64,000 nt of DNA from Escherichia coli. GTDB taxonomy: Bacteria > Pseudomonadota > Gammaproteobacteria > Enterobacterales > Enterobacteriaceae. Made by a program: the position numbers and the translations under genes. Every line of letters begins with the position of its first letter. Positions within the stretch are counted from its first letter, which is position 1. This document shows, one piece after another, positions 1-64,000 of the stretch. The notes under the pieces are model-generated. The model made no database searches and was not told where the DNA came from. It worked only from the letters and a program-made list of their open reading frames with translations. The stretch is taken from the NCBI RefSeq assembly GCF_016026235.1, contig NZ_CP065613.1; one strand, given 5' to 3'.

Positions 1-306
1 TAACACCTCACTCGAAAACACCAGAGTGAGTAACATAAGAATCATCGCCCCATATCGTCGTATGGGAGTCAAAATCATCAGGTCTCCTGGTCGGATTTAA
101 TCATTCCAACACCTTATATTTTTCACAAATTTGAGAGTTGAATCTCAAATCATATCAAAAATAGCTGTCAAGAGCACCCCAAGGAATAGTCCAAATCTGA
201 AACTATGTCACGTGTTAACGATTCAGATTGGCGCTAAATCGCAGAAAATGTGGGGTTTATCGCAAAATTCAGCCGTTTTTTGCGCGAGATCGCTCACCCT
301 TGCTTC

Positions 307-336
307 TCATCCTGTGGACTTACCGCTCAGGGATGA
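307..336 (+). promoter_or_regulatory. Candidate MalT boxes upstream of malS (TCATCC at 307-312, GGATGA at 331-336)
   Basis: Hexamers matching the MalT box GGA(T/G)GA lie 60-90 bp upstream of the malS start; malS is a known MalT-dependent gene. Assignment by motif only. Confidence 0.3.
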
Positions 337-397
337 GTTTTGTCTGGCTTATCGCTGGCAAACTGTCTGAAATCGCAGCAATAAGGACTCATCCGCC

Positions 398-2428
398 ATG
401 AAACTCGCCGCCTGTTTTCTGACACTCCTTCCTGGCTTCGCCGTTGCCGCCAGCTGGACTTCTCCGGGGTTCCCTGCCTTTAGTGAACAGGGAACGGGAA
501 CATTTGTCAGCCACGCGCAGTTGCCCAAAGGTACGCGTCCACTAACGCTACATTTTGACCAACAGTGCTGGCAGCCTGCGGATGCGATAAAACTCAATCA
601 GATGCTTTCCCTGCAACCCTGTAGCAACACGCCGCCTCAATGGCGATTGTTCAGGGACGGCGAATATACGCTGCAAATAGACACCCGCTCCGGCACGCCA
701 ACATTGATGATTTCCATCCAGAACGCCGCCGAACCGGTAGCAAGCCAGGTCCGTGTATGCCCGAAATGGGATGGATTACCGCTCACGCTGGATGTCAGCG
801 CCACTTTCCCGGAAGGAGCCGCCGTACGGGATTATTACAGCCAGCAAATTGCGATAGTGAAGAACGGTCAAATAACGTTACAACCCGCTGCCACCAGCAA
901 CGGTTTACTCCTGCTGGAACGGGCAGAAACTGACGCCTCTGCCCCTTTCGACTGGCATAACGCCACGGTTTACTTTGTGCTGACAGATCGTTTCGAAAAC
1001 GGCGATCCCAGTAATGACCAGAGTTACGGACGTCATAAAGACGGTATGGCGGAAATTGGCACTTTTCACGGCGGCGATTTACGCGGCCTGACCAACAAAC
1101 TGGATTACCTCCAGCAGTTGGGCGTTAATGCTTTATGGATAAGCGCCCCATTTGAGCAAATTCACGGCTGGGTCGGCGGCGGTACAAAAGGCGATTTCCC
1201 GCATTATGCCTACCACGGTTATTACACACAGGACTGGACGAATCTTGATGCCAATATGGGCAACGAAGCCGATCTACGGACGCTGGTTGATAGCGCACAT
1301 CAGCGCGGTATTCGTATTCTCTTTGATGTCGTGATGAACCACACCGGCTATGCCACGCTGGCGGATATGCAGGAGTATCAGTTTGGCGCGTTATATCTTT
1401 CTGGTGACGAAGTGAAAAAAACGCTGGGTGAACGCTGGAGCGACTGGAAACCTGCCGCCGGGCAAACCTGGCATAGCTTTAACGATTACATTAATTTCAG
1501 CGACAAAACAGGCTGGGATAAATGGTGGGGAAAAAACTGGATCAGAACGGATATCGGCGATTACGACAATCCTGGATTTGACGATCTCACTATGTCGCTG
1601 GCCTTTTTGCCGGATATCAAAACCGAATCAACTACCGCTTCTGGTCTGCCGGTGTTCTATAAAAACAAAACGGATACTCACGCTAAAGTCATCGAAGGCT
1701 TTACACCTCGCGATTACTTAACCCACTGGTTAAGTCAGTGGGTCCGCGACTATGGGATTGATGGTTTTCGGGTCGATACCGCCAAACATGTTGAGTTGCC
1801 CGCCTGGCAGCAACTGAAAACCGAAGCCAGCGCCGCGCTTCGCGAATGGAAAAAAGCTAACCCCGACAAAGCATTAGATGACAAACCTTTCTGGATGACC
1901 GGTGAAGCCTGGGGCCACGGCGTGATGCAAAGTGACTACTATCGCCACGGCTTCGATGCGATGATCAATTTCGATTATCAGGAGCAGGCGGAGAAAGCTG
2001 TCGATTGTATTGCGCAGATGGATACGACCTGGCAGCAAATGGCGGAGAAATTGCAGGGTTTCAACGTGTTGAGCTACCTCTCGTCGCATGATACCCGTCT
2101 GTTCCGTGAAGGGGGCGACAAAGCAGCAGAGTTATTACTATTAGCGCCAGGCGCGGTACAAATCTTTTATGGCGATGAATCCTCGCGTCCGTTCGGTCCT
2201 ACAGGTTCTGATCCGCTGCAAGGTACACGTTCGGATATGAACTGGCAGGATGTTAGCGGTAAATCTGCCGCCAACGTCGCGCACTGGCAGAAAATCAGCC
2301 AGTTCCGCGCCCGCCATCCCGCAATTGGCGCGGGCAAACAAACGACACTTTCGCTGAAGCAGGGCTACGGCTTTGTTCGTGAGCATGGCGACGATAAAGT
2401 GCTGGTCATCTGGGCTGGGCAACAGTGA
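398..2428 (+). CDS. malS: Periplasmic alpha-amylase MalS
   Basis: 676-aa ORF with a signal peptide (MKLAACFLTLLPGFAVAAS) and GH13 alpha-amylase motifs (DVVMNHTG, GFRVDTAKH); length matches E. coli MalS. Confidence 0.9.
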   Translation: MKLAACFLTLLPGFAVAASWTSPGFPAFSEQGTGTFVSHAQLPKGTRPLTLHFDQQCWQPADAIKLNQMLSLQPCSNTPPQWRLFRDGEYTLQIDTRSGTPTLMISIQNAAEPVASQVRVCPKWDGLPLTLDVSATFPEGAAVRDYYSQQIAIVKNGQITLQPAATSNGLLLLERAETDASAPFDWHNATVYFVLTDRFENGDPSNDQSYGRHKDGMAEIGTFHGGDLRGLTNKLDYLQQLGVNALWISAPFEQIHGWVGGGTKGDFPHYAYHGYYTQDWTNLDANMGNEADLRTLVDSAHQRGIRILFDVVMNHTGYATLADMQEYQFGALYLSGDEVKKTLGERWSDWKPAAGQTWHSFNDYINFSDKTGWDKWWGKNWIRTDIGDYDNPGFDDLTMSLAFLPDIKTESTTASGLPVFYKNKTDTHAKVIEGFTPRDYLTHWLSQWVRDYGIDGFRVDTAKHVELPAWQQLKTEASAALREWKKANPDKALDDKPFWMTGEAWGHGVMQSDYYRHGFDAMINFDYQEQAEKAVDCIAQMDTTWQQMAEKLQGFNVLSYLSSHDTRLFREGGDKAAELLLLAPGAVQIFYGDESSRPFGPTGSDPLQGTRSDMNWQDVSGKSAANVAHWQKISQFRARHPAIGAGKQTTLSLKQGYGFVREHGDDKVLVIWAGQQ

Positions 2429-2605
2429 CTTTTCCGGCTTCCCGTTCGTCAGTACCTCGGGAAGCCGCCAACCAGGATAAAATGTCAGCCCTAATCAGCG
2501 TTGCAGGATAAAGCACCGCTCACTCTTCAACAGACCGATTTGCACCCCAGCAAATGTAGCGTTATTGTTACCTTCCTTGCTACAGAGTTCGACAGATATC
2601 CCGCT

Positions 2606-3859
2606 ATGACATTCTCCCTTTTTGGTGACAAATTTACCCGCCACTCCGGCATTACGCTGCTGATGGAAGATCTGAACGACGGTTTACGCACGCCTGGCGC
2701 GATTATGCTCGGCGGCGGTAATCCGGCGCAGATCCCGGAAATGCAGGACTACTTCCAGACGCTACTGACCGACATGCTGGAAAGTGGCAAAGCGACTGAT
2801 GCACTGTGCAATTACGACGGTCCACAGGGGAAAACGGAGCTACTCACACTGCTTGCCGGAATGCTGCGCGAGAAGTTGGGTTGGGATATCGAAGCACAGA
2901 ATATTGCACTAACAAACGGCAGCCAGAGCGCGTTTTTCTACTTATTTAATCTGTTTGCCGGACGCCGTGCCGATGGTCGGGTCAAAAAAGTGCTGTTCCC
3001 GCTGGCACCGGAATACATTGGCTACGCTGACGCCGGACTGGAAGAAGATCTGTTTGTCTCTGCGCGTCCGAATATTGAACTGCTGCCGGAAGGCCAGTTT
3101 AAATACCACGTCGATTTTGAGCATCTGCATATTGGCGAAGAAACCGGGATGATTTGCGTCTCCCGGCCGACGAATCCAACAGGCAATGTGATTACTGACG
3201 AAGAGTTGCTGAAGCTTGACGCGCTGGCGAATCAACACGGCATTCCGCTGGTGATTGATAACGCTTATGGCGTCCCGTTCCCGGGTATCATCTTCAGTGA
3301 AGCGCGCCCGCTATGGAATCCGAATATCGTGCTGTGCATGAGTCTTTCCAAGCTGGGGCTGCCTGGCTCCCGCTGCGGCATTATCATCGCCAATGAAAAA
3401 ATCATCACTGCCATCACCAATATGAACGGCATTATCAGCCTGGCACCTGGCGGTATTGGTCCGGCGATGATGTGTGAAATGATTAAGCGTAACGATCTGC
3501 TGCGCCTGTCTGAAACAGTCATCAAACCGTTTTACTACCAGCGTGTTCAGGAAACTATCGCCATCATTCGCCGCTATTTACCGGAAGATCGCTGCCTAAT
3601 TCATAAACCAGAAGGAGCCATTTTCCTCTGGCTATGGTTTAAGGATTTGCCCATTACGACCGAGCAACTCTACCAGCGCCTGAAAGCACGCGGCGTGCTG
3701 ATGGTGCCGGGGCACAACTTCTTCCCGGGACTGGATAAACCGTGGCCGCATACGCATCAATGTATGCGCATGAACTACGTACCAGAGCCGGAGAAAATTG
3801 AGGCGGGGGTGAAGATTCTGGCGGAAGAGATAGAAAGAGCCTGGGCTGAAAGTCACTAA
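2606..3859 (+). CDS. avtA: Valine-pyruvate aminotransferase (alanine-valine transaminase)
   Basis: The ORF-track ORF 2501..3859 has an unsupported 5' extension; the internal ATG at 2606 gives a 417-aa product starting MTFSLFGDKF, matching the AvtA N-terminus. Class I/II aminotransferase with the SLSKLG PLP-lysine motif. Confidence 0.9.
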   Translation: MTFSLFGDKFTRHSGITLLMEDLNDGLRTPGAIMLGGGNPAQIPEMQDYFQTLLTDMLESGKATDALCNYDGPQGKTELLTLLAGMLREKLGWDIEAQNIALTNGSQSAFFYLFNLFAGRRADGRVKKVLFPLAPEYIGYADAGLEEDLFVSARPNIELLPEGQFKYHVDFEHLHIGEETGMICVSRPTNPTGNVITDEELLKLDALANQHGIPLVIDNAYGVPFPGIIFSEARPLWNPNIVLCMSLSKLGLPGSRCGIIIANEKIITAITNMNGIISLAPGGIGPAMMCEMIKRNDLLRLSETVIKPFYYQRVQETIAIIRRYLPEDRCLIHKPEGAIFLWLWFKDLPITTEQLYQRLKARGVLMVPGHNFFPGLDKPWPHTHQCMRMNYVPEPEKIEAGVKILAEEIERAWAESH

Positions 3860-3862
3860 AAA

Positions 3863-3965
3863 TTGCCTGATGCGCTACGCTTATCAGGCCTACATAATTT
3901 CTGCAATATATTGAATTTGGAAGAATTTGTAGGCCGGATAAGGCGTTTACGCCGCATCTGGCATA
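3863..3965. repeat. REP/BIME palindromic units
   Basis: Inverted copies of the REP consensus (GCCTGATGCGCTACGCTTATCAGGCCTAC … GTAGGCCGGATAAGGCGTTTACGCCGCATC) downstream of avtA. Confidence 0.8.
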
Positions 3966-4009
3966 AACAAAGCGCACTATTCCGGCGTTGAGAAACGCCG
4001 GAAAACGTT

Positions 4010-4489
4010 TCAAACAGGCTGCTGCCGTAGCCGATGCCGCTGCACTTTCTCGACATCCATGCACTGCAACGCCTTTGTCGGGCAGGCTTCAACACAGGCC
4101 GGCCCCGTCTCCCGATGCCAGCACAGATCGCACTTAATCGCCCTCGCCTTTTTGCGCGAAGAAACGACCTCCATCGCACCAAACGGGCAAGCCAGCATAC
4201 AGCTTTTACAGCCAATGCAACGTGTTTGTTCAACGAAAATATGCCCATGTTCGCGGCTTATCGCGTCAACAGGGCAGACATTCGCGCACGGTGCATCTTC
4301 ACACTGATGACAGGCTACTGCCGTGGTCCAGCTGTGGTCTTTAATGACACGAATACGGGAAATAAACTCGTCTGGTGACAACGCAGCGCAATCCTGATTC
4401 TCCTGATGCGACACTGCGCAAGCCACTTCACAGGTACGGCAACCGATACATTTCGTCGCATCCGCAATAATAAACCGGTTCATGATCAC
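4010..4489 (-). CDS. ysaA: 4Fe-4S ferredoxin-type protein
   Basis: 159-aa ORF with four CxxCxxCxxxCP cluster motifs; position downstream of avtA matches ysaA in E. coli. Confidence 0.8.
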   Translation of the reverse strand: MIMNRFIIADATKCIGCRTCEVACAVSHQENQDCAALSPDEFISRIRVIKDHSWTTAVACHQCEDAPCANVCPVDAISREHGHIFVEQTRCIGCKSCMLACPFGAMEVVSSRKKARAIKCDLCWHRETGPACVEACPTKALQCMDVEKVQRHRLRQQPV

Positions 4490-4726
4490 TCCTTTGCACT
4501 AAAACAGCAGAGTGCCAGAGAGCGCGTCCCTACTGCTTTGATCCAACGAAGGAAATGTTAAAGTTTTGGCACTTGTCCAAAGCGTTATGTGATCGCGCCC
4601 TGGTCGTCCCTGACAGTAAACCCCAGTTCATTAGAAATAGCCTGCGCGGTTTCACGCAGAGGTTTCAGGAGATTTTTCTCTCCCACCTGTTTCAGACGTG
4701 ATGTCGAAAGCGAAATCGACACGGCA

Positions 4727-5542
4727 CTACGAATTGATATGTTCCTTGCTGTAACGCCGCTTCCACGCTGCTGGCGTTAAACCGGTGTGTTTGCGAAAAA
4801 TCTGCCGGAAATAGCCAACGTCATTAAACCCGCACAACGCCGCCACTTCCGTGAGCGATCGCGCTTCGCTAATTAACAGCTTTTCGGCTTCGCGCACCCG
4901 CTGGCGATGGATTGCTTCTGTTAACGTCAGATGAAACACCCACCGGTAGACGCGCCCAAGATAATCGGCATTGCAGTACAGCTCGCGGGCCAGAAGCGCC
5001 GTAGAAAGCGGGCGATGATATTGCGTGCGGATCAGTTTCTGCGCTTTCCAGGCAAGGGTGGTGCCTGCGCCATCGGCCTGTTCATCAAGACGCGCGTCAC
5101 GGGTGAGCTGCTGCAAAATGAGCAGCACAATAAACTCCAGCGCCGGAGTGCGTTGATGCTTTTCCTGTTCGCTTAAGAACTGGCGAAACAGGGCCACCAG
5201 CGCCTGCGGATCGACAACCTTCGTTTGTTGCGGCACGCTAAGATGAGTAAGCCAGCGAGGGTCGTTGTCCGGCGCTTTAACCTCAAAATGCAGCCAGTAA
5301 AATTTGAGATCGGCGGGAAAATCCTCCACCCCAACATGTTGTCGGTTCGGCCAGAGTAATAAACTCTCTCCCGCATCGACCAGAAATATCCGTTCTTCTT
5401 CCTGAATCGTTAATCGACCTTTTTCGACAAAGATAATTTCCCATGACTCCAGCCGCCTTGCAGGATGCCTCCCTACGCCACGGGAAATAAATAATCCACC
5501 ATTTTGCACTTTAATCGGTAACGTCATGGATAATTCGAGCAT
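4727..5542 (-). CDS. AraC/XylS-family transcriptional regulator (cupin sensor domain plus C-terminal HTH)
   Basis: 271-aa ORF with a C-terminal AraC-type HTH signature (…TEVAALCGFNDVGYFRQIFRKHTGLTPAAWKR); divergent from the adjacent transporter gene. Confidence 0.8.
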   Translation of the reverse strand: MLELSMTLPIKVQNGGLFISRGVGRHPARRLESWEIIFVEKGRLTIQEEERIFLVDAGESLLLWPNRQHVGVEDFPADLKFYWLHFEVKAPDNDPRWLTHLSVPQQTKVVDPQALVALFRQFLSEQEKHQRTPALEFIVLLILQQLTRDARLDEQADGAGTTLAWKAQKLIRTQYHRPLSTALLARELYCNADYLGRVYRWVFHLTLTEAIHRQRVREAEKLLISEARSLTEVAALCGFNDVGYFRQIFRKHTGLTPAAWKRRYSKEHINS

Positions 5543-5591
5543 TGATATGTAATTTCCCGCTTATTCATTAATGATTAAACACATTACCTTT

Positions 5592-5604
5592 TGATTATTA
5601 ATCA
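5592..5604. promoter_or_regulatory. Perfect 13-bp palindrome TGATTATTAATCA in the divergent promoter region (candidate operator)
   Basis: Seen directly in the 225-bp AT-rich spacer between the AraC-family gene and the GPH transporter gene; a second TTAATGATTAA half-palindrome lies about 25 bp upstream. Confidence 0.3.
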
Positions 5605-5767
5605 AAAATATTAATTTCACCTGATCCATTTCACACTTTTAAATTCAGGTCGGAATCGTCACCTTTTTTTACTCTTTTCTCGCCTTGTTGATATTCCCGT
5701 TCACGGCAGAATTAATCAGGTCATTTCAATAAAACTAAAAATTGCTCCCTATTCACGAGGAATATCT

Positions 5768-7168
5768 ATGACCTCTACACCGATTACTACCGCTGATATC
5801 GCTAAAGGTAAAATTGACGATGCGTTATCTGTACGGGAAAAAATAGGCTACGGCCTGGGTGACGCAGGCGGCACCGTAATAACTTGCCTGATCATGAATT
5901 TTCTCACCTTTTTCTACACCGACGTTTTTGGATTAACTCCGGCGCTGGTTGGCACGCTGTTTATTGCACTGCGCGTGTTTGATGCCATCTCCGACCCGGT
6001 GATGGGCGTCATTGCCGACCGGACGCAAAGTCGCTGGGGGCGCTTTCGCCCGTGGCAGCTATGGATTGCCATTCCCATCGGCATTATCGGCATCCTGACG
6101 TTCACCGTGCCAGATGCCAGCATGGGAGTAAAAATCGCCTGGGCGTTCGGTACTTACCTGCTCCTTTCAGTCGGTTATACCGCCATCAACGTACCGTACT
6201 GCGCGCTGATCAACACCATGACCACCCGCCACAATGAAGTGATCTCCTGCCAGTCCTGGCGATTCGTTCTCTGTGGCGTAGCGGGATTTCTGGTTTCGGT
6301 AGGCTTACCGTGGATGGTAGATCTCTTCGGTCAGGGTAATGCCGCGCGCGGCTATCAATTGGGCGTCGGCGTGCTGTGCGCCATTGCCGTGGTGATGTTC
6401 CTGTGCTGTTTTTTCTGGGTTCGTGAACGGGTGCCACTCTCCACAATGGGGAAATTTACCCTGCGCGAACATCTTGCCGAGCTGCGGAACAACGACCAAC
6501 TGCTGCTGATGCTGGTCATGTCTTTCCTGCTGATTAACGTCTTTAACATTCGCGGCGGTGGGTATATGTACTTCATTACCTACGTCTTACAAGGCAGTAC
6601 GGGCTACACGTCGCTGTTCTTCACCATGGTCACCTTCGCCTCCATTATCGGCTCGGTGATTGTCAGCCCGTTAACGCGGCGTTTCGATACCGTCAAAATT
6701 TACTACTACACCAACCTGCTCCTCGCTGCGCTGGCGGTGTTGATGTGGTTCCTGCCCTCCGGCCCGGCTTATCAAACGCTGTGGCTGGCGGTGATCCTCG
6801 GTAATGGCGTAATTCTTGGCTTCACATTGCCACTGCACTTCTCATTGATGGCCTTTGCCGATGACTACGGCGAGTGGAAAACCCGCGTACGTTCTTCCGG
6901 CATGAACTTCGCCTTCAATCTGTTTTTCATCAAGCTGGCCTGGGCCTCCAGCGCCGGGATCATCAGCCTGCTGTTTATTTTTGTCGCCTACCAGCCAGGC
7001 GTGGAAAACCAGACCACCAGTTCGCTTGGCGGGATCGCGGCGATGGAAACATTACTGCCTGCGCTATTCCACCTGCTGCTGGCAGGGGCGATCCGCTTTT
7101 GCAAACTCAATAATCCTATGATGTCACGCATAGCTACCGACCTGCGTCAGCGTCATGTACAGCCTTAA
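5768..7168 (+). CDS. Glycoside-pentoside-hexuronide (GPH/MelB-like) cation symporter
   Basis: 466-aa ORF with about 12 predicted hydrophobic helices and the GPH N-terminal signature ([12 protein letters not shown] … [25 protein letters not shown]); resembles the YicJ/MelB family. Confidence 0.8.
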
Positions 7169-7178
7169 GGAGCACAAG

Positions 7179-9158
7179 ATGAACATTTCGGAAGTCGATC
7201 TGCATAAACTGACGGTCAGCGATCCGTTCCTCGGTCAGTACCAACAACTGGTCCGCGACGTGGTGATTCCTTATCAGTGGGATGCCTTGAACGATCGTAT
7301 CCCAGAAGCGGAACCCAGCCATGCGATTGAAAACTTTCGCATTGCCGCCGGACTTCAGGAGGGTGAATTTTACGGGATGGTGTTTCAGGACAGCGACGTC
7401 GCCAAATGGCTGGAAGCGGTAGCCTGGTCGCTGTGCCAGAAGCCGGACGCCGAACTGGAAAAAACCGCCGACGAGGTAATCGAACTGATCGCCTCCGCCC
7501 AATGCGAAGACGGCTATCTCAATACTTACTTTACGGTAAAAGCACCCGAAGAACGCTGGAGCAATCTGGCGGAGTGTCATGAACTTTACTGCGCAGGTCA
7601 TCTGATTGAAGCCGGAGTCGCCTTCTTCCAGGCCACGGGAAAACGGCGCTTGCTGGGGGTCGTTTGCCGCCTGGCCGATCATATCGACAGCGTATTTGGT
7701 CCAGATGAAAGTAAGTTACACGGTTATCCTGGTCACCCGGAAATTGAACTGGCACTAATGCGCCTGTATGAAGTGACTGAAGAGCCGCGCTACCTGGCGC
7801 TGACGAACTATTTTGTCGAACAGCGTGGTGCGCAACCGCACTATTACGACCAGGAATATGAAAAGCGCGGGCAGACATCGCACTGGCACACCTACGGCCC
7901 GGCGTGGATGGTGAAAGACAAAGCCTACAGCCAGGCACATTTGCCCCTTGCGCAACAGCAAACCGCCATCGGTCACGCGGTACGTTTTGTCTATCTGATG
8001 ACCGGCGTCGCGCATCTCGCGCGTTTAAGTCACGATGACAGCAAGCGTCAGGACTGCCTGCGGCTGTGGAACAATATGGCCCAGCGTCAGTTATATATTA
8101 CCGGCGGCATTGGCTCGCAAAGCAGCGGCGAAGCGTTCACTAGCGATTACGATCTGCCGAATGACACGGTATACGCTGAAAGTTGCGCCTCCATCGGCCT
8201 GATGATGTTTGCCCGACGAATGCTGGAAATGGAAGGCGACAGTCAATATGCCGATGTGATGGAGCGCGCACTGTACAACACCGTGCTCGGCGGCATGGCG
8301 CTGGATGGCAAACATTTCTTCTATGTGAATCCGCTGGAAGTACATCCAAAATCGCTGAAATTCAACCATATCTACGATCACGTTAAACCGATCCGCCAGC
8401 GTTGGTTTGGCTGCGCTTGTTGTCCGCCAAATATCGCCCGCGTGCTGACCTCGATTGGTCATTATCTCTACACGCCGCGTGAAGATGCGTTGTATATCAA
8501 CATATACGCAGGAAACAGCATGGAAGTGCCGGTAGAAAATGGCACGCTGCGCCTGCGGGTTAGCGGGAACTATCCGTGGCAGGAGCAGGTGACGATTGCG
8601 GTTGAATCGCCCCAGCCGGTACGTCATACGCTGGCTTTACGTCTGCCGGACTGGTGCACACAGCCGCAGATCATATTGAATGGGGAAGAGGTCGAGCAGG
8701 ATATTCGTAAAGGGTATTTGCACATTACCCGCGAATGGCAGGAGGGCGATACGCTGAATCTGACTTTGCCGATGCCGGTACGCCGCGTTTACGGTAACCC
8801 GCTGGTGCGTCACGTCGCCGGAAAAGTGGCGATTCAGCGCGGCCCGCTGGTGTATTGCCTGGAACAGGCCGACAACGGCGAGTCACTGCATAATCTGTGG
8901 CTGCCCACCGATGCGCCATTTACGACATTTGAAGGCAAGGGATTGTTTAGCCATAAGATCTTAATCCAGGCACCGGGTTACCGGTATGAACAGAGCAATC
9001 CAGAGCAGCAACCGCTGTGGCATTACGACAGCGCGCCAGCCAAACGCCAGCCGCAAACTCTGACCTTTATCCCGTGGTTTAGCTGGGCTAACCGGGGCGA
9101 AGGCGAAATGCGGATCTGGGTGAATGAGGAAAAGCATCGCCATCCGGAGGTTGGATAA
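7179..9158 (+). CDS. Glycoside hydrolase family 127-like protein (DUF1680, beta-L-arabinofuranosidase family)
   Basis: A start at ATG 7179 is preceded by an AAGGAG RBS; the ORF-track start at 7155 overlaps the transporter stop. The 659-aa product contains a Cys-rich CACCPPN motif of the kind found in GH127 enzymes. Confidence 0.7.
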   Translation: MNISEVDLHKLTVSDPFLGQYQQLVRDVVIPYQWDALNDRIPEAEPSHAIENFRIAAGLQEGEFYGMVFQDSDVAKWLEAVAWSLCQKPDAELEKTADEVIELIASAQCEDGYLNTYFTVKAPEERWSNLAECHELYCAGHLIEAGVAFFQATGKRRLLGVVCRLADHIDSVFGPDESKLHGYPGHPEIELALMRLYEVTEEPRYLALTNYFVEQRGAQPHYYDQEYEKRGQTSHWHTYGPAWMVKDKAYSQAHLPLAQQQTAIGHAVRFVYLMTGVAHLARLSHDDSKRQDCLRLWNNMAQRQLYITGGIGSQSSGEAFTSDYDLPNDTVYAESCASIGLMMFARRMLEMEGDSQYADVMERALYNTVLGGMALDGKHFFYVNPLEVHPKSLKFNHIYDHVKPIRQRWFGCACCPPNIARVLTSIGHYLYTPREDALYINIYAGNSMEVPVENGTLRLRVSGNYPWQEQVTIAVESPQPVRHTLALRLPDWCTQPQIILNGEEVEQDIRKGYLHITREWQEGDTLNLTLPMPVRRVYGNPLVRHVAGKVAIQRGPLVYCLEQADNGESLHNLWLPTDAPFTTFEGKGLFSHKILIQAPGYRYEQSNPEQQPLWHYDSAPAKRQPQTLTFIPWFSWANRGEGEMRIWVNEEKHRHPEVG

Positions 9159-9262
9159 GGCGCTCGCGCCGCATCCAACGTAGGGAGCACATTGCCTGAT
9201 GCGACGCTTAATACGTCTTATCAGGCATACGAGTCGGTGCGAGAGCGTAGGCCAGCCGCACC
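9159..9262. repeat. REP-like palindromic units
   Basis: GCCTGATGCGACGCTTAATACGTCTTATCAGGCATAC and flanking GC-rich inverted repeats between the GH127-like gene and yiaT. Confidence 0.6.
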
Positions 9263-9278
9263 GACATCCACCGGTGAA

Positions 9279-10019
9279 TTAAAAACGCCAGCTCACGCCG
9301 GTGACAAAGGTAAAACTCTCATTACGATCAATCATCGGGCTGTCGGTAACCTCTTCCGGCAGCTCGCTGTATCCTGCGCTCGCCATCAATACGACGTGCT
9401 CTCCTATCGGGTATTTTGCCGTCAGGCTGACATAGGGCACCCAGGCATCCTGCGCGGAATAACTTGCCAGACCGCTACGACGGGACTCACTCTCTGAAAT
9501 GCCATAGTAATAGTCACTGAAATTCTCGTCATAATAGAGAACGCCCAGCGCAGGTGTCAGCGACAGACGACCTATCTGCATTTTGTGGAATACCGATAGC
9601 TCCCCCACCCAGCCGTTGCTGTTATCCAGAACGTCCGCAGCTGCAGAGGCTTTCACGGTTCCCCAACGCTCGTGGTGATACCAGGCAACCCCCGCCATAG
9701 CCGTACTATCACGCTTATCAAGCTGTTGCATGACATAATCGTCATTATCGGCAGGGTCAAATTCCAGCGGCATCCAGGATGCGGTCAGGCTAAGTTCATT
9801 TTTTTCACTTTGCGACAGAATAAAACCTAACGTGGTCTGACGAACATAAAAAGTATCACCTTCATAGCTAATCAGCGGAATTGCCTTTGTATTTTCATTA
9901 TAACCGCGATAAGGTGATTCATTATAAGCCGCACCGGCACCAATGGATAATTCAGGAGCAGTTGCGCTTGCCATAAAAGGCAACGCAAATAACGCCACAA
10001 TATTGCGGTTAATTAACAT
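9279..10019 (-). CDS. yiaT: MipA/OmpV-family outer-membrane protein
   Basis: 246-aa ORF with a signal peptide (MLINRNIVALFALPFMASATA) and a C-terminal aromatic residue (…GVSWRF) typical of beta-barrels; length and position match YiaT. Confidence 0.8.
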   Translation of the reverse strand: MLINRNIVALFALPFMASATAPELSIGAGAAYNESPYRGYNENTKAIPLISYEGDTFYVRQTTLGFILSQSEKNELSLTASWMPLEFDPADNDDYVMQQLDKRDSTAMAGVAWYHHERWGTVKASAAADVLDNSNGWVGELSVFHKMQIGRLSLTPALGVLYYDENFSDYYYGISESESRRSGLASYSAQDAWVPYVSLTAKYPIGEHVVLMASAGYSELPEEVTDSPMIDRNESFTFVTGVSWRF

Positions 10020-10142
10020 GTCCGGTATTCCATTTTAAAATAAGATAAAAAAGAGTCGGCATAGTAATGCTTACAATTTCTCCGGTGCAAGATTCATATT
10101 TATATAGTAATATATAAAATTATATATAATTGGGCTGTTGCG

Positions 10143-11117
10143 ATGACAAAATTACAACTTAAGTACCGGGAGTTAAAAATTATCTCGGTAATCGCTGCCA
10201 GTGAAAATATCAGCCATGCCGCGACTGTACTTGGCATCGCACAGGCCAACGTCAGCAAATACCTTGCTGATTTTGAATCAAAAGTGGGTTTAAAAGTCTT
10301 TGACCGAACCACCCGGCAGCTGATGCTCACACCTTTTGGTACCGCGCTGTTACCGTACATCAACGACATGCTGGACAGAAACGAGCAGCTTAATAATTTT
10401 ATTGCAGATTATAAGCATGAGAAACGTGGTCGGGTCACCATCTACGCCCCAACCGGCATAATTACCTATTTATCCAAACATGTAATCGATAAAATTAAAG
10501 ATATCGGTGATATCACCTTATCGCTAAAAACCTGCAATCTTGAGCGTAATGCCTTTTATGAAGGCGTCGAATTTCCTGATGATTGTGATGTTTTAATCAG
10601 CTATGCCCCACCAAAAGATGAATCGCTGGTTGCCAGTTTTATTACCCAATATGCCGTAACCGCTTATGCCAGCCAGCGCTATCTTGAGAAACATCCCATT
10701 AGCCGTCCTGACGAACTCGAACATCACTCCTGTATTTTGATCGACTCGATGATGATCGACGACGCGAATATCTGGCGCTTCAACGTCGCTGGGAGTAAAG
10801 AGGTGCGGGATTATCGCGTGAAGGGAAATTACGTTTGCGACAACACGCAATCGGCGCTGGAGCTGGCACGAAATCACCTGGGGATTGTGTTTGCGCCAGA
10901 CAAAAGTGTGCAGAGCGATCTGCAAGACGGCACGCTGGTGCCCTGCTTTCAGCACCCGTATGAATGGTGGCTGGATCTGGTGGCTATCTTCCGTAAACGG
11001 GAATACCAGCCCTGGCGGGTCCAGTATGTGCTGGATGAAATGCTGCGTGAAATTCGCCACCAGCTTGCTCAGTCGCAGCAACTGCGGCCTGAACAAGCGG
11101 CGGAAAGCGAAGATTAA
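10143..11117 (+). CDS. yiaU: LysR-family transcriptional regulator
   Basis: 324-aa ORF with an N-terminal LysR HTH; divergent from yiaT across an AT-rich spacer. Confidence 0.85.
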
Positions 11118-12250
11118 TGATCGAGATAAAGGTAATGCACCCAGCTGGTCATGCGTAATAACACTTTGCGCATCACCGAGACATGGCTGAAATGATCAGA
11201 GTAGACCGCCACCTGGGCGTAAATACCGTCTGGTAAAGCGCTCAAATCAGTGTGCTCATTCAGTTCAATGGTCGCGATAACGCCATCTGAACCCGGCGCT
11301 GTGTTTAACGTCTGTAAGGTGCCGGTCGACTGATAAGCTCCGCTGGGAACAGCTGGACTAATGGCTGCCAGCTTACCGCTGAACACTTTGCCTGGCAGAG
11401 CGTTAAATACCACTTCCGCATCATCGCCGGGAGCCAGGCGCAGCAAGGAGTTCTGACGGAACTGCGCCACGATTTGTCGTTTCTGATCGGGTATAAACAC
11501 CATCACCGGACGTAGCGGCAGCGACGCGGCATAGGTACCCGGACGAATCAGCACCTGGGTCACATAACCATCGCTCGGCGCACGCACTATCGTCTGCTCA
11601 AGGTTATATTTTGCTTCCGCGAGCTGCGCTTTCAGGCTGGCGATTTGAGAATGTTCACCCAGCACCAGGCTATCCAGCTGGCTCTGGATCTGTTTTTGTT
11701 CCGCCGCTGATGACTTCACGGAGGCTTCCTGCGCCAGATAATTTTGCCGCGCCACATCGATATCGCGTTCTGAAAACGGGTTTACTTTCGCCTGGCTGCC
11801 GCGTGCGTAACGCTGATACTCTTTAGCGAATTTATCCCGCGTGGCCTTTGCCTGCTGAGTATTCGCCGCCATCTCATCTAACTCTGCGCCCAACGCCCGC
11901 TGTTTATGTTCTGCGGTAACGATATCCGCCATCAGCCGATCCACCCGCGCCTGATAACGCGTCGGGTCCAGTCGAAATAGCACTTCACCTTTTTTAATCA
12001 GCGTATTTTTCTTATCCGTCACTTCAATCACCACACCAGTCACCTGTGGGACAACAGGAATAGAAATAACCGCTTTTTGCGCTTTAAAGGTATACGGATG
12101 GTTATAGTTCATTAACAGAATTAGACCGCTGACAATAAATATTCCACCCAGGGCCGCTGTGGGAATGGTCCATTTATTTACGGGAATTTTGAAGATCTTA
12201 AACATTGCCCATGCAAAAGCCACATAGGTCAAAATAATCAGTAAATCCAT
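11114..12250 (-). CDS. yiaV: HlyD-family membrane-fusion-like inner-membrane protein
   Basis: 378-aa ORF with one N-terminal transmembrane helix and a long coiled-coil region; paralog of the ORF at 20176..21312. Confidence 0.8.
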
Positions 12251-12255
12251 AAGTA

Positions 12256-12579
12256 TTACTCGGCAGAAGAGGATTTGATGTCGGCGAGCTGTTTCTCCAG
12301 CCCGGCAATGCGCTGTTGCAGTTGCATAACGGATGAATCATGGCTTTGCATTCCCCATCCCCGCTCCGGGCGGTAAAGCGTGGCCCAAATCCACAAAAAC
12401 GGCCAGATAACATGTAACGTAAAAAGACTCACCCAACCAGCAACATGAATGGCGTCGGCATGAGGATGATTACGTTTTTTAGCAATCAGGTAGGGAATAT
12501 CATGTAAAATAATAATCCCATAAAATATCACCAGAAATACAAAAATAAGCACTCCCAGCGCAAAATAGTCTAGGAACAT
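12256..12579 (-). CDS. yiaW: Small inner-membrane protein (DUF3302 family)
   Basis: Start chosen at the internal Met ([13 protein letters not shown]…) by alignment with the paralog at 21315..21677; two transmembrane helices followed by a C-terminal coiled coil. Confidence 0.7.
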
Positions 12580-12989
12580 ATTTCCCTCAAAGAATATAAA
12601 AAAGAACAATTAACGCATATTATGAAATGCCATGATGCAGTGCAATTTCCTTATTTATATAACGACATATTGTTTTTATATACTTTCTGAAGTGTGCTGC
12701 GTGGCTTTTCAACAGGTCGAGGTTTATCATATTGAAATAATGGAACTATTGACCAAGCTAATGAATAACTCCAGTAAAACATCCACAGTACAGATAAAGC
12801 GTATTAAACCTTCAATTATCTACCGTTTATTGCTGATTGGCCTCGAAACGCCACTGGTGATTTACGGCCTGGTTTGCCCGCTCACCATCGAAACGCGAGA
12901 TTAAACTCCTGGCAAAACACGCCCCAGAAACGCACTTCTGTTGGCGTAGTCTGGGTTATTGCGCACGTAGGTTTAAAACGTAAATTGTA

Positions 12990-13095
12990 ACAACGTGCGC
13001 TTTGTTTATGCCGGATGCGGCGTGTACGCCTTATCCGGCCTACGGTCAGGTCCCCGTAGGCATGATAAGACGAGTAAGCGTCGCATCAGGCAATG
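12990..13095. repeat. REP/BIME palindromic units
   Basis: GCCGGATGCGGCGTGTACGCCTTATCCGGCCTAC and an inverted partner downstream of aldB. Confidence 0.75.
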
Positions 13096-13122
13096 AATAC
13101 CCAATGCGACCAGCTTCTTATA

Positions 13123-14661
13123 TCAGAACAGCCCCAACGGTTTATCCGAGTAGCTCACCAGCAGACACTTGGTTTGCTGATAATGCTCCAGCATCATCTT
13201 ATGGGTTTCGCGTCCGATGCCCGACTGTTTGTAGCCGCCAAACGCCGCATGTGCCGGGTAAGCGTGATAACAGTTGGTCCACACGCGCCCAGCCTGAATG
13301 CCGCGCCCCATCTTATAGGCCAGATTACCGTTGCGGCTCCAGACGCCCGCGCCCAAGCCATATTGCGTATCGTTCGCCAGCTCCAGAGCTTCTTCCATCG
13401 TTTTGAAGGTGGTTACCGCCAGCACCGGGCCAAAAATCTCCTCCTGGAACACGCGCATATTGTTCTGACCAAACAGAATCGTCGGTTCGAGGTAGTAGCC
13501 GTCTTTCAGTTCACCTTCCAGCAGCTTGCGCCGCCCGCCGGTGAGCACGTCTGCGCCCTCTTTTTTACCGATATCAATGTAGTTGAGGATGGTTTCCAGT
13601 TGCCCGTGAGAAACCTGCGCGCCCATTTGCGTCACGCTGTCGAGTGGGTTACCGCTGCGAATGCTTTCGACACGGCGGATGGCGCGTTCCATAAAGCGTT
13701 CGTAGATTGACTCCTGCACTAAGGCACGACTCGGACAGGTGCAAACTTCACCCTGGTTAAAGGCAAACAGTGCAAAGCCTTCCAGCGCTTTATCGAAAAA
13801 GGCATCTTCTTCATCCATCACATCAGCAAAGAAGATATTTGGCGATTTGCCGCCCAGCTCCAGCGTCACCGGAATAATGTTTTGCGTTGCGTATTGCATA
13901 ATTTGTTGGCCCACTTCCGTTGAGCCGGTAAACGCCACTTTGGCGATGCGTTTCGAGGTCGCCAGATATTCGCCAATTTCCCCACCAGCGCCATTGACCA
14001 CGTTCACCACGCCCGGCGGCAGTAAATCACCGACGATTTCCATTAGCAGCAGTACAGAAAGCGGGGTAAGACGTGCGGGTTTCAGCACCACACAGTTGCC
14101 CGCCGCCAGCGCGGGAGCCATTTTCCAGCTCGCCATCAGCAGCGGGAAGTTCCACGGGATAATCTGCCCCACCACGCCTAACGGTTCATGGAAATGATAG
14201 GCCACGGTTTCGCTATCAACTTCACTGATCCCACCTTCCTGCGCCCGAATACACGAGGCGAAATAGCGGAAATGGTCAATCGCCAGCGGTACATCCGCAG
14301 CACTGGTTTCGCGAATGGGTTTGCCGTTATCCCAGGTTTCAGCTGTCGCTAACAGCTCGAGGTTTTGTTCCATTCGATCGGCAATCTTAAACAGAATCGC
14401 CGCGCGATCCTGCACCGAGGTGTGCGCCCATTTATCTTTCACTTTGTGCGCAGCATCCAGCGCCAGATCGATGTCTCGTTTGCCCGAAGACGCCACTTCG
14501 CACAGCAGCTGCCCGGTCACCGGCGTCAGGTTCTGGTAATACTCACCATCGGCAGGGACTACCCATTCGCCACCAATAAAGTTGTCGTAGCGGGCTTTTA
14601 ACTTGAGGGGGAAACCATACTCGCCGGGCTTAATCTGTGCTGAAGGGGGATTATTGGTCAT
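13123..14661 (-). CDS. aldB: Aldehyde dehydrogenase B
   Basis: The 558-aa ORF-track ORF was trimmed to the Met giving [19 protein letters not shown]… (512 aa), matching AldB; ALDH catalytic Cys region present. Confidence 0.9.
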
Positions 14662-14825
14662 GATCATCTCCTTGCGGTGTGAGGTATAACAAGGGTAGAC
14701 GTGACTGGCGAAATCTTCGCCAGCCGGTAACAGCTTTACGACAGCTATCACGAATTTACGGGCAAGGATTACAGAGATAGTTGAAAAAGCGGCTGACAAT
14801 TTGCCAGCCGTTGTTGGAATGATGA

Positions 14826-15977
14826 TTACATTGCGGCGCGATAAATCGCCACAATTTCTTCGTGAGTTGCCTGGGTCGGGTTAGTAAAGCCACAGGCATC
14901 TTTCAGGGCATTAGTCGCCAGAACCGCGAAATCTTCTTCTTTCACGTTCAGGTCACGCAGGCCTGCCGGGATATTCACTTTCTTCGCCAGTTCACGGATG
15001 GCATTGATGCACGCTTCTGCGCCTTCCGCGTCATTTTTGCCTGTCACGTTAACGCCCATGGCAGCAGCGCAGTCACGCAGACGCGCAGCAGCGACTTTGC
15101 TGTTGAACACCTGAACGTGCGGCAGCAGAACAGCATTACATACACCGTGTGGCAGGTTGTAGAAACCTCCCAGCTGGTGTGCCATCGCATGAACATAACC
15201 AAGAGATGCGTTGTTGAACGCCATACCAGCGAGGAACTGGGCATAAGCCATTGCTTCACGCGCTTTAGCATTGCTGCCATCTTCAACGGCTAATGGCAGG
15301 TTTTCGGCAATCATGGTCACCGCTTTCAGTGCGCAAGCGTCAGTGATCGGCGTTGCAGCGATAGAAACATACGCTTCGATAGCGTGTGTTAAGGCGTCCA
15401 TACCAGTGGCGGCGGTCAGTGACTTCGGCATACCGATCATCAGAGATGAGTCATTGACAGAAAGCAGCGGAGTCACGTGCTTATCAACAATCGCCATTTT
15501 GATGTGACGCGCTTCGTCGGTGATGATGCAGAAACGAGTCATTTCTGATGCTGTACCCGCAGTGGTATTGATGGCGATCATCGGCAGCTGCGGTTTTGCA
15601 GAGCGGTCAACGCCTTCATAATCACGGATATCACCACCATTGGCTGCCACCAGCGCAATACCTTTTGCACAGTCATGCGGAGAACCACCGCCTAAGGAAA
15701 TCACGCTATCGCAATTATTTTCTTTAAGTAATTTCAAACCTGCGGCGACGTTTTCCGTGGTTGGGTTAGGTTGGGTGCCATCATAAATAACGCTAAAAAT
15801 ATTGCGTTCTTCCAGTGCTTTTTGCACATCACCCGCCATACCTAATTTCGTTAACATATTGTCAGTGACAATTAATGTACGGGTAAATCCATAATCTGCC
15901 ATCATATTCATTGCATCAATCAATGAACCAGCGCCGATGACATTCACAGAAGGAATAAAGAACGTTGAAGCTGCCAT
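14826..15977 (-). CDS. yiaY: Iron-containing (group III) alcohol dehydrogenase
   Basis: 383-aa ORF of the Fe-ADH family (GGGSPHD motif); position matches yiaY. Confidence 0.88.
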
Positions 15978-16075
15978 AACACACTCCTGAAAGTGTAAAA
16001 AAGGGTGGGCAGCTTACTGAGGATTTTCATTCGAAAATATGATCATTATTATTGATTATCAAAATTAATCTAATA

Positions 16076-16113
16076 AAAAGCACATTGTATTCATTAAACA
16101 ATGTGCTTTTTTT
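16076..16113. terminator. Bidirectional rho-independent terminator downstream of selB
   Basis: Hairpin CACATTGT-(loop)-ACAATGTG flanked by an A-run on one side and a T-run on the other, inside an AT-rich spacer. Confidence 0.6.
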
Positions 16114-16166
16114 AAAATCATAAGAAATTTGTATTAATTTATTTTAAAAATTAATTAATCATTTCC

Positions 16167-18011
16167 TTATTTTTCCGGAAATAATAATGCGTCGCGCAAT
16201 AAATGATCATTTCCGCGACGCCGCGTAAAGCCAATGCGGTCAAAATATTCCAGGATTTGAATCGCCAGTTTTCGCCCAACCCCTAAGCGATCGCGGAAAT
16301 CCGCCGCGCAGGTTGAACCACATTCCTGATCGAGATCGCGGATCATATTGGCAAACTCGACAATCCGATCGTTACGGTAATAACGATCTTTGACGATCGC
16401 GGTAATTATCCCCTGTTGGGCCGCCTGGCGTAGCGTCAGGCGCATTGCCTGCTCGTCGGTTCCCGTCTCTTTTGCCAGGTCACGCACCCACCACGGTTCG
16501 TCACCAAACAGCGGCTCTGCTTTTTGCCAGATGGCCTGCTGCTCTTCGCTGAAGCCCGCTTTGTGATCCGGCAGATGCAGCCAACCGTGATGACTGAGGA
16601 TGTCGCCGCTTTCGCGCATCTTTTCAATCAGCAACAGTACCAGCGCTTCATCTTCCATTGGCAACGCCATACGTCGCAGACGTTCGCGCCCAGGACCAGG
16701 TTCATCACGATGTTGCTCATGATAAGTCGCTAATGTGTCGAGAATTTTCCGCTGCCAGCGGGCGGCAACCGGCGCATTCAACAAGCTATAACCAGCCTGA
16801 ATATAGCCAGGCTGTTGCAGCAGTTCGCGCATCCCTTCGCCGTTGAGCTGGCGCGCCCAGGCGAAATCCGCAAGGTTAACCGCTCCGCGTTCCAGATGAA
16901 CAGATAACGCATCGGCATCGCTCTGCGCCCGTGCAAGAGACGCCAGCCATTGCAGATATTCCGGCTTACGTTTACCGCGACGCGGCGGGTTAAGCATCAC
17001 CACACGCGCCCCCGCCAGCGTATTGCGGGCCGAGATATCGCGCAACACTAAGCGATCGTTATCCGCCAGCCACAGCGGCGTGTCGAACACCAGCTCGGCA
17101 AGGTTATCTTCCAGCAACGAAACGCGTCCCGTAACGTGGCTGGCGGCGTGGTGAATATGCAGCGGCTGCCACTGGGTCAGCGGCGTATGGGTTTGAAGCT
17201 CGACAATAACCCGCGTGAACGGCTCTGGCGGCACATCGGCAAGCAGCCAGTCGCCACGGTTAATCTGCTCTTTTTCCGCATCCCCCGCGATGTTAAGCGC
17301 GATACGCTGGCCGGCATGAGCGGTTTCTGTTGGCTGGTTTTGTGCATGCAGCGCACGTACACGCATCGGTTTATTTACACCAGTCAGCCATAGTGAATCG
17401 CCTACCTTCACTTCCCCGCTTAACGCCGTACCGGTGACCACCAGCCCGGCACCTTTTACGGTAAATGCGCGGTCGATCGCGAGGCGGAAACTATGTTGGC
17501 TGGCGTGTTCACGTTCTGGTAACTGAAGTAGATGCTCGCGCAGGGCATCAATTCCCCGACCTTCGGTTGCTGCGGTGATAAACAGTTTTGCCTCAGCAAA
17601 ACCGTATTCCCGCAGAACCTCCTTTACCTGGCGTTCAACCTCATCAACACGCGCTTCGTCCACGCGATCAGCTTTGGTCAGCGCCACTGTCAGCATCGGG
17701 TTACCGGTCAGCTGCAAAATCGCCAGATGCTCACGGGTCTGTGCCATCACGCCGTCATCGCACGCCACCACCAACAGCGCGTGATCGATACCACCAACGC
17801 CCGCCAGCATGTTGGAAAGAAACTTTTCATGACCGGGTACGTCGATAAAACCAGGCACGCGACCATCCGGCTGCGGCCAGTAGGCATAGCCGAGATCGAT
17901 GGTCATGCCGCGCTTTTTTTCTTCCGGCAGACGGTCAGCATTTACGCCAGTAATCGCCTGCAATAAGGTTGTTTTGCCGTGGTCAACGTGTCCGGCAGTC
18001 GCAATAATCAT
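16167..18011 (-). CDS. selB: Selenocysteine-specific translation elongation factor SelB
   Basis: 614-aa ORF with an N-terminal GTPase G1 motif ([10 protein letters not shown]); overlaps the selA stop, indicating an operon. Confidence 0.92.
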
Positions 18012-19399
18012 TTCAACAACATCTCCAAAAACCGTTGCTCATCTTCAAGGCAGCGTAAATCCAGCCACAATCGTCCGTCATAAATACGACCAATCACCGG
18101 CACTGGCAATTCACGCCAGCGGGCGGCTAATGACTCAAGGTGGCTACCGCGTCCATCATGGGGTGTAAACGTTAATGCCGCGCTCGGCAGGCGATCAACC
18201 GGCAGCGAACCACTGCCAATCTGCGAAAGACATGGCATAACCTGTACCGCAAACTCCGCGCCGTAATGTGCGGCAAGGGGAGCCTGTAAATGTTGTGCCT
18301 GGATTTGAATGACCTCTGCGCTGCGGGTAAGCAGGCGCAGGGTCGGTAATTTTTCACTCAGAGCTTCAGGGTGTAAATAAAGACGCAACGTGGCTTCCAG
18401 CGCCGCGAGGGTCATTTTATCCGCGCGTAATGCACGCTTCAGCGGGTGGCTTTGCAGGCGGGCGATCATCTCTTTTTTACCAACGATAATCCCTGCCTGC
18501 GGCCCGCCTAACAACTTGTCGCCGGAGAAGCTCACCAGACTGACGCCCGCCGCAATCAACTCCTGCGGCATTGGCTCTTTCGGCAAACCGTACTGGCTAA
18601 GATCGACCAGCGAGCCACTGCCTAAATCAGTCACTACGGGAACATCCAGCTCTTTGCCGAGCGCCACCAGTTCAGCTTCGTCTATCGCTTTGGTGAACCC
18701 CTGAATGCTGTAGTTACTGGTATGTACTTTCATCAACAGTGCGGTATTTTCATTCACCGCCTGACGATAATCATTCGCGTGCGTGCGGTTGGTGGTCCCT
18801 ACTTCGTGTAGTGTGCAGCCTGCCTGACGCATAACATCGGGAATACGAAACGCGCCGCCAATCTCCACCAATTCGCCGCGAGAAACCACCACCTCTTTCC
18901 CGCTGGCAGTGGCCGCCAACATCAATAACACCGCCGCCGCATTGTTATTAACGATACAGGCATCTTCCGCCCCCGTAATACGGCACAGCAACTGTGCCAG
19001 CGCACGATCGCGATGTCCGCGTCCGGCGTCGTCCAGATCGTACTCGAGGGTCACTGGCGAACGCATAGCCTGCGCAACGGCTTCCACCGCGGCTTCCGCC
19101 TGTAAAGCTCGCCCAAGGTTGGTATGCAGCACGGTTCCCGTCAGGTTGATCACCGGACGCAGCGCACTCTGCGCCTCTTTCGTCAACCGGGCATCGACTT
19201 CTTGCGCCCAGTTTTCACACCACGCAGGCAGCGTCTGGCTGCCACGAATCACTTCTCGCGCTTCGTCGAGCATCTGACGCAACAATTCCACCACGCGGGT
19301 GTGACCATAAGTATCACGCAAAGAAAGGAAGGAGCTATCGCGCAATAAGCGATCAATAGCCGGAAGTTGACTATAGAGGGAACGCGTTTCGGTTGTCAT
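18008..19399 (-). CDS. selA: L-seryl-tRNA(Sec) selenium transferase (selenocysteine synthase) SelA
   Basis: 463-aa ORF; PLP enzyme; length and context match SelA. Confidence 0.92.
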
Positions 19400-19496
19400 A
19401 GGAAACCTGGCTGATCAAGGCCCTCTCACACGGAGAAGGGCGTTTAACATAACCACGGATTGTAACGTGAGATGGGTCAGGAGGACATATCGCGCA

Positions 19497-20105
19497 TCAA
19501 GCCTTTGGCGGTTCGGTGCGAGCAAAACTTTCGCGGCTAAACAGGTTTTCGACCAGTTTGACTAAGTGTGGGCGGTCGACACACCAACCTGGCGCAACGC
19601 GGCGGAAATTGAGATATCCGACGGCACAGGCAATAGCGATAGTCGCCAGATTGACCGTATCGGTTTTGAGTGTGCCATCGACCAGATATCCTTCCAGCAC
19701 ATCCAGACTGCGGTTGATTTTCTCCCGCTGGCGTAACAATTCATCTTCAGACTGCTGCGCCGCTGGACGCGCCTGTTCACGCACCGATACCAGCCCAGCA
19801 TCCATAATGCCATCCGCCAGTGCCTCAATTTTGCGCACCCGCAACGACTCCAGCGGATCGCGCGGCAACATCGCCGGAGCGACATTCATTAATTCAATAT
19901 ATTCAGCGATGATCGGCGAATCAAACCAGCATTCGCCCTCTTCGGTCACCAGCACCGGCACTTTTCCTAACGGGTTAAATTGCGCCACGCCGTTGTCCGC
20001 GTTATAGGGCAGTTCATTAATAAATTCGAAAGTTATGCCCTTTTCTAACAACAGAATAGAAAGTTTGCGTACAAACGGGCTGGTGTAGCTACCGACGAGT
20101 TTCAT
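19497..20105 (-). CDS. yibF: Glutathione S-transferase family protein
   Basis: 202-aa ORF with a GST N-terminal thioredoxin-like fold; position matches yibF. Confidence 0.85.
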
Positions 20106-20175
20106 GCCGAGTCCTTTGTGCGAGGAAAAATATCAGTATGGCTCAGGCTCACGCAAAACACAGGTGATATAAGTC

Positions 20176-21312
20176 TCAATGATCCAAATAAAGATAATGC
20201 ATCCAGCTGGTCATTCTTAGCAGCACTTTTCGCATCACCGAAACATGGCTGAAATGGTCGGAGTAAACTGCCACCTGGGCGTAAATGCCGTCGGGTAAGG
20301 CATCGATATCATCGTTAGGGTCCAGTTCAATGGTTCCCAGCACACCGTCCGTGCCGGGCACGACCGTTAATGATTGCAATACCCCCTGCGCCTGATAAGA
20401 ACCGCCTGGCACGACAGGTAAAATACTGGTCAGTTTGCCGTGGAACACCTGCCCAGGTAGCGCGTTAAACACCACTTCCGCATCATCGCCAGGTTTCAGA
20501 CGTAACAGCGAGTTTTGCCGAAATTGGGCGACAATTTGCCGTTTTTGCTCGGGGATGAAGACCATCACCGGACGCAGCGGCAAGGCAGCGGCGTATGTGC
20601 CTGGGCGGATCAGTACCTGAGTGACGTAGCCATTGCTCGGTGCGCGAATGACGGTCTGTTCAAGGTTATATTTTGCTTCTGTAAGTTGCGCTCTTAAGCT
20701 CACAATCTGCGATTGCTCGCCGTTAACCATACTGTCGAGCTGGCTCTGGATCTGCGCCTGCTCCGCCACCGAGCCTTTCACCAGCGCATCCTGCGCGAGG
20801 AAATTTTGCCGCGCATCGTCGATGTCACGTTCCGAGAACGGATTCACCGCCGCCTGGCTGCCTTTCAGATAACGTTGATAATTTTTAAACAGACGGTCGC
20901 GCTCCGCTGAAACCTGGGTGGTGTTGGCCTGCGCTTCAGTGAGCTGCGCGCGCAGCGTCTTTATATTATGCGTCGCCGTCATCAGGTCAGCCTGAAGTCT
21001 GTCAACTCGCGCCTGGTAACGAACCGGGTCGAGCTTAAAAAGCACCTCGCCCTTTTGAATAAGCTGATTATTCTTGTCAGTGACTTCAGTAACAATTCCC
21101 GTCACCTGTGGCGTGATGGGGATCGCTATCACAGCCTTTTGCGCGGTAAAAGTGTAAGGGTGGTTGTAGTTCATCAACAAAATCAAACCACTCACCAGAA
21201 ACACGCCTCCCAGCGCCGCCGTCGCCAGCGTCCACTGATTCACCGGAATACGAAAGATTTTAAAGACCGCCCACGCCAGCGCCACATAAGTTAAAACAAT
21301 CAATAGATCCAT
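20176..21312 (-). CDS. yibH: HlyD-family membrane-fusion-like inner-membrane protein (yiaV paralog)
   Basis: 378-aa ORF with high protein and nucleotide similarity to 11114..12250 (same length, same start MDLLI(V/I)LTYVA…). Confidence 0.8.
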
Positions 21313-21314
21313 AA

Positions 21315-21677
21315 TTAGATCTCCGGGAACGTGGAATAGTCAGTCTTTTTCTCGGCGGCGAGTTGGTGCTCCAGCCGGGAAATTCGGTCAGAAAGTGCGG
21401 CGATTTCCGGGTCAGTCGCTTTCTCCTGCGACGCAACATGTGACTGCATACCCCAGCCACGCTCCGGTTGATAGAGCGTCGCCCAGATCCACAGAAACGG
21501 CCAGATAACATGCAGAGTAAACAGGCTCACCCAGCCCGCCGTATGAATAGCGTCGGCATGGGGATGGTTGCGCTTTTTGGCAATCAGATAAGGGATGTCA
21601 TGTATCGCGATGATTCCATAAAAAATCACCAGAAAGACGAAGATCAGCACTCCCAACGCGAAATAGTTTAGAAACAT
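21315..21677 (-). CDS. yibI: Small inner-membrane protein (DUF3302; yiaW paralog)
   Basis: 120-aa ORF; the first roughly 75 residues are near-identical to the yiaW product. Confidence 0.75.
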
Positions 21678-21893
21678 ATTTGCCTCGGATTCACGTTTAT
21701 CAGTGTTGTTTTTTGGCTGGCAGCCAGAAGGGAGTCAGGCTGATATTTTGACAATAATCCGGGTTCGCGATTCTCGCCATAACACCAAAGAATAATTTTT
21801 AGAGGTGATGAGTTGCTTAGTTACATAACGATTGTATGACGAAGGCATAACATGCTGTAGATCACATCAGGTGAACGCCGTAAGAAAATATCT

Positions 21894-22070
21894 TGTGATT
21901 CAGATCACAAAGATTCAACAAACCATCAAAACAAAAATGTGACATTAGTCACATTTAAATGCCATTTTTAGCGAAAATCGCCGCCTTGTGGCTTTTTTAC
22001 ACAAGCGTTTTGTGATGAACATCACGCCAATTACCTCTCTACCCCCTATATTTATGTGATTGATATCACA
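21894..22070 (+). promoter_or_regulatory. mtlA promoter region with four consensus-like CRP sites (21894-21909, 21938-21953, 22011-22026, 22055-22070)
   Basis: TGTGA-N6-TCACA read directly: TGTGATTCAGATCACA, TGTGACATTAGTCACA, TGTGATGAACATCACG, TGTGATTGATATCACA. The mtl promoter is known to carry multiple CRP sites. Confidence 0.7.
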
Positions 22071-22213
22071 CAAAAGGCCGTCGACTGGACAGTTAACCGA
22101 TTCAGTGCCAGATTTCGCAGTATCTACAAGGTCCGGCTACCTCTGCCGCCACATTAACAAAAAACCTCGGGCTTCCAGCCTGCGCGACAGCAAACATAAG
22201 AAGGGGTGTTTTT

Positions 22214-24121
22214 ATGTCATCCGATATTAAGATCAAAGTGCAAAGCTTTGGTCGTTTCCTCAGCAACATGGTGATGCCAAATATCGGCGCGTTTATCGCG
22301 TGGGGTATCATCACCGCGTTATTTATTCCAACAGGGTGGTTACCGAACGAGACGCTGGCGAAGCTGGTCGGGCCGATGATCACTTATCTCCTGCCGCTGC
22401 TGATCGGTTATACCGGTGGTAAGCTGGTAGGCGGCGAACGTGGCGGCGTAGTCGGTGCCATCACCACCATGGGCGTTATCGTCGGCGCAGACATGCCGAT
22501 GTTCCTCGGTTCTATGATTGCAGGTCCGCTGGGCGGCTGGTGCATTAAGCACTTCGACCGCTGGGTAGACGGTAAGATCAAATCCGGTTTTGAGATGCTG
22601 GTGAACAACTTCTCCGCAGGCATCATCGGGATGATCCTCGCCATTCTGGCATTTCTCGGCATTGGCCCGATTGTTGAAGCCCTGTCCAAAATGCTGGCTG
22701 CGGGCGTTAACTTCATGGTTGTCCATGACATGCTGCCGCTGGCGTCTATCTTTGTTGAACCGGCGAAAATCCTGTTCCTCAACAACGCCATTAACCACGG
22801 TATCTTCTCGCCGCTGGGTATTCAGCAGTCCCATGAACTGGGTAAATCCATATTCTTCCTGATTGAAGCTAACCCAGGTCCGGGTATGGGGGTGCTGCTG
22901 GCGTACATGTTCTTTGGTCGTGGTAGCGCTAAACAGTCTGCGGGCGGTGCGGCAATTATCCACTTCCTGGGTGGTATCCACGAAATTTACTTCCCGTATG
23001 TGTTGATGAATCCGCGTCTGATCCTGGCCGTTATCCTCGGCGGTATGACTGGCGTGTTCACGCTGACTATCCTGGGCGGTGGTCTGGTTTCTCCGGCATC
23101 TCCGGGTTCTATCCTTGCTGTACTGGCGATGACACCAAAAGGTGCTTATTTCGCTAACATCGCGGGTGTGTGTGCGGCGATGGCTGTCTCCTTTGTTGTC
23201 TCTGCTATTTTGCTGAAAACCAGCAAAGTGAAAGAAGAAGATGATATTGAAGCAGCAACTCGTCGTATGCAGGACATGAAAGCTGAGTCTAAAGGTGCAT
23301 CTCCGCTGTCTGCGGGCGATGTGACTAACGACCTGAGCCACGTACGTAAAATCATCGTTGCCTGTGACGCCGGTATGGGTTCAAGTGCGATGGGCGCAGG
23401 CGTGCTGCGTAAGAAAATTCAGGATGCAGGTCTGTCGCAGATTTCTGTTACTAACAGCGCGATCAACAACCTGCCGCCAGATGTGGACCTCGTCATCACT
23501 CACCGTGACCTGACCGAACGCGCTATGCGCCAGGTTCCGCAGGCACAGCATATTTCGCTGACCAACTTCCTCGACAGCGGCCTGTACACCAGCCTGACCG
23601 AACGTCTGGTTGCTGCCCAGCGCCATACTGAAAACGAAGTGAAAGTGAAAGTGAAAGACAGCTTTGACGATTCCAGTGCTAACCTGTTCAAACTGGGCGC
23701 GGAGAACATCTTCCTCGGTCGCAAAGCTGCCACCAAAGAAGAAGCGATTCGTTTTGCTGGCGAGCAGTTGGTGAAAGGCGGTTACGTTGAGCCGGAATAC
23801 GTTCAGGCGATGCTGGATCGTGAAAAACTGACCCCGACTTATCTGGGTGAGTCTATCGCGGTGCCACACGGTACGGTTGAAGCGAAAGATCGCGTACTGA
23901 AAACGGGCGTGGTGTTCTGCCAGTACCCGGAAGGCGTGCGCTTCGGTGAAGAAGAAGATGACATTGCCCGTCTGGTGATTGGTATTGCTGCCCGTAACAA
24001 CGAGCACATTCAGGTTATCACCAGCCTGACCAATGCACTGGATGATGAGTCCGTCATCGAGCGTCTGGCACACACCACCAGCGTGGATGAAGTGCTGGAA
24101 CTGCTGGCAGCTCGTAAGTAA
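22214..24121 (+). CDS. mtlA: PTS mannitol-specific EIICBA component
   Basis: 635-aa ORF starting [27 protein letters not shown]…, matching the MtlA N-terminus. Confidence 0.93.
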
Positions 24122-24149
24122 TCCAATCCCACCCTCTCCACATGGAGAA

Positions 24150-24265
<116 letters not shown>

Positions 24266-24350
24266 CCCCTCTCCTCACGGAGAGGGTTTGGGTGAGGGAA
24301 AAGCCTCACCCCAGCCCTCTCGGGTAAAAACATTGATGAAGGTTAATACT

Positions 24351-25499
24351 ATGAAAGCATTACATTTTGGCGCAGGTAATATCGGTCGTGGCTTTATCGG
24401 TAAACTGCTGGCAGACGCGGGTATACAACTGACGTTTGCCGATGTCAATCAGGTGGTACTTGATGCCCTGAATGCCCGTCATAGCTATCAGGTTCATGTG
24501 GTCGGTGAAACCGAGCAGGTAGATACCGTTTCTGGCGTCAATGCTGTCAGCAGCATTGGTGATGATGTCGTTGATCTCATTGCTCAGGTTGATTTAGTCA
24601 CTACCGCCGTTGGCCCGGTAGTGCTGGAACGTATTGCTCCGGCTATCGCCAAAGGGCTGGTGAAACGTAAAGAACAAGGTAATGAATCTCCGCTGAACAT
24701 CATCGCTTGTGAAAACATGGTCCGCGGCACCACGCAACTGAAAGGCCATGTGATGAACGCCCTGCCGGAAGACGCCAAAGCGTGGGTAGAAGAACACGTT
24801 GGCTTTGTCGATTCCGCCGTTGACCGCATCGTACCGCCTTCGGCTTCTGCAACTAACGATCCGCTGGAAGTGACGGTAGAAACCTTCAGCGAATGGATTG
24901 TCGATAAAACTCAGTTCAAAGGCGCACTGCCGAACATCCCAGGCATGGAGTTAACCGACAACCTGATGGCATTTGTCGAACGTAAACTCTTCACCCTGAA
25001 CACGGGTCATGCTATAACCGCGTACCTCGGAAAACTGGCCGGTCATCAGACCATTCGTGACGCGATTCTCGACGAGAAAATCCGCGCGGTGGTAAAAGGT
25101 GCGATGGAAGAAAGTGGTGCAGTATTGATCAAGCGCTACGGCTTTGACGCTGACAAGCATGCGGCGTACATCCAGAAAATCCTCGGCCGTTTTGAGAACC
25201 CGTATCTGAAAGATGATGTAGAGCGCGTAGGCCGTCAGCCGCTGCGTAAACTGAGCGCAGGCGACCGTCTGATCAAGCCACTGCTCGGTACGCTGGAATA
25301 CGGCCTCCCGTACAAAAATCTGATTCAGGGAATTGCCGCTGCAATGCACTTCCGCAGTGAAGATGATCCGCAGGCTCAGGAACTGGCAGCACTGATCGCC
25401 GACAAAGGTCCGCAGGCGGCGCTGGCACAGATTTCCGGGCTTGATGCCAACAGCGAGGTTGTATCTGAGGCGGTAACCGCTTATAAAGCAATGCAATAA
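24351..25499 (+). CDS. mtlD: Mannitol-1-phosphate 5-dehydrogenase
   Basis: The ORF-track ORF 24033..25499 reads through the REP region; the true start at ATG 24351 ([17 protein letters not shown], Rossmann motif) gives 382 aa. Confidence 0.9.
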
Positions 25500-26086
25500 T
25501 GGTGGACCAGGCGCAGGACACCCTGCGCCCGAATAACAGATTGTCAGATATGCAGGCAACAATGGAACAAACCCAGGCCTTTGAAAACCGTGTGCTTGAG
25601 CGTCTGAATGCTGGCAAAACCGTGCGAAGCTTTCTGATCACCGCCGTCGAGCTCCTGACCGAGGCGGTAAATCTTCTGGTGCTTCAGGTATTCCGCAAAG
25701 ACGATTACGCGGTGAAGTATGCTGTAGAACCGTTACTCGACGGCGATGGTCCGCTGGGCGATCTTTCTGTGCGTTTAAAACTCATTTACGGGTTGGGCGT
25801 CATTAACCGCCAGGAATACGAAGATGCGGAGCTGCTGATGGCATTGCGTGAAGAACTAAATCACGACGGCAACGAGTACGCCTTTACCGACGACGAGATC
25901 CTTGGACCCTTTGGTGAACTGCACTGCGTGGCGGCGTTACCACCGCCGCCACAGTTTGAACCAGCAGACTCCAGTTTGTATGCAATGCAAATTCAGCGCT
26001 ATCAACAGGCTGTGCGATCAACAATGGTCCTTTCACTGACAGAGCTGATTTCCAAAATCAGCTTAAAAAAAGCCTTTCAAAAGTAA
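25499..26086 (+). CDS. mtlR: Mannitol operon repressor
   Basis: 195-aa ORF whose start overlaps the mtlD stop; position matches mtlR. Confidence 0.85.
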   Translation: MVDQAQDTLRPNNRLSDMQATMEQTQAFENRVLERLNAGKTVRSFLITAVELLTEAVNLLVLQVFRKDDYAVKYAVEPLLDGDGPLGDLSVRLKLIYGLGVINRQEYEDAELLMALREELNHDGNEYAFTDDEILGPFGELHCVAALPPPPQFEPADSSLYAMQIQRYQQAVRSTMVLSLTELISKISLKKAFQK

Positions 26087-26097
26087 GCAACGTCTGC

Positions 26098-26307
26098 TTA
26101 CTGCCCCTCTACCTGCTTCGGCCGATAAAGCCGACGATAATACTCCAGACGTTGTAGATATAACGGCACGCTTTCATCGGGTATTCCGGACGGAATCGCG
26201 TTACGGGGAGGAAGTTTTTTCAGATACTCCCGGAACGCCTGGCTTGATGCCATGAAATCTACGGCTTTATCGATAAGAAGCGGAACGTTTTCACCTAATT
26301 TGCCCAT
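26098..26307 (-). CDS. yibT: Small uncharacterised protein
   Basis: 69-aa ORF convergent with mtlR; identified by position and size only. Confidence 0.55.
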
Positions 26308-26591
26308 GATGATATCTCCGTATTACCCCGCGCCGGGAATGCGCGGCCGCCAATTTTAGTTTAGGTTCCCGGTAAAGATGACATTAAGGAAAACGTGCTG
26401 AATCCTCAATAATCATCCGCTTCTGTTTATTATCTTTTTTCTATAGATTTCTTAATTAATCAATAAATTGCGTAGTTTTTAAGCATATTAATGATTACGT
26501 TGCGGAACTATTGCAATGTCATCAGTTGTGAACAAAGCACCTGGTCGCGCATACTAGGGGCTATAAATTTATCTTTATCAGAAGCCATCAC

Positions 26592-26954
26592 ATGAAAGAA
26601 GTCGAAAAAAACGAAATCAAACGTCTCAGCGATCGTCTGGACGCCATCCGCCACCAGCAGGCCGATCTGTCGCTGGTTGAAGCCGCAGACAAATATGCCG
26701 AGCTGGAAAAAGAGAAAGCCACGCTGGAAGCAGAAATTGCCCGCCTGCGTGAAGTTCACAGCCAGAAACTGAGTAAAGAAGCACAGAAGCTGATGAAGAT
26801 GCCGTTTCAGCGCGCAATTACCAAAAAAGAGCAGGCTGATATGGGCAAACTGAAGAAAAGTGTTCGCGGACTGGTGGTTGTGCACCCAATGACCGCGCTG
26901 GGCCGCGAAATGGGCCTGGAAGAGATGACTGGATTCTCTAAGACTGCGTTTTAA
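26592..26954 (+). CDS. yibL: Conserved protein of unknown function (DUF2810-like), coiled-coil
   Basis: 120-aa ORF with a charged coiled-coil region; position matches yibL. Confidence 0.7.
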
Positions 26955-27018
26955 GCCCCTCAGACGATTGGTACGATCGTATCAACCCGCATCTGGCTTG
27001 CGTTAGCTGGTCAATGCG

Positions 27019-27028
27019 GGGACTCCCC
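27019..27028. repeat. Target-site duplication, left copy (GGGACTCCCC)
   Basis: Directly repeated at 28323..28332, immediately outside the IS terminal inverted repeats; a 9-bp TSD is expected for IS10-group elements, and the exact boundary is ambiguous by 1 bp. Confidence 0.7.
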
Positions 27029-28322
27029 CTGAGGGATCCCCAGAAAATTTAGTAAACCATTATCATATTGGTATACCGTTGCTGTAGAACTTTCAGCCCT
27101 GCGTCAAGTGACAGTGTGTTTAGTATGAGTGGAGAATGTCGAATCACATTCTCCGCCAGTTTTAATAACGAGATGACTCGCCTGTGCTTCACTGTATTTG
27201 CCTGATATTTATGATGTATCCCTTTGTTTTCCAGGCTGAAACCGCTTAACCACATAATGATACTGGCTAATGTTGCGATCAGACTCAATACCGTGACCCG
27301 CCCGGATGAATGACTGGCACCAAACCGTAGTCCAAATCCCCAGCGAGGATTTTTTTCATCCCTGAAATTTTGCTCAATTTGCATTCTACGGCTGTATAAT
27401 TTCATTACCTGTTTTGGCGAGAACTCAGTACTGTTTGTGAAAATAAACCATGGTGATTTCCCGGCAGTACGAGCTTTAGCCGTCACCGATGGTCTGGTTG
27501 CTCTTTCCTTCGAGCGTTTAAATCTACGACCTTTAGGCTTACTTTTATAAAGATAAAAATGCCCTTCATGTTGTGCATTTTTATCTCGACCCAGCAGGCC
27601 TTCACCTAAATAAATTGCTGTCGTTGATGCTTTTGTGCCTGAGTCCGACACCTTTTCCCAGCCATTACCAACATTGTAATAATGATTGCCCAGTACCCGG
27701 CAAATATAGGTCCAGCCACGGGAGCGGAGCTGTTGGAACCATCGCCCCTGAAAACCGGCATCTGTAATAACAATGACATCAGTCCCGGGGGAAAAGCACT
27801 CAGCAAGCGATTCCAGAAAACGCTCATGTACATCTGCATTCGCTGTCTGTGATGATGGAACGACACAACTCATCAACGGTAAAGAACGCCCGTCACATGC
27901 CAGGCTTGCCCGCAAAAGCTGAAAACGAGAGGCATGATAAGCACTCCAGTCAATGAGTATCACAACACGAGACATTCCCCGCGTAATCTTTTGGGTAATT
28001 CGCTGAAAAATGGTGGAAACCTCATTTTGCAAATGTCGATTCCCCAACAGTCGATCCACCCGCTTTATTTTGTTTTTAACTGATGCCGTACCGGTTAAAT
28101 GACGCCCGATACTGGTAAGTGTGAGGGAAGCGCCATTTATTACAGCATTAGTTGCGTCAATCAGTGATTTTTGACGGTAAAGATGCAAAGGGGCCAGTAT
28201 GTTGTTAAGGAAATTTTGGCATAATGAACGTGCAGGCATAGTGGTGATCTCCTTGAAATTGTTAGCACAATCAATTAGATCACATCTCACTATGCCTGTC
28301 TTGTTTTCTGGGGATTCCTCAG
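27029..28322 (-). mobile_element. IS10-like insertion sequence (IS4 family), apparently intact
   Basis: About 1.29 kb bounded by imperfect terminal inverted repeats (left CTGAGGGATCCCCAGAAAA…, right …TTTTCTGGGGATTCCTCAG) resembling IS10 ends (CTGATGAATCCCC), with a single transposase ORF and flanking direct repeats. Confidence 0.85.
27049..28239 (-). CDS. IS4-family (IS10-group) DDE transposase
   Basis: Protein aligns from MPARSLCQNF… with the IS10 transposase as I recall it (shared LTLT…GR…NKIKR(V/I)DRLLGNRHL, YSRRMQIEQNFRDEK, HKYQANTVKHRRVIS blocks). The start was trimmed to the Met preceded by a GGAG RBS. Confidence 0.85.
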   Translation of the reverse strand: MPARSLCQNFLNNILAPLHLYRQKSLIDATNAVINGASLTLTSIGRHLTGTASVKNKIKRVDRLLGNRHLQNEVSTIFQRITQKITRGMSRVVILIDWSAYHASRFQLLRASLACDGRSLPLMSCVVPSSQTANADVHERFLESLAECFSPGTDVIVITDAGFQGRWFQQLRSRGWTYICRVLGNHYYNVGNGWEKVSDSGTKASTTAIYLGEGLLGRDKNAQHEGHFYLYKSKPKGRRFKRSKERATRPSVTAKARTAGKSPWFIFTNSTEFSPKQVMKLYSRRMQIEQNFRDEKNPRWGFGLRFGASHSSGRVTVLSLIATLASIIMWLSGFSLENKGIHHKYQANTVKHRRVISLLKLAENVIRHSPLILNTLSLDAGLKVLQQRYTNMIMVY

Positions 28323-28332
28323 GGGACTCCCC
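28323..28332. repeat. Target-site duplication, right copy (GGGACTCCCC)
   Basis: See the left copy at 27019..27028. Confidence 0.7.
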
Positions 28333-28801
28333 TGTCTGCTCGCCTAATTACTGAACAATCCACTCCCTCTACATCAATTTACCGCTGGTTGATATTCTGA
28401 AAATGTATTTTCACCGAAATAGCAACCTATAAACAATAAAAATATATAGAAGATATCATTTGTTAATTAACAAGCATTTACGTCTCTTTTTTTCGGATTT
28501 AATTGTGAAATTTTAATCATCATATTCATAAAATCAATTATCCGTAAAAATTTTTCCAGATATGGTTTCTTCCATATTTGACATTTATTAATAATCATCA
28601 TTAGAATCCACGAAAAATAATATATTCATACAAACACAGACATATTTTGAAACGAATGATACATTTTTATGATGAATGCTTAAAACAATATTTAATCGAC
28701 ACCCATCACTGTCATTAATGTAAAGCAACATAGATCACCAATAATACAATGGACAACTCTACCGGCATTGATCGCTGGTCGGAGGCAATAAGGATTTTTA
28801 C

Positions 28802-29485
28802 ATGAACTTGAAGAAGATTTTTTTCAGTGCTGTCACTGTTTCAGTTCTCTGCACATTAACGGGATGTGACTACATTGAAGAAGGCAAGCCAGAAAGTAGT
28901 TTACTGAAACAACAAGAAGAACATAACAATAAAATTGAGCTAATTGAAAAACAACAAGCACAGCTAAAGAGTCAACTGGAAACTATTCAAAAACAACAAA
29001 CTGGCATAATAACCAGTACAAAGACTTTAACTCACGTAATTAAATCCGTTAAAGAACAACAAAACACTTTTATTTTTACCGAGTTTAATCCGGCAAAAAC
29101 GAAGTATTTCATCCTGAACAATGGTTCGGTGGCTTTAGCGGGCCGAGTGTTATCTATTGACGCAACAGAGAATGGCAGTGTTATTCATATTTCACTGGTC
29201 AACTTATTAAGTATACCAATCTCAAACATTGGTTTTAATGCGACATGGGGTGGTGAAAAACCTGTCGATGCCAAAGAGTTTGCCCGGTGGCAACAATTAC
29301 TTTTCAACACATCAATGAAATCCACATTGAAATTATTACCAGGTCAATGGCAAGACATTAATTTGACACTGAAGGGTGTATCGCCGAATAACCTGGGATA
29401 TCTGAAGTTAGCCATCAATATGGAGAATATTCAGTTTGACAACCTTCCCTCTGCTGAAAATCGGCAGAAAAGAAGCAAAAAATAA
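28802..29485 (+). CDS. SadB-like inner-membrane lipoprotein (putative trimeric autotransporter biogenesis helper)
   Basis: 227-aa ORF with a lipoprotein signal peptide and lipobox (…VLCTLTGC), followed by a Q/E/K-rich coiled coil. It sits immediately upstream of the adhesin gene, as sadB does with sadA in Salmonella. The gene is AT-rich. Confidence 0.6.
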   Translation: MNLKKIFFSAVTVSVLCTLTGCDYIEEGKPESSLLKQQEEHNNKIELIEKQQAQLKSQLETIQKQQTGIITSTKTLTHVIKSVKEQQNTFIFTEFNPAKTKYFILNNGSVALAGRVLSIDATENGSVIHISLVNLLSIPISNIGFNATWGGEKPVDAKEFARWQQLLFNTSMKSTLKLLPGQWQDINLTLKGVSPNNLGYLKLAINMENIQFDNLPSAENRQKRSKK

Positions 29486-29528
29486 ATGCAGCTTCTGCGC
29501 TTATATCAAGGAATAGAGAACATCATTA

Positions 29529-32500
29529 ATGAACAAAATATTTAAAGTTATCTGGAACCCTGCGACAGGGAATTATACTGTTACCAGCGAAACGGCAAAA
29601 AGCCGTGGTAAGAAATCTGGTCGCAGTAAGCTGTTAATTTCTGCCCTGGTCGCGGGTGGAATGTTTTCGTCGTTTGGGGCATTGGCGAATGCCGGGAATG
29701 ACAACGGTCAGGGTGTTGATTACGGTAGTGGATCAGCTGGCGACGGCTGGGTTGCTATAGGCAAAGGGGCGAAAGCAAATACTTTTATGAACACCAGTGG
29801 TTCCAGTACTGCTGTGGGTTATGAAGCTATAGCTGAAGGCCAATATAGCTCTGCCATCGGTTCAAAAACCCATGCGATTGGTGGTGCATCAATGGCGTTT
29901 GGGGTTAGTGCAATATCAGAAGGCGATAGAAGTATAGCACTGGGTGCCTCTTCGTATTCATTGGGCCAATACTCAATGGCCCTCGGCCGTTATTCAAAAG
30001 CATTGGGTAAATTGTCTATTGCTATGGGGGACTCTTCCAAAGCGGAAGGAGCAAACGCCATTGCGCTGGGAAATGCCACTAAAGCTACTGAGATTATGAG
30101 TATTGCTCTTGGCAACACCGCCAATGCGTCAAAAGCGTATTCAATGGCGCTGGGAGCAAGTAGCGTCGCATCTGAAGAAAACGCGATTGCCCTGGGGCGT
30201 AGCAGTGCAGCTAATGGTACTGACAGCCTCGCATTAGGCAGACTATCCGTCGCCAGCGCAGCAAACGCCATTACGATAGGTGCTGAGAGCAAAGCCGCTG
30301 AAAATGCGACGGCCGTTGGTACCAAAGCGGAGGCCAATGGACTTAATAGTATCGCGTTGGGCTCTGGGGGTATTGCAGATGCCGATAACACGATTGCTCT
30401 GGGCAATCAAAGCCTGGCAGTAGCTGCTGGTGCAATTGCCATCGGTCAGGGGAATAAAGCTGACGGCGCAAATGCTATCGCGCTGGGTAATGGTAGTGTT
30501 ACAGGTGGCGCAAATGCTATTGCTCTTGGACAAGGTAGTTATGCCGGTTTAGAAAATGGCATTGCAATTGGTGGTCAAGCCAGTGCTCAAGGGACAAATT
30601 CCGTTGCTCTGGGTGCGGGTTCTGTAGCGACTGAAGATAATTCCGTCTCTGTGGGTAACACAACAGATCAGCGAAAAATTGTCAATATGGCAGCAGGTGA
30701 TATCAGCACTAGCAGTACTGATGCCATAAATGGATCACAGCTTTATGCTATCAGTAAGTCAGTAGCGGACCGTCTTGGTGGGGGGGCTACCGTCAATGCG
30801 CAAGGTGTCGTTACTGCCCCGAATTACAGACTGAAAAATGGTATTTATGGCAATGTTGGCGATGCTTTAGCGGATCTAAACAATAACACGATACAATGGG
30901 ACTCCGTTAAAAAGGGATATAGTGCGGCACATGGTACAGATGCCACCAGCACCATCACCAACGTTAAAGCCGGCACTATTTCTGCTACCAGTACGGATGC
31001 GGTTAACGGTTCCCAACTGAAAGCTACCAATGACGATGTCGAAGCCAACACCGCCAATATCGCTACTAATACCAGCAACATTGCCACGAATACGGCAAGT
31101 ATTGCCACCAACACCACCAATATCACCAACCTGACGAATTCCGTTGGTGACCTTAAGGATGATGCCCTGCTGTGGAATGATGCTAAAAATGCATTCAGTG
31201 CAGCTCACGACCAGGATACCACCAGCAAAATCACCAACGTTAAAGATGGCGACCTGACGGCTGGCAGCACCGATGCCGTTAATGGCTCTCAGCTGAAAAC
31301 CACCAACGATGCCGTGGCGACGAATACCACCAATATCGCCACTAACACTTCCAATATTGCCACTAACACTTCCAACATCTCTACCCTGACTGAGACGGTG
31401 ACTAATCTTGGTGAGGATGCGCTGAAATGGGATAAGGACAGTGGTGTCTTCACGGCAGCACACGGCACCGAGGCCACCAGCAAAATCACCAACGTTAAAG
31501 ATGCCGACCTGACGGCTGACAGCACCGATGCCGTTAACGGCTCTCAGCTGAAAACCACCAACGATGCTGTGGCGACGAATACCACCAATATCGCCAATAA
31601 CACCTCCAATATTGCCACTAACACCACCAACATCTCTAACCTGACTGAGACGGTGACTAACCTTGGTGAAGATGCGCTGAAATGGGATAAGGACAATGGT
31701 GTATTCACGGCAGCTCATGGCAACAACGCCACCAGCAAAATCACCAACGTTAAAGATGGCGACCTGACGGCTGGCAGCACCGATGCCGTTAACGGCTCTC
31801 AGCTGAAGACCACCAACGATGCCGTGGCGACGAATACCACCAATATTGCCACTAACACCACCAACATCTCTACCCTGACTGAGACGGTGACTAATCTTGG
31901 TGAGGATGCGCTGAAATGGGATAAGGACAATGGTGTATTCACGGCAGCTCATGGCAACAACACCGCCAGCAAAATCACCAATATCCTGGACGGCACAGTC
32001 ACTGCAACCAGTTCCGATGCCATTAACGGCAGCCAGCTTTATGACTTAAGCAGCAATATCGCCAGCTACTTCGGCGGCAACGCTTCTGTGAATACTGACG
32101 GTGTGTTTACCGGTCCAACCTACAAAATCGGTGAAACAAATTATTATAACGTCGGCGATGCACTGGCTGCGATTAACTCCTCATTTAGCACGTCTCTCGG
32201 CGATGCCCTGCTTTGGGACGCTTCCGTAGATAAATTTAGTGCCAAACACGGTACTAATGGTGACGCAAGCGTGATCACTGATGTCGCAAACGGGGATGTT
32301 TCAAGCACAAGCTCTGATGCTGTGAACGGCTCGCAACTCTATACCACCAATAAGTACGTCGTAGATGCGCTGGGTGGTGGTGCCGAAGTCAATGCTGACG
32401 GCAGCATCAGTGCGCCGACTTACACTATCGCAAACGCAGATTACGATAATGTCGGTGATGCCCTGAATGCTATCGATACCACTCTTGATGACGCTCTGCT

Positions 32501-34625
32501 CTGGGATGCAGACGCCGGTGAAAATGGTGCATTTAGCGCCGCTCACGGAAAAGATAAAACTGCCAGTGTAATCACTAACGTCGCTAACGGTGCAATCTCT
32601 GCTGCCAGCAGCGACGCGATTAACGGCTCACAACTCTATACCACCAATAAGTACATCGCTGATGCGCTGGGTGGTGACGCAGAAGTCAACGCTGACGGCA
32701 CCATCACCGCACCGACTTACACCATTGCGAACGCCGAGTACAACAACGTCGGTGACGCCCTGGATGCGCTTGATGATAACGCCCTGCTGTGGGATGAGAC
32801 TGCCAACGGCGGTGCTGGAGCCTACAATGCCAGCCATGACGGTAAAGCCAGCATCATCACTAATGTCGCTAATGGCAGTATTAGTGAGGACAGCACCGAT
32901 GCAGTGAATGGTTCTCAGTTGAATGCGACGAATTTGATGATTGAGCAGAACAGCCAAATCATCAATCAGCTTGCTGGTAACACCGACACAACCTATATCG
33001 AAGAAAATGGCGCTGGTATCAACTACGTTCGTACTAACGACAACGGTTTAGCCTTTAACGATGCAAGCGCCTCTGGTGTCGGCGCTACAGCTGTAGGTTA
33101 TAACGCTGTCGCGTCTGGTGCCAGCAGCGTAGCCATTGGTCAGAACAGCAGCAGCACCGTTGATACCGGTATTGCGCTGGGTAGCAGCTCCGTTTCCAGC
33201 CGTGTGATTGCCAAAGGTTCTCGTGATACCAGCGTGTCAGAAGAAGGTGTTGTGATTGGTTATGACACCACGGATGGCGAACTGCTCGGTGCATTGTCGA
33301 TTGGTGATGATGGCAAGTACCGTCAAATTATCAACGTAGCCGATGGTTCCGAAGCCCATGACGCCGTTACGGTTCGCCAGTTGCAGAACGCTATTGGAGC
33401 GGTCGCCACTACGCCAACCAAGTACTATCACGCCAACTCAACGGCAGAAGACTCACTGGCCGTTGGTGAAGACTCGCTGGCAATGGGTGCGAAAACTGTC
33501 GTTAATGGTAATGCAGGTATTGGTATCGGTTTGAACACTCTGGTTCTGGCTGATGCGATCAACGGTATTGCTATCGGCAGTAACGCACGCGCAAACCATG
33601 CAAACAGTATTGCAATGGGTAACGGTTCTCAGACCACCCGTGGTGCACAGACTGGCTACACCGCCTACAACATGGACGCACCGCAGAACTCTGTAGGTGA
33701 GTTTTCTGTCGGTAGTGAAGACGGTCAACGCCAGATCACCAACGTCGCAGCTGGTTCAGCGGATACCGATGCGGTTAACGTGGGTCAGTTGAAAGTCACT
33801 GATGAGCGCGTAGCGCAAAATACCCAGAGCATTACTAACCTGAACAATCAGGTCACTAATCTGGATACTCGCGTTACTAATATCGAAAACGGTATTGGCG
33901 ATATCGTGACCACCGGTAGCACCAAGTACTTCAAGACCAACACCGATGGCGTAGATGCCAACGCCCAGGGTAAAGATAGCGTTGCGATTGGTTCTGGTTC
34001 CATTGCTGCCGCTGACAACAGCGTCGCTCTGGGTACAGGCTCCGTGGCCAACGAAGAAAACACGATCTCTGTGGGTTCTTCTACCAACCAGCGCCGTATC
34101 ACCAACGTAGCTGCCGGTGTTAATGCCACCGATGCGGTTAACGTGTCGCAGCTGAAATCTTCTGAAGCAGGCGGCGTTCGCTACGACACCAAAGCGGATG
34201 GCTCTATCGACTACAGCAACATCACTCTCGGTGGTGGCAACGGAGGTACGACTCGCATCAGCAACGTTTCCGCAGGTGTGAACAACAACGACGCGGTGAA
34301 CTACGCGCAGTTGAAGCAAAGCGTGCAGGAAACAAAGCAATACACCGATCAGCGCATGGTTGAGATGGATAACAAACTGTCTAAAACTGAAAGCAAGTTG
34401 AGCGGTGGTATCGCTTCTGCAATGGCAATGACCGGTCTGCCGCAGGCTTACACTCCAGGTGCCAGCATGGCTTCTATTGGTGGCGGTACTTACAACGGTG
34501 AATCGGCAGTTGCTTTAGGTGTATCGATGGTGAGCGCCAATGGTCGTTGGGTCTACAAATTACAAGGTAGTACCAATAGCCAGGGTGAATACTCCGCCGC
34601 ACTCGGTGCCGGTATTCAGTGGTAA
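29529..34625 (+). CDS. ehaG: Trimeric autotransporter adhesin (YadA-like head, repetitive stalk, C-terminal YadA anchor); EhaG/UpaG-like
   Basis: 1698-aa ORF with the extended TAA signal peptide ([18 protein letters not shown]…), a head of repeated GxxAxAxG/SIALG motifs, neck motifs (NSVSVG…[10 protein letters not shown]…DAVNVSQL), DALLWD…FSAAHG stalk repeats and a C-terminal anchor ending …AALGAGIQW. The symbol is assigned by locus position between yibL and lldP; upaG is equally possible. Confidence 0.85.
30890..32040 (+). repeat. Tandem 240-252-bp coding repeats inside the adhesin stalk (about five near-identical copies)
   Basis: Unit …[17 protein letters not shown]…[42 protein letters not shown]… recurs with unit starts at about 30893, 31160, 31417, 31669 and 31909; degenerate copies continue to about 32800. 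Confidence 0.85.
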
Positions 34626-34654
34626 TGATCCATTAAGTTAGTGTGACTAAGGGC

Positions 34655-34760
34655 AAACGCCAAATTGCCTGATGCGCTACGCTTATCAGGCCTACAGGGT
34701 GATTCTGCACATTCCTATAGGCCGGGTAAGGTGTTCACGCCGCATCTGGCAAGATAAGGC
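34655..34760. repeat. REP/BIME palindromic units
   Basis: TTGCCTGATGCGCTACGCTTATCAGGCCTACAGG … TAGGCCGGGTAAGGTGTTCACGCCGCATCTGGC downstream of the adhesin gene. Confidence 0.8.
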
Positions 34761-34779
34761 GCTCCGGGTCAACAATCTA

Positions 34780-34812
34780 AGGGCAATTCTCTGATGAGGA
34801 TTGCCCTTTTCT
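34780..34812 (+). terminator. Rho-independent terminator downstream of the adhesin gene
   Basis: Hairpin AGGGCAAT-(loop)-ATTGCCCT followed by TTTTCTTT. Confidence 0.6.
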
Positions 34813-35051
34813 TTACCAGACATCTCCCCCCACAAGAATTGGCCCTACCAATTCTTCGCTTATCTGACCTCTGGTTCACAATTCCCCAATTAAAACTCAC
34901 ATCAATGTTGCCAATACATAACATTTAGTTAACCATTCATTGTCATTATCCCTACACAACACAATTGGCAGTGCCACTTTTACACAACGTGTGACAAGTA
35001 GATGAGCAACAGACTCATTACACGATGTGCGTGGACTCCAGGAGACCTGCA

Positions 35052-36707
35052 ATGAATCTCTGGCAACAAAACTACGATCCCGCCGGGAATATCTGGCTTT
35101 CCAGTCTGATAGCATCGCTTCCCATCCTGTTTTTCTTCTTTGCGCTGATTAAGCTCAAACTGAAAGGATACGTCGCCGCTTCATGGACAGTGGCAATCGC
35201 CCTTGCCGTGGCTTTGCTGTTCTATAAAATGCCGGTCGCTAACGCGCTGGCCTCGGTGGTTTATGGCTTCTTCTATGGTTTGTGGCCCATCGCGTGGATC
35301 ATTATTGCAGCGGTGTTCGTCTATAAGATCTCGGTGAAAACCGGGCAGTTTGACATCATTCGCTCGTCAATTCTTTCGATAACCCCTGACCAGCGTCTGC
35401 AAATGCTGATCGTCGGTTTCTGTTTCGGCGCTTTCCTTGAAGGAGCCGCAGGCTTTGGCGCACCGGTAGCAATTACCGCCGCATTGCTGGTCGGTCTGGG
35501 CTTTAAACCGTTATACGCCGCCGGGCTGTGCCTGATTGTTAACACCGCGCCAGTGGCATTTGGTGCGATGGGCATTCCAATTCTGGTTGCCGGACAGGTA
35601 ACAGGCATCGACAGCTTTGAGATTGGCCAGATGGTGGGGCGTCAGCTACCGTTTATGACCATTATCGTGCTGTTCTGGATCATGGCGATTATGGACGGCT
35701 GGCGCGGTATCAAAGAGACGTGGCCTGCGGTCGTGGTTGCGGGCGGCTCGTTTGCCATCGCTCAGTACCTTAGCTCTAACTTCATTGGGCCGGAGCTGCC
35801 GGACATTATCTCTTCGCTGGTATCACTGCTCTGCCTGACGCTGTTCCTCAAACGCTGGCAGCCAGTGCGCGTATTCCGTTTTGGTGATTTGGGGGCGTCA
35901 CAGGTTGATATGACGCTGGCCCACACCGGTTACACTGCGGGTCAGGTGTTACGTGCCTGGACACCGTTCCTGTTCCTGACCGCTACCGTAACACTGTGGA
36001 GTATCCCGCCGTTTAAAGCCCTGTTCGCTTCGGGCGGCGCGCTTTATGAATGGGTGATCAACATTCCGGTGCCGTATCTCGACAAACTGGTTGCTCGTAT
36101 GCCGCCGGTCGTCAGCGAAGCTACCGCTTACGCCGCCGTATTTAAGTTTGACTGGTTCTCTGCCACCGGTACCGCCATTCTGTTTGCTGCGCTGCTCTCG
36201 GTTGTCTGGCTGAAGATGAAACCGTCTGACGCTATCAGCACCTTCGGCAGCACGCTGAAAGAACTGGCTCTGCCCATCTACTCCATCGGTATGGTGCTGG
36301 CATTCGCCTTTATTTCGAACTATTCCGGACTGTCATCAACACTGGCGCTGGCACTGGCGCACACCGGTCATGCATTCACCTTCTTCTCGCCGTTCCTCGG
36401 CTGGCTGGGGGTATTCCTGACCGGGTCGGATACCTCATCTAACGCCCTGTTCGCCGCGCTGCAAGCCACCGCAGCACAACAAATTGGCGTCTCTGATCTG
36501 TTGCTGGTTGCCGCCAATACCACCGGTGGCGTCACCGGTAAGATGATCTCCCCGCAATCTATCGCTATCGCCTGTGCGGCGGTAGGCCTGGTGGGCAAAG
36601 AGTCTGATTTGTTCCGCTTTACTGTCAAACACAGCCTGATCTTCACCTGTATGGTGGGCGTGATCACCACGCTTCAGGCCTATGTCTTAACGTGGATGAT
36701 TCCTTAA
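35052..36707 (+). CDS. lldP: L-lactate permease
   Basis: Start trimmed to [18 protein letters not shown]… (551 aa), matching LldP; multi-pass membrane protein. Confidence 0.9.
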
Positions 36708-37483
36708 TGATTGTTTTACCCAGACGCCTGTCAGACGAGGTTGCCGATCGTGTGCGGGCGCTGATTGATGAAAAAAACCTGGAAGCGGGCATGAAGTTGC
36801 CCGCTGAGCGCCAACTGGCGATGCAACTCGGCGTATCACGTAATTCACTGCGCGAGGCGCTGGCAAAACTGGTGAGCGAAGGCGTGCTGCTCAGTCGACG
36901 CGGCGGCGGGACGTTTATTCGCTGGCGTCATGACACATGGTCGGAGCAAAACATCGTCCAGCCGCTAAAAACGCTGATGGCCGATGATCCGGATTACAGT
37001 TTCGATATTCTGGAAGCCCGCTACGCCATTGAAGCCAGCACCGCATGGCATGCGGCAATGCGCGCCACACCTGGCGACAAAGAAAAGATTCAGCTTTGCT
37101 TTGAAGCAACGCTAAGTGAAGACCCGGATATCGCCTCACAAGCGGACGTTCGTTTTCATCTGGCGATTGCCGAAGCCTCACATAACATCGTGCTGCTGCA
37201 AACCATGCGCGGTTTCTTCGATGTCCTGCAATCCTCAGTGAAGCATAGCCGTCAGCGGATGTATCTGGTGCCACCGGTTTTTTCACAACTGACCGAACAA
37301 CATCAGGCTGTCATTGACGCCATTTTTGCTGGTGATGCCGACGGGGCGCGTAAAGCAATGATGGCGCACCTTAGTTTTGTTCACACCACCATGAAACGAT
37401 TCGATGAAGATCAGGCTCGCCACGCACGGATTACCCGCCTGCCCGGTGAGCATAATGAGCATTCGAGGGAGAAAAACGCATGA
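36707..37483 (+). CDS. lldR: GntR-family L-lactate operon regulator
   Basis: Start at the Met giving [20 protein letters not shown]… (258 aa), overlapping the lldP stop; GntR HTH plus FCD domain. Confidence 0.88.
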
Positions 37484-38670
37484 TTATTTCCGCAGCCAGC
37501 GATTATCGCGCCGCAGCGCAACGCATTCTGCCGCCGTTCCTGTTCCACTATATGGATGGTGGTGCATATTCTGAATACACGCTGCGCCGCAACGTGGAAG
37601 ATTTGTCAGAAGTGGCACTGCGCCAGCGTATTCTGAAAAACATGTCTGACTTAAGCTTGGAAACGACGCTGTTTAATGAGAAATTGTCGATGCCGGTAGC
37701 ACTGGCACCGGTGGGTTTGTGTGGCATGTATGCGCGTCGTGGCGAAGTTCAGGCAGCCAAAGCGGCGGACGCGCATGGCATTCCGTTTACTCTCTCGACG
37801 GTTTCCGTTTGCCCGATTGAAGAAGTCGCGCCAGCCATCAAGCGCCCAATGTGGTTCCAGCTTTATGTACTGCGCGATCGCGGCTTTATGCGTAACGCGC
37901 TGGAGCGAGCAAAAGCAGCGGGTTGTTCGACGCTGGTTTTCACCGTGGATATGCCGACACCGGGCGCACGCTACCGTGATGCGCATTCAGGTATGAGCGG
38001 CCCAAATGCGGCAATGCGCCGCTACTTGCAGGCGGTGACGCATCCGCAATGGGCGTGGGATGTGGGCCTGAACGGTCGTCCACATGATTTAGGTAATATC
38101 TCAGCTTATCTCGGCAAACCGACCGGACTGGAAGATTACATCGGCTGGCTGGGGAATAACTTCGATCCGTCCATCTCATGGAAAGACCTTGAGTGGATCC
38201 GCGATTTCTGGGATGGCCCGATGGTGATCAAAGGGATCCTCGATCCGGAAGATGCGCGCGATGCAGTACGTTTTGGTGCTGATGGAATTGTGGTTTCTAA
38301 CCACGGTGGCCGCCAGCTGGACGGTGTACTCTCTTCCGCTCGTGCGTTGCCCGCTATTGCAGATGCGGTGAAAGGTGATATCGCCATTCTGGCGGATAGC
38401 GGAATTCGTAACGGGCTTGATGTCGTGCGTATGATTGCGCTCGGTGCCGACACCGTACTGCTGGGTCGTGCTTTCCTGTATGCGCTGGCAACAGCGGGCC
38501 AGGCGGGTGTAGCTAACCTGCTAAATCTGATCGAGAAAGAGATGAAAGTGGCAATGACGCTGACTGGCGCGAAATCGATCAGTGAAATTACGCAAGATTC
38601 GCTGGTGCAGGGGCTGGGTAAAGAGTTGCCTACGGCACTGGCTCCGATGGCGAAAGGGAATGCGGCATAG
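37480..38670 (+). CDS. lldD: FMN-dependent L-lactate dehydrogenase
   Basis: 396-aa ORF of the alpha-hydroxy-acid oxidase family; overlaps the lldR stop. Confidence 0.92.
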
Positions 38671-38681
38671 TCGTTTGAGCC

Positions 38682-38775
38682 CCCTCACCCTAACCCTCTC
38701 CCTCAGGGAGCTGTCTCTTGATCAGATCTCCTGATCAAGAGACAGGGGGAGGGCCGGGGTGAGGGGAAAAGGCCG
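38682..38775. repeat. Compound GC-rich palindrome containing a 19/19 match to the IS50 (Tn5) inside-end sequence
   Basis: CCCCTCACCC…CTCAGGGAG-CTGTCTCTTGATCAGATCT-C-CTGATCAAGAGACAG-GGGGAGGGCCGGGGTGAGGGG: a 15-bp inverted repeat with a 5-bp spacer, nested in outer inverted repeats. Positions 38711-38729 equal the IS50 inside end as I recall it. Confidence 0.6.
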
Positions 38776-38824
38776 CACGGTTCACCAATTTTCTGCTATC
38801 CTGCCCCCGCACTAAGGGGGCAGT

Positions 38825-39298
38825 ATGCTAAACATCGTACTTTACGAACCAGAAATTCCGCCAAATACTGGCAACATCATCCGTCTTTGCGCTAATACCG
38901 GCTTTCGTCTGCATATCATCGAACCGATGGGATTTGCCTGGGACGATAAGCGCCTGCGCCGCGCGGGGCTGGACTATCACGAGTTTACCGCCGTTACGCG
39001 TCATCATGACTACAGCGCGTTCCTCGAAGCAGAAAATCCCCAGCGCCTGTTTGCCCTCACCACGAAAGGTACGCCTGCTCACAGCGCCGTAAGCTATCAG
39101 GATGGCGATTATCTGATGTTCGGCCCGGAAACACGCGGCCTGCCAGCGAGCATTCTTGATGCCCTGCCCGCTGAACAAAAAATTCGGATTCCGATGGTGC
39201 CAGACAGCCGCAGCATGAACCTGTCCAATGCGGTGTCGGTAGTGGTGTATGAAGCCTGGCGGCAGCTGGGATATCCGGGAGCGTTGTTGAGAGATTAG
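38825..39298 (+). CDS. trmL: tRNA (cytidine/uridine-2'-O)-methyltransferase, SpoU family
   Basis: 157-aa ORF of the SPOUT methyltransferase family; position matches trmL (yibK). Confidence 0.88.
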
Positions 39299-39350
39299 TG
39301 ACGCCATGCCGGATAGATGATTACATCGCATCCGGCACGATCACAGGACA

Positions 39351-40172
39351 TCAGATCCCATCCCCATACTCAAATGTATGGTTAATACCGTTGAAATGCT
39401 GGTCCATATCCATTGATGGCTTATCGCTGTCTGGTTTACCGACAATGCGTGCCGGAACACCGGCGGCGGTGGTATGCGGCGGCACCGGTTGCAGCACCAC
39501 GGAACCTGCGCCAATCTTCGCGCCGCGACCAACTTCAATATTGCCGAGAATCTTCGCGCCCGCGCCAATCATCACGCCTTCACGAATTTTCGGGTGACGG
39601 TCGCCGCTAGTTTTCCCAGTACCGCCAAGGGTGACGGATTGCAGAATCGACACGTCGTTTTCAATCACCGCCGTTTCACCCACAACGATACCCGTGGCGT
39701 GGTCAAGCATGATACCGCGACCAATTTTTGCTGCCGGGTGAATATCAACCTGGAACGTCACAGAAACCTGGTTTTGCAGAAAGATTGCCAGTGCGCGACG
39801 TCCCTGATTCCACAACCAGTGACCGATGCGATACGCCTGCAAGGCATGAAAACCCTTCAGGTATAACAACGGCGTTGAGTATTTATCCACCGCCGGGTCG
39901 CGGGTACGCACCGCCTGAATATCACAGGCCGCAGAGGCGATCATTTCCGGGTCAGCGGCGTAGGCTTCTTCCACCACTTCACGGATAGCAATAGCAGGCA
40001 TAATTGGCGATGACAGCTTGTTCGCCAGCATGTAGCTCAGTGCACTGCCAAGGTTTTCGTGCTTGAGTAGCGTCGCGTGGTAAAAACTGGCCAGCATTGG
40101 CTCACAGTCCGCCAGCGTTCTGGCTTCGGCTTTAATATTGTTCCAGACAATTTCCAGTTCTTCACACGACAT
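39351..40172 (-). CDS. cysE: Serine O-acetyltransferase
   Basis: 273-aa ORF starting MSCEELEIVWNNIKAEAR… with C-terminal hexapeptide repeats and …INHTFEYGDGI tail, matching CysE. Confidence 0.93.
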   Translation of the reverse strand: MSCEELEIVWNNIKAEARTLADCEPMLASFYHATLLKHENLGSALSYMLANKLSSPIMPAIAIREVVEEAYAADPEMIASAACDIQAVRTRDPAVDKYSTPLLYLKGFHALQAYRIGHWLWNQGRRALAIFLQNQVSVTFQVDIHPAAKIGRGIMLDHATGIVVGETAVIENDVSILQSVTLGGTGKTSGDRHPKIREGVMIGAGAKILGNIEVGRGAKIGAGSVVLQPVPPHTTAAGVPARIVGKPDSDKPSMDMDQHFNGINHTFEYGDGI

Positions 40173-40251
40173 TGCTTACTCCACACGATGAGATAATGAC
40201 CGGCCCGTTCTGCGCGGGCCGGGTCATAGCGGTAACAAAGGTTCCCTGGGG

Positions 40252-41271
40252 TTAGTGGCTGCTGCGCTCGTCCTTGCGTGCACGACCTAATAACGTCAAT
40301 GCTGCCTCGCGCGCGTTTTTTCCGCAATATAATACTTGATAAATTTCCTCGGTTATTGGCATTTCAACGCCGAAGCGATGCGCCAGTTCGCGGACTTCTT
40401 TCGTATTGCGGTAGCCTTCCACCACCTGACCAATCTTCTCCTGCGCGCTTTGTACATCCATGCCCTGACCGAGCATCATGCCAAAACGGCGGTTACGCGA
40501 CTGGTTGTCGGTACAGGTAAGCACCAGATCCCCCAGCCCCGCCATGCCCATAAAGGTGGCAGGATCGGCACCCAGCGCCGCGCCAAGACGCGACATTTCA
40601 GCCAGGCCACGGGTGATTAGCGCCGTACGCGCATTCGCGCCAAAACCGATACCGTCGGACATCCCCGCGCCAATGGCAATGACGTTTTTCACCGCGCCGC
40701 CAAGCTGCACGCCAATGAAATCCGGGTTACTGTAAACGCGGAAACTTTTACCGCAGTGCAGCAGCTGCTGGAGATCATCGGCAAAGGTCTGATCGGTCGA
40801 GGCCAGCGAAATAGCCGTCGGTAAACCTGCCGCCAGTTCTTTCGCAAACGTTGGGCCAGAGATAACCGCCAGCGGAATTTGATCGCCTAACGCCTCGCGG
40901 GCCACGTCCTGTAACAGACGCCCGGTTTCCGCTTCCAGCCCTTTGGTCGCCCACACCAGACGCGCATCAGGACGCATCAGCGGTTTAATCTGGCGCAGCA
41001 CTTCACCAAAGACATGGCTGGGTACGACGACGAGAATATTACGGCTGGCTGCCAGCGCAGTGGCGAGATCGCTTTCAAGATGGAGCGTATCGGGAAAAGG
41101 CACATCGGGGAGAAACGCGGCGTTACAGCGGTCGCGTTCAAGCGTTGCAATATGTTCAGGGTCATGGCCCCAGAGGACAACCTCGTGGCCATTTCTTGCC
41201 AGGGTAATGGCAAGAGCGGTGCCGTACGAGCCGGCACCGATCACAGTCATTGAAGCATTACGTTGGTTCAT
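40252..41271 (-). CDS. gpsA: NAD(P)H-dependent glycerol-3-phosphate dehydrogenase
   Basis: 339-aa ORF with an N-terminal [10 protein letters not shown] Rossmann motif. Confidence 0.93.
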
Positions 41272-41738
41272 CAGGCATCCTGATGTTCTTCAGTACCTTC
41301 GCCAGCCTGCTGCTGCAAATAGTTCATGAACAGCGCATCGAAGTTAACCGGCGCAAGGTTCAGTTGCGGGAATGTACCGCGGGATACCATGCTGGTGATG
41401 CACTCACGAGCATACGGGAACAGAATGTTCGGGCAGTATGCGCCCAGGCAATGTGCCATCTGGGTGCCTTCGATACCCGCGATGGAGAAAATACCGCCCT
41501 GCTGAACTTCACACAGGAACGCGGTTTCTTCGCCCAAGGAGGCCGTTACGGTAACACGCAGTACCACTTCGTAAACGTCATCTGCCAGTTGAGTAGATGC
41601 CGTATCCAGATCAAGTTTAACTTCTGGCTGCCAATCTTTCTGGAAAACGTGCGGCGCGTTCGGCGCTTCGAAAGAAATATCCTTGGTATAAATACGTTGG
41701 ATCTGGAAAGTCATTTCGGTGTTGTTTTGTTCTGACAT
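41271..41738 (-). CDS. secB: Protein-export chaperone SecB
   Basis: 155-aa ORF starting [29 protein letters not shown]…, matching SecB. Confidence 0.93.
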
Positions 41739-41800
41739 GTGTAGAAAACCCTTAAGTGTTGTCCTTAAATACTGCGCAATGTAATGCCAACGTTCACACG

Positions 41801-42052
41801 TTATTTCAGCAGGGGATCCAGTCCACCACGTGCATCCAATGCATACAAGTCATCACAGCCGCCAATGTGCTGTGCGTCAATAAAAATCTGGGGAACCGTG
41901 GTGCGACCGCTGCGTTTGATCATCTCTTCACGCTTAGCGGCGTTGCCATCGATCGGCAACTCCTGAAAACTCACGCCCTTGCTGCTCAGCAGTGCTTTTG
42001 CACGATGGCAATACGGGCAGGTTTCTTTGGTATAGATTTCAACATTGGCCAT
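41801..42052 (-). CDS. grxC: Glutaredoxin 3
   Basis: 83-aa ORF with a CPYC active site ([19 protein letters not shown]). Confidence 0.92.
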
Positions 42053-42192
42053 AACTTAGCTCCTGTTTTTTACCCTGAAATTTCATGTTGCAGGGCGGCA
42101 GCAAAATGGAGTGTCCCCAGAAGCTTATAACAATAAGTCGCTGGGGGCCTAATTGCAGCTAACGGCCTGCATCATGAAAGACGACAGGTGAA

Positions 42193-42624
42193 TTATTTGC
42201 CGCGCACCAAAGGCAAGTTTTCGCCAGCCCAGCCAGCGACGCCCTCTTTCAGCACGAATACTTGCGCAAAACCAGCTTTCGTCAGCGCGTTTGCAGGCTC
42301 CTGGCATTGCATGCCAGAACCGTCTACCACGATAACCGGTTTGTCTTTGTGCTTCTCAAGCTCACCAACATTGTTGGCTTTGATTTCGCTCGGCAACAGA
42401 TTGATAGAACCTGCGATATGGCCTTTACGGAAGTCATCACGCTGACGTAAATCCACAACCACAGCGTCTTCTTTGTTGATCAGACGCGTAGCTTCACCAC
42501 GAGTAATCACCTTCACTTTCGAGGTCAGGCTCTTAAACGTAGTCACAAGAACCGCCACCAGTAACGCGATCCAAGCGATACTCAGTATGGGATGACGGCC
42601 AACAAATTGCATAATTTCTTGCAT
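42193..42624 (-). CDS. yibN: Rhodanese-domain membrane protein
   Basis: Start trimmed to [12 protein letters not shown]… (143 aa); N-terminal transmembrane helix plus rhodanese domain. Confidence 0.8.
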
Positions 42625-42868
42625 GGGGGGTAACAACTCCCGACGTAGTGATTAAAAAAACCAGGAAAGGAGTATACCTGCGCGGTGCGGCAAATACAGC
42701 CAGCGCGTTAACTGGAATGCAATTTTGCGGGGCGCGACGAAAAAAAAGCGCAAATCTGGCATCGGCTTGCCGCGAGCGGTCGTATATTTTGATCTTCAGA
42801 GGCTATTTTATCGATTCAGCTGTAGTAAAATTACGCAAATTTTGACTCTTGAGTATGAGGTTGTCGCA

Positions 42869-44413
42869 ATGTCGGTTTCTAAAAAACCTATGGTGCTGGT
42901 GATTCTGGATGGCTATGGCTATCGCGAAGAACAGCAGGATAACGCCATTTTTAGTGCTAAAACCCCAGTAATGGATGCACTGTGGGCCAATCGTCCGCAT
43001 ACCCTGATCGACGCTTCCGGTCTGGAAGTCGGTCTGCCTGACCGTCAGATGGGTAACTCCGAAGTAGGCCACGTTAACCTGGGTGCCGGCCGCATCGTGT
43101 ATCAGGACCTGACTCGTCTGGACGTTGAAATCAAAGACCGCGCTTTCTTTGCTAATCCGGTGCTGACTGGCGCGGTAGATAAAGCGAAAAACGCAGGTAA
43201 AGCAGTACACATTATGGGTCTGCTCTCCGCAGGCGGCGTACACAGCCACGAAGATCACATCATGGCGATGGTAGAACTGGCAGCTGAACGCGGCGCAGAA
43301 AAAATCTACCTGCACGCATTCCTTGACGGTCGCGACACACCGCCGCGCAGTGCTGAATCCTCGCTGAAAAAATTTGAAGAGAAATTTGCTGCGCTGGGTA
43401 AAGGCCGCGTAGCGTCCATCATTGGTCGTTACTACGCGATGGACCGCGATAACCGTTGGGATCGCGTTGAAAAAGCTTATGACCTGCTGACTCTGGCGCA
43501 GGGTGAGTTCCAGGCCGATACCGCCGTTGCTGGTTTGCAGGCTGCTTATGCTCGCGACGAAAACGACGAGTTCGTGAAAGCGACCGTTATTCGTGCAGAA
43601 GGTCAGCCAGATGCGGCAATGGAAGACGGCGATGCGCTGATTTTCATGAACTTCCGTGCTGACCGTGCGCGTGAAATCACTCGTGCTTTCGTGAACGCTG
43701 ATTTCGATGGCTTCGCGCGTAAGAAAGTGGTTAACGTGGATTTCGTGATGCTGACCGAATACGCCGCTGACATCAAAACTGCGGTTGCTTACCCACCCGC
43801 TTCCCTGGTTAACACCTTCGGCGAGTGGATGGCGAAAAACGACAAAACTCAGCTGCGAATTTCCGAAACCGAAAAATATGCCCACGTCACTTTCTTCTTT
43901 AACGGTGGTGTAGAAGAGTCGTTCAAAGGCGAAGACCGCATTCTGATCAACTCACCGAAAGTGGCAACTTACGATCTGCAACCGGAAATGAGCTCCGCAG
44001 AGCTGACCGAAAAACTGGTTGCGGCAATCAAGAGCGGCAAATACGACACCATCATCTGTAACTACCCGAACGGTGACATGGTAGGTCACACCGGGGTGAT
44101 GGAAGCAGCAGTTAAAGCCGTTGAAGCGCTGGATCACTGCGTGGATGAAGTTGCGAAAGCGGTTGAGTCTGTAGGTGGACAACTGCTGATCACCGCTGAC
44201 CACGGTAACGCTGAACAGATGCGCGATCCGGCAACGGGTCAGGCGCACACAGCACACACCAACCTGCCAGTTCCGCTGATTTACGTTGGTGATAAGAACG
44301 TGAAAGCGGTTGAAGGCGGCAAACTTTCTGACATCGCGCCGACCATGTTGTCGCTGATGGGTATGGAAATCCCGCAAGAGATGACTGGTAAGCCGCTGTT
44401 CATCGTGGAATAA
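42869..44413 (+). CDS. gpmI: 2,3-bisphosphoglycerate-independent phosphoglycerate mutase
   Basis: The ORF-track ORF 42725..44413 is extended; the start at ATG 42869 ([19 protein letters not shown]) gives 514 aa, matching GpmI. Confidence 0.92.
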
Positions 44414-44446
44414 TCCCTCCCCATGAGGGGAAAGGCGATTAATACC

Positions 44447-45706
44447 ATGACACGGGCCGTGAAACCGCGCAGGTTTGCAATCAGGCCCATCATCTACGCC
44501 AGCGTTCTTAGCGCTGGCGTATTGTTGTGCGCCTTTTCCGCCCACGCGGATGAGCGTGACCAACTCAAATCTATTCAGGCCGATATCGCCGCGAAAGAGC
44601 GCGCGGTACGCCAAAAGCAACAACAACGCGCAAGCCTGCTCGCACAATTGAAAAAGCAGGAAGAAGCGATCTCGGAAGCCACCCGTAAGCTGCGCGAAAC
44701 GCAAAACACGCTCAATCAACTCAATAAACAGATTGATGAGATGAACGCGTCGATTGCCAAACTGGAGCAGCAAAAAGCCGCCCAGGAGCGCAGCCTCGCC
44801 GCACAACTGGATGCCGCATTCCGTCAGGGCGAGCATACCGGTATTCAGCTGATTCTCAGCGGTGAAGAAAGCCAGCGTGGACAGCGTTTACAGGCTTATT
44901 TCGGCTATCTCAACCAGGCGCGACAAGAAACCATTGCCCAGTTGAAGCAAACGCGTGAAGAAGTCGCCATGCAGCGTGCTGAACTGGAAGAGAAACAGAG
45001 CGAGCAACAAACGCTGTTATATGAGCAGCGCGCCCAACAGGCGAAACTGACTCAGGCGCTGAACGAGCGTAAAAAGACGCTGGCAGGGCTGGAGTCTTCC
45101 ATCCAGCAAGGTCAGCAACAGTTGAGCGAGCTGCGCGCCAACGAATCCCGTCTGCGTAACAGCATTGCCCGTGCGGAAGCCGCGGCGAAAGCGCGTGCAG
45201 AACGAGAAGCACGTGAGGCCCAGGCGGTTCGCGACCGCCAGAAAGAAGCGACGCGTAAAGGCACCACCTACAAACCGACTGAAAGCGAAAAATCGCTGAT
45301 GTCCCGTACCGGTGGTCTGGGCGCGCCGCGTGGTCAGGCATTCTGGCCGGTTCGCGGGCCGACGCTGCATCGCTATGGCGAGCAGCTACAGGGTGAATTA
45401 CGCTGGAAAGGGATGGTGATTGGTGCCTCTGAAGGTACTGAAGTTAAAGCGATTGCCGACGGTCGGGTGATTCTGGCTGACTGGCTGCAAGGCTACGGTC
45501 TGGTGGTGGTGGTTGAGCATGGTAAAGGCGACATGAGTCTTTATGGCTATAATCAGAGCGCACTGGTGAGCGTTGGTTCGCAGGTTCGCGCGGGCCAGCC
45601 AATTGCACTGGTGGGCAGCAGTGGCGGTCAGGGTCGGCCTTCACTCTATTTCGAAATTCGCCGCCAGGGTCAGGCGGTCAATCCACAGCCGTGGTTGGGA
45701 AGATAA
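44447..45706 (+). CDS. envC: Murein hydrolase activator EnvC (LytM/M23-domain, coiled-coil)
   Basis: Start trimmed to MTRAVKPRRFAIRPIIYASVLSAG… (419 aa); long coiled coil plus C-terminal M23 domain. Confidence 0.9.
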   Translation: MTRAVKPRRFAIRPIIYASVLSAGVLLCAFSAHADERDQLKSIQADIAAKERAVRQKQQQRASLLAQLKKQEEAISEATRKLRETQNTLNQLNKQIDEMNASIAKLEQQKAAQERSLAAQLDAAFRQGEHTGIQLILSGEESQRGQRLQAYFGYLNQARQETIAQLKQTREEVAMQRAELEEKQSEQQTLLYEQRAQQAKLTQALNERKKTLAGLESSIQQGQQQLSELRANESRLRNSIARAEAAAKARAEREAREAQAVRDRQKEATRKGTTYKPTESEKSLMSRTGGLGAPRGQAFWPVRGPTLHRYGEQLQGELRWKGMVIGASEGTEVKAIADGRVILADWLQGYGLVVVVEHGKGDMSLYGYNQSALVSVGSQVRAGQPIALVGSSGGQGRPSLYFEIRRQGQAVNPQPWLGR

Positions 45707-45709
45707 GTT

Positions 45710-46669
45710 TTGTTTCCATTTCGTCGTAACGTTCTTGCATTTGCCGCTCTGTTGGCGCTCTCCTCCCCCGTACTTGCTGGCAAACTTGCCATCGTCATTG
45801 ATGATTTTGGGTATCGCCCGCACAACGAAAACCAGGTGCTGGCGATGCCTTCCGCTATCTCCGTCGCTGTATTACCCGATTCACCGCACGCCAGAGAGAT
45901 GGCGACCAAAGCGCATAACAGCGGTCACGAAGTGTTGATTCATCTCCCGATGGCACCGTTGAGTAAACAGCCGCTGGAGAAAAATACGCTACGCCCGGAG
46001 ATGAGCAGCGACGAAATTGAGCGCATTATTCGTAGTGCGGTCAATAACGTGCCCTATGCCGTGGGGATCAACAACCACATGGGCAGCAAGATGACCTCTA
46101 ACCTGTTTGGTATGCAGAAAGTGATGCAGGCGCTGGAGCGTTACAATCTTTACTTCCTCGACAGCGTAACCATTGGTAATACCCAGGCGATGCGCGCCGC
46201 GCAAGGCACTGGCGTGAAGGTTATTAAACGGAAGGTGTTCCTCGACGATTCACAGAACGAAGCGGACATCCGTGTGCAGTTCAATCGCGCAATTGATCTG
46301 GCGCGTCGCAACGGTTCAACCATTGCCATTGGGCATCCTCACCCTTCAACGGTACGCGTGCTACAACAGATGGTTTATAACCTGCCGCCAGACATTACGC
46401 TGGTGAAAGCCAGCAGCCTGCTGAATGAACCGCAGGTTGATACGTCTACACAGCCGAAAAACACTGTGCCCGACACACCGCGTAATCCGTTCCGTGGCGT
46501 GAAGCTGTGCAAACCGAAGAAACCGATAGAACCTGTTTATGCTAATCGCTTCTTTGAAGTATTAAGCGAAAGTATCAGCCAGAGCACGCTGATCGTTTAC
46601 TTCCAGCATCAGTGGCAAGGCTGGGGCAAACAGCCCGAAGCGGCGAAACTTAACGCTAGCGCAAATTAA
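45710..46669 (+). CDS. yibQ: Divergent polysaccharide deacetylase family protein
   Basis: 319-aa ORF with a signal peptide; position after envC matches yibQ. Confidence 0.8.
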   Translation: MFPFRRNVLAFAALLALSSPVLAGKLAIVIDDFGYRPHNENQVLAMPSAISVAVLPDSPHAREMATKAHNSGHEVLIHLPMAPLSKQPLEKNTLRPEMSSDEIERIIRSAVNNVPYAVGINNHMGSKMTSNLFGMQKVMQALERYNLYFLDSVTIGNTQAMRAAQGTGVKVIKRKVFLDDSQNEADIRVQFNRAIDLARRNGSTIAIGHPHPSTVRVLQQMVYNLPPDITLVKASSLLNEPQVDTSTQPKNTVPDTPRNPFRGVKLCKPKKPIEPVYANRFFEVLSESISQSTLIVYFQHQWQGWGKQPEAAKLNASAN

Positions 46670-47690
46670 AGGCGCTACGCGTAATGCGATGGTGCGACCG
46701 CGTTTTGTCGCGCCATTGCCATAAGCGGAAAGACCACAGTAACGCCTGGTAACCCACCTTCACGCTGCGCACATTGGTAATCAGGCGCTTATACATACCG
46801 GAAGTAAATATCTCGGCAATCATCCGTTGGCGGGTAAGAATATCCGGCTCTTTGCGCACCGCATGGCAAACACGCAATGCTTCGTAAGTTATTTGCTGAT
46901 GAAATTCCGGATAAATCGTAATTTTGTCGGCATAATTTCGATTTAATTTCTCCAGCAGGCGGGTAATCTTAATATAGTGACGTTGATAATTAAGGTTTTT
47001 ATTCCCTTGTCTATGCAACCGACTCACTGACGTATTATGCAGATAATATTTATATAATGATTGCTCGGTATATCGCGCACGCAGCGCATTAAACATGAAT
47101 TCTGTTGTCCAGACAATATCCTGATGATGTAATCCGGCAATAAATTTAATGTTATTTTTAACAATAACATCGCGGCGATAAACCCCCATCCAGACAACGT
47201 GAGTCCAACGGCGCGAAGAAAGCCCCATCCGCAGCCAGTCCGGGCCGGTTAATACACCGGTTGAGCGAAGGCGATCGCTGGGGATGGATTGCCAGGTTTC
47301 TCCCGTTTCACGAAAACACCAGTCAGCGTTGCACTGCGCCACGTCGAGGTCGTCCTCTAACGCCATGGTCATCAGCGTTTCGTACATGGTGGGATAGACT
47401 TCATCGTCAGCATCGACAAAAGCGACATATTTGTCCGTTGCCACTTCAATCCCACGATTACGCGCCACCGATGCGCCAGCATTCGCCTGATGCAACAAAC
47501 GAACGTGCGGATAGTTTTCTGCGTAATGCTTTGCTATTTCAACAGAATTATCCGTTGAACCATCGTTAATAATAATGATTTCCAGAGCAGTCCAGGTTTG
47601 CGTAATTAAAGATTCCATACAAGTGCGGAAATCATCGCCCGCATTATATAACGGAATAATAACACTAAGTTTATTGGTGCTGTTCATCAT
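46656..47690 (-). CDS. waaH: GT2-family LPS core glucuronosyltransferase
   Basis: 344-aa ORF with the N-terminal GT2 signature (LSVIIPLYNAGDDF…IIINDGSTDNS); position matches waaH (yibD); 14-bp convergent overlap with yibQ. Confidence 0.8.
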   Translation of the reverse strand: MMNSTNKLSVIIPLYNAGDDFRTCMESLITQTWTALEIIIINDGSTDNSVEIAKHYAENYPHVRLLHQANAGASVARNRGIEVATDKYVAFVDADDEVYPTMYETLMTMALEDDLDVAQCNADWCFRETGETWQSIPSDRLRSTGVLTGPDWLRMGLSSRRWTHVVWMGVYRRDVIVKNNIKFIAGLHHQDIVWTTEFMFNALRARYTEQSLYKYYLHNTSVSRLHRQGNKNLNYQRHYIKITRLLEKLNRNYADKITIYPEFHQQITYEALRVCHAVRKEPDILTRQRMIAEIFTSGMYKRLITNVRSVKVGYQALLWSFRLWQWRDKTRSHHRITRSAFNLR

Positions 47691-47900
47691 AAATTACCGA
47701 CGACCTCTGAAGTTATCCTGACGTTTTACAGGCTTTGTATTAAGAAACTATTAAGCCTGTGAGATATTCTTTTTACAGGTGAGAGAGTCACTTCAGGGTA
47801 GAGAGATAATGAGAGCAGCTATATAAGAGATCAGCACAATTACGAACTCTTTATTACACTGACAGGATTTTACATATTTAACAGATTATCCTCAGATAAA

Positions 47901-47920
47901 AGGGCTGGAATACCAGCCCT
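47901..47920 (-). terminator. Candidate terminator downstream of tdh
   Basis: Hairpin AGGGCTGG-AATA-CCAGCCCT immediately after the tdh stop; a T-rich tract follows on the minus strand. Confidence 0.5.
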
Positions 47921-47928
47921 TGTTCGTG

Positions 47929-48954
47929 TTAATCCCAGCTCAGAATAACTTTCCCAGACTGGCCCGAACGCATAGCGTCAAAGCCCTTCTGGAAATCATC
48001 GATAGAGAAACGATGGGTAATGATCGGCGAGAGATCGAGGCCAGACTGAATCAGCGCCGCCATCTTGTACCAGGTTTCAAACATCTCACGACCGTAAATG
48101 CCTTTAATGAACAAGCCCTTAAAGATCACTTTTGTCCAGTCTATCGACATGTCAGAAGGTGGAATACCCAGCATCGCAATACGACCGCCGTGGTTCATGG
48201 TGTCGAGCATGGTACGAAACGCTGGCGGCGCACCGGACATTTCCAGACCGACATCAAAGCCTTCGGTCATGCCCAGTTCTGCCATCACATCATTAAGGTT
48301 TTCTTTAGCGACGTTGACCGCACGGGTGATACCCATTTTGCGCGCCAGCTCAAGGCGGTATTCGTTAACATCGGTGATCACCACATTGCGTGCACCAACG
48401 TGTTTCGCCACCGCCGCAGCCATAATACCTATCGGACCTGCACCAGAAACCAGCACATCTTCGCCCACCAGATCGAACGACAGCGCGGTATGCACGGCGT
48501 TACCGAAGGGATCAAAAATGGAAGCCAGGTCGTCGGAGATATTGTCGGGGATTTTGAAAGCGTTGAACGCCGGAATCACCAGATATTCGGCGAAGCAGCC
48601 CGGACGGTTAACACCGACACCAATGGTGTTGCGGCACAGATGGGTACGACCGCCACGACAGTTGCGACAGTGACCGCAGGTGATATGGCCTTCGCCAGAA
48701 ACGCGATCGCCGATTTTGAAGCCTTTCACTTCCTGACCAATACCTACCACTTCACCGACATATTCATGGCCTACGACCATCGGCACCGGGATGGTTTTTT
48801 GCGACCACTCATCCCAGTTATAGATGTGAACGTCAGTCCCGCAGATGGCTGTTTTACGGATTTTAATCAGCAGATCGTTATGCCCGAGTTCCGGTACAGG
48901 AACGTCGGTCATCCAGATGCCCTCTTCCGCTTTCAGTTTGGATAACGCTTTCAT
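47929..48954 (-). CDS. tdh: L-threonine 3-dehydrogenase
   Basis: 341-aa ORF starting [32 protein letters not shown]… (zinc-ADH family), matching Tdh. Confidence 0.93.
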
Positions 48955-48963
48955 TTCACATCC

Positions 48964-50160
48964 TCAGGCGATAACGCCCAGTTGTTTACCAATACGCGTG
49001 AATGCTTCTACTGCGCGCGTAATTTGCTCAGGGGTATGCGCCGCAGACATCTGGGTACGAATACGCGCCTGACCTTTCGGAACGACCGGATAGAAGAAAC
49101 CGGTGACGTAAATCCCCTCTTTTTGCAGCTCACGAGCAAATTTCTGCGCCACTACCGCATCACCAAGCATGACCGGAATAATGGCGTGATCGGCTCCCGC
49201 CAGGGTAAAGCCCGCTGCCGACATTTGCTCACGGAACTGACGCGCGTTCGCCCACAGACGGTCACGCAGCTCGCTACCCGCTTCAACCATCTCCAGCACT
49301 TTGATGGAAGCGGCAACAATGGCCGGCGCCAGCGAGTTGGAGAACAGGTACGGACGAGAACGCTGGCGCAGCCACTCAACCACTTCTTTGCGCGCCGCGG
49401 TATAACCACCAGAAGCCCCGCCTAAGGCTTTACCGAGCGTGCCGGTGATGATGTCGACACGCCCCATCACATCGCAGTATTCATGGGAACCACGACCATT
49501 TTCACCGACAAAACCGACCGCGTGGGAGTCGTCTACCATCACCAGGGCATCGTATTTATCTGCCAGATCGCAAACGCCCTTCAGATTGGCAATCACGCCG
49601 TCCATTGAGAACACACCATCGGTGGCAATCAGCACATGACGCGCACCGGCTTCACGCGCTTCTTTCAGACGTGCTTCCAGCTCCTGCATATCGTTGTTGG
49701 CATAGCGATAGCGTTTAGCTTTGCACAGACGCACACCATCAATAATAGACGCGTGGTTCAGTGCGTCGGAGATAATGGCGTCTTCCGCACCCAGCAGCGT
49801 TTCAAACAGTCCACCGTTAGCATCAAAGCAGGAAGAGTAGAGAATCGCATCTTCCATCCCCAGGAATGCCGCCAGTTTTTGTTCAAGCTCTTTATGGCTG
49901 TCCTGAGTGCCGCAAATAAAACGCACCGAAGCCATGCCGAAACCGTGAGAATCCATTCCCGCCTTTGCTGCCGCAATCAGATCCGGATGATTCGCCAGCC
50001 CGAGATAGTTGTTGGCACAAAAGTTAATGACGTGGCTTCCATCAGCCACAGTGATATCTGCTTGCTGCGCAGACGTAATAATGCGCTCTTCTTTAAACAA
50101 CCCTTCCGCCCGTGCGGTTTCCAGATCGTTGGTTAACTGCTGATAAAATTCTCCACGCAT
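48964..50160 (-). CDS. kbl: 2-amino-3-ketobutyrate CoA ligase (glycine C-acetyltransferase)
   Basis: 398-aa ORF, PLP-dependent; upstream of tdh in the same orientation (kbl-tdh operon). Confidence 0.93.
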
Positions 50161-50361
50161 TGCGATTCTCCAGACAGGGCAAATTCCAGCACATATTACC
50201 CAAACTTATACGTCGCGACGAGATGACGCGTTAACACTTCTGCAAAATTCAGGATAAATAACGTGTAACTTGATGTCTCTCAACACCTACAGATAGTAGA
50301 AAAACTGTACAGTTTTGGCTGGGCATAATGATGATTGATTTTACTGCATTGATATAAAAAG

Positions 50362-50388
50362 AAAAAATGATGCCAAAGCATCATTTTT
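50362..50388. terminator. Bidirectional rho-independent terminator downstream of htrL
   Basis: A-run, hairpin ATGATGC-CAAA-GCATCAT, T-run. Confidence 0.55.
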
Positions 50389-50434
50389 CCTATCTCAGTT
50401 GGTATCAAAACGCTACCCACTAATGGAGGGAAAC

Positions 50435-51307
50435 CTATTTTCTTGAAAGGAAAATTCTCAGCGCCTGCATTTTTGCCCCTAAAGTGTTACTCCTGAAGCA
50501 GCGAAACAAATCGAACCATTTTCCTCTCCCCAGATAGTTTAGGTTGAAGAGATCGGGGCGTTTGTAATAGCACATGACAAAAATGCCCTGGTCATCATCC
50601 ACAATGTTATTATTTAGTGTTATTTTTTGACTTTCCAGAACTAATTTATAGAATTCTTTCCATTTATGCTGTGAACCAACAATTGCGCCCCCAATAATAT
50701 ATACATGATTGCCAATCATGAAATCAAAAACCTGTTGTTGAGATGTGACAGTAAGCCCTTTTTTTATAGTGAAAAGATGCATCTTACTTTCATCAAATGG
50801 GAAATCCCAAATTTTCAATCCTCGAGTTACATTTGGCTTACGGCAATAGCCAAAATCTATCCACGCAACAAGAGGCGTTTTCACTAAGCCCATGTTGATA
50901 GCTTTATTTACAAAATAGGCCTTAAGGTTACATACCAATACATACTCTGGTGACCAGTACTCTGGGTTTTTTAATTGTCGAGGCTCAAGTCTATTTGTAA
51001 ACGACTCATCTTTTTGAATTTTTTCGATACGACTTCTGATATATCTAAATTTCTTTTTTATATCGATAACGATAACCGTTGTTGGTTTTCCGTTGCGAAT
51101 CGCTTCAACCCTTGGTTTCAAATCGGGAGAAGTGAAAATAATCATCTCATTTTCAAGTGCGGCCAGACGCTCAAAGTAACTAAAATAAACATCAACTGAA
51201 CGAGCTAGTTTTTCACGGAACCCTTTATTAGCAGTCCAATCCCCTCTACCAATGTCAAAATATGCAGTGATAATTGTGGTGGATGATTTCATTACTAATA
51301 AGACCAT
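50435..51307 (-). CDS. htrL: HtrL/YibB-family protein (LPS-locus associated, function unclear)
   Basis: 290-aa ORF, AT-rich, located between kbl and hldD as htrL is in E. coli. Confidence 0.7.
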   Translation of the reverse strand: MVLLVMKSSTTIITAYFDIGRGDWTANKGFREKLARSVDVYFSYFERLAALENEMIIFTSPDLKPRVEAIRNGKPTTVIVIDIKKKFRYIRSRIEKIQKDESFTNRLEPRQLKNPEYWSPEYVLVCNLKAYFVNKAINMGLVKTPLVAWIDFGYCRKPNVTRGLKIWDFPFDESKMHLFTIKKGLTVTSQQQVFDFMIGNHVYIIGGAIVGSQHKWKEFYKLVLESQKITLNNNIVDDDQGIFVMCYYKRPDLFNLNYLGRGKWFDLFRCFRSNTLGAKMQALRIFLSRK

Positions 51308-51595
51308 TAATATAAAAAAAGAATTATATCATAAATATTAACAGAATGTATACTGTATATTATCCATTCAAATGCTTCCGTTATTTATCATACATCGGAA
51401 TATTGATACTAAAGCACTATTCACATGCAAAACCAACATCCGCCATGAAGGACTAGCTAAAACCCAAACTAGTTTGTTGCAATTAGCATCCTTGCACCTC
51501 TATGTAAAGGGCTGAAGGGATTCGGATGTGATGGTATGATTACAGACATTCGTGTCTGAGATTGTCTCTGACTCCATAATTCGAAGGTTACAGTT

Positions 51596-52528
51596 ATGAT
51601 CATCGTTACCGGCGGCGCGGGCTTTATCGGCAGCAACATCGTTAAAGCCCTGAATGATAAAGGCATCACCGATATTCTGGTGGTGGACAACCTGAAAGAC
51701 GGCACCAAGTTTGTGAACCTGGTGGATCTGAATATCGCAGACTATATGGATAAGGAAGACTTCCTGATCCAGATTATGGCTGGCGAAGAGTTCGGCGATG
51801 TCGAAGCGATTTTCCACGAAGGCGCGTGCTCTTCCACCACCGAGTGGGACGGCAAGTATATGATGGATAACAACTATCAATACTCCAAGGAGCTGCTGCA
51901 CTACTGCCTGGAGCGTGAAATCCCGTTCCTGTACGCTTCTTCCGCAGCCACCTACGGCGGACGCACCTCCGACTTTATTGAATCCCGCGAGTACGAAAAA
52001 CCGTTGAACGTCTACGGTTACTCAAAATTCCTGTTTGATGAATATGTTCGCCAAATCCTGCCGGAAGCGAACTCGCAGATTGTTGGCTTCCGCTATTTCA
52101 ACGTTTATGGACCGCGTGAAGGCCATAAAGGCAGCATGGCGAGCGTCGCTTTCCATCTCAACACCCAGCTTAATAACGGTGAATCACCGAAGCTGTTCGA
52201 AGGTAGCGAGAACTTTAAACGCGACTTCGTCTATGTTGGCGACGTGGCAGATGTAAACCTGTGGTTCCTGGAAAATGGCGTTTCCGGCATCTTCAACCTC
52301 GGCACCGGTCGTGCGGAATCCTTCCAGGCTGTAGCTGATGCTACGCTGGCTTATCACAAGAAAGGCCAGATCGAATACATTCCGTTCCCGGATAAGCTGA
52401 AAGGCCGCTACCAGGCGTTCACTCAGGCAGATCTGACAAATCTGCGCGCGGCGGGTTACGACAAACCGTTCAAAACCGTTGCTGAAGGTGTAACGGAATA
52501 CATGGCCTGGCTGAATCGCGACGCATAA
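51596..52528 (+). CDS. hldD: ADP-L-glycero-D-manno-heptose-6-epimerase
   Basis: 310-aa ORF starting [23 protein letters not shown]… (NAD-binding Rossmann fold), matching HldD/RfaD. Confidence 0.93.
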
Positions 52529-52537
52529 GAGCTCTGC

Positions 52538-53584
52538 ATGAAAATACTGGTGATCGGCCCGTCTTGGGTTGGCGACATGATGATGTCGCAAAGTCTCTAT
52601 CGCACGCTCCAGGCGCGCTATCCCCAGGCGATAATCGATGTGATGGCACCGGCATGGTGCCGTCCATTATTATCGCGGATGCCGGAAGTTAACGAAGCTA
52701 TCCCTATGCCTCTCGGTCACGGAGCGCTGGAAATCGGCGAACGCCGCAAACTGGGTCATAGCCTGCGTGAAAAGCGCTACGACCGCGCCTACGTCTTACC
52801 TAACTCCTTCAAATCCGCATTAGTGCCTTTCTTCGCGGGTATTCCTCATCGCACCGGCTGGCGCGGCGAGATGCGCTACGGTTTACTCAACGATGTACGC
52901 GTGCTCGATAAAGAAGCCTGGCCGCTAATGGTGGAACGCTATGTCGCGCTGGCCTATGACAAAGGCGTGATGCGTACCGCACAAGATCTACCAAAACCGT
53001 TGTTATGGCCGCAATTGCAGGTGAGCGAAGGTGAAAAATCATATACCTGTAATCAATTTTCGCTTTCATCAGAACGTCCGATGATTGGCTTTTGCCCGGG
53101 TGCGGAGTTTGGTCCGGCAAAACGCTGGCCACACTACCACTATGCGGAGCTGGCAAAGCAGCTGATTGATGAAGGTTATCAGGTGGTTCTGTTTGGCTCG
53201 GCGAAAGATCATGAAGCGGGCAATGAGATTCTTGCCGCTTTGAATACCGAGCAGCAGGCATGGTGTCGGAACCTGGCGGGGGAAACACAGCTTGATCAAG
53301 CGGTTATCCTGATTGCAGCCTGTAAAGCCATTGTCACTAACGATTCTGGCCTGATGCACGTTGCGGCGGCGCTCAATCGTCCGCTGGTTGCCCTGTATGG
53401 TCCGAGTAGCCCGGACTTCACACCGCCGCTATCCCATAAAGCGCGCGTGATCCGTCTGATTACCGGCTATCACAAAGTGCGTAAAGGTGACGCTGCGGAG
53501 GGTTATCACCAGAGCTTGATCGACATGACTCCCCAGCGCGTACTGGAAGAACTCAACGCGCTATTGTTACAAGAGGAAGCCTGA
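52538..53584 (+). CDS. waaF: LPS heptosyltransferase II
   Basis: 348-aa ORF of the GT9 family starting MKILVIGPSWVGDMMMSQ…. Confidence 0.9.
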   Translation: MKILVIGPSWVGDMMMSQSLYRTLQARYPQAIIDVMAPAWCRPLLSRMPEVNEAIPMPLGHGALEIGERRKLGHSLREKRYDRAYVLPNSFKSALVPFFAGIPHRTGWRGEMRYGLLNDVRVLDKEAWPLMVERYVALAYDKGVMRTAQDLPKPLLWPQLQVSEGEKSYTCNQFSLSSERPMIGFCPGAEFGPAKRWPHYHYAELAKQLIDEGYQVVLFGSAKDHEAGNEILAALNTEQQAWCRNLAGETQLDQAVILIAACKAIVTNDSGLMHVAAALNRPLVALYGPSSPDFTPPLSHKARVIRLITGYHKVRKGDAAEGYHQSLIDMTPQRVLEELNALLLQEEA

Positions 53585-53587
53585 CGG

Positions 53588-54580
53588 ATGCGGGTTTTGA
53601 TCGTTAAAACATCGTCGATGGGTGATGTTCTCCATACGTTGCCCGCACTCACTGATGCCCAGCAGGCAATCCCAGGGATTAAGTTTGACTGGGTGGTGGA
53701 AGAAGGGTTCGCACAGATTCCTTCCTGGCACGCTGCCGTTGAGCGAGTTATTCCTGTGGCAATACGTCGCTGGCGTAAAGCCTGGTTCTCGGCCTCCATA
53801 AAAGCTGAACGCAAAGCGTTTCGTGAAGCGCTACAAGCAGAGAACTATGACGCAGTTATCGACGCTCAGGGGCTGGTAAAAAGCGCGGCGCTGGTGACGC
53901 GTCTGGCGCATGGCGTAAAGCATGGCATGGACTGGCAAACCGCTCGCGAACCTTTAGCCAGCCTGTTTTACAATCGTAAGCATCATATTGCAAAACAGCA
54001 GCACGCCGTAGAACGCACCCGCGAACTGTTTGCCAAAAGTTTGGGCTATAGCAAACCGCAAACCCAGGGCGATTATGCTATCGCACAGCATTTTCTGACG
54101 AACCTGCCTACAGATGCTGGCGAATATGCCGTATTTCTTCATGCGACGACCCGTGATGATAAACACTGGCCGGAAGAACACTGGCGAGAATTGATTGGTT
54201 TACTGGCTGATTCAGGAATACGGATTAAACTTCCGTGGGGCGCGCCGCATGAGGAAGAACGGGCGAAACGACTGGCGGAAGGATTTGCTTATGTTGAAGT
54301 ATTGCCGAAGATGAGTCTGGAAGGCGTTGCCCGCGTGCTGGCCGGGGCTAAATTTGTAGTGTCGGTGGATACGGGGTTAAGCCATTTAACGGCGGCACTG
54401 GATAGACCCAATATCACGGTTTATGGACCAACCGATCCGGGATTAATTGGTGGGTATGGGAAGAATCAAGTAGAGTGTCGTTCTACAAGTATGTCTCTTG
54501 CAGATTTGCCAGCTCAAACCGTTTTTCAAAATTTAAATCTTGAAATAATAACCAATAAGTTGACATCGGAGATAAGATGA
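53588..54580 (+). CDS. waaC: LPS heptosyltransferase I
   Basis: 330-aa ORF of the GT9 family starting MRVLIVKTSSMGDVLHTLPALTDA…. Confidence 0.9.
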   Translation: MRVLIVKTSSMGDVLHTLPALTDAQQAIPGIKFDWVVEEGFAQIPSWHAAVERVIPVAIRRWRKAWFSASIKAERKAFREALQAENYDAVIDAQGLVKSAALVTRLAHGVKHGMDWQTAREPLASLFYNRKHHIAKQQHAVERTRELFAKSLGYSKPQTQGDYAIAQHFLTNLPTDAGEYAVFLHATTRDDKHWPEEHWRELIGLLADSGIRIKLPWGAPHEEERAKRLAEGFAYVEVLPKMSLEGVARVLAGAKFVVSVDTGLSHLTAALDRPNITVYGPTDPGLIGGYGKNQVECRSTSMSLADLPAQTVFQNLNLEIITNKLTSEIR

Positions 54581-55785
54581 CCTCAACATTATTTTTCTCT
54601 CTCGAGAAAAAAAACTGGATAGCGTACTGGAACAGAGCTCTCGTATTCTTATTCATTACCACCTATTTTTTGGGTGGGATTACAAGGTATAAACATCTTA
54701 TTGTTATTCTTATGACAATAACGACAATCGTCTATCTCTGCAAACGGCCAAAACACTATCTCTCACTATTTAAAACATTTCTTTTTGGTAGTGTTGCCAT
54801 ATTAACTATTGCTGCATTGCTGTCACTTCTTCAATCCCCTGATGCAGGTGCTAGCATGAAGGAAATTTTCAAAGCTATTATTGAGAATACTTTACTATGC
54901 ACAATAGCAATACCGATCATATTGAGAGACGAGAAAAGAGAAGATGTCGAAAAAATCGTTTTCTTCTCATTTATTAGTGCGTTGGGCTTACGCTGTTTTT
55001 CTGAATTGATTACCTATTATAAGGACTATCAACAAGGGATAATGCCATTCGCAGATTATAGACACCGTAGCATTTCTGACTCGATGGTCTTTTTATTCCC
55101 TGCATTGTTAAATCTCTGGCTTATCAAATCAGCAAAATACCGCATTTCTTTTGTGGTTCTAAGCGTTATTTTTATTTTTCTGATATTAGGAACTTTATCC
55201 AGAGGGGCCTGGCTTTCCGTGTTAGTCATTGGATTAATATGGATTCTGATGTTTAAACAATGGAAGTTACTATTAGTAGGAGTAATGGTTGCCATCATTG
55301 CATTGTCGGTTATTTTCACACATAAGGAGATGACCGCAAAGCTAACGTATAAACTTCAACAAACTAATAGTTCTTATCGCTATGCAAATGGTACTCAAGG
55401 CAGCGCACTCGATCTAATATTAGAAAATCCTGTTATTGGTTATGGTTACGGTAACGTTGCATATAAAGATGTCTATAATAAACGTGTCATTGATTATCCA
55501 GAATGGACCTTTAGACAATCAATAGGGCCACATAATTTTGCGCTATTCATCTGGTTTGGCACTGGTTTATTAGGGCTGGTAAGTCTTATGATGCTATACT
55601 GTGCAATATTGAAAGAGTGTATAAAAAATGGCGTCAAGAATAAATATCGCTCACCATATAATGCATATTATATAATCTTACTATCTTTTATAGGTTATTT
55701 TGTTATCCGTGGAAACGTAGAACAAATTGAACCAAATTTATTAGGCGTTTACGCCGGCTTATTATTAGCGATGAAAAACAAGTAA
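54577..55785 (+). CDS. waaL: O-antigen ligase
   Basis: 402-aa polytopic membrane protein, AT-rich, downstream of waaC and overlapping its stop. Confidence 0.8.
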   Translation: MTSTLFFSLEKKNWIAYWNRALVFLFITTYFLGGITRYKHLIVILMTITTIVYLCKRPKHYLSLFKTFLFGSVAILTIAALLSLLQSPDAGASMKEIFKAIIENTLLCTIAIPIILRDEKREDVEKIVFFSFISALGLRCFSELITYYKDYQQGIMPFADYRHRSISDSMVFLFPALLNLWLIKSAKYRISFVVLSVIFIFLILGTLSRGAWLSVLVIGLIWILMFKQWKLLLVGVMVAIIALSVIFTHKEMTAKLTYKLQQTNSSYRYANGTQGSALDLILENPVIGYGYGNVAYKDVYNKRVIDYPEWTFRQSIGPHNFALFIWFGTGLLGLVSLMMLYCAILKECIKNGVKNKYRSPYNAYYIILLSFIGYFVIRGNVEQIEPNLLGVYAGLLLAMKNK

Positions 55786-55820
55786 AAAATAAAAAAGGCT
55801 GCATAATGCGGCCTTTTTAT

Positions 55821-56963
55821 TTATTCAAACCAATTATGAATAACCTCTTCGAATCTTTGAGTTACGCCATCCCAACTGTAGTGATTAAACACAAAGTCCT
55901 GACCTTGCTTTGCAACTGCTGTTAATTCAGGATTCGCTAACGTTTTTAAAATATCGCTGCTTATGGAGTCTGCAGTCATAGGTTCTTTTAAATGGAATCC
56001 CGTAGTATTTTCTTTGACAAATTCCGTCATCCCCCCACGCGTACTCACTAAAACAGGCTTACCAGCACCCATAGCTTCAATTGCCACCATGCAAAATGGT
56101 TCCTGGAACTGGGAAGGAATGACGACTAAATCTGCCAGTGGGTAATAACAATGCATCTTTTCAGGCGGTATGCTTCCTAACATAATGCAACGATCCTTCA
56201 AACGTTTTGCAATTTCCCTGACATTGCGTTGATATGCACCTTTGTCACTTTTACTCATTTCTGTATAATCACCAATCACAACTAATTTTAAATTTTTGTG
56301 AGCAGCGGCCAATTTTTCGAATGATTGCATCAACAGCAATATGCCTTTGTCAGGGACGATACGCCCAGCATAAAAAATAATTTTCTCTTCAGGGGAGATA
56401 TTAAGTTCGCTTCTAGTGATCGGCTGAAAATTAGATTGATAGGTTTCTAAATCAATTCCATTTGGTACAATCTCAATATCTGCATTTGCTAAATAAGATT
56501 GGTAATACTTTTTCAAGTATAAACTAGGCACTATCATTTTAACATTTTGCTCAAGCAATTTTGGTTCAAATGCATTATGCATATGTATAACCACTCTTGC
56601 CTGAGGAGCTCGCTTACGAATTTGAGTGTATAGCTTCATGCTATTATGAACTACAATAACACTTTCTTTCGTTATAGGAAAATCATGTGCAATATTCAAT
56701 ATTCTCTGTGAATATGGAAGAGGATCAAGTCTTGTCCATTTTTGAAATAACCGCTTATATATGCGACTGAATCCAACCCTATGAATACTACAATTATCAT
56801 TAACAAAGGTGTAATTTGAGTATCCTGGATTTTTGATACAAACAATACGATTTGGAAAATTGGTACGCTGAGCAACCTGATACATCCACGTTTCAACAGC
56901 AGCCGCTCCGCGAGGAGGAATTGAAAAAATAGGAGTAACCGTAAATATTATTTTATCAACCAT
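55821..56963 (-). CDS. waaD: GT4-family LPS outer-core glycosyltransferase (WaaD/WaaK-like)
   Basis: 380-aa ORF with a GT4 C-terminal motif (…FQEPFCMVAIEAMGAGKPVLVSTRGGMTEFV); the symbol is inferred from R3-type gene order only. Confidence 0.6.
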   Translation of the reverse strand: MVDKIIFTVTPIFSIPPRGAAAVETWMYQVAQRTNFPNRIVCIKNPGYSNYTFVNDNCSIHRVGFSRIYKRLFQKWTRLDPLPYSQRILNIAHDFPITKESVIVVHNSMKLYTQIRKRAPQARVVIHMHNAFEPKLLEQNVKMIVPSLYLKKYYQSYLANADIEIVPNGIDLETYQSNFQPITRSELNISPEEKIIFYAGRIVPDKGILLLMQSFEKLAAAHKNLKLVVIGDYTEMSKSDKGAYQRNVREIAKRLKDRCIMLGSIPPEKMHCYYPLADLVVIPSQFQEPFCMVAIEAMGAGKPVLVSTRGGMTEFVKENTTGFHLKEPMTADSISSDILKTLANPELTAVAKQGQDFVFNHYSWDGVTQRFEEVIHNWFE

Positions 56964-56971
56964 CTCGTATA

Positions 56972-57985
56972 TTAACCTTTCATAACATTATATTTAATTG
57001 CTGTAAAAACACCATCGAGAAATTTTTTCTGGTAAAGCAAGTGTTTATATTTTTCTTTGTACTCATGTTTTTTAACAGCTTTTTTATAAGGTATATTTCT
57101 CCATGGTGATATATTATAAATATTACGAAAATAATCTGCAGAGGCGTAGTTCGCCCAATCATGCCATGGCTTAGTTATACCAGTATAATGTATGAAGACA
57201 GTGTCATCATTAATAAACCGGGTGTAATATTCACTATTTTTTTCTTCAAATTCTGACTTTATAGTATAAATACAATTATATTTTCTCGGTAATATTTTAG
57301 CATGATGTAGAAACATTAAGTTTAAAATATCTTGATCCGGGTACTTTAATTTTTTTATAATTGACTCATCTGATAATAGATCAAAGAATTTTTCCGTTAG
57401 TCTTTGTTTTAACCATTCCCGTAAATTAATATACATTACACCAGAGTTAAAATAGCTACCGTTAAAATCCTCATTACACAAACGCTCAGCGCTTTTACTT
57501 TGCATAGCATCTACATCAATTACCACTGCCCCATATTCATCTTTAAACTCTAATGCTATTAACTCGTTCAATGAACCCTTACAGACGATATCAGCATCAA
57601 GATATAATAATGAATCCAATCGCGCAGAAAAATAATCAAATGAAAGCAAACGATAATAAATAGATACTGGCCAGATATTTGATTGAGGTAGCGCCTTCAA
57701 TGGCTCAGAATCAATATGATATAATTTAATTACTGTTTGATACTTCGTTGCTAATTGTGATAATAATTCAATATACTCTTTGTCTAAGTAATCAGCGATT
57801 ATGTGAAAGGTAAATTTGTTTTGTTTATTATTTTCAAGAATTGAAGCAATTGAAATCGCAGCCCCAACCTGGTAGTTCTCATCAATACCCCATGAGACAT
57901 TAAACGTTTCCCGTTCATCAAGTTTAACGGGGCGCTTGTCCAGTTCAATTATATCTTTAAATTGAGTAAGATGTTTAAAATCCAA
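56972..57985 (-). CDS. waaJ: GT8-family LPS outer-core glycosyltransferase (WaaJ-like)
   Basis: 337-aa ORF of the GT8 family (DxD-containing), paralogous to 58743..59750; symbol by gene order. Confidence 0.6.
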   Translation of the reverse strand: MDFKHLTQFKDIIELDKRPVKLDERETFNVSWGIDENYQVGAAISIASILENNKQNKFTFHIIADYLDKEYIELLSQLATKYQTVIKLYHIDSEPLKALPQSNIWPVSIYYRLLSFDYFSARLDSLLYLDADIVCKGSLNELIALEFKDEYGAVVIDVDAMQSKSAERLCNEDFNGSYFNSGVMYINLREWLKQRLTEKFFDLLSDESIIKKLKYPDQDILNLMFLHHAKILPRKYNCIYTIKSEFEEKNSEYYTRFINDDTVFIHYTGITKPWHDWANYASADYFRNIYNISPWRNIPYKKAVKKHEYKEKYKHLLYQKKFLDGVFTAIKYNVMKG

Positions 57986-58009
57986 TTTAATTACCCTTCA
58001 TCATAATCA

Positions 58010-58717
58010 TTATTTGCTCTTCAATCCTAGTTTGACTTTTACATCCCTGATTACTTTTTTAATTTTCTTTTTGAATATAAGATATGTATAGCCAAAGTCT
58101 TTCAATTCATTTTTTATATTATAGTGCCGTTCAAGATCAATGCGATCTTTTGCTTTTAAAACAGCGGTTGTTTTTTTACCTGAAAGGTCAATTAGTCTTA
58201 AACCTTTTTCGGATACTATAAAATTTCCTTTATGAGGATCGCCAGACACCATTCCATGCTGATGCAACTCTTTTATCGATTCTGATAATTGATCCTTCAG
58301 ATCTTCAGAAATTTCCAAATACTCATTTAACCCGACACCTTCAATATACTCAATGAGCATAATATAATAATGAGCGAAATTTAATGTTTTACGTTCAGCT
58401 AGCAAAAAATAGTCATTAATTGATTGGATGCCTTCACCACGTACCCGATCGGTTTGATAAATTAAATTTTCATAATAATCTTTTTTTATGCAAGATTTTA
58501 AGAAACGTTCGGTCATTTTATGCTTTGGCGCATAAACTTTAAGTACAAGAGGTCCACGAGCAGTGTCAATAAGAATGACTTTAGTATCATCAATAGAACG
58601 AAAAACTTTTAATGTTTTAACCCTGCAAGTTAAAAAGTCATTTAGAACTTGCTCATAAAAGGGATCATTATCTTTTATGAAAACTTTCAACCCATTTATC
58701 GTTTTATTATATATCAT
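58010..58717 (-). CDS. waaY: LPS core heptose(II) kinase
   Basis: 235-aa kinase-like ORF (…HQHGMVSGDPHKGNFIV…) between two GT8 genes. Confidence 0.75.
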   Translation of the reverse strand: MIYNKTINGLKVFIKDNDPFYEQVLNDFLTCRVKTLKVFRSIDDTKVILIDTARGPLVLKVYAPKHKMTERFLKSCIKKDYYENLIYQTDRVRGEGIQSINDYFLLAERKTLNFAHYYIMLIEYIEGVGLNEYLEISEDLKDQLSESIKELHQHGMVSGDPHKGNFIVSEKGLRLIDLSGKKTTAVLKAKDRIDLERHYNIKNELKDFGYTYLIFKKKIKKVIRDVKVKLGLKSK

Positions 58718-58742
58718 AATGAATTATTTTAACCTTAAATCT

Positions 58743-59750
58743 TTAGAAGCATTTTTCTTTATAATACTTTAAATAATTAAAAATGCCTGCCATATAATGC
58801 TTTTGTTTAAATTTATGTTTTGCACAATACCGATACTGATTGCTATTTACAGGTTTAAGTAAATCTTCTTTACTCCACGGAGAAGCTGCTTTGGCGATCA
58901 AAAAACTACGTGACACCGGATAGTCAGCCCACTCATGCCAGGGTTTTGTAGGTCCCACATAGTGTATAAACACGGTGTCATCATTGACTGGATTATCAAC
59001 TTTGTCTTTTAATTCATAGTTAATACTATATCGGGTATTATATTTCTCCGAAATAAACTTCACTTTACCATTCAATAATACATTCAGTACATCTTGATCA
59101 AGGTGGGTGATTTTACTTACCCAATCTGGGTCACGCAACATTTCAATAGCTTTTGACGAAATATTATTTAGATTCCACTCATCAATATTTATCAGTAAAA
59201 AACCAGCATTGAAATATCCAGAAGCTAACTGTGGTGTAGTTAATACCGAGGCTCGATTTTGCCACCATTCAACATCTCTTTCAGCTACAACTGCGGCAAT
59301 TTCATTAGTAGAAAATTGATAATCTAAGAGTTCTTTAATACTACCCTTGCAAGCAATATCTGCATCAAGATATAGTATTTTTTCATGTTTATGATAGAAA
59401 TAATCTGCAATTATAAATCGAAAATATGTTGCGTAAGTCCAGTTTTTCGTGCTTGGTAATGACTTCAGCTTATCACAATTGATAACATAAATATTAATTC
59501 TTGAATTATATTGTTTTGCCAAATCAGAAAAATATAATTTGTCTTTATCACTGATATAATCTGTGAAAACATGAAATTCACAAGAGATTTCTCTATTGTT
59601 TAATAGAATAGATGCGATGGCTACACCACATCCAAAAAGAAAATTTCTGTCAATACCAAATGCTATATCAAGAGTATTTTTAGATCTTATATTTTGATAA
59701 TGAAAATTATACTCAAAAAGGATGATGTCACTATCATTGAGTTGAGACAT
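58743..59750 (-). CDS. waaI: GT8-family LPS outer-core glycosyltransferase (WaaI/WaaO-like)
   Basis: 335-aa ORF of the GT8 family; symbol by R3-type gene order. Confidence 0.6.
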   Translation of the reverse strand: MSQLNDSDIILFEYNFHYQNIRSKNTLDIAFGIDRNFLFGCGVAIASILLNNREISCEFHVFTDYISDKDKLYFSDLAKQYNSRINIYVINCDKLKSLPSTKNWTYATYFRFIIADYFYHKHEKILYLDADIACKGSIKELLDYQFSTNEIAAVVAERDVEWWQNRASVLTTPQLASGYFNAGFLLINIDEWNLNNISSKAIEMLRDPDWVSKITHLDQDVLNVLLNGKVKFISEKYNTRYSINYELKDKVDNPVNDDTVFIHYVGPTKPWHEWADYPVSRSFLIAKAASPWSKEDLLKPVNSNQYRYCAKHKFKQKHYMAGIFNYLKYYKEKCF

Positions 59751-59792
59751 ATTTATTCTGTATCCAAAATTTTGGCAAAAATAAGTTACGGG

Positions 59793-60599
59793 TTACAACG
59801 ATTTTCGAATCGTTCTTTCCCTGATTTTTGTGGCTTTTGCTTCTGCTTGCGACAGCAGTCCTTGTTCCTGCTTGAGAATGTCTTTAAGCGGGGCGGCAAA
59901 ATACACCTTCATAAAGCGCCAGATATCCCGCTGAGTCAGGCCAATATTCATTGAAGAAAAATAAAGCCCTATAAGATCTTTATCGCGCCAACGACGTGGA
60001 ACGCGCGTGCGAAGCTGCGCCCGGTGTAGGTCAATTACCGAAATTTTTAACTCCTCTTCCTTACCGGAAAAAGGCAAGTGCAGCAGGAAATGACAGATAT
60101 AACAGTCACGATGGTTAATGCCCGCAGCATGCATATCGCGCACCATCGTCGCGACACGCTTAATAAGCATACGCTTTACGCGAACATCTGGTGGGTTGGT
60201 CGCCCAGTCAGCACAGTAATCTTCCAGACTGATGGTTGGTGTCAGATCTTCGGTAATAATAAACGAGGTTCTGGTCAGCGGATTCATGCCTTTTTCGCCG
60301 AATGCCACCCCATACATAGTATCAACGCCGACATCCCGCAGTCGATGAATCGCATTCCATTCGCGGTCTGCGCCTAATACTGGCATCCGCAATGAGAGTA
60401 AATTTTTGATTATCTCTTTCAGGGTCGTGCCGCGATGCCATTTGAGAAAATAGCTTTTGCCCGCCATTTCAAAGCGCAGAGTACGGCGAGTTTCCAGTTC
60501 ACGAAATACCTCACCCTGCAAGGTTTTAACTTCCTCAAAAGGATCTTTGCCGCGCCATAACGTGGCAAACGGCTCTTTAAGTTCAACCATCCAGACCAC
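59793..60599 (-). CDS. waaP: LPS core heptose(I) kinase
   Basis: 268-aa ORF starting [33 protein letters not shown]…, matching WaaP. Confidence 0.9.
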
Positions 60600-61707
60600 C
60601 CGTTATGATATCCGCCGCTTTCTCTGGCAGACTGTATAAATCTTGTGTATCAGCATAATGTCGCGCATTTTCCGCCCAAGCCTGGCGCAATGAAGATTGC
60701 GTTAACGCTTTGCGTAAAATCTCATTCAATGTTTCCTGGCGGAATGGCTCAGCAATAGCCTCGCCGCAATTAGCGTCGACAATATAATGCGCATAGCCAC
60801 AAACGGCAGTTGTTAGTACCGGTAATCCTGCAGTAATCGCTTCCAGCAGCACAATTCCCGCCGCTTCCTGGTAGGCAGGATGCAGTAATAAATCCGCCGC
60901 CGCCATTAATTCCGAGACATCGTTGCGCCCCGAGAAGAAGTGAACATTACTGCGCACGCCGCGTTTTTCTGCCAGTGCCTCAAATTTTCGCGGTTTATCC
61001 TGCCCAACAACATATAGCAATGTGTTGTGGCGCAGCGAATCCGGTAACGAAGCAAGTGCTTCAATGGAACGATCGACACCTTTACGCGTGAAGTCTGAAC
61101 CGACCTGCAACAATAAATATTGTTGTTCGGTTATTCCATTCTTCTTACGGAAGATTTCACGGCTATTGGCTGGCTGCTGGCTATATTTACGATCAGGATA
61201 AATCCCCGGTGGCAGAATATGAAAACGCTCCGCTTCAGTCTGATAATGTTTCTGGAAATCGGCGATTTGCTTATCTGTCAGCATCAGCAGCTGTGTCGGC
61301 TTGCCCTGTTCGAAGGTTGCCCGCTCAAAGGCGGCATAATGGCGATAACGTGACGTCAGGCGATAGAAAAAGCCTTTTTCCTGCGCTACTTTCTCGGCAT
61401 AACAAACATCAGCGGCATAATAAACGTCCAGCCCCGGCATTTTGTTGAATCCAACGACTTTATCGACGGGATGTTCGCGTAAATGTTTTTGCACCCAGGC
61501 AAAATACTCCGCATTGCGCCCGTGATTGGTATGCGATTTAACCGGCACTTTGATCAGTTCAAATACATCAGGGCATTCGCCTTCCCACGACTGGGTATAA
61601 ACCCGAACATGATGACCTCGGGCGGCGACTGTCTGAGCAATACGCATAAAATCGCGCTGCAAACCGCCAAAGGGAAAATATTTATATAAACAAAAAGCAA
61701 CGATCAT
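60583..61707 (-). CDS. waaG: LPS core glucosyltransferase I
   Basis: 374-aa GT4 ORF starting [24 protein letters not shown]…, matching WaaG. Confidence 0.9.
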
Positions 61708-62762
61708 AACGACGTACCTGTCGTGGAGGAGGGCAGTAATTTATCGACAGCAGCAATGACATCTGCCGCCGGAATAACCGAAAGATACATCTCATTTCGG
61801 TCACGCTGATCGCGCGTTGGCATTTCCCGGTAATCTCCCGCCCAGAATTGAATCATGTTATTTGACCAGGGACGCCAGAAAATATGGTCTGTCGCACCAA
61901 ACAGCGATATCAGCGGCGTATTAACTGCAGCGGCAATATGCGCCGGTGCGGAATCAACGCCAATAAACAGCTGCGCATGATCGATTAACGCACCAAGTTC
62001 CGGGAAGGTCACCTTTCCAGCCAGCGCCGTTACTGGTAGCGTCTGGCATCCCTGCGCAATTTCATTGACGCAGGCCAGATCGTCTTTATCTGGGCCGGAC
62101 GTCAGAACAACTTCATAACCACGAGCATGTAAGGCATCAATCACAGCGGAAAACTTGGCGTTGTCCCAGCATTTGAAGATTTGCCGCGCCGTAGGTTGGA
62201 TAACCACATAATTTTGTCCAACACCAGCGTGATCAAGTTCGCAACGCATACGTTTCCAGCTTGCAGGCGGGTAACTCATGGTTGTCTGCTTCACCAACGA
62301 ATCAACTCCCAATGGGGTCAGCACGGATAAGTTACTTTCCACCACATTTCCACCCTGCAACGGCACCAAATGGGTGAAACTTTTACGCCAAAAAGCAGAC
62401 TGCCGATGATGATAATCCTGGGAAATTTTCACACGGGCATTTAATAAGCGAACCAGTATAGCAACCATCCATTGATCGGTGAGATTGACGATAAGGTCAT
62501 ACTTATTGGCACGTAATACCTTGATGAGATGAAAAAAGTTGGCAATTTTTTCTGAGGCTTTTGCTTTTTTATTTTTTATGCCGTAGAGCGCGTTAATCTC
62601 TGGATTTTCAGACAGGATCGGGATGGTGTCCTGATAAAGCAGCACATCGATTTTTGCGTCAGGGTAATTTTTTTTCAGCGAACTAATGACGGGAGTAGTT
62701 AATAACATATCCCCATGAAAACGCATCTTAATGAGCAAAATTCTTCGAAATGGCTTATCCAC
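61704..62762 (-). CDS. waaQ: LPS heptosyltransferase III
   Basis: 352-aa GT9 ORF; first gene of the divergent waaQ operon. Confidence 0.85.
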   Translation of the reverse strand: MDKPFRRILLIKMRFHGDMLLTTPVISSLKKNYPDAKIDVLLYQDTIPILSENPEINALYGIKNKKAKASEKIANFFHLIKVLRANKYDLIVNLTDQWMVAILVRLLNARVKISQDYHHRQSAFWRKSFTHLVPLQGGNVVESNLSVLTPLGVDSLVKQTTMSYPPASWKRMRCELDHAGVGQNYVVIQPTARQIFKCWDNAKFSAVIDALHARGYEVVLTSGPDKDDLACVNEIAQGCQTLPVTALAGKVTFPELGALIDHAQLFIGVDSAPAHIAAAVNTPLISLFGATDHIFWRPWSNNMIQFWAGDYREMPTRDQRDRNEMYLSVIPAADVIAAVDKLLPSSTTGTSL

Positions 62763-62811
62763 AAGTAACTCTTTTTGTTGAGATTATCCGATTAAGGTGA
62801 AGCAGAAAAAG

Positions 62812-62823
62812 CACGCTACCGCC
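62812..62823 (-). promoter_or_regulatory. ops element (RfaH recruitment site, part of JUMPStart) in the waaQ leader
   Basis: The plus strand reads CACGCTACCGCC, the reverse complement of the ops consensus GGCGGTAGCGTG, about 50 bp upstream of the waaQ start codon on the waaQ strand. Confidence 0.8.
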
Positions 62824-63173
62824 CCAGGCTCAACAGCTACCTGAATACTGATACCGCACTGATATTGACGCGCTAGTGTATCACTTCTTTCGCGGCAATC
62901 CGACCCGAATGATTTTTAAGCACATTGTTGATTTTCAATAAAGAAATCAATCAAATAAAATCATTAGCAACCATATTCTTTCACTGTTGCTCTGCGATTC
63001 CTTCCTGCACGTACAGCAGAAATCAATGAATCGCATAAAAATACAAAAAAAGTATAGATGTTCAGCAAGAATTGGCGGGTAAATTGCTATTTAAGTCAAA
63101 AACGGGAAAAGTAATGGTAAAGCCACAGCTAAATACATAGAATCCCCAGCACATCCATAAGTCAGCTATTTAC

Positions 63174-64000
63174 TATGCTCGAATTGCTTTACACCGCCCT
63201 TCTCTACCTTATTCAGCCGCTGATCTGGATACGGCTCTGGGTGCGCGGACGTAAGGCTCCGGCCTATCGAAAACGCTGGGGTGAACGTTACGGTTTTTAC
63301 CGCCATCCGCTAAAACCAGGCGGCATTATGCTGCACTCCGTCTCCGTCGGTGAAACTCTGGCGGCGATCCCGTTGGTGCGCGCGCTGCGTCATCGTTATC
63401 CTGATTTACCGATTACCGTAACAACCATGACGCCAACCGGTTCGGAGCGCGTACAATCGGCTTTCGGGAAGGATGTTCAGCACGTTTATCTGCCGTATGA
63501 TCTGCCCGATGCACTCAACCGTTTCCTGAATAAAGTCGACCCTAAACTGGTGTTGATTATGGAAACCGAACTATGGCCTAACCTGATTGCGGCGCTACAT
63601 AAACGTAAAATTCCGCTGGTGATCGCTAACGCGCGACTCTCTGCCCGCTCGGCCGCAGGTTATGCCAAACTGGGTAAATTCGTCCGTCGCTTGCTGCGTC
63701 GTATTACGCTGATTGCCGCCCAAAATGAAGAAGATGGTGCACGTTTTGTGGCGCTGGGCGCAAAAAATAACCAGGTAACCGTTACCGGTAGCCTGAAATT
63801 CGATATTTCTGTAACACCGCAGTTGGCTGCTAAAGCCGTGACGCTGCGCCGCCAGTGGGCACCACACCGCCCGGTATGGATTGCCACCAGCACTCACGAA
63901 GGTGAAGAGAGCGTGGTCATTGCCGCACATCAGGCTTTATTACAGCAATTCCCTAATTTATTGCTCATCCTGGTACCCCGTCATCCAGAACGCTTCCCGG
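63174..64000 (+). CDS. waaA: Kdo transferase (3-deoxy-D-manno-octulosonic acid transferase), 5' part; runs off the window
   Basis: Open frame from ATG 63174 reads MLELLYTALLYLIQPLIWIRLWVRGRKAPAYRKRWGERYGF…, matching the WaaA/KdtA N-terminus; no stop before the window end, so it is absent from the ORF track. Confidence 0.85.

Follow-up and report, generated by a model that had tools for sequence, protein, structure and literature searches.

Why does the mannitol operon of Escherichia coli carry so dense a cluster of CRP sites in front of its first gene, and does the spacing of these sites matter as much as their sequence? The question is raised by the yibI-mtlA intergenic region (positions 21678-22213), 536 bp between two ORFs of the window, that is, of the whole 64-kb stretch of DNA that was analysed. 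The divergent neighbour is yibI (minus strand, up to 21677), which encodes a DUF3302 protein, and the regulated gene is mtlA (22214..24121, plus strand), which encodes the mannitol PTS enzyme IICBA with the Pfam domains EIIC, IIB and EIIA_2. It is followed, in the K-12 gene order, by mtlD (24351..25499, plus strand; mannitol-1-phosphate 5-dehydrogenase, Pfam Mannitol_dh and Mannitol_dh_C) and then by mtlR (25499..26086, plus strand; Pfam MtlR PF05068), the gene of a repressor without a DNA-binding domain. All three genes are intact 3' of the array. MtlA and MtlR are 99% and 100% identical, respectively, to the K-12 proteins, and mtlR (PF05068) and mtlA share one operon, as expected of an operator at which MtlR is anchored through CRP. 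The intergenic region is found in 5404 of 5426 complete E. coli genomes, in one copy each, and its annotation is always yibI on one side and mtlA on the other.

Two small features of the operon itself were recorded in passing. MtlA is 635 aa long here and 637 aa in K-12, with a 2-residue deletion and a few substitutions relative to K-12 at residues ~473-481 of the IIB-IIA linker, and the mtlA-mtlD spacer holds a REP-like element (24231-24287) that reaches 40 bits with the Rfam family naRNA4, under the gathering score of 59.5.

Five CRP sites upstream of mtlA

The first-pass annotation of this DNA had reported a dense array of four TGTGA-N6-TCAC(A/G) sites within 180 bp (21894-22070), three of them with both half-sites perfect. 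By sequence reading and exact pattern search, the four 16-mers are TGTGATTCAGATCACA at 21894-21909 (CRP2), TGTGACATTAGTCACA at 21938-21953 (CRP3), TGTGATGAACATCACG at 22011-22026 (CRP4) and TGTGATTGATATCACA at 22055-22070 (CRP5), together spanning 177 bp; the three perfect ones are CRP2, CRP3 and CRP5, and CRP4 ends in TCACG. Exact search of the 64-kb window for TGTGA-N6-TCAC[A/G] returned 4 matches, all in this array, against a chance expectation of 0.16 per window, and the observed count was attained in 0 of 100 dinucleotide shuffles.

The sites were scored with a symmetrised 22-bp CRP weight matrix (consensus AAATGTGATCTAGATCACATTT) derived from 18 classical CRP sites; its absolute scores are approximate. 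Among the ~64,000 positions of the window, CRP3, CRP5, CRP4 and CRP2 occupy ranks 1-4, which places all four reported sites above background. CRP3 (21935..21956, AAATGTGACATTAGTCACATTT; centre 21945.5, or -175.5) is perfect, has consensus flanks and gives the top score of the window, 19.4 bits. The promoter-proximal CRP5 (22052..22073; centre 22062.5, or -58.5; 17.6 bits) is likewise perfect and class I-like in placement. CRP4 (22008..22029; centre 22018.5, or -102.5; 13.2 bits) reads TGTGA-N6-TCACG and keeps 9/10 core bases, and CRP2 (21891..21912; centre 21901.5, or -219.5; 12.8 bits) is a perfect TGTGA-N6-TCACA. The density of the reported array is far above chance, but its count of four was one short: a weaker site, CRP1 (21848..21869, TAACATGCTGTAGATCACATCA; centre 21858.5, or -262.5), had been missed, with the half-sites CATGC...TCACA (7/10 core bases), a score of 10.2 bits and rank 10. 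With respect to the 22-bp palindromic CRP-site consensus AAATGTGA-N6-TCACATTT, the five sites all lie well above background.

From CRP1 to CRP5, the centre-to-centre spacings are 43, 44, 73 and 44 bp, so that three pairs stand 43-46 bp apart, namely CRP1-2 (43 bp), CRP2-3 (44 bp) and CRP4-5 (44 bp). Among 200 windows of 64 kb simulated with a Markov-1 model, clusters of matches of at least 12 bits within 200 bp reached a maximum of 2, versus 4 observed, and simulated 536-bp regions of intergenic composition held a mean of 0.04 matches of at least 12 bits. The pattern counts, the weight-matrix ranks and the simulations together demonstrate that the array is real and far beyond chance.

Correspondence with the published mtlADR operator

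The array is the control region that has been published for the mannitol operon of E. coli, fully known from the same locus and the same species. In the K-12 mtlADR operator, CRP1-CRP5 are placed at -262.5, -219.5, -175.5, -102.5 and -58.5 (Lee et al., NAR 2026, PMC13421365), and the five CRP sites of the mtl operator are credited to Ramseier & Saier 1995, as cited in PMC13421365. Since the spacings in the window (43/44/73/44) are identical to the published ones, the four sites noticed first correspond to CRP2-CRP5 and the missed site to CRP1. Comparison with the K-12 mtlA promoter thus shows that the sites coincide with experimentally characterised CRP sites of the K-12 mtl operon. The published core-base counts, 7/10 for CRP1 and 10/10 for both CRP2 and CRP3 (PMC13421365), agree with those obtained here.

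The intergenic region is 99% identical to that of K-12 MG1655, with 7 substitutions in 536 bp and no indels. CRP3 has two of the substitutions in its N6 and CRP4 has one, and a further one directly follows CRP4; none lies inside a half-site or alters the spacing, and the matrix scores are practically equal in the two strains. The K-12 operator and the window have the locus, the neighbouring genes, all five sites and the 43/44/73/44 bp spacings in common, and differ by these seven point differences.

Because this five-site control region is already published, the array is ordinary and serves only as a positive control. In that capacity it does what the first-pass annotation had expected of it as an internal control for promoter-level signals: the weight matrix and the spacing recover the known architecture to the base, and promoter-level signals of the window are reliably readable from sequence. 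The five-site mtl operator has been known since 1995; an explanation of the logic behind its spacing followed in 2026.

Spacing and conservation across species

In a cross-species scan of one genome per species, pairs of perfect TGTGA-N6-TCACA sites with a centre-to-centre distance of 33-56 bp were sought, and at least 120 loci were obtained. As the scan demanded one perfect site pair, the conservation of that pair is in part a product of the selection, which does not extend to the second pair, the 73-bp gap or the promoter distance; CRP4 and CRP5 were unselected in most loci. Among the matches listed, 18 of the 20 perfect pairs spaced at 44 bp are located directly upstream of an mtlA homologue, versus 1 of the 111 perfect pairs at other spacings, the single case lying inside the mtl array of an Actinobacillus (Fisher p = 6e-19). 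The mtlA-linked 44-bp pairs come, again among the matches listed, from Enterobacter, Citrobacter, Klebsiella, Pluralibacter, Superficieibacter, Pseudescherichia, Pectobacterium, Brenneria, an Orbaceae and an Actinobacillus. Within this sample of matches listed, CRP pairs 44 bp apart are essentially a signature of the mtl operon, and the scan is a small independent confirmation of the 44-bp spacing specificity.

Other perfect pairs at 43 bp in Gammaproteobacteria, among the matches listed, were set aside, with no mtl gene and no recurrent pattern; one (L048) is located upstream of a LuxR-type regulator and another (L086) upstream of an HlyD/ABC exporter operon.

The layout as a whole was analysed with the weight matrix on the 480 bp upstream of mtlA. 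The (43-)44-73-44 arrangement was recovered in 16/16 Enterobacterales among the matches listed, Brenneria having 74 for 73, and the same 480 bp gave a 40-44 layout in the Actinobacillus and a single 44-bp pair in the Orbaceae genome. In a MAFFT alignment of the 16 Enterobacterales, taken from the matches listed, column conservation is 96% in the half-sites, 44% in the N6 and 50-58% in the inter-site spacers; it is 0.40 upstream of CRP1 and 72-77% in the promoter and leader. Retention of the half-sites and not of the central N6 is the conservation pattern of CRP sites. The half-sites of CRP2 are invariant in the 16 Enterobacterales (among the matches listed), CRP4, without having been selected by the scan, has an invariant TGTGA and TCAC across genera, and the CRP1 16-mer is partly conserved across genera, with a mean identity of 0.59. 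Among the matches listed, the 44-73-44 layout is a length code kept from Escherichia to Pectobacterium.

Predicted core promoter and leader of mtlA

Downstream of CRP5, a putative -35 hexamer of the mtlA promoter, TGGACA (22086..22091, plus strand), lies within a conserved CTGGACA and fits the transcription start site (TSS) derived from the published coordinates. The weak extended -10-like element predicted 17 bp past it, TGcCAGATT (22106..22114, plus strand), comprises a TG at 22106-22107 and CAGATT at 22109-22114, and the block GTGCCAGATT at this element is nearly invariant across the aligned genomes. From CTGGACA to the centre of CRP5 the distance is 23.5 bp in 14/14 Enterobacteriaceae among the matches listed. 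Compared with lac, CRP5 is about 2 bp closer to the -35 hexamer. At -58.5 in the published coordinates, CRP5 stands ~3 bp away from -61.5, the canonical class I position. TGGACA and CAGATT match the sigma-70 consensus at only 8/12 positions, which explains why a consensus scan of the region reported no consensus-like sigma-70 promoter on the plus strand. A core promoter as weak as this would fit an activator-dependent promoter. Arithmetic from CRP5 = -58.5 predicts, rather than maps in this strain, a TSS at ~22121.

The promoter spacer, a conserved block, also contains on the minus strand a candidate operator half-palindrome for Cra (FruR), ACTGAATC/GGTTAA (22093..22106), which would match the Cra consensus, RSTGAAWC/SNTHHW; a Cra operator at 22093-22106 is possible. 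Fis and Cra sites have been reported in the mtl promoter, the Cra site without coordinates (PMC13421365).

Counted from the predicted TSS to the ATG, the 5' untranslated leader of mtlA would be 93 nt long (22121..22213, plus strand), with a conservation of 0.77; stretches strongly conserved across Enterobacteriaceae include CCGGCUACCUCUGCCG and ACCUCGGGC. No Rfam family was found in the yibI-mtlA intergenic region and leader even at a permissive E-value, folding of the leader against shuffles revealed no unusual stability (z = -0.25), and the consensus fold of the aligned leaders consists of two short hairpins only (-3.5 kcal/mol). On the Rfam and folding results, the idea that the intergenic region or the leader holds a riboswitch or other structured RNA was rejected; a protein- or sRNA-binding role for the leader is conceivable.

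CRP activation and MtlR repression

We hold with high confidence that the region is the mtlADR operator-promoter, composed of CRP1-CRP5, a predicted weak sigma-70 promoter TGGACA-N17-(TGc)CAGATT, and CRP pairs on which MtlR docks. The sites, scores, spacing, conservation and mtlA linkage were computed here, and binding, docking and the requirement for individual sites are taken from the literature, where the evidence consists of EMSA, chromosomal site mutants and spacing variants (PMC13421365). On the K-12 sequence, cAMP-CRP binds CRP2-CRP5, and CRP1 weakly; CRP is essential for mtl activation, and strains mutated on the chromosome in CRP2, CRP4 or CRP5 lose expression and no longer grow on mannitol, those mutated in CRP3 are mildly affected, and CRP1 can be dispensed with (PMC13421365). 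In gel-shift experiments, MtlR supershifts CRP-DNA only when two CRP sites stand 43-46 bp apart; altered spacing destroys MtlR binding, and malK sites re-spaced to 44 bp gain it (PMC13421365). Upon mannitol transport, enzyme II-Mtl is dephosphorylated and captures MtlR at the membrane; dephospho-HPr competes for the MtlR surface that is used by enzyme II-Mtl, and repression returns in the presence of glucose (PMC13421365). The array had initially been taken to fit the catabolite control of the mannitol operon. This part stands, since CRP dependence and catabolite repression are published (PMC13421365), but it is incomplete, as the 43-44 bp spacing is also the recognition code of MtlR, which docks on two DNA-bound CRP dimers (PMC13421365).

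The proposed sequence of events is as follows. At high cAMP, CRP dimers would occupy CRP2-CRP5, with CRP5 acting as a class I-like activator and the upstream sites presumably needed architecturally. Without mannitol, an MtlR dimer, itself unable to bind DNA, would bridge CRP dimers 43-46 bp apart (CRP2/3 and CRP4/5), and this bridging would turn the activator array into a repression complex. Transport of mannitol would dephosphorylate enzyme II-Mtl (MtlA), leading to MtlR's sequestration at the membrane; with glucose present, dephospho-HPr would predominate and displace MtlR from MtlA, and repression would be restored.

The intergenic region is common to the divergent yibI and mtlA, and the distal sites CRP1 and CRP2 might serve a yibIH promoter instead of, or besides, that of mtlA. 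CRP1 stands ~180 bp away from the start codon of yibI, and mtl expression can do without it, but CRP2 is essential for mtl expression (PMC13421365), and conservation upstream of CRP1 is low (0.40). In Citrobacter, Pseudescherichia and two metagenome-assembled genomes (L037, L106), the array has a yibI homologue at its flank. The array is also kept where the available upstream flank holds no yibI homologue, namely in Pluralibacter, Pectobacterium, Klebsiella sp. BIGb0407, Enterobacter sp. Ag1, Enterobacter sp. BIGb0383 and Superficieibacter, and it therefore travels with mtlA; assignment of the distal sites to yibIH is improbable.

The classical reading (Ramseier & Saier 1995, as cited in PMC13421365) is that of an array of activator sites that add up to catabolite control, their spacing having no role in repressor docking. 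It agrees with the scores of all four strong sites, which are those of ordinary CRP sites, and with the need for each of CRP2, CRP4 and CRP5 in activation (PMC13421365). However, additive activation leaves aside that 44-73-44 is held in 16 Enterobacterales (among the matches listed) while the spacer sequence drifts, and that perfect pairs with a 44-bp spacing hardly occur outside mtl operons (among the matches listed); as it is also contradicted by the published spacing-variant gel-shifts, malK re-spacing included (PMC13421365), we regard it as very unlikely. The view that TGTGA/TCACA words have clustered by chance in this AT-rich intergenic DNA, in whose favour the AT-richness of the region speaks and nothing further, can be dismissed for practical purposes, given 0.16 matches expected versus 4 observed, simulated clusters that never exceed 2, and half-sites conserved across genera.

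The 73-bp gap between CRP3 and CRP4

Within the mtlADR operator-promoter with its MtlR-docking pairs, the only mildly new point is the gap between CRP3 and CRP4, which is length-invariant yet sequence-free. Between the two 16-mers it occupies 21954..22010 and corresponds to 73 bp centre to centre, or about 7.0 helical turns. Among the matches listed, the distance is 73 bp in 15/16 Enterobacterales and 74 bp in Brenneria, and the mean column identity of the gap, 0.50, is the lowest of the array, with a conserved T-tract inside it at ~21993-22000. Against this fixed length, CRP5 and the ATG are separated by a variable 148.5 to 179.5 bp, and it is the leader that is better conserved in sequence.

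Constraint on length without constraint on sequence suggests a single phased scaffold, and we tentatively raise the possibility, itself rather doubtful, that the array is one fixed-geometry nucleoprotein scaffold and not two independent CRP pairs. The two pairs, either bridged by MtlR or occupied by CRP only, might then have to face each other in a defined phase, looped or wrapped, for example, so that the array can activate and/or repress; looping or an architectural role of the array has been speculated on (PMC13421365).

Two terminator-like elements in this part of the region were discarded. The hairpin at 21980-21992 followed by a T-run is attributed to chance because its stem is broken in K-12 by a G-to-T difference and its columns are poorly conserved across genera, only the T-tract being conserved, and a minus-strand match at 21956-21935 is merely the palindromic CRP3.

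Comparison with known CRP-dependent systems

The closest relatives in mechanism are the CytR-CRP complexes of deoP2, cdd and udp, in which, as in mtl, a repressor is held by two DNA-bound CRP dimers at a set tandem spacing (PMC13421365). CytR carries a DNA-binding domain of its own, and its operator lies between the CRP sites, which are about 50-53 bp apart. MtlR lacks such a domain and reads only the 43-46 bp geometry (PMC13421365). The malK (malEp-malKp) region resembles mtl in having a multi-site CRP array, of four sites, with an architectural role in a sugar-uptake operon; its specific regulator, however, is MalT. The adjacent malK sites are 34 bp apart, and MtlR binds only after re-engineering to 44 bp (PMC13421365). 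The class I promoter lacP1, with one site at -61.5, has its likeness in CRP5, which is located upstream of weak -35/-10 elements at a fixed distance from the -35. In mtl, by contrast, CRP5 is at ~-58.5 and is insufficient alone, the far-upstream CRP2 and CRP4 also being essential (PMC13421365).

Other loci with CRP-like sites

Three further matrix matches in the window, at 129-150 (12.0 bits, rank 6), 246-267 (12.6 bits, rank 5) and 280-301 (10.6 bits, rank 8), fall between bax and malS, upstream of where malS starts (~398) and near GGATGA-type words that resemble MalT boxes. The matches at 129-301 are plausibly the CRP input of the malS promoter. In this strain, malS is ~22 kb upstream of mtlA; the distance in K-12 is ~34 kb, and ~12 kb of K-12 between the two genes would presumably be missing here. 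In FDAARGOS_943, the closest strain, the DNA near xylF has been rearranged by IS1 and IS66.

The cross-species material contains a recurrent Pasteurellaceae locus with two perfect CRP sites 51-53 bp apart that flank a conserved TGAGCGAATGCGAAAAT, a sandwich of the CytR type, in Haemophilus, Rodentibacter, Aggregatibacter and Bisgaard taxon 45 (entries L002:3836, L006:6415, L015:2588, L024:2027, L032:4447, L083:4894 and L089:6465). In a second recurrent Pasteurellaceae locus, 49-50 bp separate the CRP sites, and the TGTAATCGTTTTCA between them is similar to a LacI-family operator (L005:4640, L023:570 and L031:6765). Finally, a Tannerella metagenome-assembled genome carries tandem 23-bp units, each with TGTGA-N6-TCACA, on three contigs (L092:318-470, L093:2841-2950 and L094:187-320).

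Follow-up and report, generated by a model that had tools for sequence, protein, structure and literature searches.

The insertion sequence that lies between yibL and a lipoprotein-adhesin operon in this Escherichia coli genome is, with a probability of roughly 80%, an unremarkable copy of ISEc60, intact and probably recent, that keeps an IS10-style control layout, that occupies its site by virtue of target preference, and that has a small or nil effect on the adhesin genes. The evidence comes from the identity and ends of the element, from empty sites and independent insertions in other genomes, and from covariation among relatives of the element within the region where transposase expression would be controlled.

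Results

Identity and ends of the element

Within the window (that is, the whole 64,000-nucleotide stretch of DNA analysed here, to which all coordinates refer), positions 27029-28322, with the transposase on the minus strand, match, at 100% nucleotide identity across all 1,294 bp, at least 11 copies that bear the annotation 'IS4-like element ISEc60 family transposase'; identical copies carrying the NCBI PGAP annotation occur in E. coli strains CFSAN029787, RMDEC332/364, VL46 and FDAARGOS_943. Elements with more than 95% DNA identity are isoforms under the ISfinder rule, and the 100% identity found here is to PGAP-named copies rather than to the ISfinder reference. These copies share the inverted repeats, the 396-aa transposase, the 10-bp duplication and the type of target, location being the only difference. 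A search of the literature yielded nothing on ISEc60 beyond two incidental mentions.

The 19-bp terminal inverted repeats agree at 18 of 19 positions, with one mismatch. The transposase-distal repeat, CTGAGGGATCCCCAGAAAA (27029-27047, plus strand), has a GATC inside it at 27035-27038 and is comparable in this to the inside end of IS10, and its consensus across the clade is GGGGATCCCTCAG; the transposase-proximal repeat, CTGAGGAATCCCCAGAAAA (28304-28322, minus strand), has no GATC and is comparable to the IS10 outside end. Just two matches to the inverted-repeat sequence occur in the 64-kb window, as against 0 expected from shuffled sequences. Between the repeats lies an intact open reading frame of 396 aa (27049-28239, minus strand), which on the identical copies is annotated by PGAP as a CDS (WP_001111632.1) whose ATG corresponds to window position 28239 and which runs down to 27049.

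The IS4 family is defined by a DDE transposase with a Y-(2)-R-(3)-E-(6)-K signature (PMC2266710). In an alignment with IS10-type transposases, the catalytic residues D97, D160 and E289 are invariant, and Y282-R285-E289-K296 is located in YSRRMQIEQNFRDEK; the protein scores 360 bits against NCBIfam NF033591 (cut-off 152). With its DDE/YREK transposase, inverted repeats and target duplication of about 10 bp, the element belongs to IS4. The IS10 subgroup of this family is characterised by a size of 1,200-1,350 bp, 5'-CT ends and 9-bp direct repeats (PMC2266710, Table 1). The size of 1,294 bp and the ends CTGAGG...CCTCAG agree with this description, and in tblastn searches the transposase is closest to the IS10-type transposases (36% identity to IS10A/ISVsa5 along 93% of the length, with ISEc29 and ISXac1 lower); the direct repeats, however, are 10 bp rather than 9 bp both in ISEc60 (n = 7) and in its relatives (n = 16). 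The preliminary description, made from the letters alone, had recognised an intact IS10-like element with a full-length transposase, and to this a name can now be given: the sequence is that of an intact ISEc60 copy that looks competent for transposition.

The insertion site

An exact repeat, GGGGACTCCCC, flanks the element at 27018-27028 and 28322-28332. Since the IS ends with a G that is also the first base of this repeat, the true duplication is the 10-bp GGGACTCCCC, with its left copy at 27019-27028 and its right copy at 28323-28332; at empty sites it is present in single copy. Strains AHM8C212RI and UCPROB-002 have such sites: each carries one copy of GGGGACTCCCC, each is colinear with the window, and in each the interval from yibL to sadB is exactly 1,304 bp shorter. 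The single-copy target that the preliminary description proposed looking for in related genomes is thus confirmed, as is its view of a simple and probably recent insertion between direct repeats, there put at 9-10 bp. The occupied yibL-sadB site is absent from all 5,426 complete E. coli genomes in RefSeq; because of this, and of the 100% identity to other copies, the insertion is probably recent, and the sequence speaks for a simple event.

In seven independent ISEc60 insertions whose flanks match, the duplication is 10 bp long (apparently 11 bp in one of them, by chance) and reads GGGAnnnnCC after a GCG or CCG; a GGGGAnnnCCCC-type target is common to all of them. Sixteen relatives of ISEc60 likewise have 10-bp duplications and palindromic GC-rich targets. 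A 9-bp duplication accompanied by one base owned by the IS was considered and rejected: the base adjacent to the end differs among insertions (at loci L026 and L031, for example), and since it varies from site to site, it is part of the duplication rather than of the IS; the ISEc60 copies, in addition, give 10 bp consistently. The target in the present case is a GC-rich palindrome, gcGGGGACTCCCCtg, located 64-74 nt downstream of yibL, which ISEc60 would have entered by cut-and-paste, duplicating 10 bp. This site agrees with the strong preference that ISEc60 shows for its targets, so that selection on the adhesin genes is not needed as an explanation. Recurrent insertion into the yibL-sadB spacer, which would hint at such selection, was not found among 2,740 genomes: in 2,260 genomes nothing interrupts the intergenic region, and a second matching place for it occurs in just 6 of the 2,740, so that elsewhere the region is almost never hit by insertions.

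Genes on either side

Upstream lies yibL (26592-26954, plus strand), identified from its open reading frame and from the annotation of two syntenic loci; its stop at 26954 is 74 nt before the IS. Downstream, 479 untranslated nt separate the IS end at 28322 from the ATG at 28802 of an intact gene for a SadB/YajI-family lipoprotein (28802-29485, plus strand), which is followed by an intact gene for a YadA-like trimeric autotransporter adhesin of 1,698 aa (29529-34625, plus strand); both names follow the annotation of syntenic loci. The distances of 75 bp and about 480 bp given earlier thus hold to within a nucleotide, and the orientation was also read correctly: the transposase is on the minus strand and its start adjoins the right end of the IS, which faces the lipoprotein and adhesin genes on the plus strand.

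The spacer in front of these genes is AT-rich over most of its length (22% GC over 28400-28700). The best promoter-like site within it, TTGACA-18-TAGAAT (28578-28607, plus strand), has 11 of 12 matches to the consensus, this match being its sole basis, and is present at the empty site too; judging from the sequence, the lipoprotein-adhesin operon may have its native promoter here. A weak hairpin with a T-rich tail is found at 28557-28580.

On the yibL side, folding of the empty site gives a hairpin, CCCGCAT...ATGCGGG (26986-27020, plus strand; z -1.9), with no T run after it, and this hairpin stays whole to the left of the IS. A terminator scan called no intrinsic terminator at the empty site between yibL and position 3660 of syntenic locus L001, and the target itself, GGGG-ACT-CCCC, offers a 4-bp stem and no T run. 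The suggestion that the insertion splits the yibL terminator is therefore not supported: no terminator is detected at the empty site, and the nearby hairpin is uncut. Inside the IS, antisense to the 3' end of the transposase, a pattern scan flags a terminator-like hairpin (27129-27156, plus strand), which would stop transcripts entering from yibL.

Putative antisense control region at the transposase-proximal end

On the plus strand, the motif TGgCATAAT at 28217-28225 resembles an extended -10 element and is a putative pOUT analogue with a predicted start at about 28232. It has no good -35 element and is not flagged by a generic promoter scan. The motif is conserved in the clade: over 54 relatives, the counts for TGnCAWAnT are T 50, G 54, n, C 53, A 54, W, A 54, M and T 47, and its position measured from the start codon is 1 nt off that of IS10 pOUT. 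The TG is CG in the two closest diverged relatives (82-85% identity). Since the motif overlaps the conserved Cys7-Gln/His8 codons, part of this conservation is due to coding; there is also a bias at a synonymous site, the third base of codon 5 being A in 43 of 54 relatives, spanning 10 different amino acids, as against 4-15 of 54 for the comparison codons 3, 4, 8 and 9.

The predicted start is followed directly by a stem-loop (28232-28299, plus strand; dG -32 kcal/mol, z -5.3). Covariation was assessed over the same 54 relatives, which have 32-86% protein identity: 92% of the basal helix is paired, compensatory changes occur at 8 of 12 pairs, and none of 500 shuffles did as well. The hairpin spans the transposase start, and in loci L050 and L051, where ATG has changed to GTG, a change of CAT to CAC compensates for it. 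Wobble pairs do not single out the RNA of either strand (73 G-U versus 59 A-C cells, or 44 versus 59 without the terminal pair). We infer that, read on the plus strand, the stem-loop forms the body of an RNA-OUT-like antisense RNA; read on the minus strand, it spans the Shine-Dalgarno sequence and the ATG of the transposase, and is predicted to sequester both in transcripts that read in. Immediately beyond the stem is the T-rich tract TCTTGTTTTCT (28300-28310, plus strand), which is likely to mark the 3' end region of the antisense RNA; T-richness at this place is conserved (over the 54 relatives, a median of 6 T among the 10 nt that follow the stem), and hairpin and tract together are long and atypical for an intrinsic terminator.

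The complement of this tract carries AAGACA (28302-28297), which resembles a -35 element and which, together with TGaTCTAAT 17 nt away, makes up a putative pIN (28274-28302, minus strand) with a predicted RNA-IN start at about 28267. A GATC at 28281-28278 overlaps its -10 element, and AGATCA is nearly invariant in the alignment of relatives. Dam sites are thus found in the -10 element of pIN (28278-28281) and in the distal end (27035-27038), and none in the proximal inverted repeat. Taken together, these features suggest the following arrangement, in which both promoters, the antisense RNA and its termination are predicted. A weak, Dam-sensitive promoter of the pIN type would drive the transposase, and the hairpin would hide the ribosome-binding site and start codon from transcripts that read in from outside. 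An antisense RNA of about 70-75 nt is very probable; it would start from the extended -10 promoter inside codons 5-8 and would end at the T-rich tract, 12-22 nt before the IS end. An equivalent of pOUT, on which the preliminary description made its reading depend, is therefore plausible, given a conserved putative -10 element with a covarying stem-loop after it.

A scan with the Rfam RNA-OUT model (RF00240; gathering score 41 bits) gave no match at E ≤ 1 in 26400-29000 of the window, in another ISEc60 locus (L003) or in an ISSfl1 locus (L007). Because the scan was blank there while the positive controls, the IS10-type loci L009 and L010, scored 85.9 and 89.3 bits, the hairpin is not a member of RF00240.

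Comparison with IS10 and ISSfl1

IS10 (IS10R of Tn10; also IS10A and ISVsa5) belongs, as does ISEc60, to the IS10 subgroup of the IS4 family, and the likeness extends through most of the layout. Both have CTGA..ATCCCC termini, with a terminal GATC solely in the transposase-distal end; a pIN -10 of the form TGATC(A/T)AAT lying under a Dam site (TGaTCAAAT in the IS10-like locus L010); a hairpin over the transposase start; a preference for symmetric targets; and an antisense promoter (putative in ISEc60) whose start lies about 8 nt inside the CDS, with roughly 35 nt of overlap between RNA-IN and the antisense RNA-OUT. IS10's own RNA-OUT is 69 nt long, overlaps RNA-IN by 35 nt and has its end at nt 47; the pIN -10 there is overlapped by a Dam site (PMC5006887). 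In L010 the Rfam match to RNA-OUT covers 251-320, on the other strand from the transposase gene; the ATG of that gene is at 313, which puts the start of the RNA at +8 of the CDS; the start predicted for ISEc60 is at +7/+8. The two elements differ in that their transposases are only 36% identical; in that the duplication is 9 bp in IS10 (PMC2266710, Table 1) and 10 bp in ISEc60; in the target, which is GCTNAGC for the former and GGGGAnnnCCCC for the latter; in that RF00240 matches IS10-type loci at 86-89 bits and neither ISEc60 nor ISSfl1; and in the tract directly after the hairpin, which is more T-rich in ISEc60 than the equivalent IS10 tail. Moreover, pOUT activity and read-out have been demonstrated experimentally for IS10 alone, the pOUT of ISEc60 being a prediction.

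ISSfl1 and further relatives (in Pantoea, Photorhabdus, Xenorhabdus, Salmonella and Klebsiella), whose transposases are about 50-53% identical to that of ISEc60, share with it the ends, the pIN/GATC motif, the covarying hairpin, the antisense TGnCATAcT and the 10-bp duplications. In contrast to ISEc60 with its GGGGAnnnCCCC, they mostly target hairpins that resemble terminators and have tetraloops (CGC-TTCG-GCG or CCC-TGAC-GGG), and some of them have an extra segment of about 13 nt between the inverted repeat and the hairpin. As a separate observation, the ISEc60/ISSfl1 clade is characterised by 10-bp duplications, by GC-rich palindromic targets and by an antisense hairpin to which the Rfam RNA-OUT model finds no match.

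Discussion

The preliminary description raised the prospect that a pOUT equivalent of the IS activates or de-represses the adhesin genes. On this reading, transcription leaving the right end of the IS from a pOUT-like promoter would activate or de-silence the H-NS-silenced sadB-like/adhesin operon and so bring about adhesion or biofilm formation through the adhesin. This is improbable, even though several points speak for it: the orientation is correct; a pOUT-like -10 is conserved at the position equivalent to that in IS10; outward promoters of IS10 have been invoked for cat and acrEF (PMC4574204); IS10 pOUT activates adjacent genes although RNA-OUT 'terminates' inside IS10 (PMC2744996); and repression of UpaG-type adhesins by H-NS (PMC5012682) leaves room for activation. 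The known cases otsBA, acrEF and cat share the present geometry, an outward promoter directed at the gene downstream (PMC2744996, PMC4574204), but there the IS adjoins or lies inside the promoter or 5' UTR of its target, and its effect had been selected for and was measured; documented IS10 activations act from a few to tens of nt from the gene start, whereas the present ISEc60, known from sequence alone, is 479 nt away. The putative antisense promoter does point at the operon, and most of its transcripts would be expected to stop inside the IS, where TCTTGTTTTCT follows the antisense hairpin directly and is more T-rich than the IS10 tail. Any that escaped would have to cross a long untranslated stretch, mostly AT-rich and of the H-NS type, that has a hairpin with a T-rich tail and a promoter-like site of its own, before reaching the first gene. 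Target preference already explains the site, the region is not a recurrent insertion target among the 2,740 genomes, and neither reading of the sequence nor a promoter scan found a candidate at the junction for a hybrid promoter with its -35 in the IS end and its -10 in the flank. The proposed activation or de-repression is thus unsupported. The broader version of the idea, in which the clade's own Rfam-uncovered RNA-OUT-like system leaks, in this strain, into an H-NS-silenced adhesin operon some 500 bp away and switches it on in a strain-specific manner, is just as doubtful. Because most transcripts are expected to stop and because of the AT-rich 479-nt spacer, the net effect on the operon is most likely little or none.

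A main effect on yibL, through removal of its 3' end or terminator or through insulation of the adhesin operon from upstream transcription, seems slightly less probable again. The IS does sit close behind the yibL stop within a GC-rich palindrome, relatives of ISEc60 are typically found in terminator-like hairpins (e.g., AAAACCCGC-TTCG-GCGGGTTTT), and the hairpin at 27129-27156 is predicted now to end yibL transcripts. The empty site, however, has no detected intrinsic terminator, and its target has a stem of 4 bp without a T run; the fold at 26986-27020, though larger, falls short of significance and is left whole by the duplication; and nothing indicates that yibL transcripts normally reach the sadB-like gene. 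It is extremely improbable that the element is instead an artefact of assembly, belongs to a composite transposon or has decayed: tandem ISEc60-duplication-ISEc60 arrangements occur in other strains, but the window holds a single copy, with a perfect 10-bp duplication, colinear empty sites and complete identity to other intact copies. The preferred reading is thus that of an ordinary ISEc60 placed by its target preference, with probably little or no effect on the adhesin operon.

ISEc60 is already catalogued, and this copy adds a further polymorphic insertion that can serve as a strain marker and is otherwise of little moment; the orientation of an IS does not by itself demonstrate regulation. 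If the read-out were real, ISEc60 would join the known cases of H-NS-silenced surface adhesins activated by an IS. Of modest, specialist interest is that the IS10 control layout is retained in full by the ISEc60/ISSfl1 clade, with support from covariation, and is yet missed by the Rfam RNA-OUT model, and that the duplications of the clade are 10 bp rather than 9 bp. Its members are directed, moreover, to palindromes rich in GC and to the hairpins of terminators, and from this it can be predicted where they land and which 3' ends they disturb.

A known element in a new place

The element at 27029-28322 is the known insertion sequence ISEc60, in a new place. Among 5,426 complete E. coli genomes, megablast detects the full 1,294 bp at 100% identity in at least 11 copies, all annotated as 'IS4-like element ISEc60 family transposase'. 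Such copies occur in a few strains, namely CFSAN029787, RMDEC332/364, VL46 and FDAARGOS_943 (38 ISEc60 places by megablast in the last-named), one of which carries a plasmid named pINV. The transposase-distal terminal repeat, CTGAGGGATCCCCAGAAAA, lies at 27029-47 and the transposase-proximal repeat, the complement of CTGAGGAATCCCCAGAAAA, at 28304-22; allowing up to three mismatches, the 19-mer has just these two matches in the whole window and none in shuffled sequence.

A single long ORF fills the minus strand of the element; on the identical copies, the transposase coding sequence runs from an ATG equivalent to 28239 down to 27049 (396 aa). The protein scores 360 bits against NCBIfam NF033591 (IS4 family transposase; cut-off 152) and, aligned with IS10-type transposases, keeps D97, D160, E289 and the Y-R-E-K signature; by tblastn against plasmids it is 36% identical to IS10A/ISVsa5 and about 52% identical to ISSfl1 and to a Pantoea element. 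In size, CT ends and YREK, ISEc60 fits the IS10 subgroup as PMC2266710 defines it. Upstream, yibL ends at 26954, 74 nt before the element; downstream, a SadB/YajI-type (sadB-like) lipoprotein gene starts at 28802, 479 nt after it, followed by a YadA-like adhesin gene of 1,698 aa. The preliminary description of the feature agrees with the sequence and ORFs as re-read here: the feature is real, its coordinates and distances are right, and the account of the element is accurate.

Insertion and target choice

On both sides of the element stands GGGGACTCCCC, repeated exactly at 27018-28 and 28322-32; the first G of this repeat is also the element's last base. A query running from yibL through the IS to the sadB-like gene is covered to at least 80% in none of the 5,426 genomes; in many, both flanks match within a place that is shorter by exactly 1,304 bp, and in two of these alignment shows a single GGGGACTCCCC with the remainder colinear. 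The insertion is a simple one and probably recent. With the ends set as CTGAGG...CCTCAG, seven independent ISEc60 insertions have 10-bp duplications (GGTAAATCCC, GGGATCGCCC, GGGCAGTCCT, GGGATTTTCC(C), GGAACTGCCC, GGGATAACCA and GGGACTCCCC), as do 16 relatives from other genera. Because the base beside each end differs from site to site in these relatives, the alternative of a 9-bp duplication with one additional base from the IS is ruled out. In this respect ISEc60 departs from the IS10 subgroup, for which a 9-bp direct repeat is given (PMC2266710).

The seven insertions define the target pattern (G/C)CG-GGGAnnnnCC-C, a GC-rich near-palindrome. Specificity is strong, inasmuch as every independent insertion (window 27014-27032, and the copies L003 and L092-L096) duplicates GGGAnnnnCC after GCG or CCG; the element's own ends hold a target-like GGGATCCCC. 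Targets of the relatives are likewise palindromes, for example AACC[CGCTTCGGCG]GGGT and AAGC[CCCTGACGGG]GCTT, and many, bordered on both sides by A and T runs, resemble terminator hairpins. Certain ISSfl1-like relatives (L008, L041, L045, L049, L055, L057, L088 and L089) lie in the loops of terminator-like hairpins, such as AAAACCCGC-TTCG-GCGGGGT and AAGCCCC-TGAC-GGGGCTT, the 10-bp duplication being centred on the hairpin tip in each. From the sequences of these sites, a clade-wide preference for GC-rich palindromes is suggested. Since the window's target, gcGGGGACTCCCCtg, is a good fit to the ISEc60 pattern, target preference suffices to explain the location.

Elsewhere, ISEc60 copies occur in tandem, separated solely by one shared 10-bp sequence, GGTAAATCCC (L003, positions 1-320, and the right flanks of copies L090 and L091), in CFSAN029787 on the large plasmid, and in RMDEC332 and VL46 on the chromosome. 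The outer flanks of L090 and L091 are mismatched, which suggests rearrangement between copies.

The insertion had also been thought to split the yibL terminator region. At the empty site, a consensus scan of the stretch from yibL to the AT-rich spacer detects no terminator. A hairpin in the minimum-free-energy fold (CCCGCAT...ATGCGGG, 26986-27020) has no T run, and the z-score of the region is only -1.9. Moreover, because the duplication restores the GGG, this hairpin survives whole on the left side of the IS. The proposed disruption is therefore not borne out; hairpin targeting, as a general idea, does hold for the relatives of ISEc60. The IS itself carries, on the plus strand at 27129-27156, a hairpin (11-bp stem, then CAGTTTTAAT) that is antisense to the 3' end of the transposase gene and could halt transcription coming in from yibL.

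A probable IS10-type control layout

Read-in transcripts of IS10 are subject to 'fold-back inhibition', in which respect ISEc60 would match: on its minus strand, the arms of a long hairpin enclose the Shine-Dalgarno sequence and ATG of the transposase. On the plus strand (28232-28299) the same hairpin folds at -32 kcal/mol (z -5.3) and is similar in shape to that of an IS10-type element. In IS10, the antisense RNA-OUT is 69 nt long, pairs through its first 35 nt with the 5' end of the transposase mRNA and has its end at nt 47 of the element, and a Dam site overlaps the -10 of the transposase promoter, pIN (PMC5006887); the promoter of RNA-OUT, pOUT, reads outward and is able to activate adjacent genes (PMC2744996; PMC4574204).

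Counterparts can be read from the ISEc60 sequence. A putative pIN -10, TGaTCTAAT (minus strand, 28282-28274; AAGACA 17 nt upstream), parallels TGaTCAAAT of an IS10-like element, with GATC at the same place; it would place the start of the mRNA near 28267 and give a leader of about 28 nt, as against 27 nt in IS10. A putative pOUT -10, TGgCATAAT (plus strand, 28217-28225), is 1 nt off the position of the IS10 pOUT -10 relative to the ATG, and from it the antisense RNA would start at 28232-28233, that is, at the hairpin base, overlapping the mRNA by about 36 nt. In the inner helix of the hairpin, the two GATC sites that the transposase leader contains (28246-28249 and 28278-28281) are paired to one another (GUGAUCU/AGAUCAC).

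This layout was compared across relatives: scanning a single genome for each species yielded 79 loci (32-86% protein identity), and 54 distinct transposase-proximal ends were aligned. Across these ends the basal helix is 92% paired, with compensatory changes in 8 of 12 pairs, and none of 500 shuffles gave covariation as strong. In L050 (Phytobacter) and L051 (Pseudocitrobacter) the start codon itself is involved: it is GTG, and its hairpin partner has changed in compensation from CAT to CAC. Wobble counts in the hairpin do not discriminate between the strands among the 54 ends. The antisense motif is TGnCAWAMT, in which the fixed bases occur in 50 (T), 54 (G), 53 (C), 54 (A), 54 (A) and 47 (T) of the 54; in the two nearest diverged relatives, CG replaces its TG. 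Conserved Cys-Gln/His codons overlap this motif. Codon 5, whose third base corresponds to position -7 (T) in the antisense hexamer, has A there in 43 of the 54 ends, across ten amino acids; third-base A at codons 3, 4, 8 and 9 occurs in just 4-15. In L071 (Dryocola boscaweniae, 326-430) the transposase leader is lengthened by a 9-nt unit, CAACAAATT (transposase sense), present three times in tandem within the hairpin loop.

That ISEc60 might keep an equivalent of pOUT is thus favored by a layout and position as in IS10 and by a conserved motif. The case is limited by the overlap of the motif with conserved codons, by the CG of the two relatives and by the wobble counts. No -35 element is evident for the antisense promoter. 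The Rfam model RF00240 recovers RNA-OUT from two IS10-type loci at 86-89 bits, on the strand opposite the transposase gene and with its start at +8 of the coding sequence; it has no match in ISEc60 or ISSfl1, so that the hairpin is rejected as RNA-OUT by that model. On balance the analogy with IS10, including a probable outward antisense promoter toward the operon, is well founded, and an RNA-OUT-like antisense RNA in ISEc60 is likely (probability about 0.7). The covariation-backed hairpin family of the ISEc60/ISSfl1 clade (28232-28310) appears to be missing from Rfam.

Read-out toward the adhesin operon

A promoter facing the operon had raised the possibility that the IS activates or de-represses the adhesin genes. 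Orientation and the probable promoter agree with this; the context argues against activation. Directly after the antisense hairpin comes TCTTGTTTTCT, a T-rich tail that is conserved in the clade (median 6 T per 10 nt) and richer in T than its IS10-type counterpart. Given this tail, most antisense transcripts should, by prediction, end 12-22 nt inside the IS, the hairpin being too long for reliable computation of efficiency. Past the IS lie 479 untranslated nt in which GC falls to 22%, as is usual for DNA that H-NS binds. The IS lies at the margin of this AT-rich block, no part of which has been removed. UpaG-type adhesins are described as H-NS repressed in a passage of PMC5012682 that cites Totsika et al. 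2012.

Within the spacer, the strongest promoter-like site (TTGACA-18-TAGAAT, 11/12 matches, plus strand, 28578-28607) has its -35 overlapped by a weak plus-strand hairpin with a T-rich tail (28557-28580). The arrangement is identical at empty sites, and 28557-28607 may serve the lipoprotein-adhesin operon as its native promoter and control region. Documented activations by IS10 involve insertion inside or beside the target promoter (PMC2744996), whereas ISEc60 here is 479 nt from the first operon gene.

A query of the yibL 3' end plus spacer is matched in just 2,740 of the 5,426 genomes, about 480 of which match the yibL 3' end alone; an allele at least 99% identical to the window's spacer occurs in 10. 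The whole spacer is present without interruption in 2,260 genomes. A second matching place is found in at most 6 of the 2,740, which may reflect other insertions; the spacer, being almost always uninterrupted, gives no sign of recurrent selection for insertions there. Any regulatory consequence is speculative, and activation of the adhesin operon by ISEc60 read-out is improbable, the sequence context being on balance against it. Three by-products merit recording: duplications of 10 bp, insertion by preference into palindromes and hairpins, and a covarying RNA-OUT-like hairpin that the Rfam model misses.

Follow-up and report, generated by a model that had tools for sequence, protein, structure and literature searches.

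A sadB-type lipoprotein gene upstream of an EhaG-type trimeric autotransporter adhesin gene in Escherichia coli, a probable counterpart of the enterobacterial sadBA operon

Our analysis covered a 64,000-nt stretch of Escherichia coli DNA (contig NZ_CP065613.1 of assembly GCF_016026235.1; hereafter the window) and centered on a lipoprotein gene, the DNA that precedes it, and the adhesin gene that follows. The gene order in the window is mtlR-yibT-yibL-(IS)-sadB-TAA-lldP, in which IS is an insertion sequence and TAA stands for trimeric autotransporter adhesin; the coordinates of all features are collected in Table 1. The sadB-type open reading frame starts with ATG, is preceded by a Shine-Dalgarno sequence (AAGGA at 28790-28794, 8 nt 5′ of the start codon), and lies on the same strand directly 5′ of the adhesin gene, between the mtl and lld operons. 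The gene was found in 4151 of the 5426 complete genomes of E. coli in the collection, where RefSeq mostly names the same CDS "DUF3251 domain-containing protein" and lately "SadB/YajI family lipoprotein". Within E. coli, the gene falls into two deep allele classes, with 95-99% versus approximately 76% nucleotide identity and 97% versus 66% protein identity to the window copy, and these classes track EhaG-type and UpaG-type adhesins.

The downstream open reading frame encodes an adhesin with the Pfam domains ESPR, YadA_head, YadA_stalk, and YadA_anchor. It is 99.9% identical to the orthologue of strain FDAARGOS_943, 80% identical to an EhaG so named in RefSeq, and 68% identical to UpaG of Nissle 1917. 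Because it is 82 residues longer than EhaG of SC407 while sharing 80% identity with it, we regard the adhesin as an allelic variant of EhaG. SadA of Salmonella is the positional orthologue of both UpaG and EhaG (PMC11054257).

Upstream of the pair, and outside it, lies a copy of the IS4-like element ISEc60, bounded by 19-bp inverted repeats (18 of 19 positions matching) and by a 10-bp target duplication, GGGACTCCCC, at 27019-27028 and 28323-28332, so that position 28333 is the first base past the duplication. Its transposase (NCBIfam IS4, E=1e-107; named ISEc60 in RefSeq) is transcribed away from sadB. The empty site is present in FDAARGOS_943 and SC407, and the ISEc60 junction was found in no complete E. 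coli genome of the collection. An outward IS promoter directed toward sadB was considered and set aside, given the lack of a plus-strand promoter-like site near the right end of the element and the orientation of the transposase.

Table 1. Features of the sadB-adhesin locus and its upstream DNA (positions in the window)
Feature	Position	Strand	Basis or remark
ISEc60 (IS4-like), outside the sadB-adhesin unit	27029..28322	-	1294 bp, inverted repeats, target duplication
AT-rich intergenic region; predicted promoter of the sadB-like gene and its 5′ leader	28333..28801	+	composition
Predicted sigma-70 promoter, TTGACA-18 nt-TAGAAT	28578..28607	+	11/12 consensus positions
sadB orthologue CDS	28802..29485	+	227-aa inner-membrane lipoprotein precursor (predicted); match to PDB 4C47 and RefSeq annotation
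Predicted lipoprotein signal peptide (aa 1-21), lipobox LTGC, Cys22, Asp23 (+2)	28802..28870	+	PROSITE-type rule
Predicted coiled coil, ~aa 32-88, Gln-rich core	28895..29065	+	heptad register, AlphaFold2 helix
Predicted C-terminal beta-sandwich, aa 93-206, YajI/DUF3251-like and MATH-like	29078..29419	+	AlphaFold2, Foldseek
sadB-adhesin spacer, 43 nt	29486..29528	+	stop-to-start distance
1698-aa trimeric autotransporter adhesin, EhaG/UpaG/SadA positional group	29529..34625	+	Pfam, identity

The first-pass annotation of this DNA had compared the lipoprotein with Salmonella SadB and called for an alignment of the two. A phmmer search of all PDB chains returned a single match, 4C47 (E=1.3e-67; residues 30-227 on 10-207), the crystal structure of Salmonella SadB, whose entry title reads "inner membrane lipoprotein", and a MAFFT alignment gave 52% identity across the whole mature protein. 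The similarity is thus significant and full-length, and on these sequence comparisons the 227-aa protein is an orthologue of SadB.

The features that define SadB can be followed along the E. coli protein. Its N-terminus (MNLKKIFFSAVTVSVLCTLTGC, followed by D) conforms to the PROSITE-type lipobox rule, with Cys22 and an aspartate at +2, and the triplet G21-C22-D23 was kept in 12 of 12 full-length homologues aligned, in agreement with the LTGC lipobox read earlier from the sequence. In SadB, the lipid is attached to Cys22, and the inner-membrane location predicted from the aspartate at +2 was later confirmed in fractionation and mass-spectrometry experiments (Grin et al. 2014, J Biol Chem 289:7388, PMC3953254). 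By analogy, lipidation on Cys22 and retention in the inner membrane through Asp23 are predicted for the E. coli protein. The Q/E/K-rich heptads that had been noted were also recovered: one dominant register runs through residues 30-92 as nine heptads (a = EQIQLQTIQ, d = LHILIILVF), and 45% of residues 30-87 are Q, E, or K. Register and pattern match those of SadB (a = VQIQIQTVQ, d = MQLQLIVVF), including four glutamines in one core position of the coiled coil, and the SadB crystal structure contains a coiled coil of nine heptads with many glutamine core residues (PMC3953254).

Structural modeling extended this correspondence to the C-terminal half of the protein. The AlphaFold2 model, computed as a monomer and of moderate confidence (mean pLDDT, 71.8; mostly 80-90 within the beta-sandwich part), consists of a signal-peptide helix, a single long helix at residues 32-88, and a strand-rich part at residues 93-206 with a short helix at 157-164. 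Foldseek against the PDB placed three chains of 4C47 on top (E=3.5e-20), then YajI (2JWY; E=6.6e-4) and, lower down, weak matches to the MATH domain of SPOP and to TRAF domains. Within the limits of this moderate-confidence model, model and matches together indicate an eight-stranded beta-sandwich of YajI/MATH-like topology; the beta-sandwich of SadB likewise has the topology of YajI and resembles MATH domains (PMC3953254). SadB is a trimer in the crystal and a monomer in solution (PMC3953254), and the E. coli protein may, by analogy, form a homotrimer.

The pairing of the two genes was traced across 12 loci, comprising three E. coli alleles, Escherichia sp., Pseudocitrobacter corydidari, P. 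vendiensis, Citrobacter braakii, Enterobacter wuhouensis, and an assembly labelled Salmonella enterica; a profile search of genome contigs with the protein alignment yielded 10 loci. The lipoprotein gene lies between yibL and a long TAA gene, followed by lldP, in all 12, and no terminator was predicted between the two genes, in keeping with the proposed two-gene unit rather than a lone adhesin gene. The gene also occupies the position that had been ascribed to it by reference to sadB and sadA, 43 nt before the TAA gene and between the mtl and lld operons, which is where the lipoprotein gene of Salmonella sadBA is found upstream of its TAA (Grin et al. 2014, PMC3953254). A 2026 survey counted 106 SadB homologues beside TAAs, in Enterobacterales only. 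Three of the 10 contig-search loci, from metagenome bins labelled Bacillota, Oscillospiraceae, and Collinsella, were not counted toward the taxonomic spread; their sequences share 65-96% identity with E. coli, so mis-binned Escherichia contigs are the most likely source.

A horizontal origin had been suggested for the locus, and the evidence does not bear it out. The same yibL-lldP site is occupied in Escherichia, Pseudocitrobacter, Citrobacter, Enterobacter, and the assembly labelled Salmonella enterica, and the absence of the locus from K-12 has been read as a deletion (PMC3953254). A horizontal island would be expected to show a patchy presence at variable sites, or flanking mobility genes or a tRNA, together with absence from related genera; the locus does not fit this description, and the sole mobile element nearby is the strain-specific IS. 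Given the synteny of the locus in several enterobacterial genera, its description as horizontally acquired is unsupported. The low G+C of sadB (37%) and of its leader is the only pointer in that direction. Between the two E. coli allele classes, divergence is confined to a block that opens at the yibL stop codon and reaches the adhesin passenger domain; identity is 95-97% for yibL, the adhesin anchor, and lldP.

The DNA upstream of sadB is markedly AT-rich. Positions 28333-28801 (469 nt) contain 70.4% A+T, and the core at 28400-28700 contains 77.1%, compared with a window mean of 50.6% (sd, 7.3). The earlier estimate of about 75% therefore fits the core and lies approximately 5 points above the value for the whole region. 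Only 71 of 6354 windows of the same size (~1%) were equally AT-rich, most of them in a separate block at 56.9-59.9 kb. In 11 of the 12 loci, the 480 nt upstream of the gene contain 66-72% A+T, against a locus background of 47-51%. The phasing that had been described for the A/T tracts was weak. The power of AA/TT dinucleotides peaked at 10.25 bp, a modest periodicity; of 500 shuffles that preserved dinucleotides, 0.4% equalled it within the 10-11.5 bp band and 5.4% did so when all scanned periods were considered. The 13 tracts of at least four A or T, a slight excess over the shuffles (10.0 +/- 2.2), were themselves unphased at 10, 10.5, and 11 bp (Rayleigh p, 0.6-0.9).

Within this region lies the predicted sigma-70 promoter, the best sigma-70-like site within 26900-29700. 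Ten of the 12 loci carry a motif of the form TTGACA-17/18-TA(G/A/C)(A/C)AT between 193 and 225 nt 5′ of the ATG, even though the intergenic DNA of the window and of Nissle 1917 is only ~56% identical. Since the motif is kept despite this divergence, a transcription start near 28614 is predicted, which implies a 5′ UTR of approximately 190 nt. A structured 5′ UTR was looked for and rejected (RNA fold of 28614-28830; z = -0.38, non-significant), and a search of 26900-29700 against Rfam gave a lone match to a miRNA family at E=0.88 and nothing credible. An inverted repeat, CAGATATGG-N6-CCATATTTG (28557-28580), which overlaps the -35 element and was scored as "terminator-like", was dropped as a candidate operator because it is absent in the Nissle allele.

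AT-rich, TpA-rich DNA is the type preferred by H-NS, and work by Totsika and colleagues is said to have found raised levels of EhaG and UpaG in hns mutants. The DNA around the predicted promoter is of this type: TpA steps have a density of 0.100 in the region versus 0.051 in the window, so that the 300-nt core combines 77% A+T with twice the TpA density of the window. The H-NS motif TCGATAAATT, allowing at most two mismatches, occurs at four sites in 28333-28801 (8.5 per kb versus 1.2 in the window). Motif count and TpA density are both compatible with H-NS binding, and both follow largely from base composition. Silencing by H-NS through 28333-28801 is plausible. The region might alternatively be plain AT-rich intergenic DNA with a 5′ UTR, free of specific H-NS silencing, with expression under the control of other regulators or of the IS inserted in this strain. 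The motif count that follows base composition and the lack of phasing among tracts whose number is near the shuffle expectation would fit such a scenario, as would the ISEc60 copy, which ends at 28322, 255 bp before the predicted -35 element, and might change the nucleoid-protein context locally. Against it stand the H-NS-preferred character of the core and the conservation across genera of the AT-richness of the region but not of its sequence. Statements in two papers citing Totsika et al. 2012 (AEM 78:2179), which describe UpaG as repressed and trimeric autotransporters as regulated by H-NS, point the same way. We therefore consider a promoter region without specific H-NS silencing rather unlikely and retain H-NS silencing as the plausible reading.

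The spacer between the two genes proved to be unexpectedly constrained in some alleles. Its length is 43 nt in 11 of the 12 loci and 41 nt in the remaining one, and the copies of the window and of Nissle 1917 share 95% identity over it, compared with 65-75% for sadB itself. Among four diverged loci, the spacer together with the opening ~35 nt of the adhesin gene shows 90-93% invariant columns and forms the most conserved stretch inside the divergent block. The SC407 allele of E. coli carries several substitutions in the spacer, and Citrobacter braakii retains its length of 43 nt with an unrelated sequence. A structured RNA at this position was also considered and rejected (fold of 29460-29570; z = -0.17, non-significant). 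The conservation is a minor curiosity that possibly reflects ribosome-binding constraints or recombination. That the spacer and the first ~35 nt form a functional cis element, which could, for example, set the SadB:adhesin translation stoichiometry or couple the translation of the two genes, and, separately, that ISEc60 perturbs H-NS silencing, are proposals that we regard as improbable.

The conserved spacer also bears on the question of a single transcription unit. The two genes might be adjacent and independently expressed, with an adhesin promoter within or after the lipoprotein gene, and a spacer and gene start far more conserved than the flanking coding DNA could be taken for a regulatory element of the adhesin gene. 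A simple scan found no terminator-like or plus-strand promoter-like site separating the genes in 28838-29639; 28802-29528 contains no plus-strand promoter-like site, and the spacer contains no terminator-like site. In addition, the spacing is constant at 43 nt across genera, loss of the locus removes both genes at once, and Grin et al. called sadBA an operon on equal grounds (PMC3953254). Independent expression is accordingly very improbable, and we infer that sadB and the adhesin gene are co-transcribed.

The annotation of the lipoprotein as a DUF3251 protein raises the question of its relation to YajI. It scored 16.7 bits against Pfam DUF3251 (PF11622; cut-off, 23; E=0.007) and 18.2 bits against the NCBIfam YajI equivalog PRK11530 (NF008575; cut-off, 158; E=0.0013). 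Because both scores fall far below the curated cut-offs, the protein is, by sequence, a distant paralogue of YajI and not a YajI orthologue. SadB and YajI are themselves paralogues with approximately 14% identity, and yajI lies in a conserved locus of its own, between yajC-secDF and nrdR and without linkage to an autotransporter (PMC3953254). The view that the lipoprotein is a YajI-type (DUF3251) paralogue with an adhesin-unrelated function and an incidental position could draw on the prevailing RefSeq label, the two weak family matches, and a fold resembling YajI 2JWY, but it is essentially refuted by the sub-threshold scores, by 52% identity to SadB against 14% between SadB and YajI, by the separate yajI locus, and by the presence of a TAA gene 41-43 nt downstream at every one of the 12 loci.

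Taken together, 28333-34625 is very probably the form that the enterobacterial sadBA operon takes in E. coli, in which a SadB-type helper is paired with an EhaG-type adhesin. In the mechanism that we propose, the sigma-70 promoter in the AT-rich region would give rise to a bicistronic sadB-adhesin transcript, and the repression by H-NS that has been reported for UpaG, and for trimeric autotransporters in general, would be likely to act on the promoter region. Sec would export the SadB-type precursor, Cys22 would receive the lipid, and the aspartate at +2 would hold the protein in the inner membrane, facing the periplasm. At the local concentration reached in the membrane, the lipoprotein may trimerise through its weak, Gln-rich coiled coil, nine heptads long, which would carry three MATH-like beta-sandwich domains. 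By analogy with Salmonella SadB, these domains might transiently engage three unfolded, repetitive adhesin chains at their exit from the Sec channel, so that adhesin export would be synchronised and out-of-register association of the repetitive stalk prevented. The outcome would be more adhesin, and adhesin of better quality, displayed on the cell surface.

The role on which this proposal draws, that of an inner-membrane lipoprotein aiding display of its partner adhesin, had been put forward in the first-pass annotation and agrees with Grin et al. 2014 (PMC3953254). In Salmonella, the presence of SadB made surface SadA 4-6-fold higher and increased its protease resistance, and a direct SadB-SadA interaction was not demonstrable (PMC3953254). 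A helper function can be transferred from SadB to the E. coli protein by analogy. Since our literature search found no study with an experiment on the E. coli SadB protein, its function is assigned by orthology only.

Comparison with known systems places the locus closest to Salmonella sadBA. The lipoproteins share a lipobox at Cys22, the aspartate at +2, a Gln-rich coiled coil of nine heptads followed by a beta-sandwich, and 52% identity, and in both organisms the lipoprotein gene lies 43-44 nt before a long ESPR-bearing TAA gene between the mtl and lld operons. In contrast to Salmonella, the adhesin in the window is EhaG-type (1698 aa) and not SadA, and the window strain carries ISEc60 upstream. 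The locus resembles that of EhaG and UpaG in its chromosomal site and in the identity of its downstream gene (80% and 68%, respectively), and the H-NS repression stated for these adhesins in papers citing earlier work would fit the AT-rich upstream region. YajI (PDB 2JWY, DUF3251) is likewise a lipoprotein, a paralogue of SadB with the same beta-sandwich topology (Foldseek E=6.6e-4), but it shares only ~14% identity with SadB, its family profiles score below threshold here, and it is encoded at another locus without an autotransporter. TpgA of Acinetobacter, which assists the TAA AtaA, is the one further protein described as aiding TAA display from a gene beside that of its TAA; it is unrelated, consisting of BamE-like and OmpA-like peptidoglycan-binding domains that act at the outer membrane and peptidoglycan, unlike an inner-membrane coiled-coil lipoprotein.

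Grin et al. 2014 (PMC3953254) had already described the gene pair, with its organisation as an operon, its structure, and its function, and the feature is named in RefSeq. The adhesin family was published in 2008-2012, and the significance of the present analysis beyond correct annotation is small. The CDS, for which "DUF3251 domain-containing protein" is still the prevailing label, can be given the annotation of sadB orthologue. For studies of EhaG or UpaG, or for uses of these adhesins in surface display in E. coli, the upstream lipoprotein gene should be included.

Our allele comparison (window positions 26955-34625 against the Nissle 1917 locus) revealed two deeply diverged alleles within E. 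coli, the diverged block extending from the yibL stop codon to the passenger domain of the trimeric autotransporter adhesin (TAA). Between these alleles, the sadB products share 66% amino acid identity and the intergenic sequences approximately 56% nucleotide identity, and the genes flanking the block are 95-98% identical.

The most conserved stretch of the sadB-adhesin locus was found at the junction of the two genes, where 90-93% of positions were invariant among four diverged loci, versus 50-70% in the sadB C-domain. In 11 of 12 loci the two genes are separated by a 43-nt spacer; these loci include C. braakii, whose spacer is unrelated in sequence. The conserved junction stretch showed no significant RNA structure.

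Features of the sadB-adhesin region and its surroundings
Feature	Window position	Description
Target duplication	27019-27028 and 28323-28332	GGGACTCCCC, 10 bp, bordering the ISEc60 copy
ISEc60 (IS4-like) insertion	27029-28322	1294 bp; 19-bp inverted repeats
Inverted repeat	28557-28580	CAGATATGG-N6-CCATATTTG; shares bases with the -35 hexamer of the predicted promoter
Conserved stretch	29474-29563	sadB 3' end, 43-nt spacer and start of the adhesin gene (~35 nt)
Second AT-rich block	56890-59860	at least 70% A+T across ~3 kb

The ISEc60 copy has the sadB promoter region on one side and yibL on the other. None of the complete E. coli genomes in our collection shares its junction, and the near-identical strain FDAARGOS_943 carries approximately 30 ISEc60 copies, all at other sites. 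The scan flagged the inverted repeat as terminator-like; the Nissle allele lacks this repeat.

Contigs carrying sadB and a TAA gene also occurred in three metagenome bins labeled Bacillota, Oscillospiraceae, and Collinsella (L008, L011, and L013), with 65-96% identity to the E. coli protein. These are most likely mis-binned Escherichia contigs; a real occurrence outside Enterobacterales, as the labels would imply, is less favored.

The allele class tracks the adhesin type (EhaG-type versus UpaG-type). Together with the near-identity of the flanking genes, this indicates at the sequence level that the predicted periplasmic helper encoded by sadB diverges jointly with its surface-exposed adhesin partner.

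Follow-up and report, generated by a model that had tools for sequence, protein, structure and literature searches.

The open reading frame at 29529..34625 (+) of the window, the 64-kb stretch of Escherichia coli DNA analysed here, is judged from its sequence and position to be an EhaG-type allele of the EhaG/UpaG/SadA trimeric autotransporter adhesin (TAA). Very probably, this gene and the sadB-like gene before it form an operon, and the length of the adhesin reflects an old, modular allelic polymorphism rather than an artefact. The allele is rare in length and belongs to a well-known E. coli adhesin gene; its biology is ordinary and already described, and specialists would find nothing surprising in it.

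The frame is intact in the ORF listing (5097 bp, 1698 aa), and re-computation returned exactly the limits and length given in the first-pass annotation. In a 99.9%-identical genome, the gene order is mtlA-mtlD-mtlR-yibT-yibL, the sadB-like gene, the TAA gene, and lldP-lldR-lldD; the mtl and lld neighbours are common to 12 further E. coli genomes. Location between mtl and lld is the criterion used for positional orthologues of EhaG, UpaG and SadA (PMC3953254), and it is from this location and the adjoining SadB-type gene that we take the window gene to be such an orthologue. The window protein was 89% identical to annotated EhaG of O157:H7 strain 86-24 and 79% identical to annotated UpaG (UpaG-type alleles, approximately 79%). 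Membership of the EhaG/UpaG group, which had been proposed from the letters alone, was therefore borne out by the domains, the locus, the SadB match and these identities. RefSeq names the 99.9%-identical copy "YadA-like family protein" and names 1588-aa alleles EhaG. When the window protein was searched against NCBIfam, no model reached its cut-off and the matches included no EhaG or UpaG model; the NCBI name EhaG probably rests on a similarity rule. The locus was matched in 4158 of 5426 complete genomes, on the chromosome every time, and was absent from 1268. The gene was split, frameshifted or truncated in some genomes (e.g. H7, H30 and H40).

Table 1. Features of the sadB-like/TAA region, in window coordinates.
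Feature	Position	Strand	Remarks
Sigma-70-like promoter candidate, TTGACA-18-TAGAAT, 11/12	28578..28607	+	consensus match only
sadB-like gene	28802..29485	+	227 aa, inner-membrane lipoprotein; SadB match
Extended signal peptide region (ESPR)	29529..29687	+	aa 1-~53; Pfam PF13018
YadA-like N-terminal head	29688..30668	+	aa ~54-380; YadA_head stretches
First neck and FGG connector	30669..30887	+	aa 381-453; neck motif at aa 398
Antisense ORF, 358 codons	30876..31952	-	not a gene; codon-aligned with the sense frame
Four tandem DALL-neck-coiled-coil units	30888..31907	+	276/255/255/234 bp, 92/85/85/78 aa
Three DALL-neck-FGG units	31908..32780	+	99/96/96 aa
Last DALL-neck after the FGG units	32781-32921	+	DALL/neck motifs
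Conserved C-terminal stalk	33369..34439	+	aa 1281-1637; SadA crystal fragment matches
YadA-type membrane anchor	34440..34622	+	aa 1638-1698; PF03895
Terminator-like hairpin	34779..34808	+	13-pair stem and T-run; pattern match only

Pfam placed the ESPR at aa 1-48 with 57.1 bits (cut-off 25, E 2.4e-15), and the signal peptide is likely cut after ...GALA. Fourteen stretches matched YadA_head (185 bits) and 13 matched YadA_stalk (397 bits). The head is made of 14-residue (42-bp) repeats, with a 42-nt family (D7) spaced 84 and 126 bp, and it matched PDB entries 1p9h (aa 194-324) and 3pr7 (aa 136-413). SadA fragment 2yny matched aa 404-457 in the first neck/FGG region. Neck motifs of the form D-A-V/I-N-G/V-S/G-Q-L occur 11 times in the protein. 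Small head inserts are present in the C-terminal stalk, along with two necks and a coiled coil, and this stalk matched SadA crystals 2yo0 (E 1e-137, aa 1281-1546) and 2yo3 (E 4e-89, aa 1421-1624). The anchor scored 68.4 bits (cut-off 22.7, E 5.5e-19), and Hia anchor structures 3emo and 2gr7 matched aa 1611-1698. The passenger comprises head, neck/connector and coiled-coil stalk modules with heptad-periodic IxxNTxx segments, and homologous SadA fragments were deposited as three-chain structures. By sequence, the protein is a type Vc TAA, the trimer itself being predicted. The signal peptide, head, neck, stalk and anchor first described were all supported by the Pfam domains and the 11 neck motifs.

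Tandem repetition in the stalk is far beyond chance. The tandem-repeat-finder check that had been suggested found a strong array at 31219-31981, made of 3.1 copies of a 255-bp period with 90% matches (score 1213); 21-bp periods are nested in it at 2.4-2.6 copies. The array had been described as approximately five near-identical units of 80-84 aa (240-252 bp). In DALL-motif register there are instead four units of 78-92 aa (aa 454-545, 546-630, 631-715 and 716-793), of which only three are close; the repeat limits of 30890-32040 hold if five DALL-neck modules are counted, the fifth (aa 794-~840, to nt ~32048) being the one that opens the first DALL-neck-FGG unit. In all four units the stretch from DALL to neck measures 44 aa, and the coiled-coil spacers of units 1-4 measure 48, 41, 41 and 34 aa, so that the units differ by whole heptads (7 aa, 21 bp) of the IxxNTxx type with Asn at position d. 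Units 2-4 are mutually 86-94% identical in DNA and 80-92% in protein, and unit 1 shares only 70-75% nucleotide identity with them. Solved structures of SadA fragments (2ynz, 2yo2 and 3zmf) match the units, with E 1e-18 and 7e-15 among the matches. What had been called degenerate copies further 3' are the three DALL-neck-FGG units, which are 66-79% identical to each other in nucleotides.

An array of this kind raises the question of whether the count of four units, and hence the length of 1698 aa, is an assembly artefact in which a tandem repeat was collapsed or expanded. The similarity of units 2-4 over 234-255 bp is of the sort that can confuse small-k-mer short-read assemblers, and long reads were required to resolve repetitive TAA genes such as badA (PMC8859334). 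However, the same colinear, single-piece 5097-bp gene was found in five independently assembled complete genomes (98.0-99.9% identity), and the longest exact repeat inside the gene is 69 bp, shorter than an ordinary read. Every unit also has diagnostic substitutions, 35 sites distinguishing unit 2 from unit 3, and other four-unit alleles occur on different backgrounds. Mis-assembly of the window allele is unlikely because the five genomes agree and the exact repeats are short, and we give very little credence to an artefactual unit count; the vulnerability to assembly collapse feared in the first-pass annotation was not upheld.

The window and 13 other E. coli genomes with the same locus provided 14 alleles for comparison. 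Among these there were 12 distinct gene lengths (4344-5463 bp), with 11 lengths (1447-1820 aa) in the other genomes, as expected from the earlier claim that length differs between strains; approximately 16 different spans were seen among 22 spread-sampled whole-query matches. Comparison of repeat counts across strains, which had been called for, showed 2, 3 or 4 coiled-coil units in EhaG-type alleles; BE2-5, BL21 and Z1323HEC0422 form a 2-, 3- and 4-unit series in which the alleles are otherwise alike. Unit and heptad indels relative to the window measured 255 bp, 489 bp (255+234) and +/-21 bp, and those in the head 42 and 84 bp (14 or 28 aa). There were also a few of 3, 6 or 15 bp, and all indels were in-frame. 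Spacers of clear C-type units were 27, 34, 41 or 48 aa (6 mod 7) in all 14 alleles, and the DALL-to-neck part was 44 aa in most units (range 42-46). These unit counts and indels support the earlier proposal that repeat-number change explains much of the length variation. The alleles are also strongly mosaic: blocks of 62-68% identity adjoin blocks of 98-100%, and the head of other alleles includes blocks of 67-68% nucleotide identity. From this mosaicism, segment replacement contributes as much as copy-number change. In three-unit alleles, the lone 85-aa unit mixes variants found in units 2 and 3 of the window allele. The C-terminal stalk was 91-100% identical across alleles, and the anchor was 100% identical in 14 of 14.

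Tandem in-frame repeats with nested 21-bp periods, together with 21-bp gains and losses between alleles, could also mark a fast-switching contingency locus, in which frequent slipped-strand mispairing would produce phase or antigenic variants of a single clone; a like mechanism has been suggested for badA (PMC8859334). The span of the gene was, however, 4851 bp throughout approximately 25 B-lineage laboratory genomes (BL21, REL606, B, C41/C43 and derivatives), and query positions 1444-5097 spanned a constant 3399 bp in diverse genomes annotated with ehaG, O157:H7 among them. Clones keep a constant length, and the variation is therefore an allelic polymorphism and not fast slippage. Within-clone variation and identical or simple-sequence repeats, by which a contingency locus would be known, were not found: the units have diverged (70-94% identity), and neither homopolymers nor short simple-sequence tracts were reported within the gene or immediately before it. 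A unit resembles its orthologues in other alleles more than its paralogues in the same allele, and orthologous units are kept even where heads are only 68% identical; the duplications are therefore old. Rapid switching is thus highly improbable, and by sequence comparison the window allele is a rare four-unit version of a gene whose copy number is stable within lineages.

The repeats also explain a long open frame on the opposite strand. Sense codons 451-839 use no TTA, CTA or TCA, and because of this the antisense frame runs free of stops for 389 codons. With its length, its ATG start and a run longer than those obtained by shuffling the codon order of the gene (mean 229, sd 58, P about 0.015), the ORF might be thought to encode a real overlapping protein. 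Its exact codon alignment with the sense frame nevertheless accounts for its openness, and the excess over the shuffles arises because the repeated units copy the absence of those codons. In other alleles, the run is cut differently and tracks unit number (191, 269, 306, 354, 382 and 396 codons), and related alleles carry synonymous sense changes that create antisense stops. A second run of like kind (252 codons) lies in the non-repeated 3' part, and a Pfam search of the ORF matched no family. There is next to no chance that this ORF is a gene. Re-computation gave exactly the limits and the length of 358 aa stated at first. The ORF was first read as an artefact of repeat composition, and its codon alignment and the Pfam result agree with that reading.

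The sadB-like gene encodes a lipoprotein with an LTGC lipobox and Asp at +2, and residues 30-227 matched SadB (PDB 4c47; phmmer E 1.3e-67). In other genomes it is annotated as "SadB/YajI family lipoprotein" or DUF3251, and in one UTI89 record sadB is a pseudogene. A SadB-type lipoprotein assists adhesin export and trimerisation (Grin et al., PMC3953254). The TAA gene begins 43 bp past the sadB-like stop codon, and the gap in Salmonella sadBA is 44 bp (PMC3953254); the two window genes are likely co-transcribed as a two-gene operon. The candidate operon promoter in Table 1 is the best match upstream of the sadB-like gene and lies in a very AT-rich tract (28400-28699, 22.7% GC), in a region where the count of promoter-like sites was not above shuffled expectation. 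The hairpin between the adhesin stop and lldP is a putative terminator; like the promoter candidate, it is a pattern match in a region not enriched for such matches. An ISEc60 element lies approximately 480 bp upstream of the operon.

Reviews report that upaG/ehaG is repressed by H-NS (PMC7247748, PMC12525524), and H-NS probably silences the window operon via its very AT-rich upstream region. ISEc60 might alter regulation of the operon in the source strain. The intact gene could be functionally silent there, through permanent H-NS silencing or regulation disconnected by the IS. Derepression of upaG only in hns mutants under laboratory conditions (PMC12525524), absence or breakage of the locus in the genomes noted above, the UTI89 pseudogene, the low GC upstream and the proximity of ISEc60 would all fit a silent relic. 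Against this, the 469 bp separating ISEc60 from sadB are untouched, the best promoter match included, and a 5.1-kb frame with all domains intact, an invariant anchor and only in-frame indels indicates continuing purifying selection. We consider a silent gene unlikely.

Work on SadA, UpaG and EhaG suggests how an expressed operon would function. The 1698-aa precursor would be exported by Sec via its extended signal peptide, and SadB, a trimeric inner-membrane lipoprotein, would aid assembly of three chains. The C-terminal anchors would form one outer-membrane barrel with the assistance of BAM, each chain supplying part of it, and the passenger would be threaded through. The predicted product is a long fibre, a head followed by a stalk in which connectors (neck, FGG, DALL) alternate with coiled coils. 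UpaG and EhaG mediate adhesion to extracellular matrix, autoaggregation and biofilm formation (PMC7247748), and this fibre may do the same. The stalk is modular at three nested periods: 42 bp (14-aa head repeats), 21 bp (7-aa heptads) and 234-276 bp (DALL-neck-coiled-coil units of 78-92 aa). The many E. coli lengths very probably arose by in-frame, in-register gain and loss at these periods and by recombinational segment replacement. Unequal crossing-over or replication slippage are candidate routes of unit gain or loss.

The closest known relative, EhaG of enterohaemorrhagic E. coli O157:H7, has 1588 aa according to what PMC7247748 relays of Totsika et al. 2012. It also lies between a sadB-like gene and lldP, and it has the same domain order, an identical anchor and the same unit types, spaced 92/85/78 aa. 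The window allele is 110 aa longer, by one extra 85-aa DALL-neck-coiled-coil unit and 28 head residues (84-bp indel), and the two are only 66% identical in the neck and FGG segment and 82% in the head. UpaG of uropathogenic E. coli CFT073 has 1778 aa (PMC12525524), and the annotated copy in strain FCI5 has 1707 aa. It is a positional orthologue with the same sadB-like partner, tandem units of the same kind, and an anchor and C-terminal stalk 97-100% identical to those of the window, whereas the head (63%) and repeat units (70-74%) differ more. In UpaG-type alleles most units are 78 aa long, variants of 71 and 76 aa also occur, and unit numbers differ from that of the window allele.

Salmonella enterica SadA/SadB likewise form a lipoprotein (Asp at +2) and TAA operon between mtl and lld. 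The SadA crystals (2yny, 2ynz, 2yo0-2yo3 and 3zmf) share the coiled-coil/DALL/neck architecture of the window units, and the C-terminal stalk matches them at E 1e-137. SadA comes from a different species and is shorter (about 147 kDa, PMC7247748); among Salmonella strains it is reportedly highly conserved, in contrast to the strong polymorphism of the E. coli locus. BadA of Bartonella henselae (PMC8859334) is also a modular TAA, and the number of its neck/stalk arrays varies among isolates through recombination. It belongs to an unrelated lineage, its arrays are much longer, and pseudogene copies flanking it act as recombination partners; no pseudogene copies were found within the window. BadA varies at short range, among isolates of one species, whereas length at the window locus is stable within clones.

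It is conceivable, though rather doubtful, that stalk length is tuned in quantised steps by in-register recombination and selected to project the head a little beyond the O-antigen or capsule of each strain. Each step would be a single heptad (21 bp, about 1 nm of coiled coil) or a whole unit of 78-92 aa. Spacers of 27+7n residues in all 14 alleles and the masking of SadA function by LPS and fimbriae (PMC7247748) are consistent with such tuning and are no test of it. If it is true, allele length would covary with surface-polysaccharide type.

These results bear mainly on annotation. An appropriate label for the gene is EhaG-type allele of the sadB-linked EhaG/UpaG/SadA adhesin, sharing an operon with its SadB-like helper; the antisense ORF should be left out of gene calls. 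At this locus, length varies in structural steps of 21, 42 and about 255 bp against a mosaic background and is stable within clones. This rule helps in typing alleles and in weighing the plausibility of an assembly of the gene. For vaccine work on UpaG and EhaG, the head and stalk units are variable, and the anchor and C-terminal stalk are conserved.

The trimeric autotransporter adhesin gene was found by ORF listing exactly where the first-pass annotation had placed it, with the same length (see table of features). Four Pfam families exceeded the cut-off in its product, whereas no NCBIfam model did so, and the matches to Ata, Vomp, EmaA, BimA and YadA were all sub-threshold. The C-terminal stalk matched solved SadA fragments 2yo0 (E 1e-137) and 2yo3 (E 4e-89). 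Protein identity was 89% to the annotated EhaG of O157:H7 86-24 and 79% to one annotated UpaG. The best DNA match to the gene was E. coli FDAARGOS_943 (99.9% identity), in which the gene order is mtlA-mtlD-mtlR-yibT-yibL-DUF3251-(YadA-like)-lldP-lldR-lldD and the RefSeq name of the near-identical copy is only "YadA-like family protein".

Immediately upstream is a sadB-like gene. Its product was below the cut-off for Pfam DUF3251 (16.7 vs 23 bits) and had no match in NCBIfam; its identity was settled by the PDB comparison, in which the SadB crystal structure 4c47 matched (E 1.3e-67). Grin et al. described the sadBA operon, which lies between mtl and lld and has a 44-bp gap, compared to 43 bp in the window; its inner-membrane lipoprotein, with Asp at +2, improves surface display of SadA, and the operon is deleted in K-12 (PMC3953254). 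The gene order, the SadB and SadA matches, and the identity to EhaG and UpaG together mark the adhesin gene, on sequence grounds, as an EhaG-type allele of the EhaG/UpaG/SadA positional orthologue. It is an ordinary gene of an already-known kind, and the first-pass interpretation of it was supported, with its description of the repeats corrected. In one UTI89 record, NZ_CP064825.1 (L008 774-1457), annotation gives the sadB-like gene an internal stop and pseudogene status, and the adhesin gene is intact.

Features of the adhesin locus and other elements in the window (nt, window coordinates; aa, adhesin residues)
Feature	Position	Strand	Details
sadB-like ORF	28802..29485	+	227 aa; lipobox LTGC, then Asp
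Adhesin ORF	29529..34625	+	1698 aa
ESPR	aa 1-48		Pfam
YadA_head			14 stretches; Pfam
YadA_stalk			13 stretches; Pfam
YadA_anchor	aa 1638-1698		Pfam
Unit 1	aa 454-545		92 aa; DALL-neck-coiled coil
Unit 2	aa 546-630		85 aa; DALL-neck-coiled coil
Unit 3	aa 631-715		85 aa; DALL-neck-coiled coil
Unit 4	aa 716-793		78 aa; DALL-neck-coiled coil
Unit 5	aa 794-892		99 aa; DALL-neck-FGG
Unit 6	aa 893-988		96 aa; DALL-neck-FGG
Unit 7	aa 989-1084		96 aa; DALL-neck-FGG
Units 1-4	30888-31907		
TRF array	31219-31981		255-bp period; 3.1 copies; 90% matches; score 1213
Antisense ORF	30876..31952	-	358 aa
Second stop-free run	33759-34514		252 codons
Antisense ORF in second run	33756-34340	-	194 aa
ISEc60 (IS4-like)	27029-28321		1293 bp; 22-nt terminal inverted repeats
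ISEc60 transposase ORF	27049..28290	-	DDE_Tnp_1 domain
ISEc60 target duplication	27018-27028, 28322-28332		11 bp, GGGGACTCCCC
AT-rich tract	28400-28699		22.7% GC
Promoter-like site	28578-28607		11/12 matches; best found
Terminator-like hairpin	34779-34808		13 pairs
ES036/CssrF sRNA	3886-3928	-	Rfam, 50 bits
naRNA4	9149-9227	+	Rfam, 63 bits
JUMPstart element	62812-62850	-	Rfam, 55 bits

The tandem repeat in the adhesin gene is real and far beyond chance. Overlapping the 255-bp period found by TRF was a 234-bp period, and 21-bp periods were nested within. A repeat search located 11 copies of the neck motif, the last two of them distant from the rest; consecutive spacings before these were 276, 276, 255, 255, 234, 300, 297 and 285 bp. 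When the protein was divided at each DALL tryptophan motif, seven complete units resulted, with another DALL-neck after unit 7; the names DALL, FGG, HANS and neck follow the usage of daTAA and SadA work. Units 2-4 were 86-94% identical to each other in DNA, unit 1 was 70-75% identical to units 2-4, and the FGG-type units shared 66-79% among themselves. The first-pass annotation had claimed about five near-identical units of 80-84 aa; there are instead three that are close, one that is diverged and the first half of a fifth. In the coiled-coil units, the DALL-to-neck part is constant at 44 aa, and the coiled-coil spacers are 48, 41, 41 and 34 aa. Differences in unit length are thus a whole number of heptads (type N-I-A-T-N-T-S), which accounts for the nested 21-bp period. 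Heptads with Asn at position d are described as anion-binding in daTAA and SadA work. The units also aligned to solved SadA fragments comprising coiled coil, DALL and neck (2ynz, E 1e-18; 2yo2, E 7e-15; and 3zmf).

Matches to the adhesin gene were present in 4158 of 5426 complete E. coli genomes, chromosomal in every case, and there was none in the other 1268. At all 13 loci fetched from other genomes, the gene sits between the sadB-like gene and lldP. As stated at first pass, length differs between strains: 12 distinct lengths occurred over the 13 loci (4344, 4617, 4752, 4767, 4848 (twice), 4851, 5097, 5100, 5124, 5130, 5142 and 5463 bp), and 22 spread-sampled rows aligning over the whole query gave about 16 distinct spans. 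Some sampled spans were not multiples of three and were annotated as split genes. In survey genomes H7, H30 and H40 the gene is split, frameshifted or truncated, the spans of 5233 and 3218 bp not being divisible by three, and in another case only the first 630 bp remain.

Repeat-number change, the explanation offered at first pass, was supported and accounts for much of this variation in length. There are two coiled-coil units in BE2-5; three in BL21, O157 EhaG, F2_81 and E105; and four in the window, FDAARGOS_943, AHM8C212RI, PapRG-04-4 and Z1323HEC0422. UpaG-type alleles have other numbers, mostly of 78-aa units. When ten EhaG-type alleles were aligned as DNA, stalk indels relative to the window measured 255 bp (one unit) and 489 bp (two units), and a 21-bp indel, or one heptad, was a deletion in one allele and an insertion in another. 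Head indels were 42 and 84 bp (one or two 14-aa repeats), a few others were 3, 6 and 15 bp, and every indel was in frame. The spacers of clear coiled-coil units were 27, 34, 41 or 48 aa in all 14 alleles, each leaving 6 on division by 7. The anchor was 100% conserved among alleles; the variable parts were the head and stalk units. The ten aligned alleles were also strongly mosaic. In BL21 and O157, for example, identity to the window was 97-99% across the initial ~560 bp but fell to 62-65% over 30387-30977; AHM8C212RI had the opposite pattern. Exchange of segments between alleles is thus as important as copy number. The general phenomenon is already known for other TAAs, such as BadA (PMC8859334), and sequence variation in upaG/ehaG has been reported as well (PMC7247748).

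The window allele is rare, its exact structure occurring in 5 of 5426 genomes. Collapse of the repeats during assembly, a concern raised at first pass, is unlikely, since the 5097-bp gene is present as a single colinear aligned piece at 98.0-99.9% identity in five independent complete genomes (FDAARGOS_943, EC2641, TB06052, OZ197100 and 88-3493), and the longest exact repeat within the gene is 69 bp.

The antisense ORF across the repeats was present exactly as first annotated, and its reading as an artefact held. Its frame is codon-aligned exactly with that of the adhesin and can be interrupted only where the adhesin uses TTA, CTA or TCA; these account for 28 of the 1698 codons and for none in codons 451-839. 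The longest stop-free run (389 codons) modestly exceeded that in codon-order shuffles (mean 229, sd 58; P ~0.015), an excess to be expected when codon choices are duplicated along with the repeated units. Among other alleles, the length of the run was 191-480 codons and tracked unit number. With no Pfam family match in addition, the ORF was ruled out as a gene. Nearer the 3' end of the adhesin gene, outside the repeats, a second codon-aligned run with an antisense ORF inside it is the same type of artefact.

The promoter-like site, which lies within the AT-rich tract directly upstream of the sadB-like gene, and the hairpin are likely expression signals, as inferred from their sequences. Repression of upaG by H-NS has been reported (PMC12525524); the tract is the kind of sequence that H-NS binds and would fit such repression of the putative operon. 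ISEc60 lies between yibL and the sadB-like gene, ~480 bp before the start codon of the latter, and may affect H-NS silencing or expression of the operon. It was found at this site in 0 of 5426 complete genomes, and FDAARGOS_943 has ~36 places matching it elsewhere in the genome. No consensus match to an outward promoter toward sadB was found within the ISEc60 end (28250-28321).

Elsewhere, FDAARGOS_943 has lost window 9529-15829 and has IS1 there, between truncated mipA/ompV-family and truncated L-threonine dehydrogenase-family genes; it also carries a further IS1, which the window lacks, at the point corresponding to ~47871. The window therefore derives from a different, though related, strain. 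The three Rfam matches all exceeded the gathering score, and the position of the JUMPstart element puts it upstream of the waa (LPS core) genes. Annotation borrowed from the colinear FDAARGOS_943 region places genes for an AraC-family regulator, an MFS transporter and a glycoside hydrolase of family 127 at 4727-9158, adjoining the remnant of an IclR-family regulator gene; together they may form a sugar-utilisation islet, near ysaA/avtA, that varies between strains.

Across alleles, orthologous units were closer than paralogous units inside one allele. In three-unit alleles, the single 85-aa unit carries window unit-2 variants in its 5' third and then a patchwork of unit 2 and unit 3. An origin by a single crossover is too simple, as the diagnostic sites form a patchwork and not one switch point; the pattern fits in-register recombination or gene conversion between neighboring units, and gives neither a direction nor a single breakpoint. 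The span was 4851 bp in all of ~25 B-lineage genomes, and thirteen diverse ehaG-type genomes shared one common span. The closeness of orthologous units and the constant length within lineages indicate, from comparison of alleles, that adhesin length is an old, recombining polymorphism and not a fast contingency locus.

What the first reader, a model, noticed from the sequence alone, without database searches (positions are those of the whole stretch)
38682..38775. Palindrome in the lldD–trmL spacer matching the IS50 (Tn5) inside end 19/19
Positions 38711-38729 read CTGTCTCTTGATCAGATCT, identical to the 19-bp IS50 inside end as I recall it, including its two GATC Dam sites. It is followed after one base by the inverted 15-mer CTGATCAAGAGACAG, giving a perfect 15-bp inverted repeat with a 5-bp spacer. 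This is nested inside GC-rich outer inverted repeats (CCCCTCACCC … GGGTGAGGGG). A 19-bp exact match is unlikely by chance. It could be an ancient chromosomal palindrome family that transposase ends resemble, a relic of two facing IS ends with the interior lost, or a MITE-like element. Any of these would be worth knowing; the structure might also act as a Dam-sensitive protein-binding site or transcription barrier between lldD and trmL.
Basis: partly seen in the sequence, partly recalled or inferred. Interest (0 to 1): 0.55.

Follow-up and report, generated by a model that had tools for sequence, protein, structure and literature searches.

The report
Collapsed ISEc13 insertion-sequence scar
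The palindrome is the 35-bp leftover of ISEc13, a natural cousin of Tn5's IS50 with the same end sequence, which once jumped into a GC-rich hairpin repeat between lldD and trmL; it is a strain-variable scar, not a demonstrated functional site.

Summary
Window 38711-38729 is 19/19 identical to the IS50 inside end. It starts a 35-bp palindrome (15-bp arms, 5-nt centre) nested in GC-rich inverted repeats.

The source is not IS50. Bases 1-33 of the palindrome are identical to the inside-end terminus of ISEc13, an IS4-family, IS50-subgroup element of Enterobacterales. Its transposase is 39% identical to Tn5 transposase. In ISEc13 these bases encode the last transposase codons (KSLDQEI-stop). The remaining AG matches the tip of the other end.

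Deleting between the only two GTCTCTT copies in the 1539-bp element gives exactly this 35-mer.

The outer arms are truncated copies of the published triplex motifs TMECO 17 and 18 (Holder 2015). Intact ISEc13 relatives sit in the loops of such hairpins with 8-9 bp target duplications. One sits just downstream of an lldD homologue in the same orientation.

The palindrome allele occurs in 1132 of 5426 complete E. coli genomes. K-12 MG1655 lacks it, and strain EC2 has the same hairpin without it.

Identical 35-mers occur at 11 other loci in Serratia, Salmonella, Budvicia and Escherichia. None has a clean target duplication, so autonomous MITE-like mobility is unsupported.

Verdict: an IS relic. 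Interest is modest and comes from the link between this IS family and triplex-motif repeats.

The parts
37480..38670 (+). lldD coding sequence (context; stop codon TAG at 38668-38670)
   Evidence: ORF list. RefSeq annotation of identical or near-identical loci.
38681..38710 (.). Left outer arm, CCCCTCACCC-TAA-CCCTCTCCC-TCA-GGGAG. This is TMECO 17 (antisense copy) lacking the last 4 nt (AGGG) of its 3' stem. Its end, CTCAGGGAG (38702-38710), is the inferred 9-bp target of the IS insertion.
   Evidence: Identical to MG1655 up to GGGAG. The TMECO 17 sequence and its lldD-trmL location are in Holder 2015, Table 1 and Table S2. A Serratia relative has the same insertion register: TSD CCGCAGGAG followed by AGGG.
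38711..38745 (.). 35-bp palindrome CTGTCTCTTGATCAG-ATCTC-CTGATCAAGAGACAG. It is the collapsed ISEc13 remnant and carries both element tips.
   Evidence: The simulated GTCTCTT-to-GTCTCTT deletion of the 1539-bp element gives this sequence. The exact 35-mer occurs at 11 other loci in 6 other taxa.
38711..38729 (+). 19-bp inside-end transposase-binding sequence. It is identical in IS50 and ISEc13, and its tip faces lldD.
38711..38743 (-). 33 nt identical to the inside-end terminus of ISEc13-family elements. On the minus strand this is the remnant of the transposase 3' end (..S-L-D-Q-E-I-stop; the TGA lies inside the terminal repeat).
   Evidence: Plasmid pJJ1886_5 and chromosomal ISEc13 copies. 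Family alignment of the last 100 nt. ORF translations end in KSLDQEI.
38744..38745 (.). AG, the two bases not found at this position in the intact IS (which has TT). They complete the second tip. The inference is that they derive from the outside-end tip (...GAGACAG).
   Evidence: IS copies read ...GAGACTT; relics read ...GAGACAG.. The origin of these two bases is an inference.
38720..38736 (.). Three GATC (Dam) sites at 38720-23, 38725-28 and 38733-36, plus one BglII and two BclI sites.
   Evidence: Read directly. Any role is untested.
38746..38766 (.). Right outer arm, GGGGAGGG-CCG-GGGTGAGGGG. This is the 3' two-thirds of TMECO 18 (sense copy). The first 4 nt are variable among palindrome alleles (GGAG / GGGG / TGGG). 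GGAG duplicates the last 4 nt of the left flank and is a possible remnant of the target duplication.
   Evidence: Alignment A2 of six alleles. Holder 2015 Table 1.
38825..39298 (+). trmL coding sequence (context)
   Evidence: RefSeq annotation.

Best explanation
The palindrome is a non-coding scar of an ISEc13-type insertion sequence. ISEc13 belongs to the IS4 family, IS50 subgroup, and is about 1.5 kb long.

Inferred history:
1. The lldD-trmL spacer carried a pair of GC-rich 'triplex-motif' hairpin repeats (TMECO 17/18), or their fused single-hairpin form.
2. An ISEc13-family element inserted into the hairpin loop region with its inside end towards lldD. This is the family's habitual target. 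The expected duplication is CTCAGGGAG.
3. The roughly 1.5-kb interior was then lost. The most likely route is slipped-strand deletion between the element's only two GTCTCTT copies, at position 3 of the outside end and 33 bp from the inside-end tip. This resembles 'nearly precise excision' of Tn10. It leaves CT plus the last 33 bp, which is the 35-mer.
4. Five of the nine duplicated target bases on the right were lost, and point changes followed.

The 19/19 match to IS50 exists because IS50 and ISEc13 are homologous and share the inside-end binding site. The palindromic shape is intrinsic to ISEc13: the last transposase codons contain an inverted copy of the terminal 13 bp.

Status of each step. 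Shown: the sequence identities, the family's target habit, and the allelic series. Inferred: the order of events and the deletion mechanism. No present-day function is implied.
For: Identity
- 33 of 35 bases equal the ISEc13 inside-end terminus in pJJ1886_5, UPEC 536, Nissle, O157 and GF131 copies.
- The element is 1539 bp, with inside end CTGTCTCTTGATCAGATCT and outside end CTGTCTCTTATACACAAAT.
- Source databases name it ISEc13. It matches NCBIfam NF033590.
- It hits Tn5 transposase in the PDB at E = 4e-43 and 2e-27 and is 38.5% identical overall.
- Its size and 8-9 bp duplications fit the IS50 subgroup as described in PMC2266710.

Collapse
- GTCTCTT occurs only at positions 3 and 1507 of the element. 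Deleting between the two copies reproduces the 35-mer.
- The last 35 nt and the first 16 nt are invariant in 8 family members with 69-96% transposase identity. Independent collapses in different genera would therefore give the same 35-mer.
- Exact copies were found at 10 loci in Serratia silvae (5), S. proteamaculans, Budvicia aquatica, Salmonella diarizonae and Escherichia sp. (2), plus one metagenome locus.

Target
- Intact relatives lie in loops of C-run/loop/G-run hairpins, mostly TM motifs. Their duplications are CCGCAGGAG, CCCCGCGGG, CCTTTGGGG, CCCTGTGGG, CCTGATAG, CCTTATAG and GGATAAGYA.
- One copy (L030) lies directly downstream of an lldD homologue, in a TM pair, with its inside end facing lldD.

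Allelic series
- Strain EC2 has the hairpin without the palindrome.
- Strain 2018-166 equals EC2 plus 39 bp (the 35-mer plus a GGAG duplication).
- The window, ZF8-1 and Z0117 are point variants of that allele.
- MG1655 has TMECO 17, a 59-bp spacer and TMECO 18.
- The palindrome allele is in 1132 of 5426 genomes. Holder 2015 scored 10 of 56 strains at this locus as 'palindrome effect'.
Against: - No allele with an intact 9-bp duplication flanking the 35-mer exists among complete E. coli genomes. The best match to a synthetic version is 96.2% with a 5-nt gap.
- None of the 12 relic loci has a clean direct duplication.
- No E. coli allele with a full-length IS at this site was seen.
- The two bases AG could in principle come from the eroded target copy (CTC-AG-GGAG) rather than from the outside-end tip.
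- In several Serratia and metagenome loci the right flank carries the loop of the left flank in inverted form (ACA/TGT, TGCGA/TCGCA). This fits a fold-back template switch at the inside-end hairpin better than simple slippage.
- In Salmonella, a full IS (L038) and a 35-mer (L018) share the same short flanks and junctions at non-orthologous loci, with opposite orientation of the centre. The simple in-situ model does not explain this.
Confidence: 0.8

Rival explanations
1. The 35-mer is an active miniature element (a 'micro-MITE'). It carries two inward-facing transposase-binding tips, and ISEc13-family (or Tn5) transposase excises and re-inserts it as a unit into hairpin loops.
For: It has both tips (CTG...CAG), no coding capacity, and identical copies at 12 loci in 7 taxa, including 5 in one Serratia silvae genome. 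Presence/absence alleles exist in E. coli. In Salmonella diarizonae an ~85-bp unit with the 35-mer at its centre interrupts one copy of a local direct repeat.
Against: None of the 12 loci has the 8-9 bp direct duplication that every well-preserved full-length insertion shows (versus 63, 81). The second tip matches the inside end at only 15/19 positions, and matches the outside end only over the first 9. The two 19-bp sites overlap on 35 bp of duplex, which by established knowledge of the Tn5 synaptic complex cannot be bent into a paired-end complex. E. coli shows only one locus. The invariant family termini explain identical copies without any mobility.
Confidence: 0.1
2. It is a scar of IS50/Tn5 itself, either natural or left by laboratory mini-Tn5 mutagenesis.
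For: 19/19 identity to the IS50 inside end. Mini-Tn5 tools carry this end.
Against: Bases 20-33 follow ISEc13 (CCTGATCAAGAGAC), not IS50 (TGATCCCCTGCGCC). The allele is present in 1132 natural and laboratory genomes from many hosts, including E. coli B and O121:H19.
Confidence: 0.02
3. The palindrome is maintained because it works for the host. Possible roles are a Dam/SeqA-sensitive protein-binding site, or an RNA hairpin that ends or stabilises the lldPRD transcript and insulates trmL.
For: Three GATC sites lie within 17 bp. The RNA stem-loop is very stable: -68.3 kcal/mol, z = -5.6. The 35-mer is unmutated in all alleles inspected, while its immediate right flank varies.
Against: It is absent from about 79% of complete E. 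coli genomes, including K-12, O157 and B2 strains. These carry quite different spacers of 47-197 bp. No U-tract follows the hairpin, and no terminator or promoter consensus was found in either allele. There is no Rfam family match. Arm-to-arm correction of a perfect palindrome can explain its conservation.
Confidence: 0.05
4. After one or a few IS insertions and collapses, the 35-mer spread as a passenger of its host repeat (TM hairpins, or the Salmonella ~45-bp hairpin element). The spread would be by gene conversion or recombination between repeat copies, or by whatever mechanism disperses those repeats. It would not be by repeated IS insertion. This can coexist with the best explanation for the E. 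coli locus.
For: The 35-mer is always embedded in repeat arms. S. silvae loci L009 and L012 share both flanks (CCCTCTCCCAYAGGG | CTCCCTGTGGGAG). Salmonella L018 and L038 share identical junctions at non-orthologous loci. The absence of target duplications is expected under this model.
Against: Junction positions differ among most loci (GGG|, GGGAG|, CCAC|, AGAC|, GGCT|). TM arms are so similar to one another that shared flanks are weak evidence. The mechanism of TM dispersal is itself unknown (Holder 2015).
Confidence: 0.15

Closest known systems
IS50 inside end (Tn5)
   Same: The 19-bp terminal sequence is identical, including the two Dam sites, and the transposase stop codon lies inside the end.
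   Different: The sequence diverges from base 20 onwards. IS50 has only a 5-bp internal palindrome there, against 13 bp in ISEc13. No IS50 sequence is present in the window.
ISEc13 (IS4 family, IS50 subgroup; named in NCBI/ISfinder-derived annotation)
   Same: 33 of 35 bases equal its inside-end terminus. The tip dinucleotide of the other end is present. The site is a hairpin loop of the family's typical kind.
   Different: There is no transposase gene and 1504 bp are missing. The flanking duplication is reduced to 4 bp, or mutated as in the window.
'Nearly precise excision' remnants of Tn10 (Foster, Kleckner and co-workers 1981; from my own knowledge, not checked here)
   Same: A large element with inverted termini collapses by deletion between short direct repeats near its two ends. 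This leaves a short palindromic remnant made of both tips.
   Different: Tn10 remnants keep the 9-bp target duplication, and here it is eroded. The event here is inferred from sequence, not observed.
TMECO intrastrand triplex motifs 17 and 18 (Holder et al. 2015, PMC4666352)
   Same: The outer arms 38681-38710 and 38746-38766 are these two motifs. The paper locates them between lldD and trmL and reports hypervariability, with a 'palindrome effect' class at this locus.
   Different: Both motifs are truncated in the window, so neither keeps the three segments needed for a triplex. The paper reports finding no transposase remnants near TMs and does not mention the 35-mer.
IS elements that target repeated extragenic palindromes (IS1397/ISKpn1 into REP/BIME loops; from my own knowledge)
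   Same: An IS family with a strong preference for the loop of a dispersed chromosomal hairpin repeat.
   Different: The IS family differs (IS3 versus IS4/IS50), and so does the repeat family (REP versus TM). The preference shown here rests on about 10 sites, not on experiments.
MITEs
   Same: Short and non-coding, with termini of a known IS, and with multiple copies in some genomes.
   Different: It is far shorter than described MITEs, its two binding sites overlap, and no target duplications were found.

Membership tests
IS50 / Tn5 (the element itself) | 19-bp inside end CTGTCTCTTGATCAGATCT | tested here: met
   19/19 against the annotated IS50L-aph(3')-IIa junction.
IS50 / Tn5 (the element itself) | Continuity with the IS50 interior beyond the end (TGATCCCCTGCGCC..., transposase C-terminus ..AQGIKI) | tested here: not met
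   The window continues CCTGATCAAGAGAC (..KSLDQEI in ISEc13).
ISEc13-family relic | Identity to the inside-end terminus beyond the generic 19-mer | tested here: met
   33/33 identical to 8 family members.
ISEc13-family relic | Transposase gene of the IS50 subgroup between the ends | tested here: not met
   Only 35 bp are present, so this is a relic, not an element. The parental transposase was verified elsewhere.
ISEc13-family relic | 8-9 bp direct target duplication | tested here: not met
   Only GGAG (4 bp) is duplicated in the 2018-166 allele, and it is mutated to GGGG in the window. No intact-duplication allele exists in 5426 genomes.
ISEc13-family relic | Insertion in the family's usual target (loop of a C-run/loop/G-run hairpin, typically a TM motif) | tested here: met
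   The left junction CTCAGGGAG|IE lies in the TMECO 17 hairpin. This is the same register as Serratia L027.
MITE | Terminal inverted repeats matching a parental IS, and no coding capacity | tested here: met
MITE | Target duplications of the parental type at independent copies | tested here: not met
   0 of 12 loci.
MITE | Several copies per genome | tested here: inconclusive
   One locus is known in E. coli. There are 5 in S. silvae and 2 in Escherichia sp. MOD1-EC7003. E. coli was not exhaustively screened for 35-mers in other flanks.
MITE | Mobilisation by the parental transposase | not testable with these tools
   Needs a transposition assay.
TMECO triplex motif (outer arms) | Sequence identity to the published motif copies at this locus | tested here: met
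   The arms equal TMECO 17 and 18 of Table 1, and Table S2 places both between lldD and trmL.
TMECO triplex motif (outer arms) | All three segments present (pyrimidine stem plus two purine segments) | tested here: not met
   The TMECO 17 copy lacks the end of its GGGAGAGGG segment. The TMECO 18 copy lacks its CCCTCGCCCC segment and loop.
Intrinsic terminator / known RNA family | GC-rich stem followed by a U-tract, or an Rfam match at the gathering score | tested here: not met
   No U-tract is present. There is only a weak 5-bp-stem consensus hit inside the left arm. Rfam hits are all far below gathering scores.

The most novel reading that the evidence does not exclude
ISEc13-family (IS50-subgroup) transposases may specifically integrate into the loops of the dispersed GC-rich triplex-motif hairpins of Enterobacterales. 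Cycles of insertion followed by deterministic collapse to a 35-bp two-tip palindrome would then be a major, previously unrecognised cause of the hypervariability reported at these loci. The 35-mer, with a perfect Tn5 inside end, might remain a substrate for Tn5-type transposases.
Probability: 0.3. Interest if true: 0.6.

Novelty: new member of a known kind. Interest (0 to 1): 0.4.

Why it matters
1. It explains a striking coincidence. A perfect Tn5 inside end in wild E. coli chromosomes is ordinary transposon archaeology. The end sequences of the IS50 subgroup are almost frozen: inside end 19/19 and outside end 18/19, at only 39% protein identity.

2. It links a specific IS family to the triplex-motif repeats. 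Holder et al. (2015) reported that these loci are hypervariable, gave no mechanism, and explicitly found no transposase remnants. Here about 10 independent insertions of the family sit in such hairpin loops, and one 'palindrome effect' allele contains an IS scar. This makes an IS-driven contribution to that instability directly testable.

3. It has a practical side. About a fifth of E. coli strains, including B-type laboratory strains, carry a chromosomal Tn5-type end with three Dam sites. Tn5-based assays and primers that anneal to the I end could hit it.

Tried and rejected
- IS50/Tn5 origin was rejected by the sequence beyond base 19.
- Chance match was rejected.
- Known RNA family or terminator: nothing in Rfam above noise, and no U-tract.
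- Literature: the palindrome's centre (GATCAGATCTCCTGATC) appears in no paper of the library. ISEc13 is only listed in catalogues. Reznikoff 2004 on Tn5 transposase homologues (PMC532410) is not held.
- Empty sites for the two Escherichia sp. loci in E. coli genomes: no orthologous uninterrupted site could be aligned.
- A full-length IS allele at lldD-trmL in E. coli: the partial-match hits H36 and H37 turned out to be the short 47-bp spacer allele.
- An allele with an intact 9-bp duplication: none found.
- Whether other 'palindrome effect' TM loci also hold the 35-mer: TMECO 12/13 (alx-sstT) is a plain direct-repeat deletion.
- Salmonella L018 versus L038 looked like the same site with relic versus full IS. 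The loci are not orthologous, and only about 21 + 25 nt of flank are shared.
- The fold-back template-switch model predicts a right flank that is the reverse complement of the left flank. This holds partly in L012 and L023 but not in the window.
- I could not list every ISEc13 copy in multi-copy strains such as E2348/69 (up to 32 places).
- I could not screen E. coli exhaustively for 35-mers in other flanks.

Full report
**Observation.** The window reads CTGTCTCTTGATCAGATCT at 38711-38729, C at 38730 and CTGATCAAGAGACAG at 38731-38745. This is a perfect 15-bp inverted repeat with a 5-nt centre. It lies inside a GC-rich imperfect inverted repeat, 38681-38703 / 38744-38766. The region sits between the lldD stop (38670) and the trmL start (38825). 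The 19-mer is unique in the window, and about 0.01 matches are expected even with three mismatches allowed. I checked the recalled IS50 inside end on an annotated natural plasmid. There the 'IS50R family transposase' gene of IS50L ends ...GGGATCAAGATCTGATCAAGAGACAG, directly followed by the aph(3')-IIa leader. The match is therefore a true 19/19. OE and ME sequences in PMC3347997 and Tn5-derived primers agree with this.

**What the core is.** A search of 5426 complete E. coli genomes showed that the spacer is polymorphic. It also showed that part of the query matched annotated 'IS4 family transposase' pseudogenes on plasmids and chromosomes. In pJJ1886_5, UPEC 536, Nissle 1917, O157:H7 and strain GF131, the sequence CTGTCTCTTGATCAGATCTCCTGATCAAGAGAC is the terminus of a 1.5-kb element. 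The other end of that element is CTGTCTCTTATACACAAAT. On the opposite strand these bases encode the transposase C-terminus K-S-L-D-Q-E-I-stop.

The transposase fragments hit Tn5 transposase structures at E = 4e-43 and 2e-27. An intact 457-aa version (P0001) is 38.5% identical to the IS50 transposase. It matches NCBIfam NF033590, and source databases call it ISEc13. Its length and 8-9 bp duplications fit the IS50 subgroup as defined in PMC2266710.

So 33 of the 35 palindrome bases are contiguous ISEc13 sequence. IS50 itself diverges after base 19 (TGATCCCC). That excludes Tn5 as the source.

**How 35 bp can be left.** In the 1539-bp element the heptamer GTCTCTT occurs exactly twice: at position 3 of the outside end and 33 bp from the inside-end tip. 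Deleting between the two copies produces the 35-mer, including the terminal AG that the intact IS lacks at that position (it has TT). This parallels what I recall of Tn10 'nearly precise excision'. It is an inference, not an observation.

The last 35 nt and the first 16 nt of the element are invariant in eight family members with 69-96% transposase identity, while neighbouring codons vary. Independent collapses in different genera would therefore give identical products.

An exact-match scan of one genome per species found the 35-mer at ten loci:
- Serratia silvae: 5 loci
- S. proteamaculans: 1
- Budvicia aquatica: 1
- Salmonella enterica subsp. diarizonae: 1
- Escherichia sp. MOD1-EC7003: 2

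A metagenome scan added one more locus.

**What the outer arms are.** The arms are the published intrastrand 'triplex motifs' TMECO 17 (antisense) and TMECO 18 (sense) of Holder et al. 2015. That paper lists both between lldD and trmL. In MG1655 the two complete motifs are separated by 59 bp, and there is no palindrome. In the window both motifs are truncated on their inner sides.

Holder et al. reported that TM loci are hypervariable with an unknown mechanism. They stated that they never found transposase remnants near them. Their Table S3 scores 10 of 56 strains at TMECO 17/18 as 'palindrome effect'. That is close to the 1132 of 5426 genomes (21%) that carry the palindrome here. They appear to have read this allele as a deletion. 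The 35-mer sequence occurs neither in their text or supplements nor anywhere in the searchable library.

**Target habit of the IS family.** Intact relatives were retrieved with their flanks. Every informative site is the loop of a C-run/loop/G-run hairpin, and most are TM motifs. The duplications are centred on the loop:

| Source | Target duplication |
|---|---|
| Serratia sp. D1N4 | CCGCAGGAG |
| Unnamed Enterobacterales genome with at least 5 copies | CCCCGCGGG and CCTTTGGGG |
| S. fonticola | CCCTGTGGG |
| ISEc13 proper | CCTGATAG, CCTTATAG and GGATAAGYA |

One copy (L030) lies immediately downstream of an lldD homologue, inside a TM pair, with its inside end facing lldD. That is the position and orientation of the window's relic. 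TM motifs cover roughly 0.02% of an E. coli genome (23 motifs of about 36 bp), so this clustering is far from random.

**Allelic series in E. coli.** Searches give the following series:
- **EC2:** the fused single hairpin ...CCCTCAGGGAGAGGGCCGGGG..., without the palindrome.
- **2018-166:** EC2 plus 39 bp (the 35-mer plus a second GGAG).
- **ZF8-1, the window and Z0117:** these differ only in the 4 nt right of the 35-mer (TGGG, GGGG, and GGGG with a 1-nt deletion).

The left junction CTCAGGGAG|IE is in the same register as the Serratia insertion. A canonical event would have duplicated CTCAGGGAG, but the right copy lacks CTCAG. That loss is possible by slippage between the CAG of the tip and the CAG of the duplicate. 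No allele with the intact duplication exists among complete genomes, and no allele with a full IS at this site was found. Fusion of a TM pair by direct-repeat deletion does occur independently at TMECO 12/13, without any 35-mer.

**What remains unexplained.**
- None of the 12 relic loci has a clean direct duplication.
- In several loci the side abutting the 19/19 inside end looks like a canonical target (CCCNNNGGG|). The other flank carries the same loop in inverted form (ACA/TGT in L012, TGCGA/TCGCA in L023). This suggests hairpin-templated correction, or a fold-back template switch at the inside-end hairpin, rather than simple slippage.
- In Salmonella, a full-length IS (L038) and a 35-mer (L018) share about 21 + 25 nt of flank and identical junctions. 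Yet they lie at non-orthologous loci and have opposite orientations of the centre. The 35-mer there sits in an ~85-bp unit that interrupts one copy of a local direct repeat.

These facts keep two options open. One is spread as a passenger of host repeats. The other, with low probability, is trans-mobilisation.

**Function.** As RNA, the region folds into a very stable stem-loop (-68.3 kcal/mol, z = -5.6). As DNA the value is -34.2 kcal/mol. No U-tract follows the hairpin. No promoter or terminator consensus was found in this or the MG1655 allele. No Rfam family matches. The allele is absent from most E. coli. I found no evidence for a host function. Three clustered Dam sites are simply inherited from the IS end and its inverted copy.

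**Verdict.** The interpretation 'relic of two facing IS ends' is right in kind but wrong in attribution: the source is ISEc13, not IS50. The feature is a new, apparently undescribed member of a known kind (an IS scar). Modest extra interest comes from the newly visible preference of this IS family for triplex-motif hairpins.

Noticed in passing
window 38798-38826: The hairpin ATCCTGCCCCC-GCACTAA-GGGGGCAGTAT overlaps the trmL start codon (ATG at 38825). It is invariant in all spacer alleles aligned, even those that lack every other part of the spacer. It could be a translational or stability element of trmL.
   Followed up: no
RefSeq records NZ_CP026085.1 and NZ_CM135829.1: Two genomes labelled 'DH5alpha' (4.83 Mb) carry the palindrome allele and match the window 100% over 341 bp. 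Genuine K-12 (MG1655) has the TM-pair allele without the palindrome. Their size and allele suggest that these records are not K-12 derivatives.
   Followed up: partly
L027-L032, L038-L046: ISEc13-family elements insert in the loops of GC-rich hairpins (triplex motifs), with 8-9 bp duplications centred on the loop. I did not find this target preference described in the searchable literature.
   Followed up: yes
L018:2000-2650 (Salmonella enterica subsp. diarizonae): An ~85-bp unit (21-nt arm + 35-mer + 25-nt arm) interrupts one copy of a ~60-bp direct repeat (tcccctctcaccgccatcttaaagaaagag.tcgtacgaaagtacgggctttttt). The second copy of that repeat, about 250 bp downstream, is uninterrupted. The same arms flank a full-length IS at a non-orthologous locus in subsp. 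salamae (L038).
   Followed up: partly
L041:422-440; L019: The outside end of ISEc13 (CTGTCTCTTATACACAAGT in the E. fergusonii copy) is 18/19 identical to the IS50 outside end and 17/19 to the engineered hyperactive mosaic end. The proteins are only 39% identical.
   Followed up: partly
L033 versus L019/L006: The same flank (catggtgaatcYccctgtgcgg) abuts the outside end in one ISEc13 copy and the inside end in another. Several copies lack matching duplications. This is evidence of recombination or inversion between IS copies.
   Followed up: no
L049:600-700 versus L050 (alx-sstT spacer): The TMECO 12/13 pair is fused into a single hairpin in many strains by deletion between the CCCTCTCCC repeats of the two motifs. 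A third allele (L051) has an unrelated ~290-bp GC-rich replacement.
   Followed up: partly
L019:400-470 and (outside-end region of all family members): Just inside the outside end, every family member has a GC-rich hairpin (for example ACAAATCCCCCCGGGGATTTGT). Its stem sequence varies between members but its pairing is kept. This could be a conserved structural feature upstream of the transposase start.
   Followed up: no
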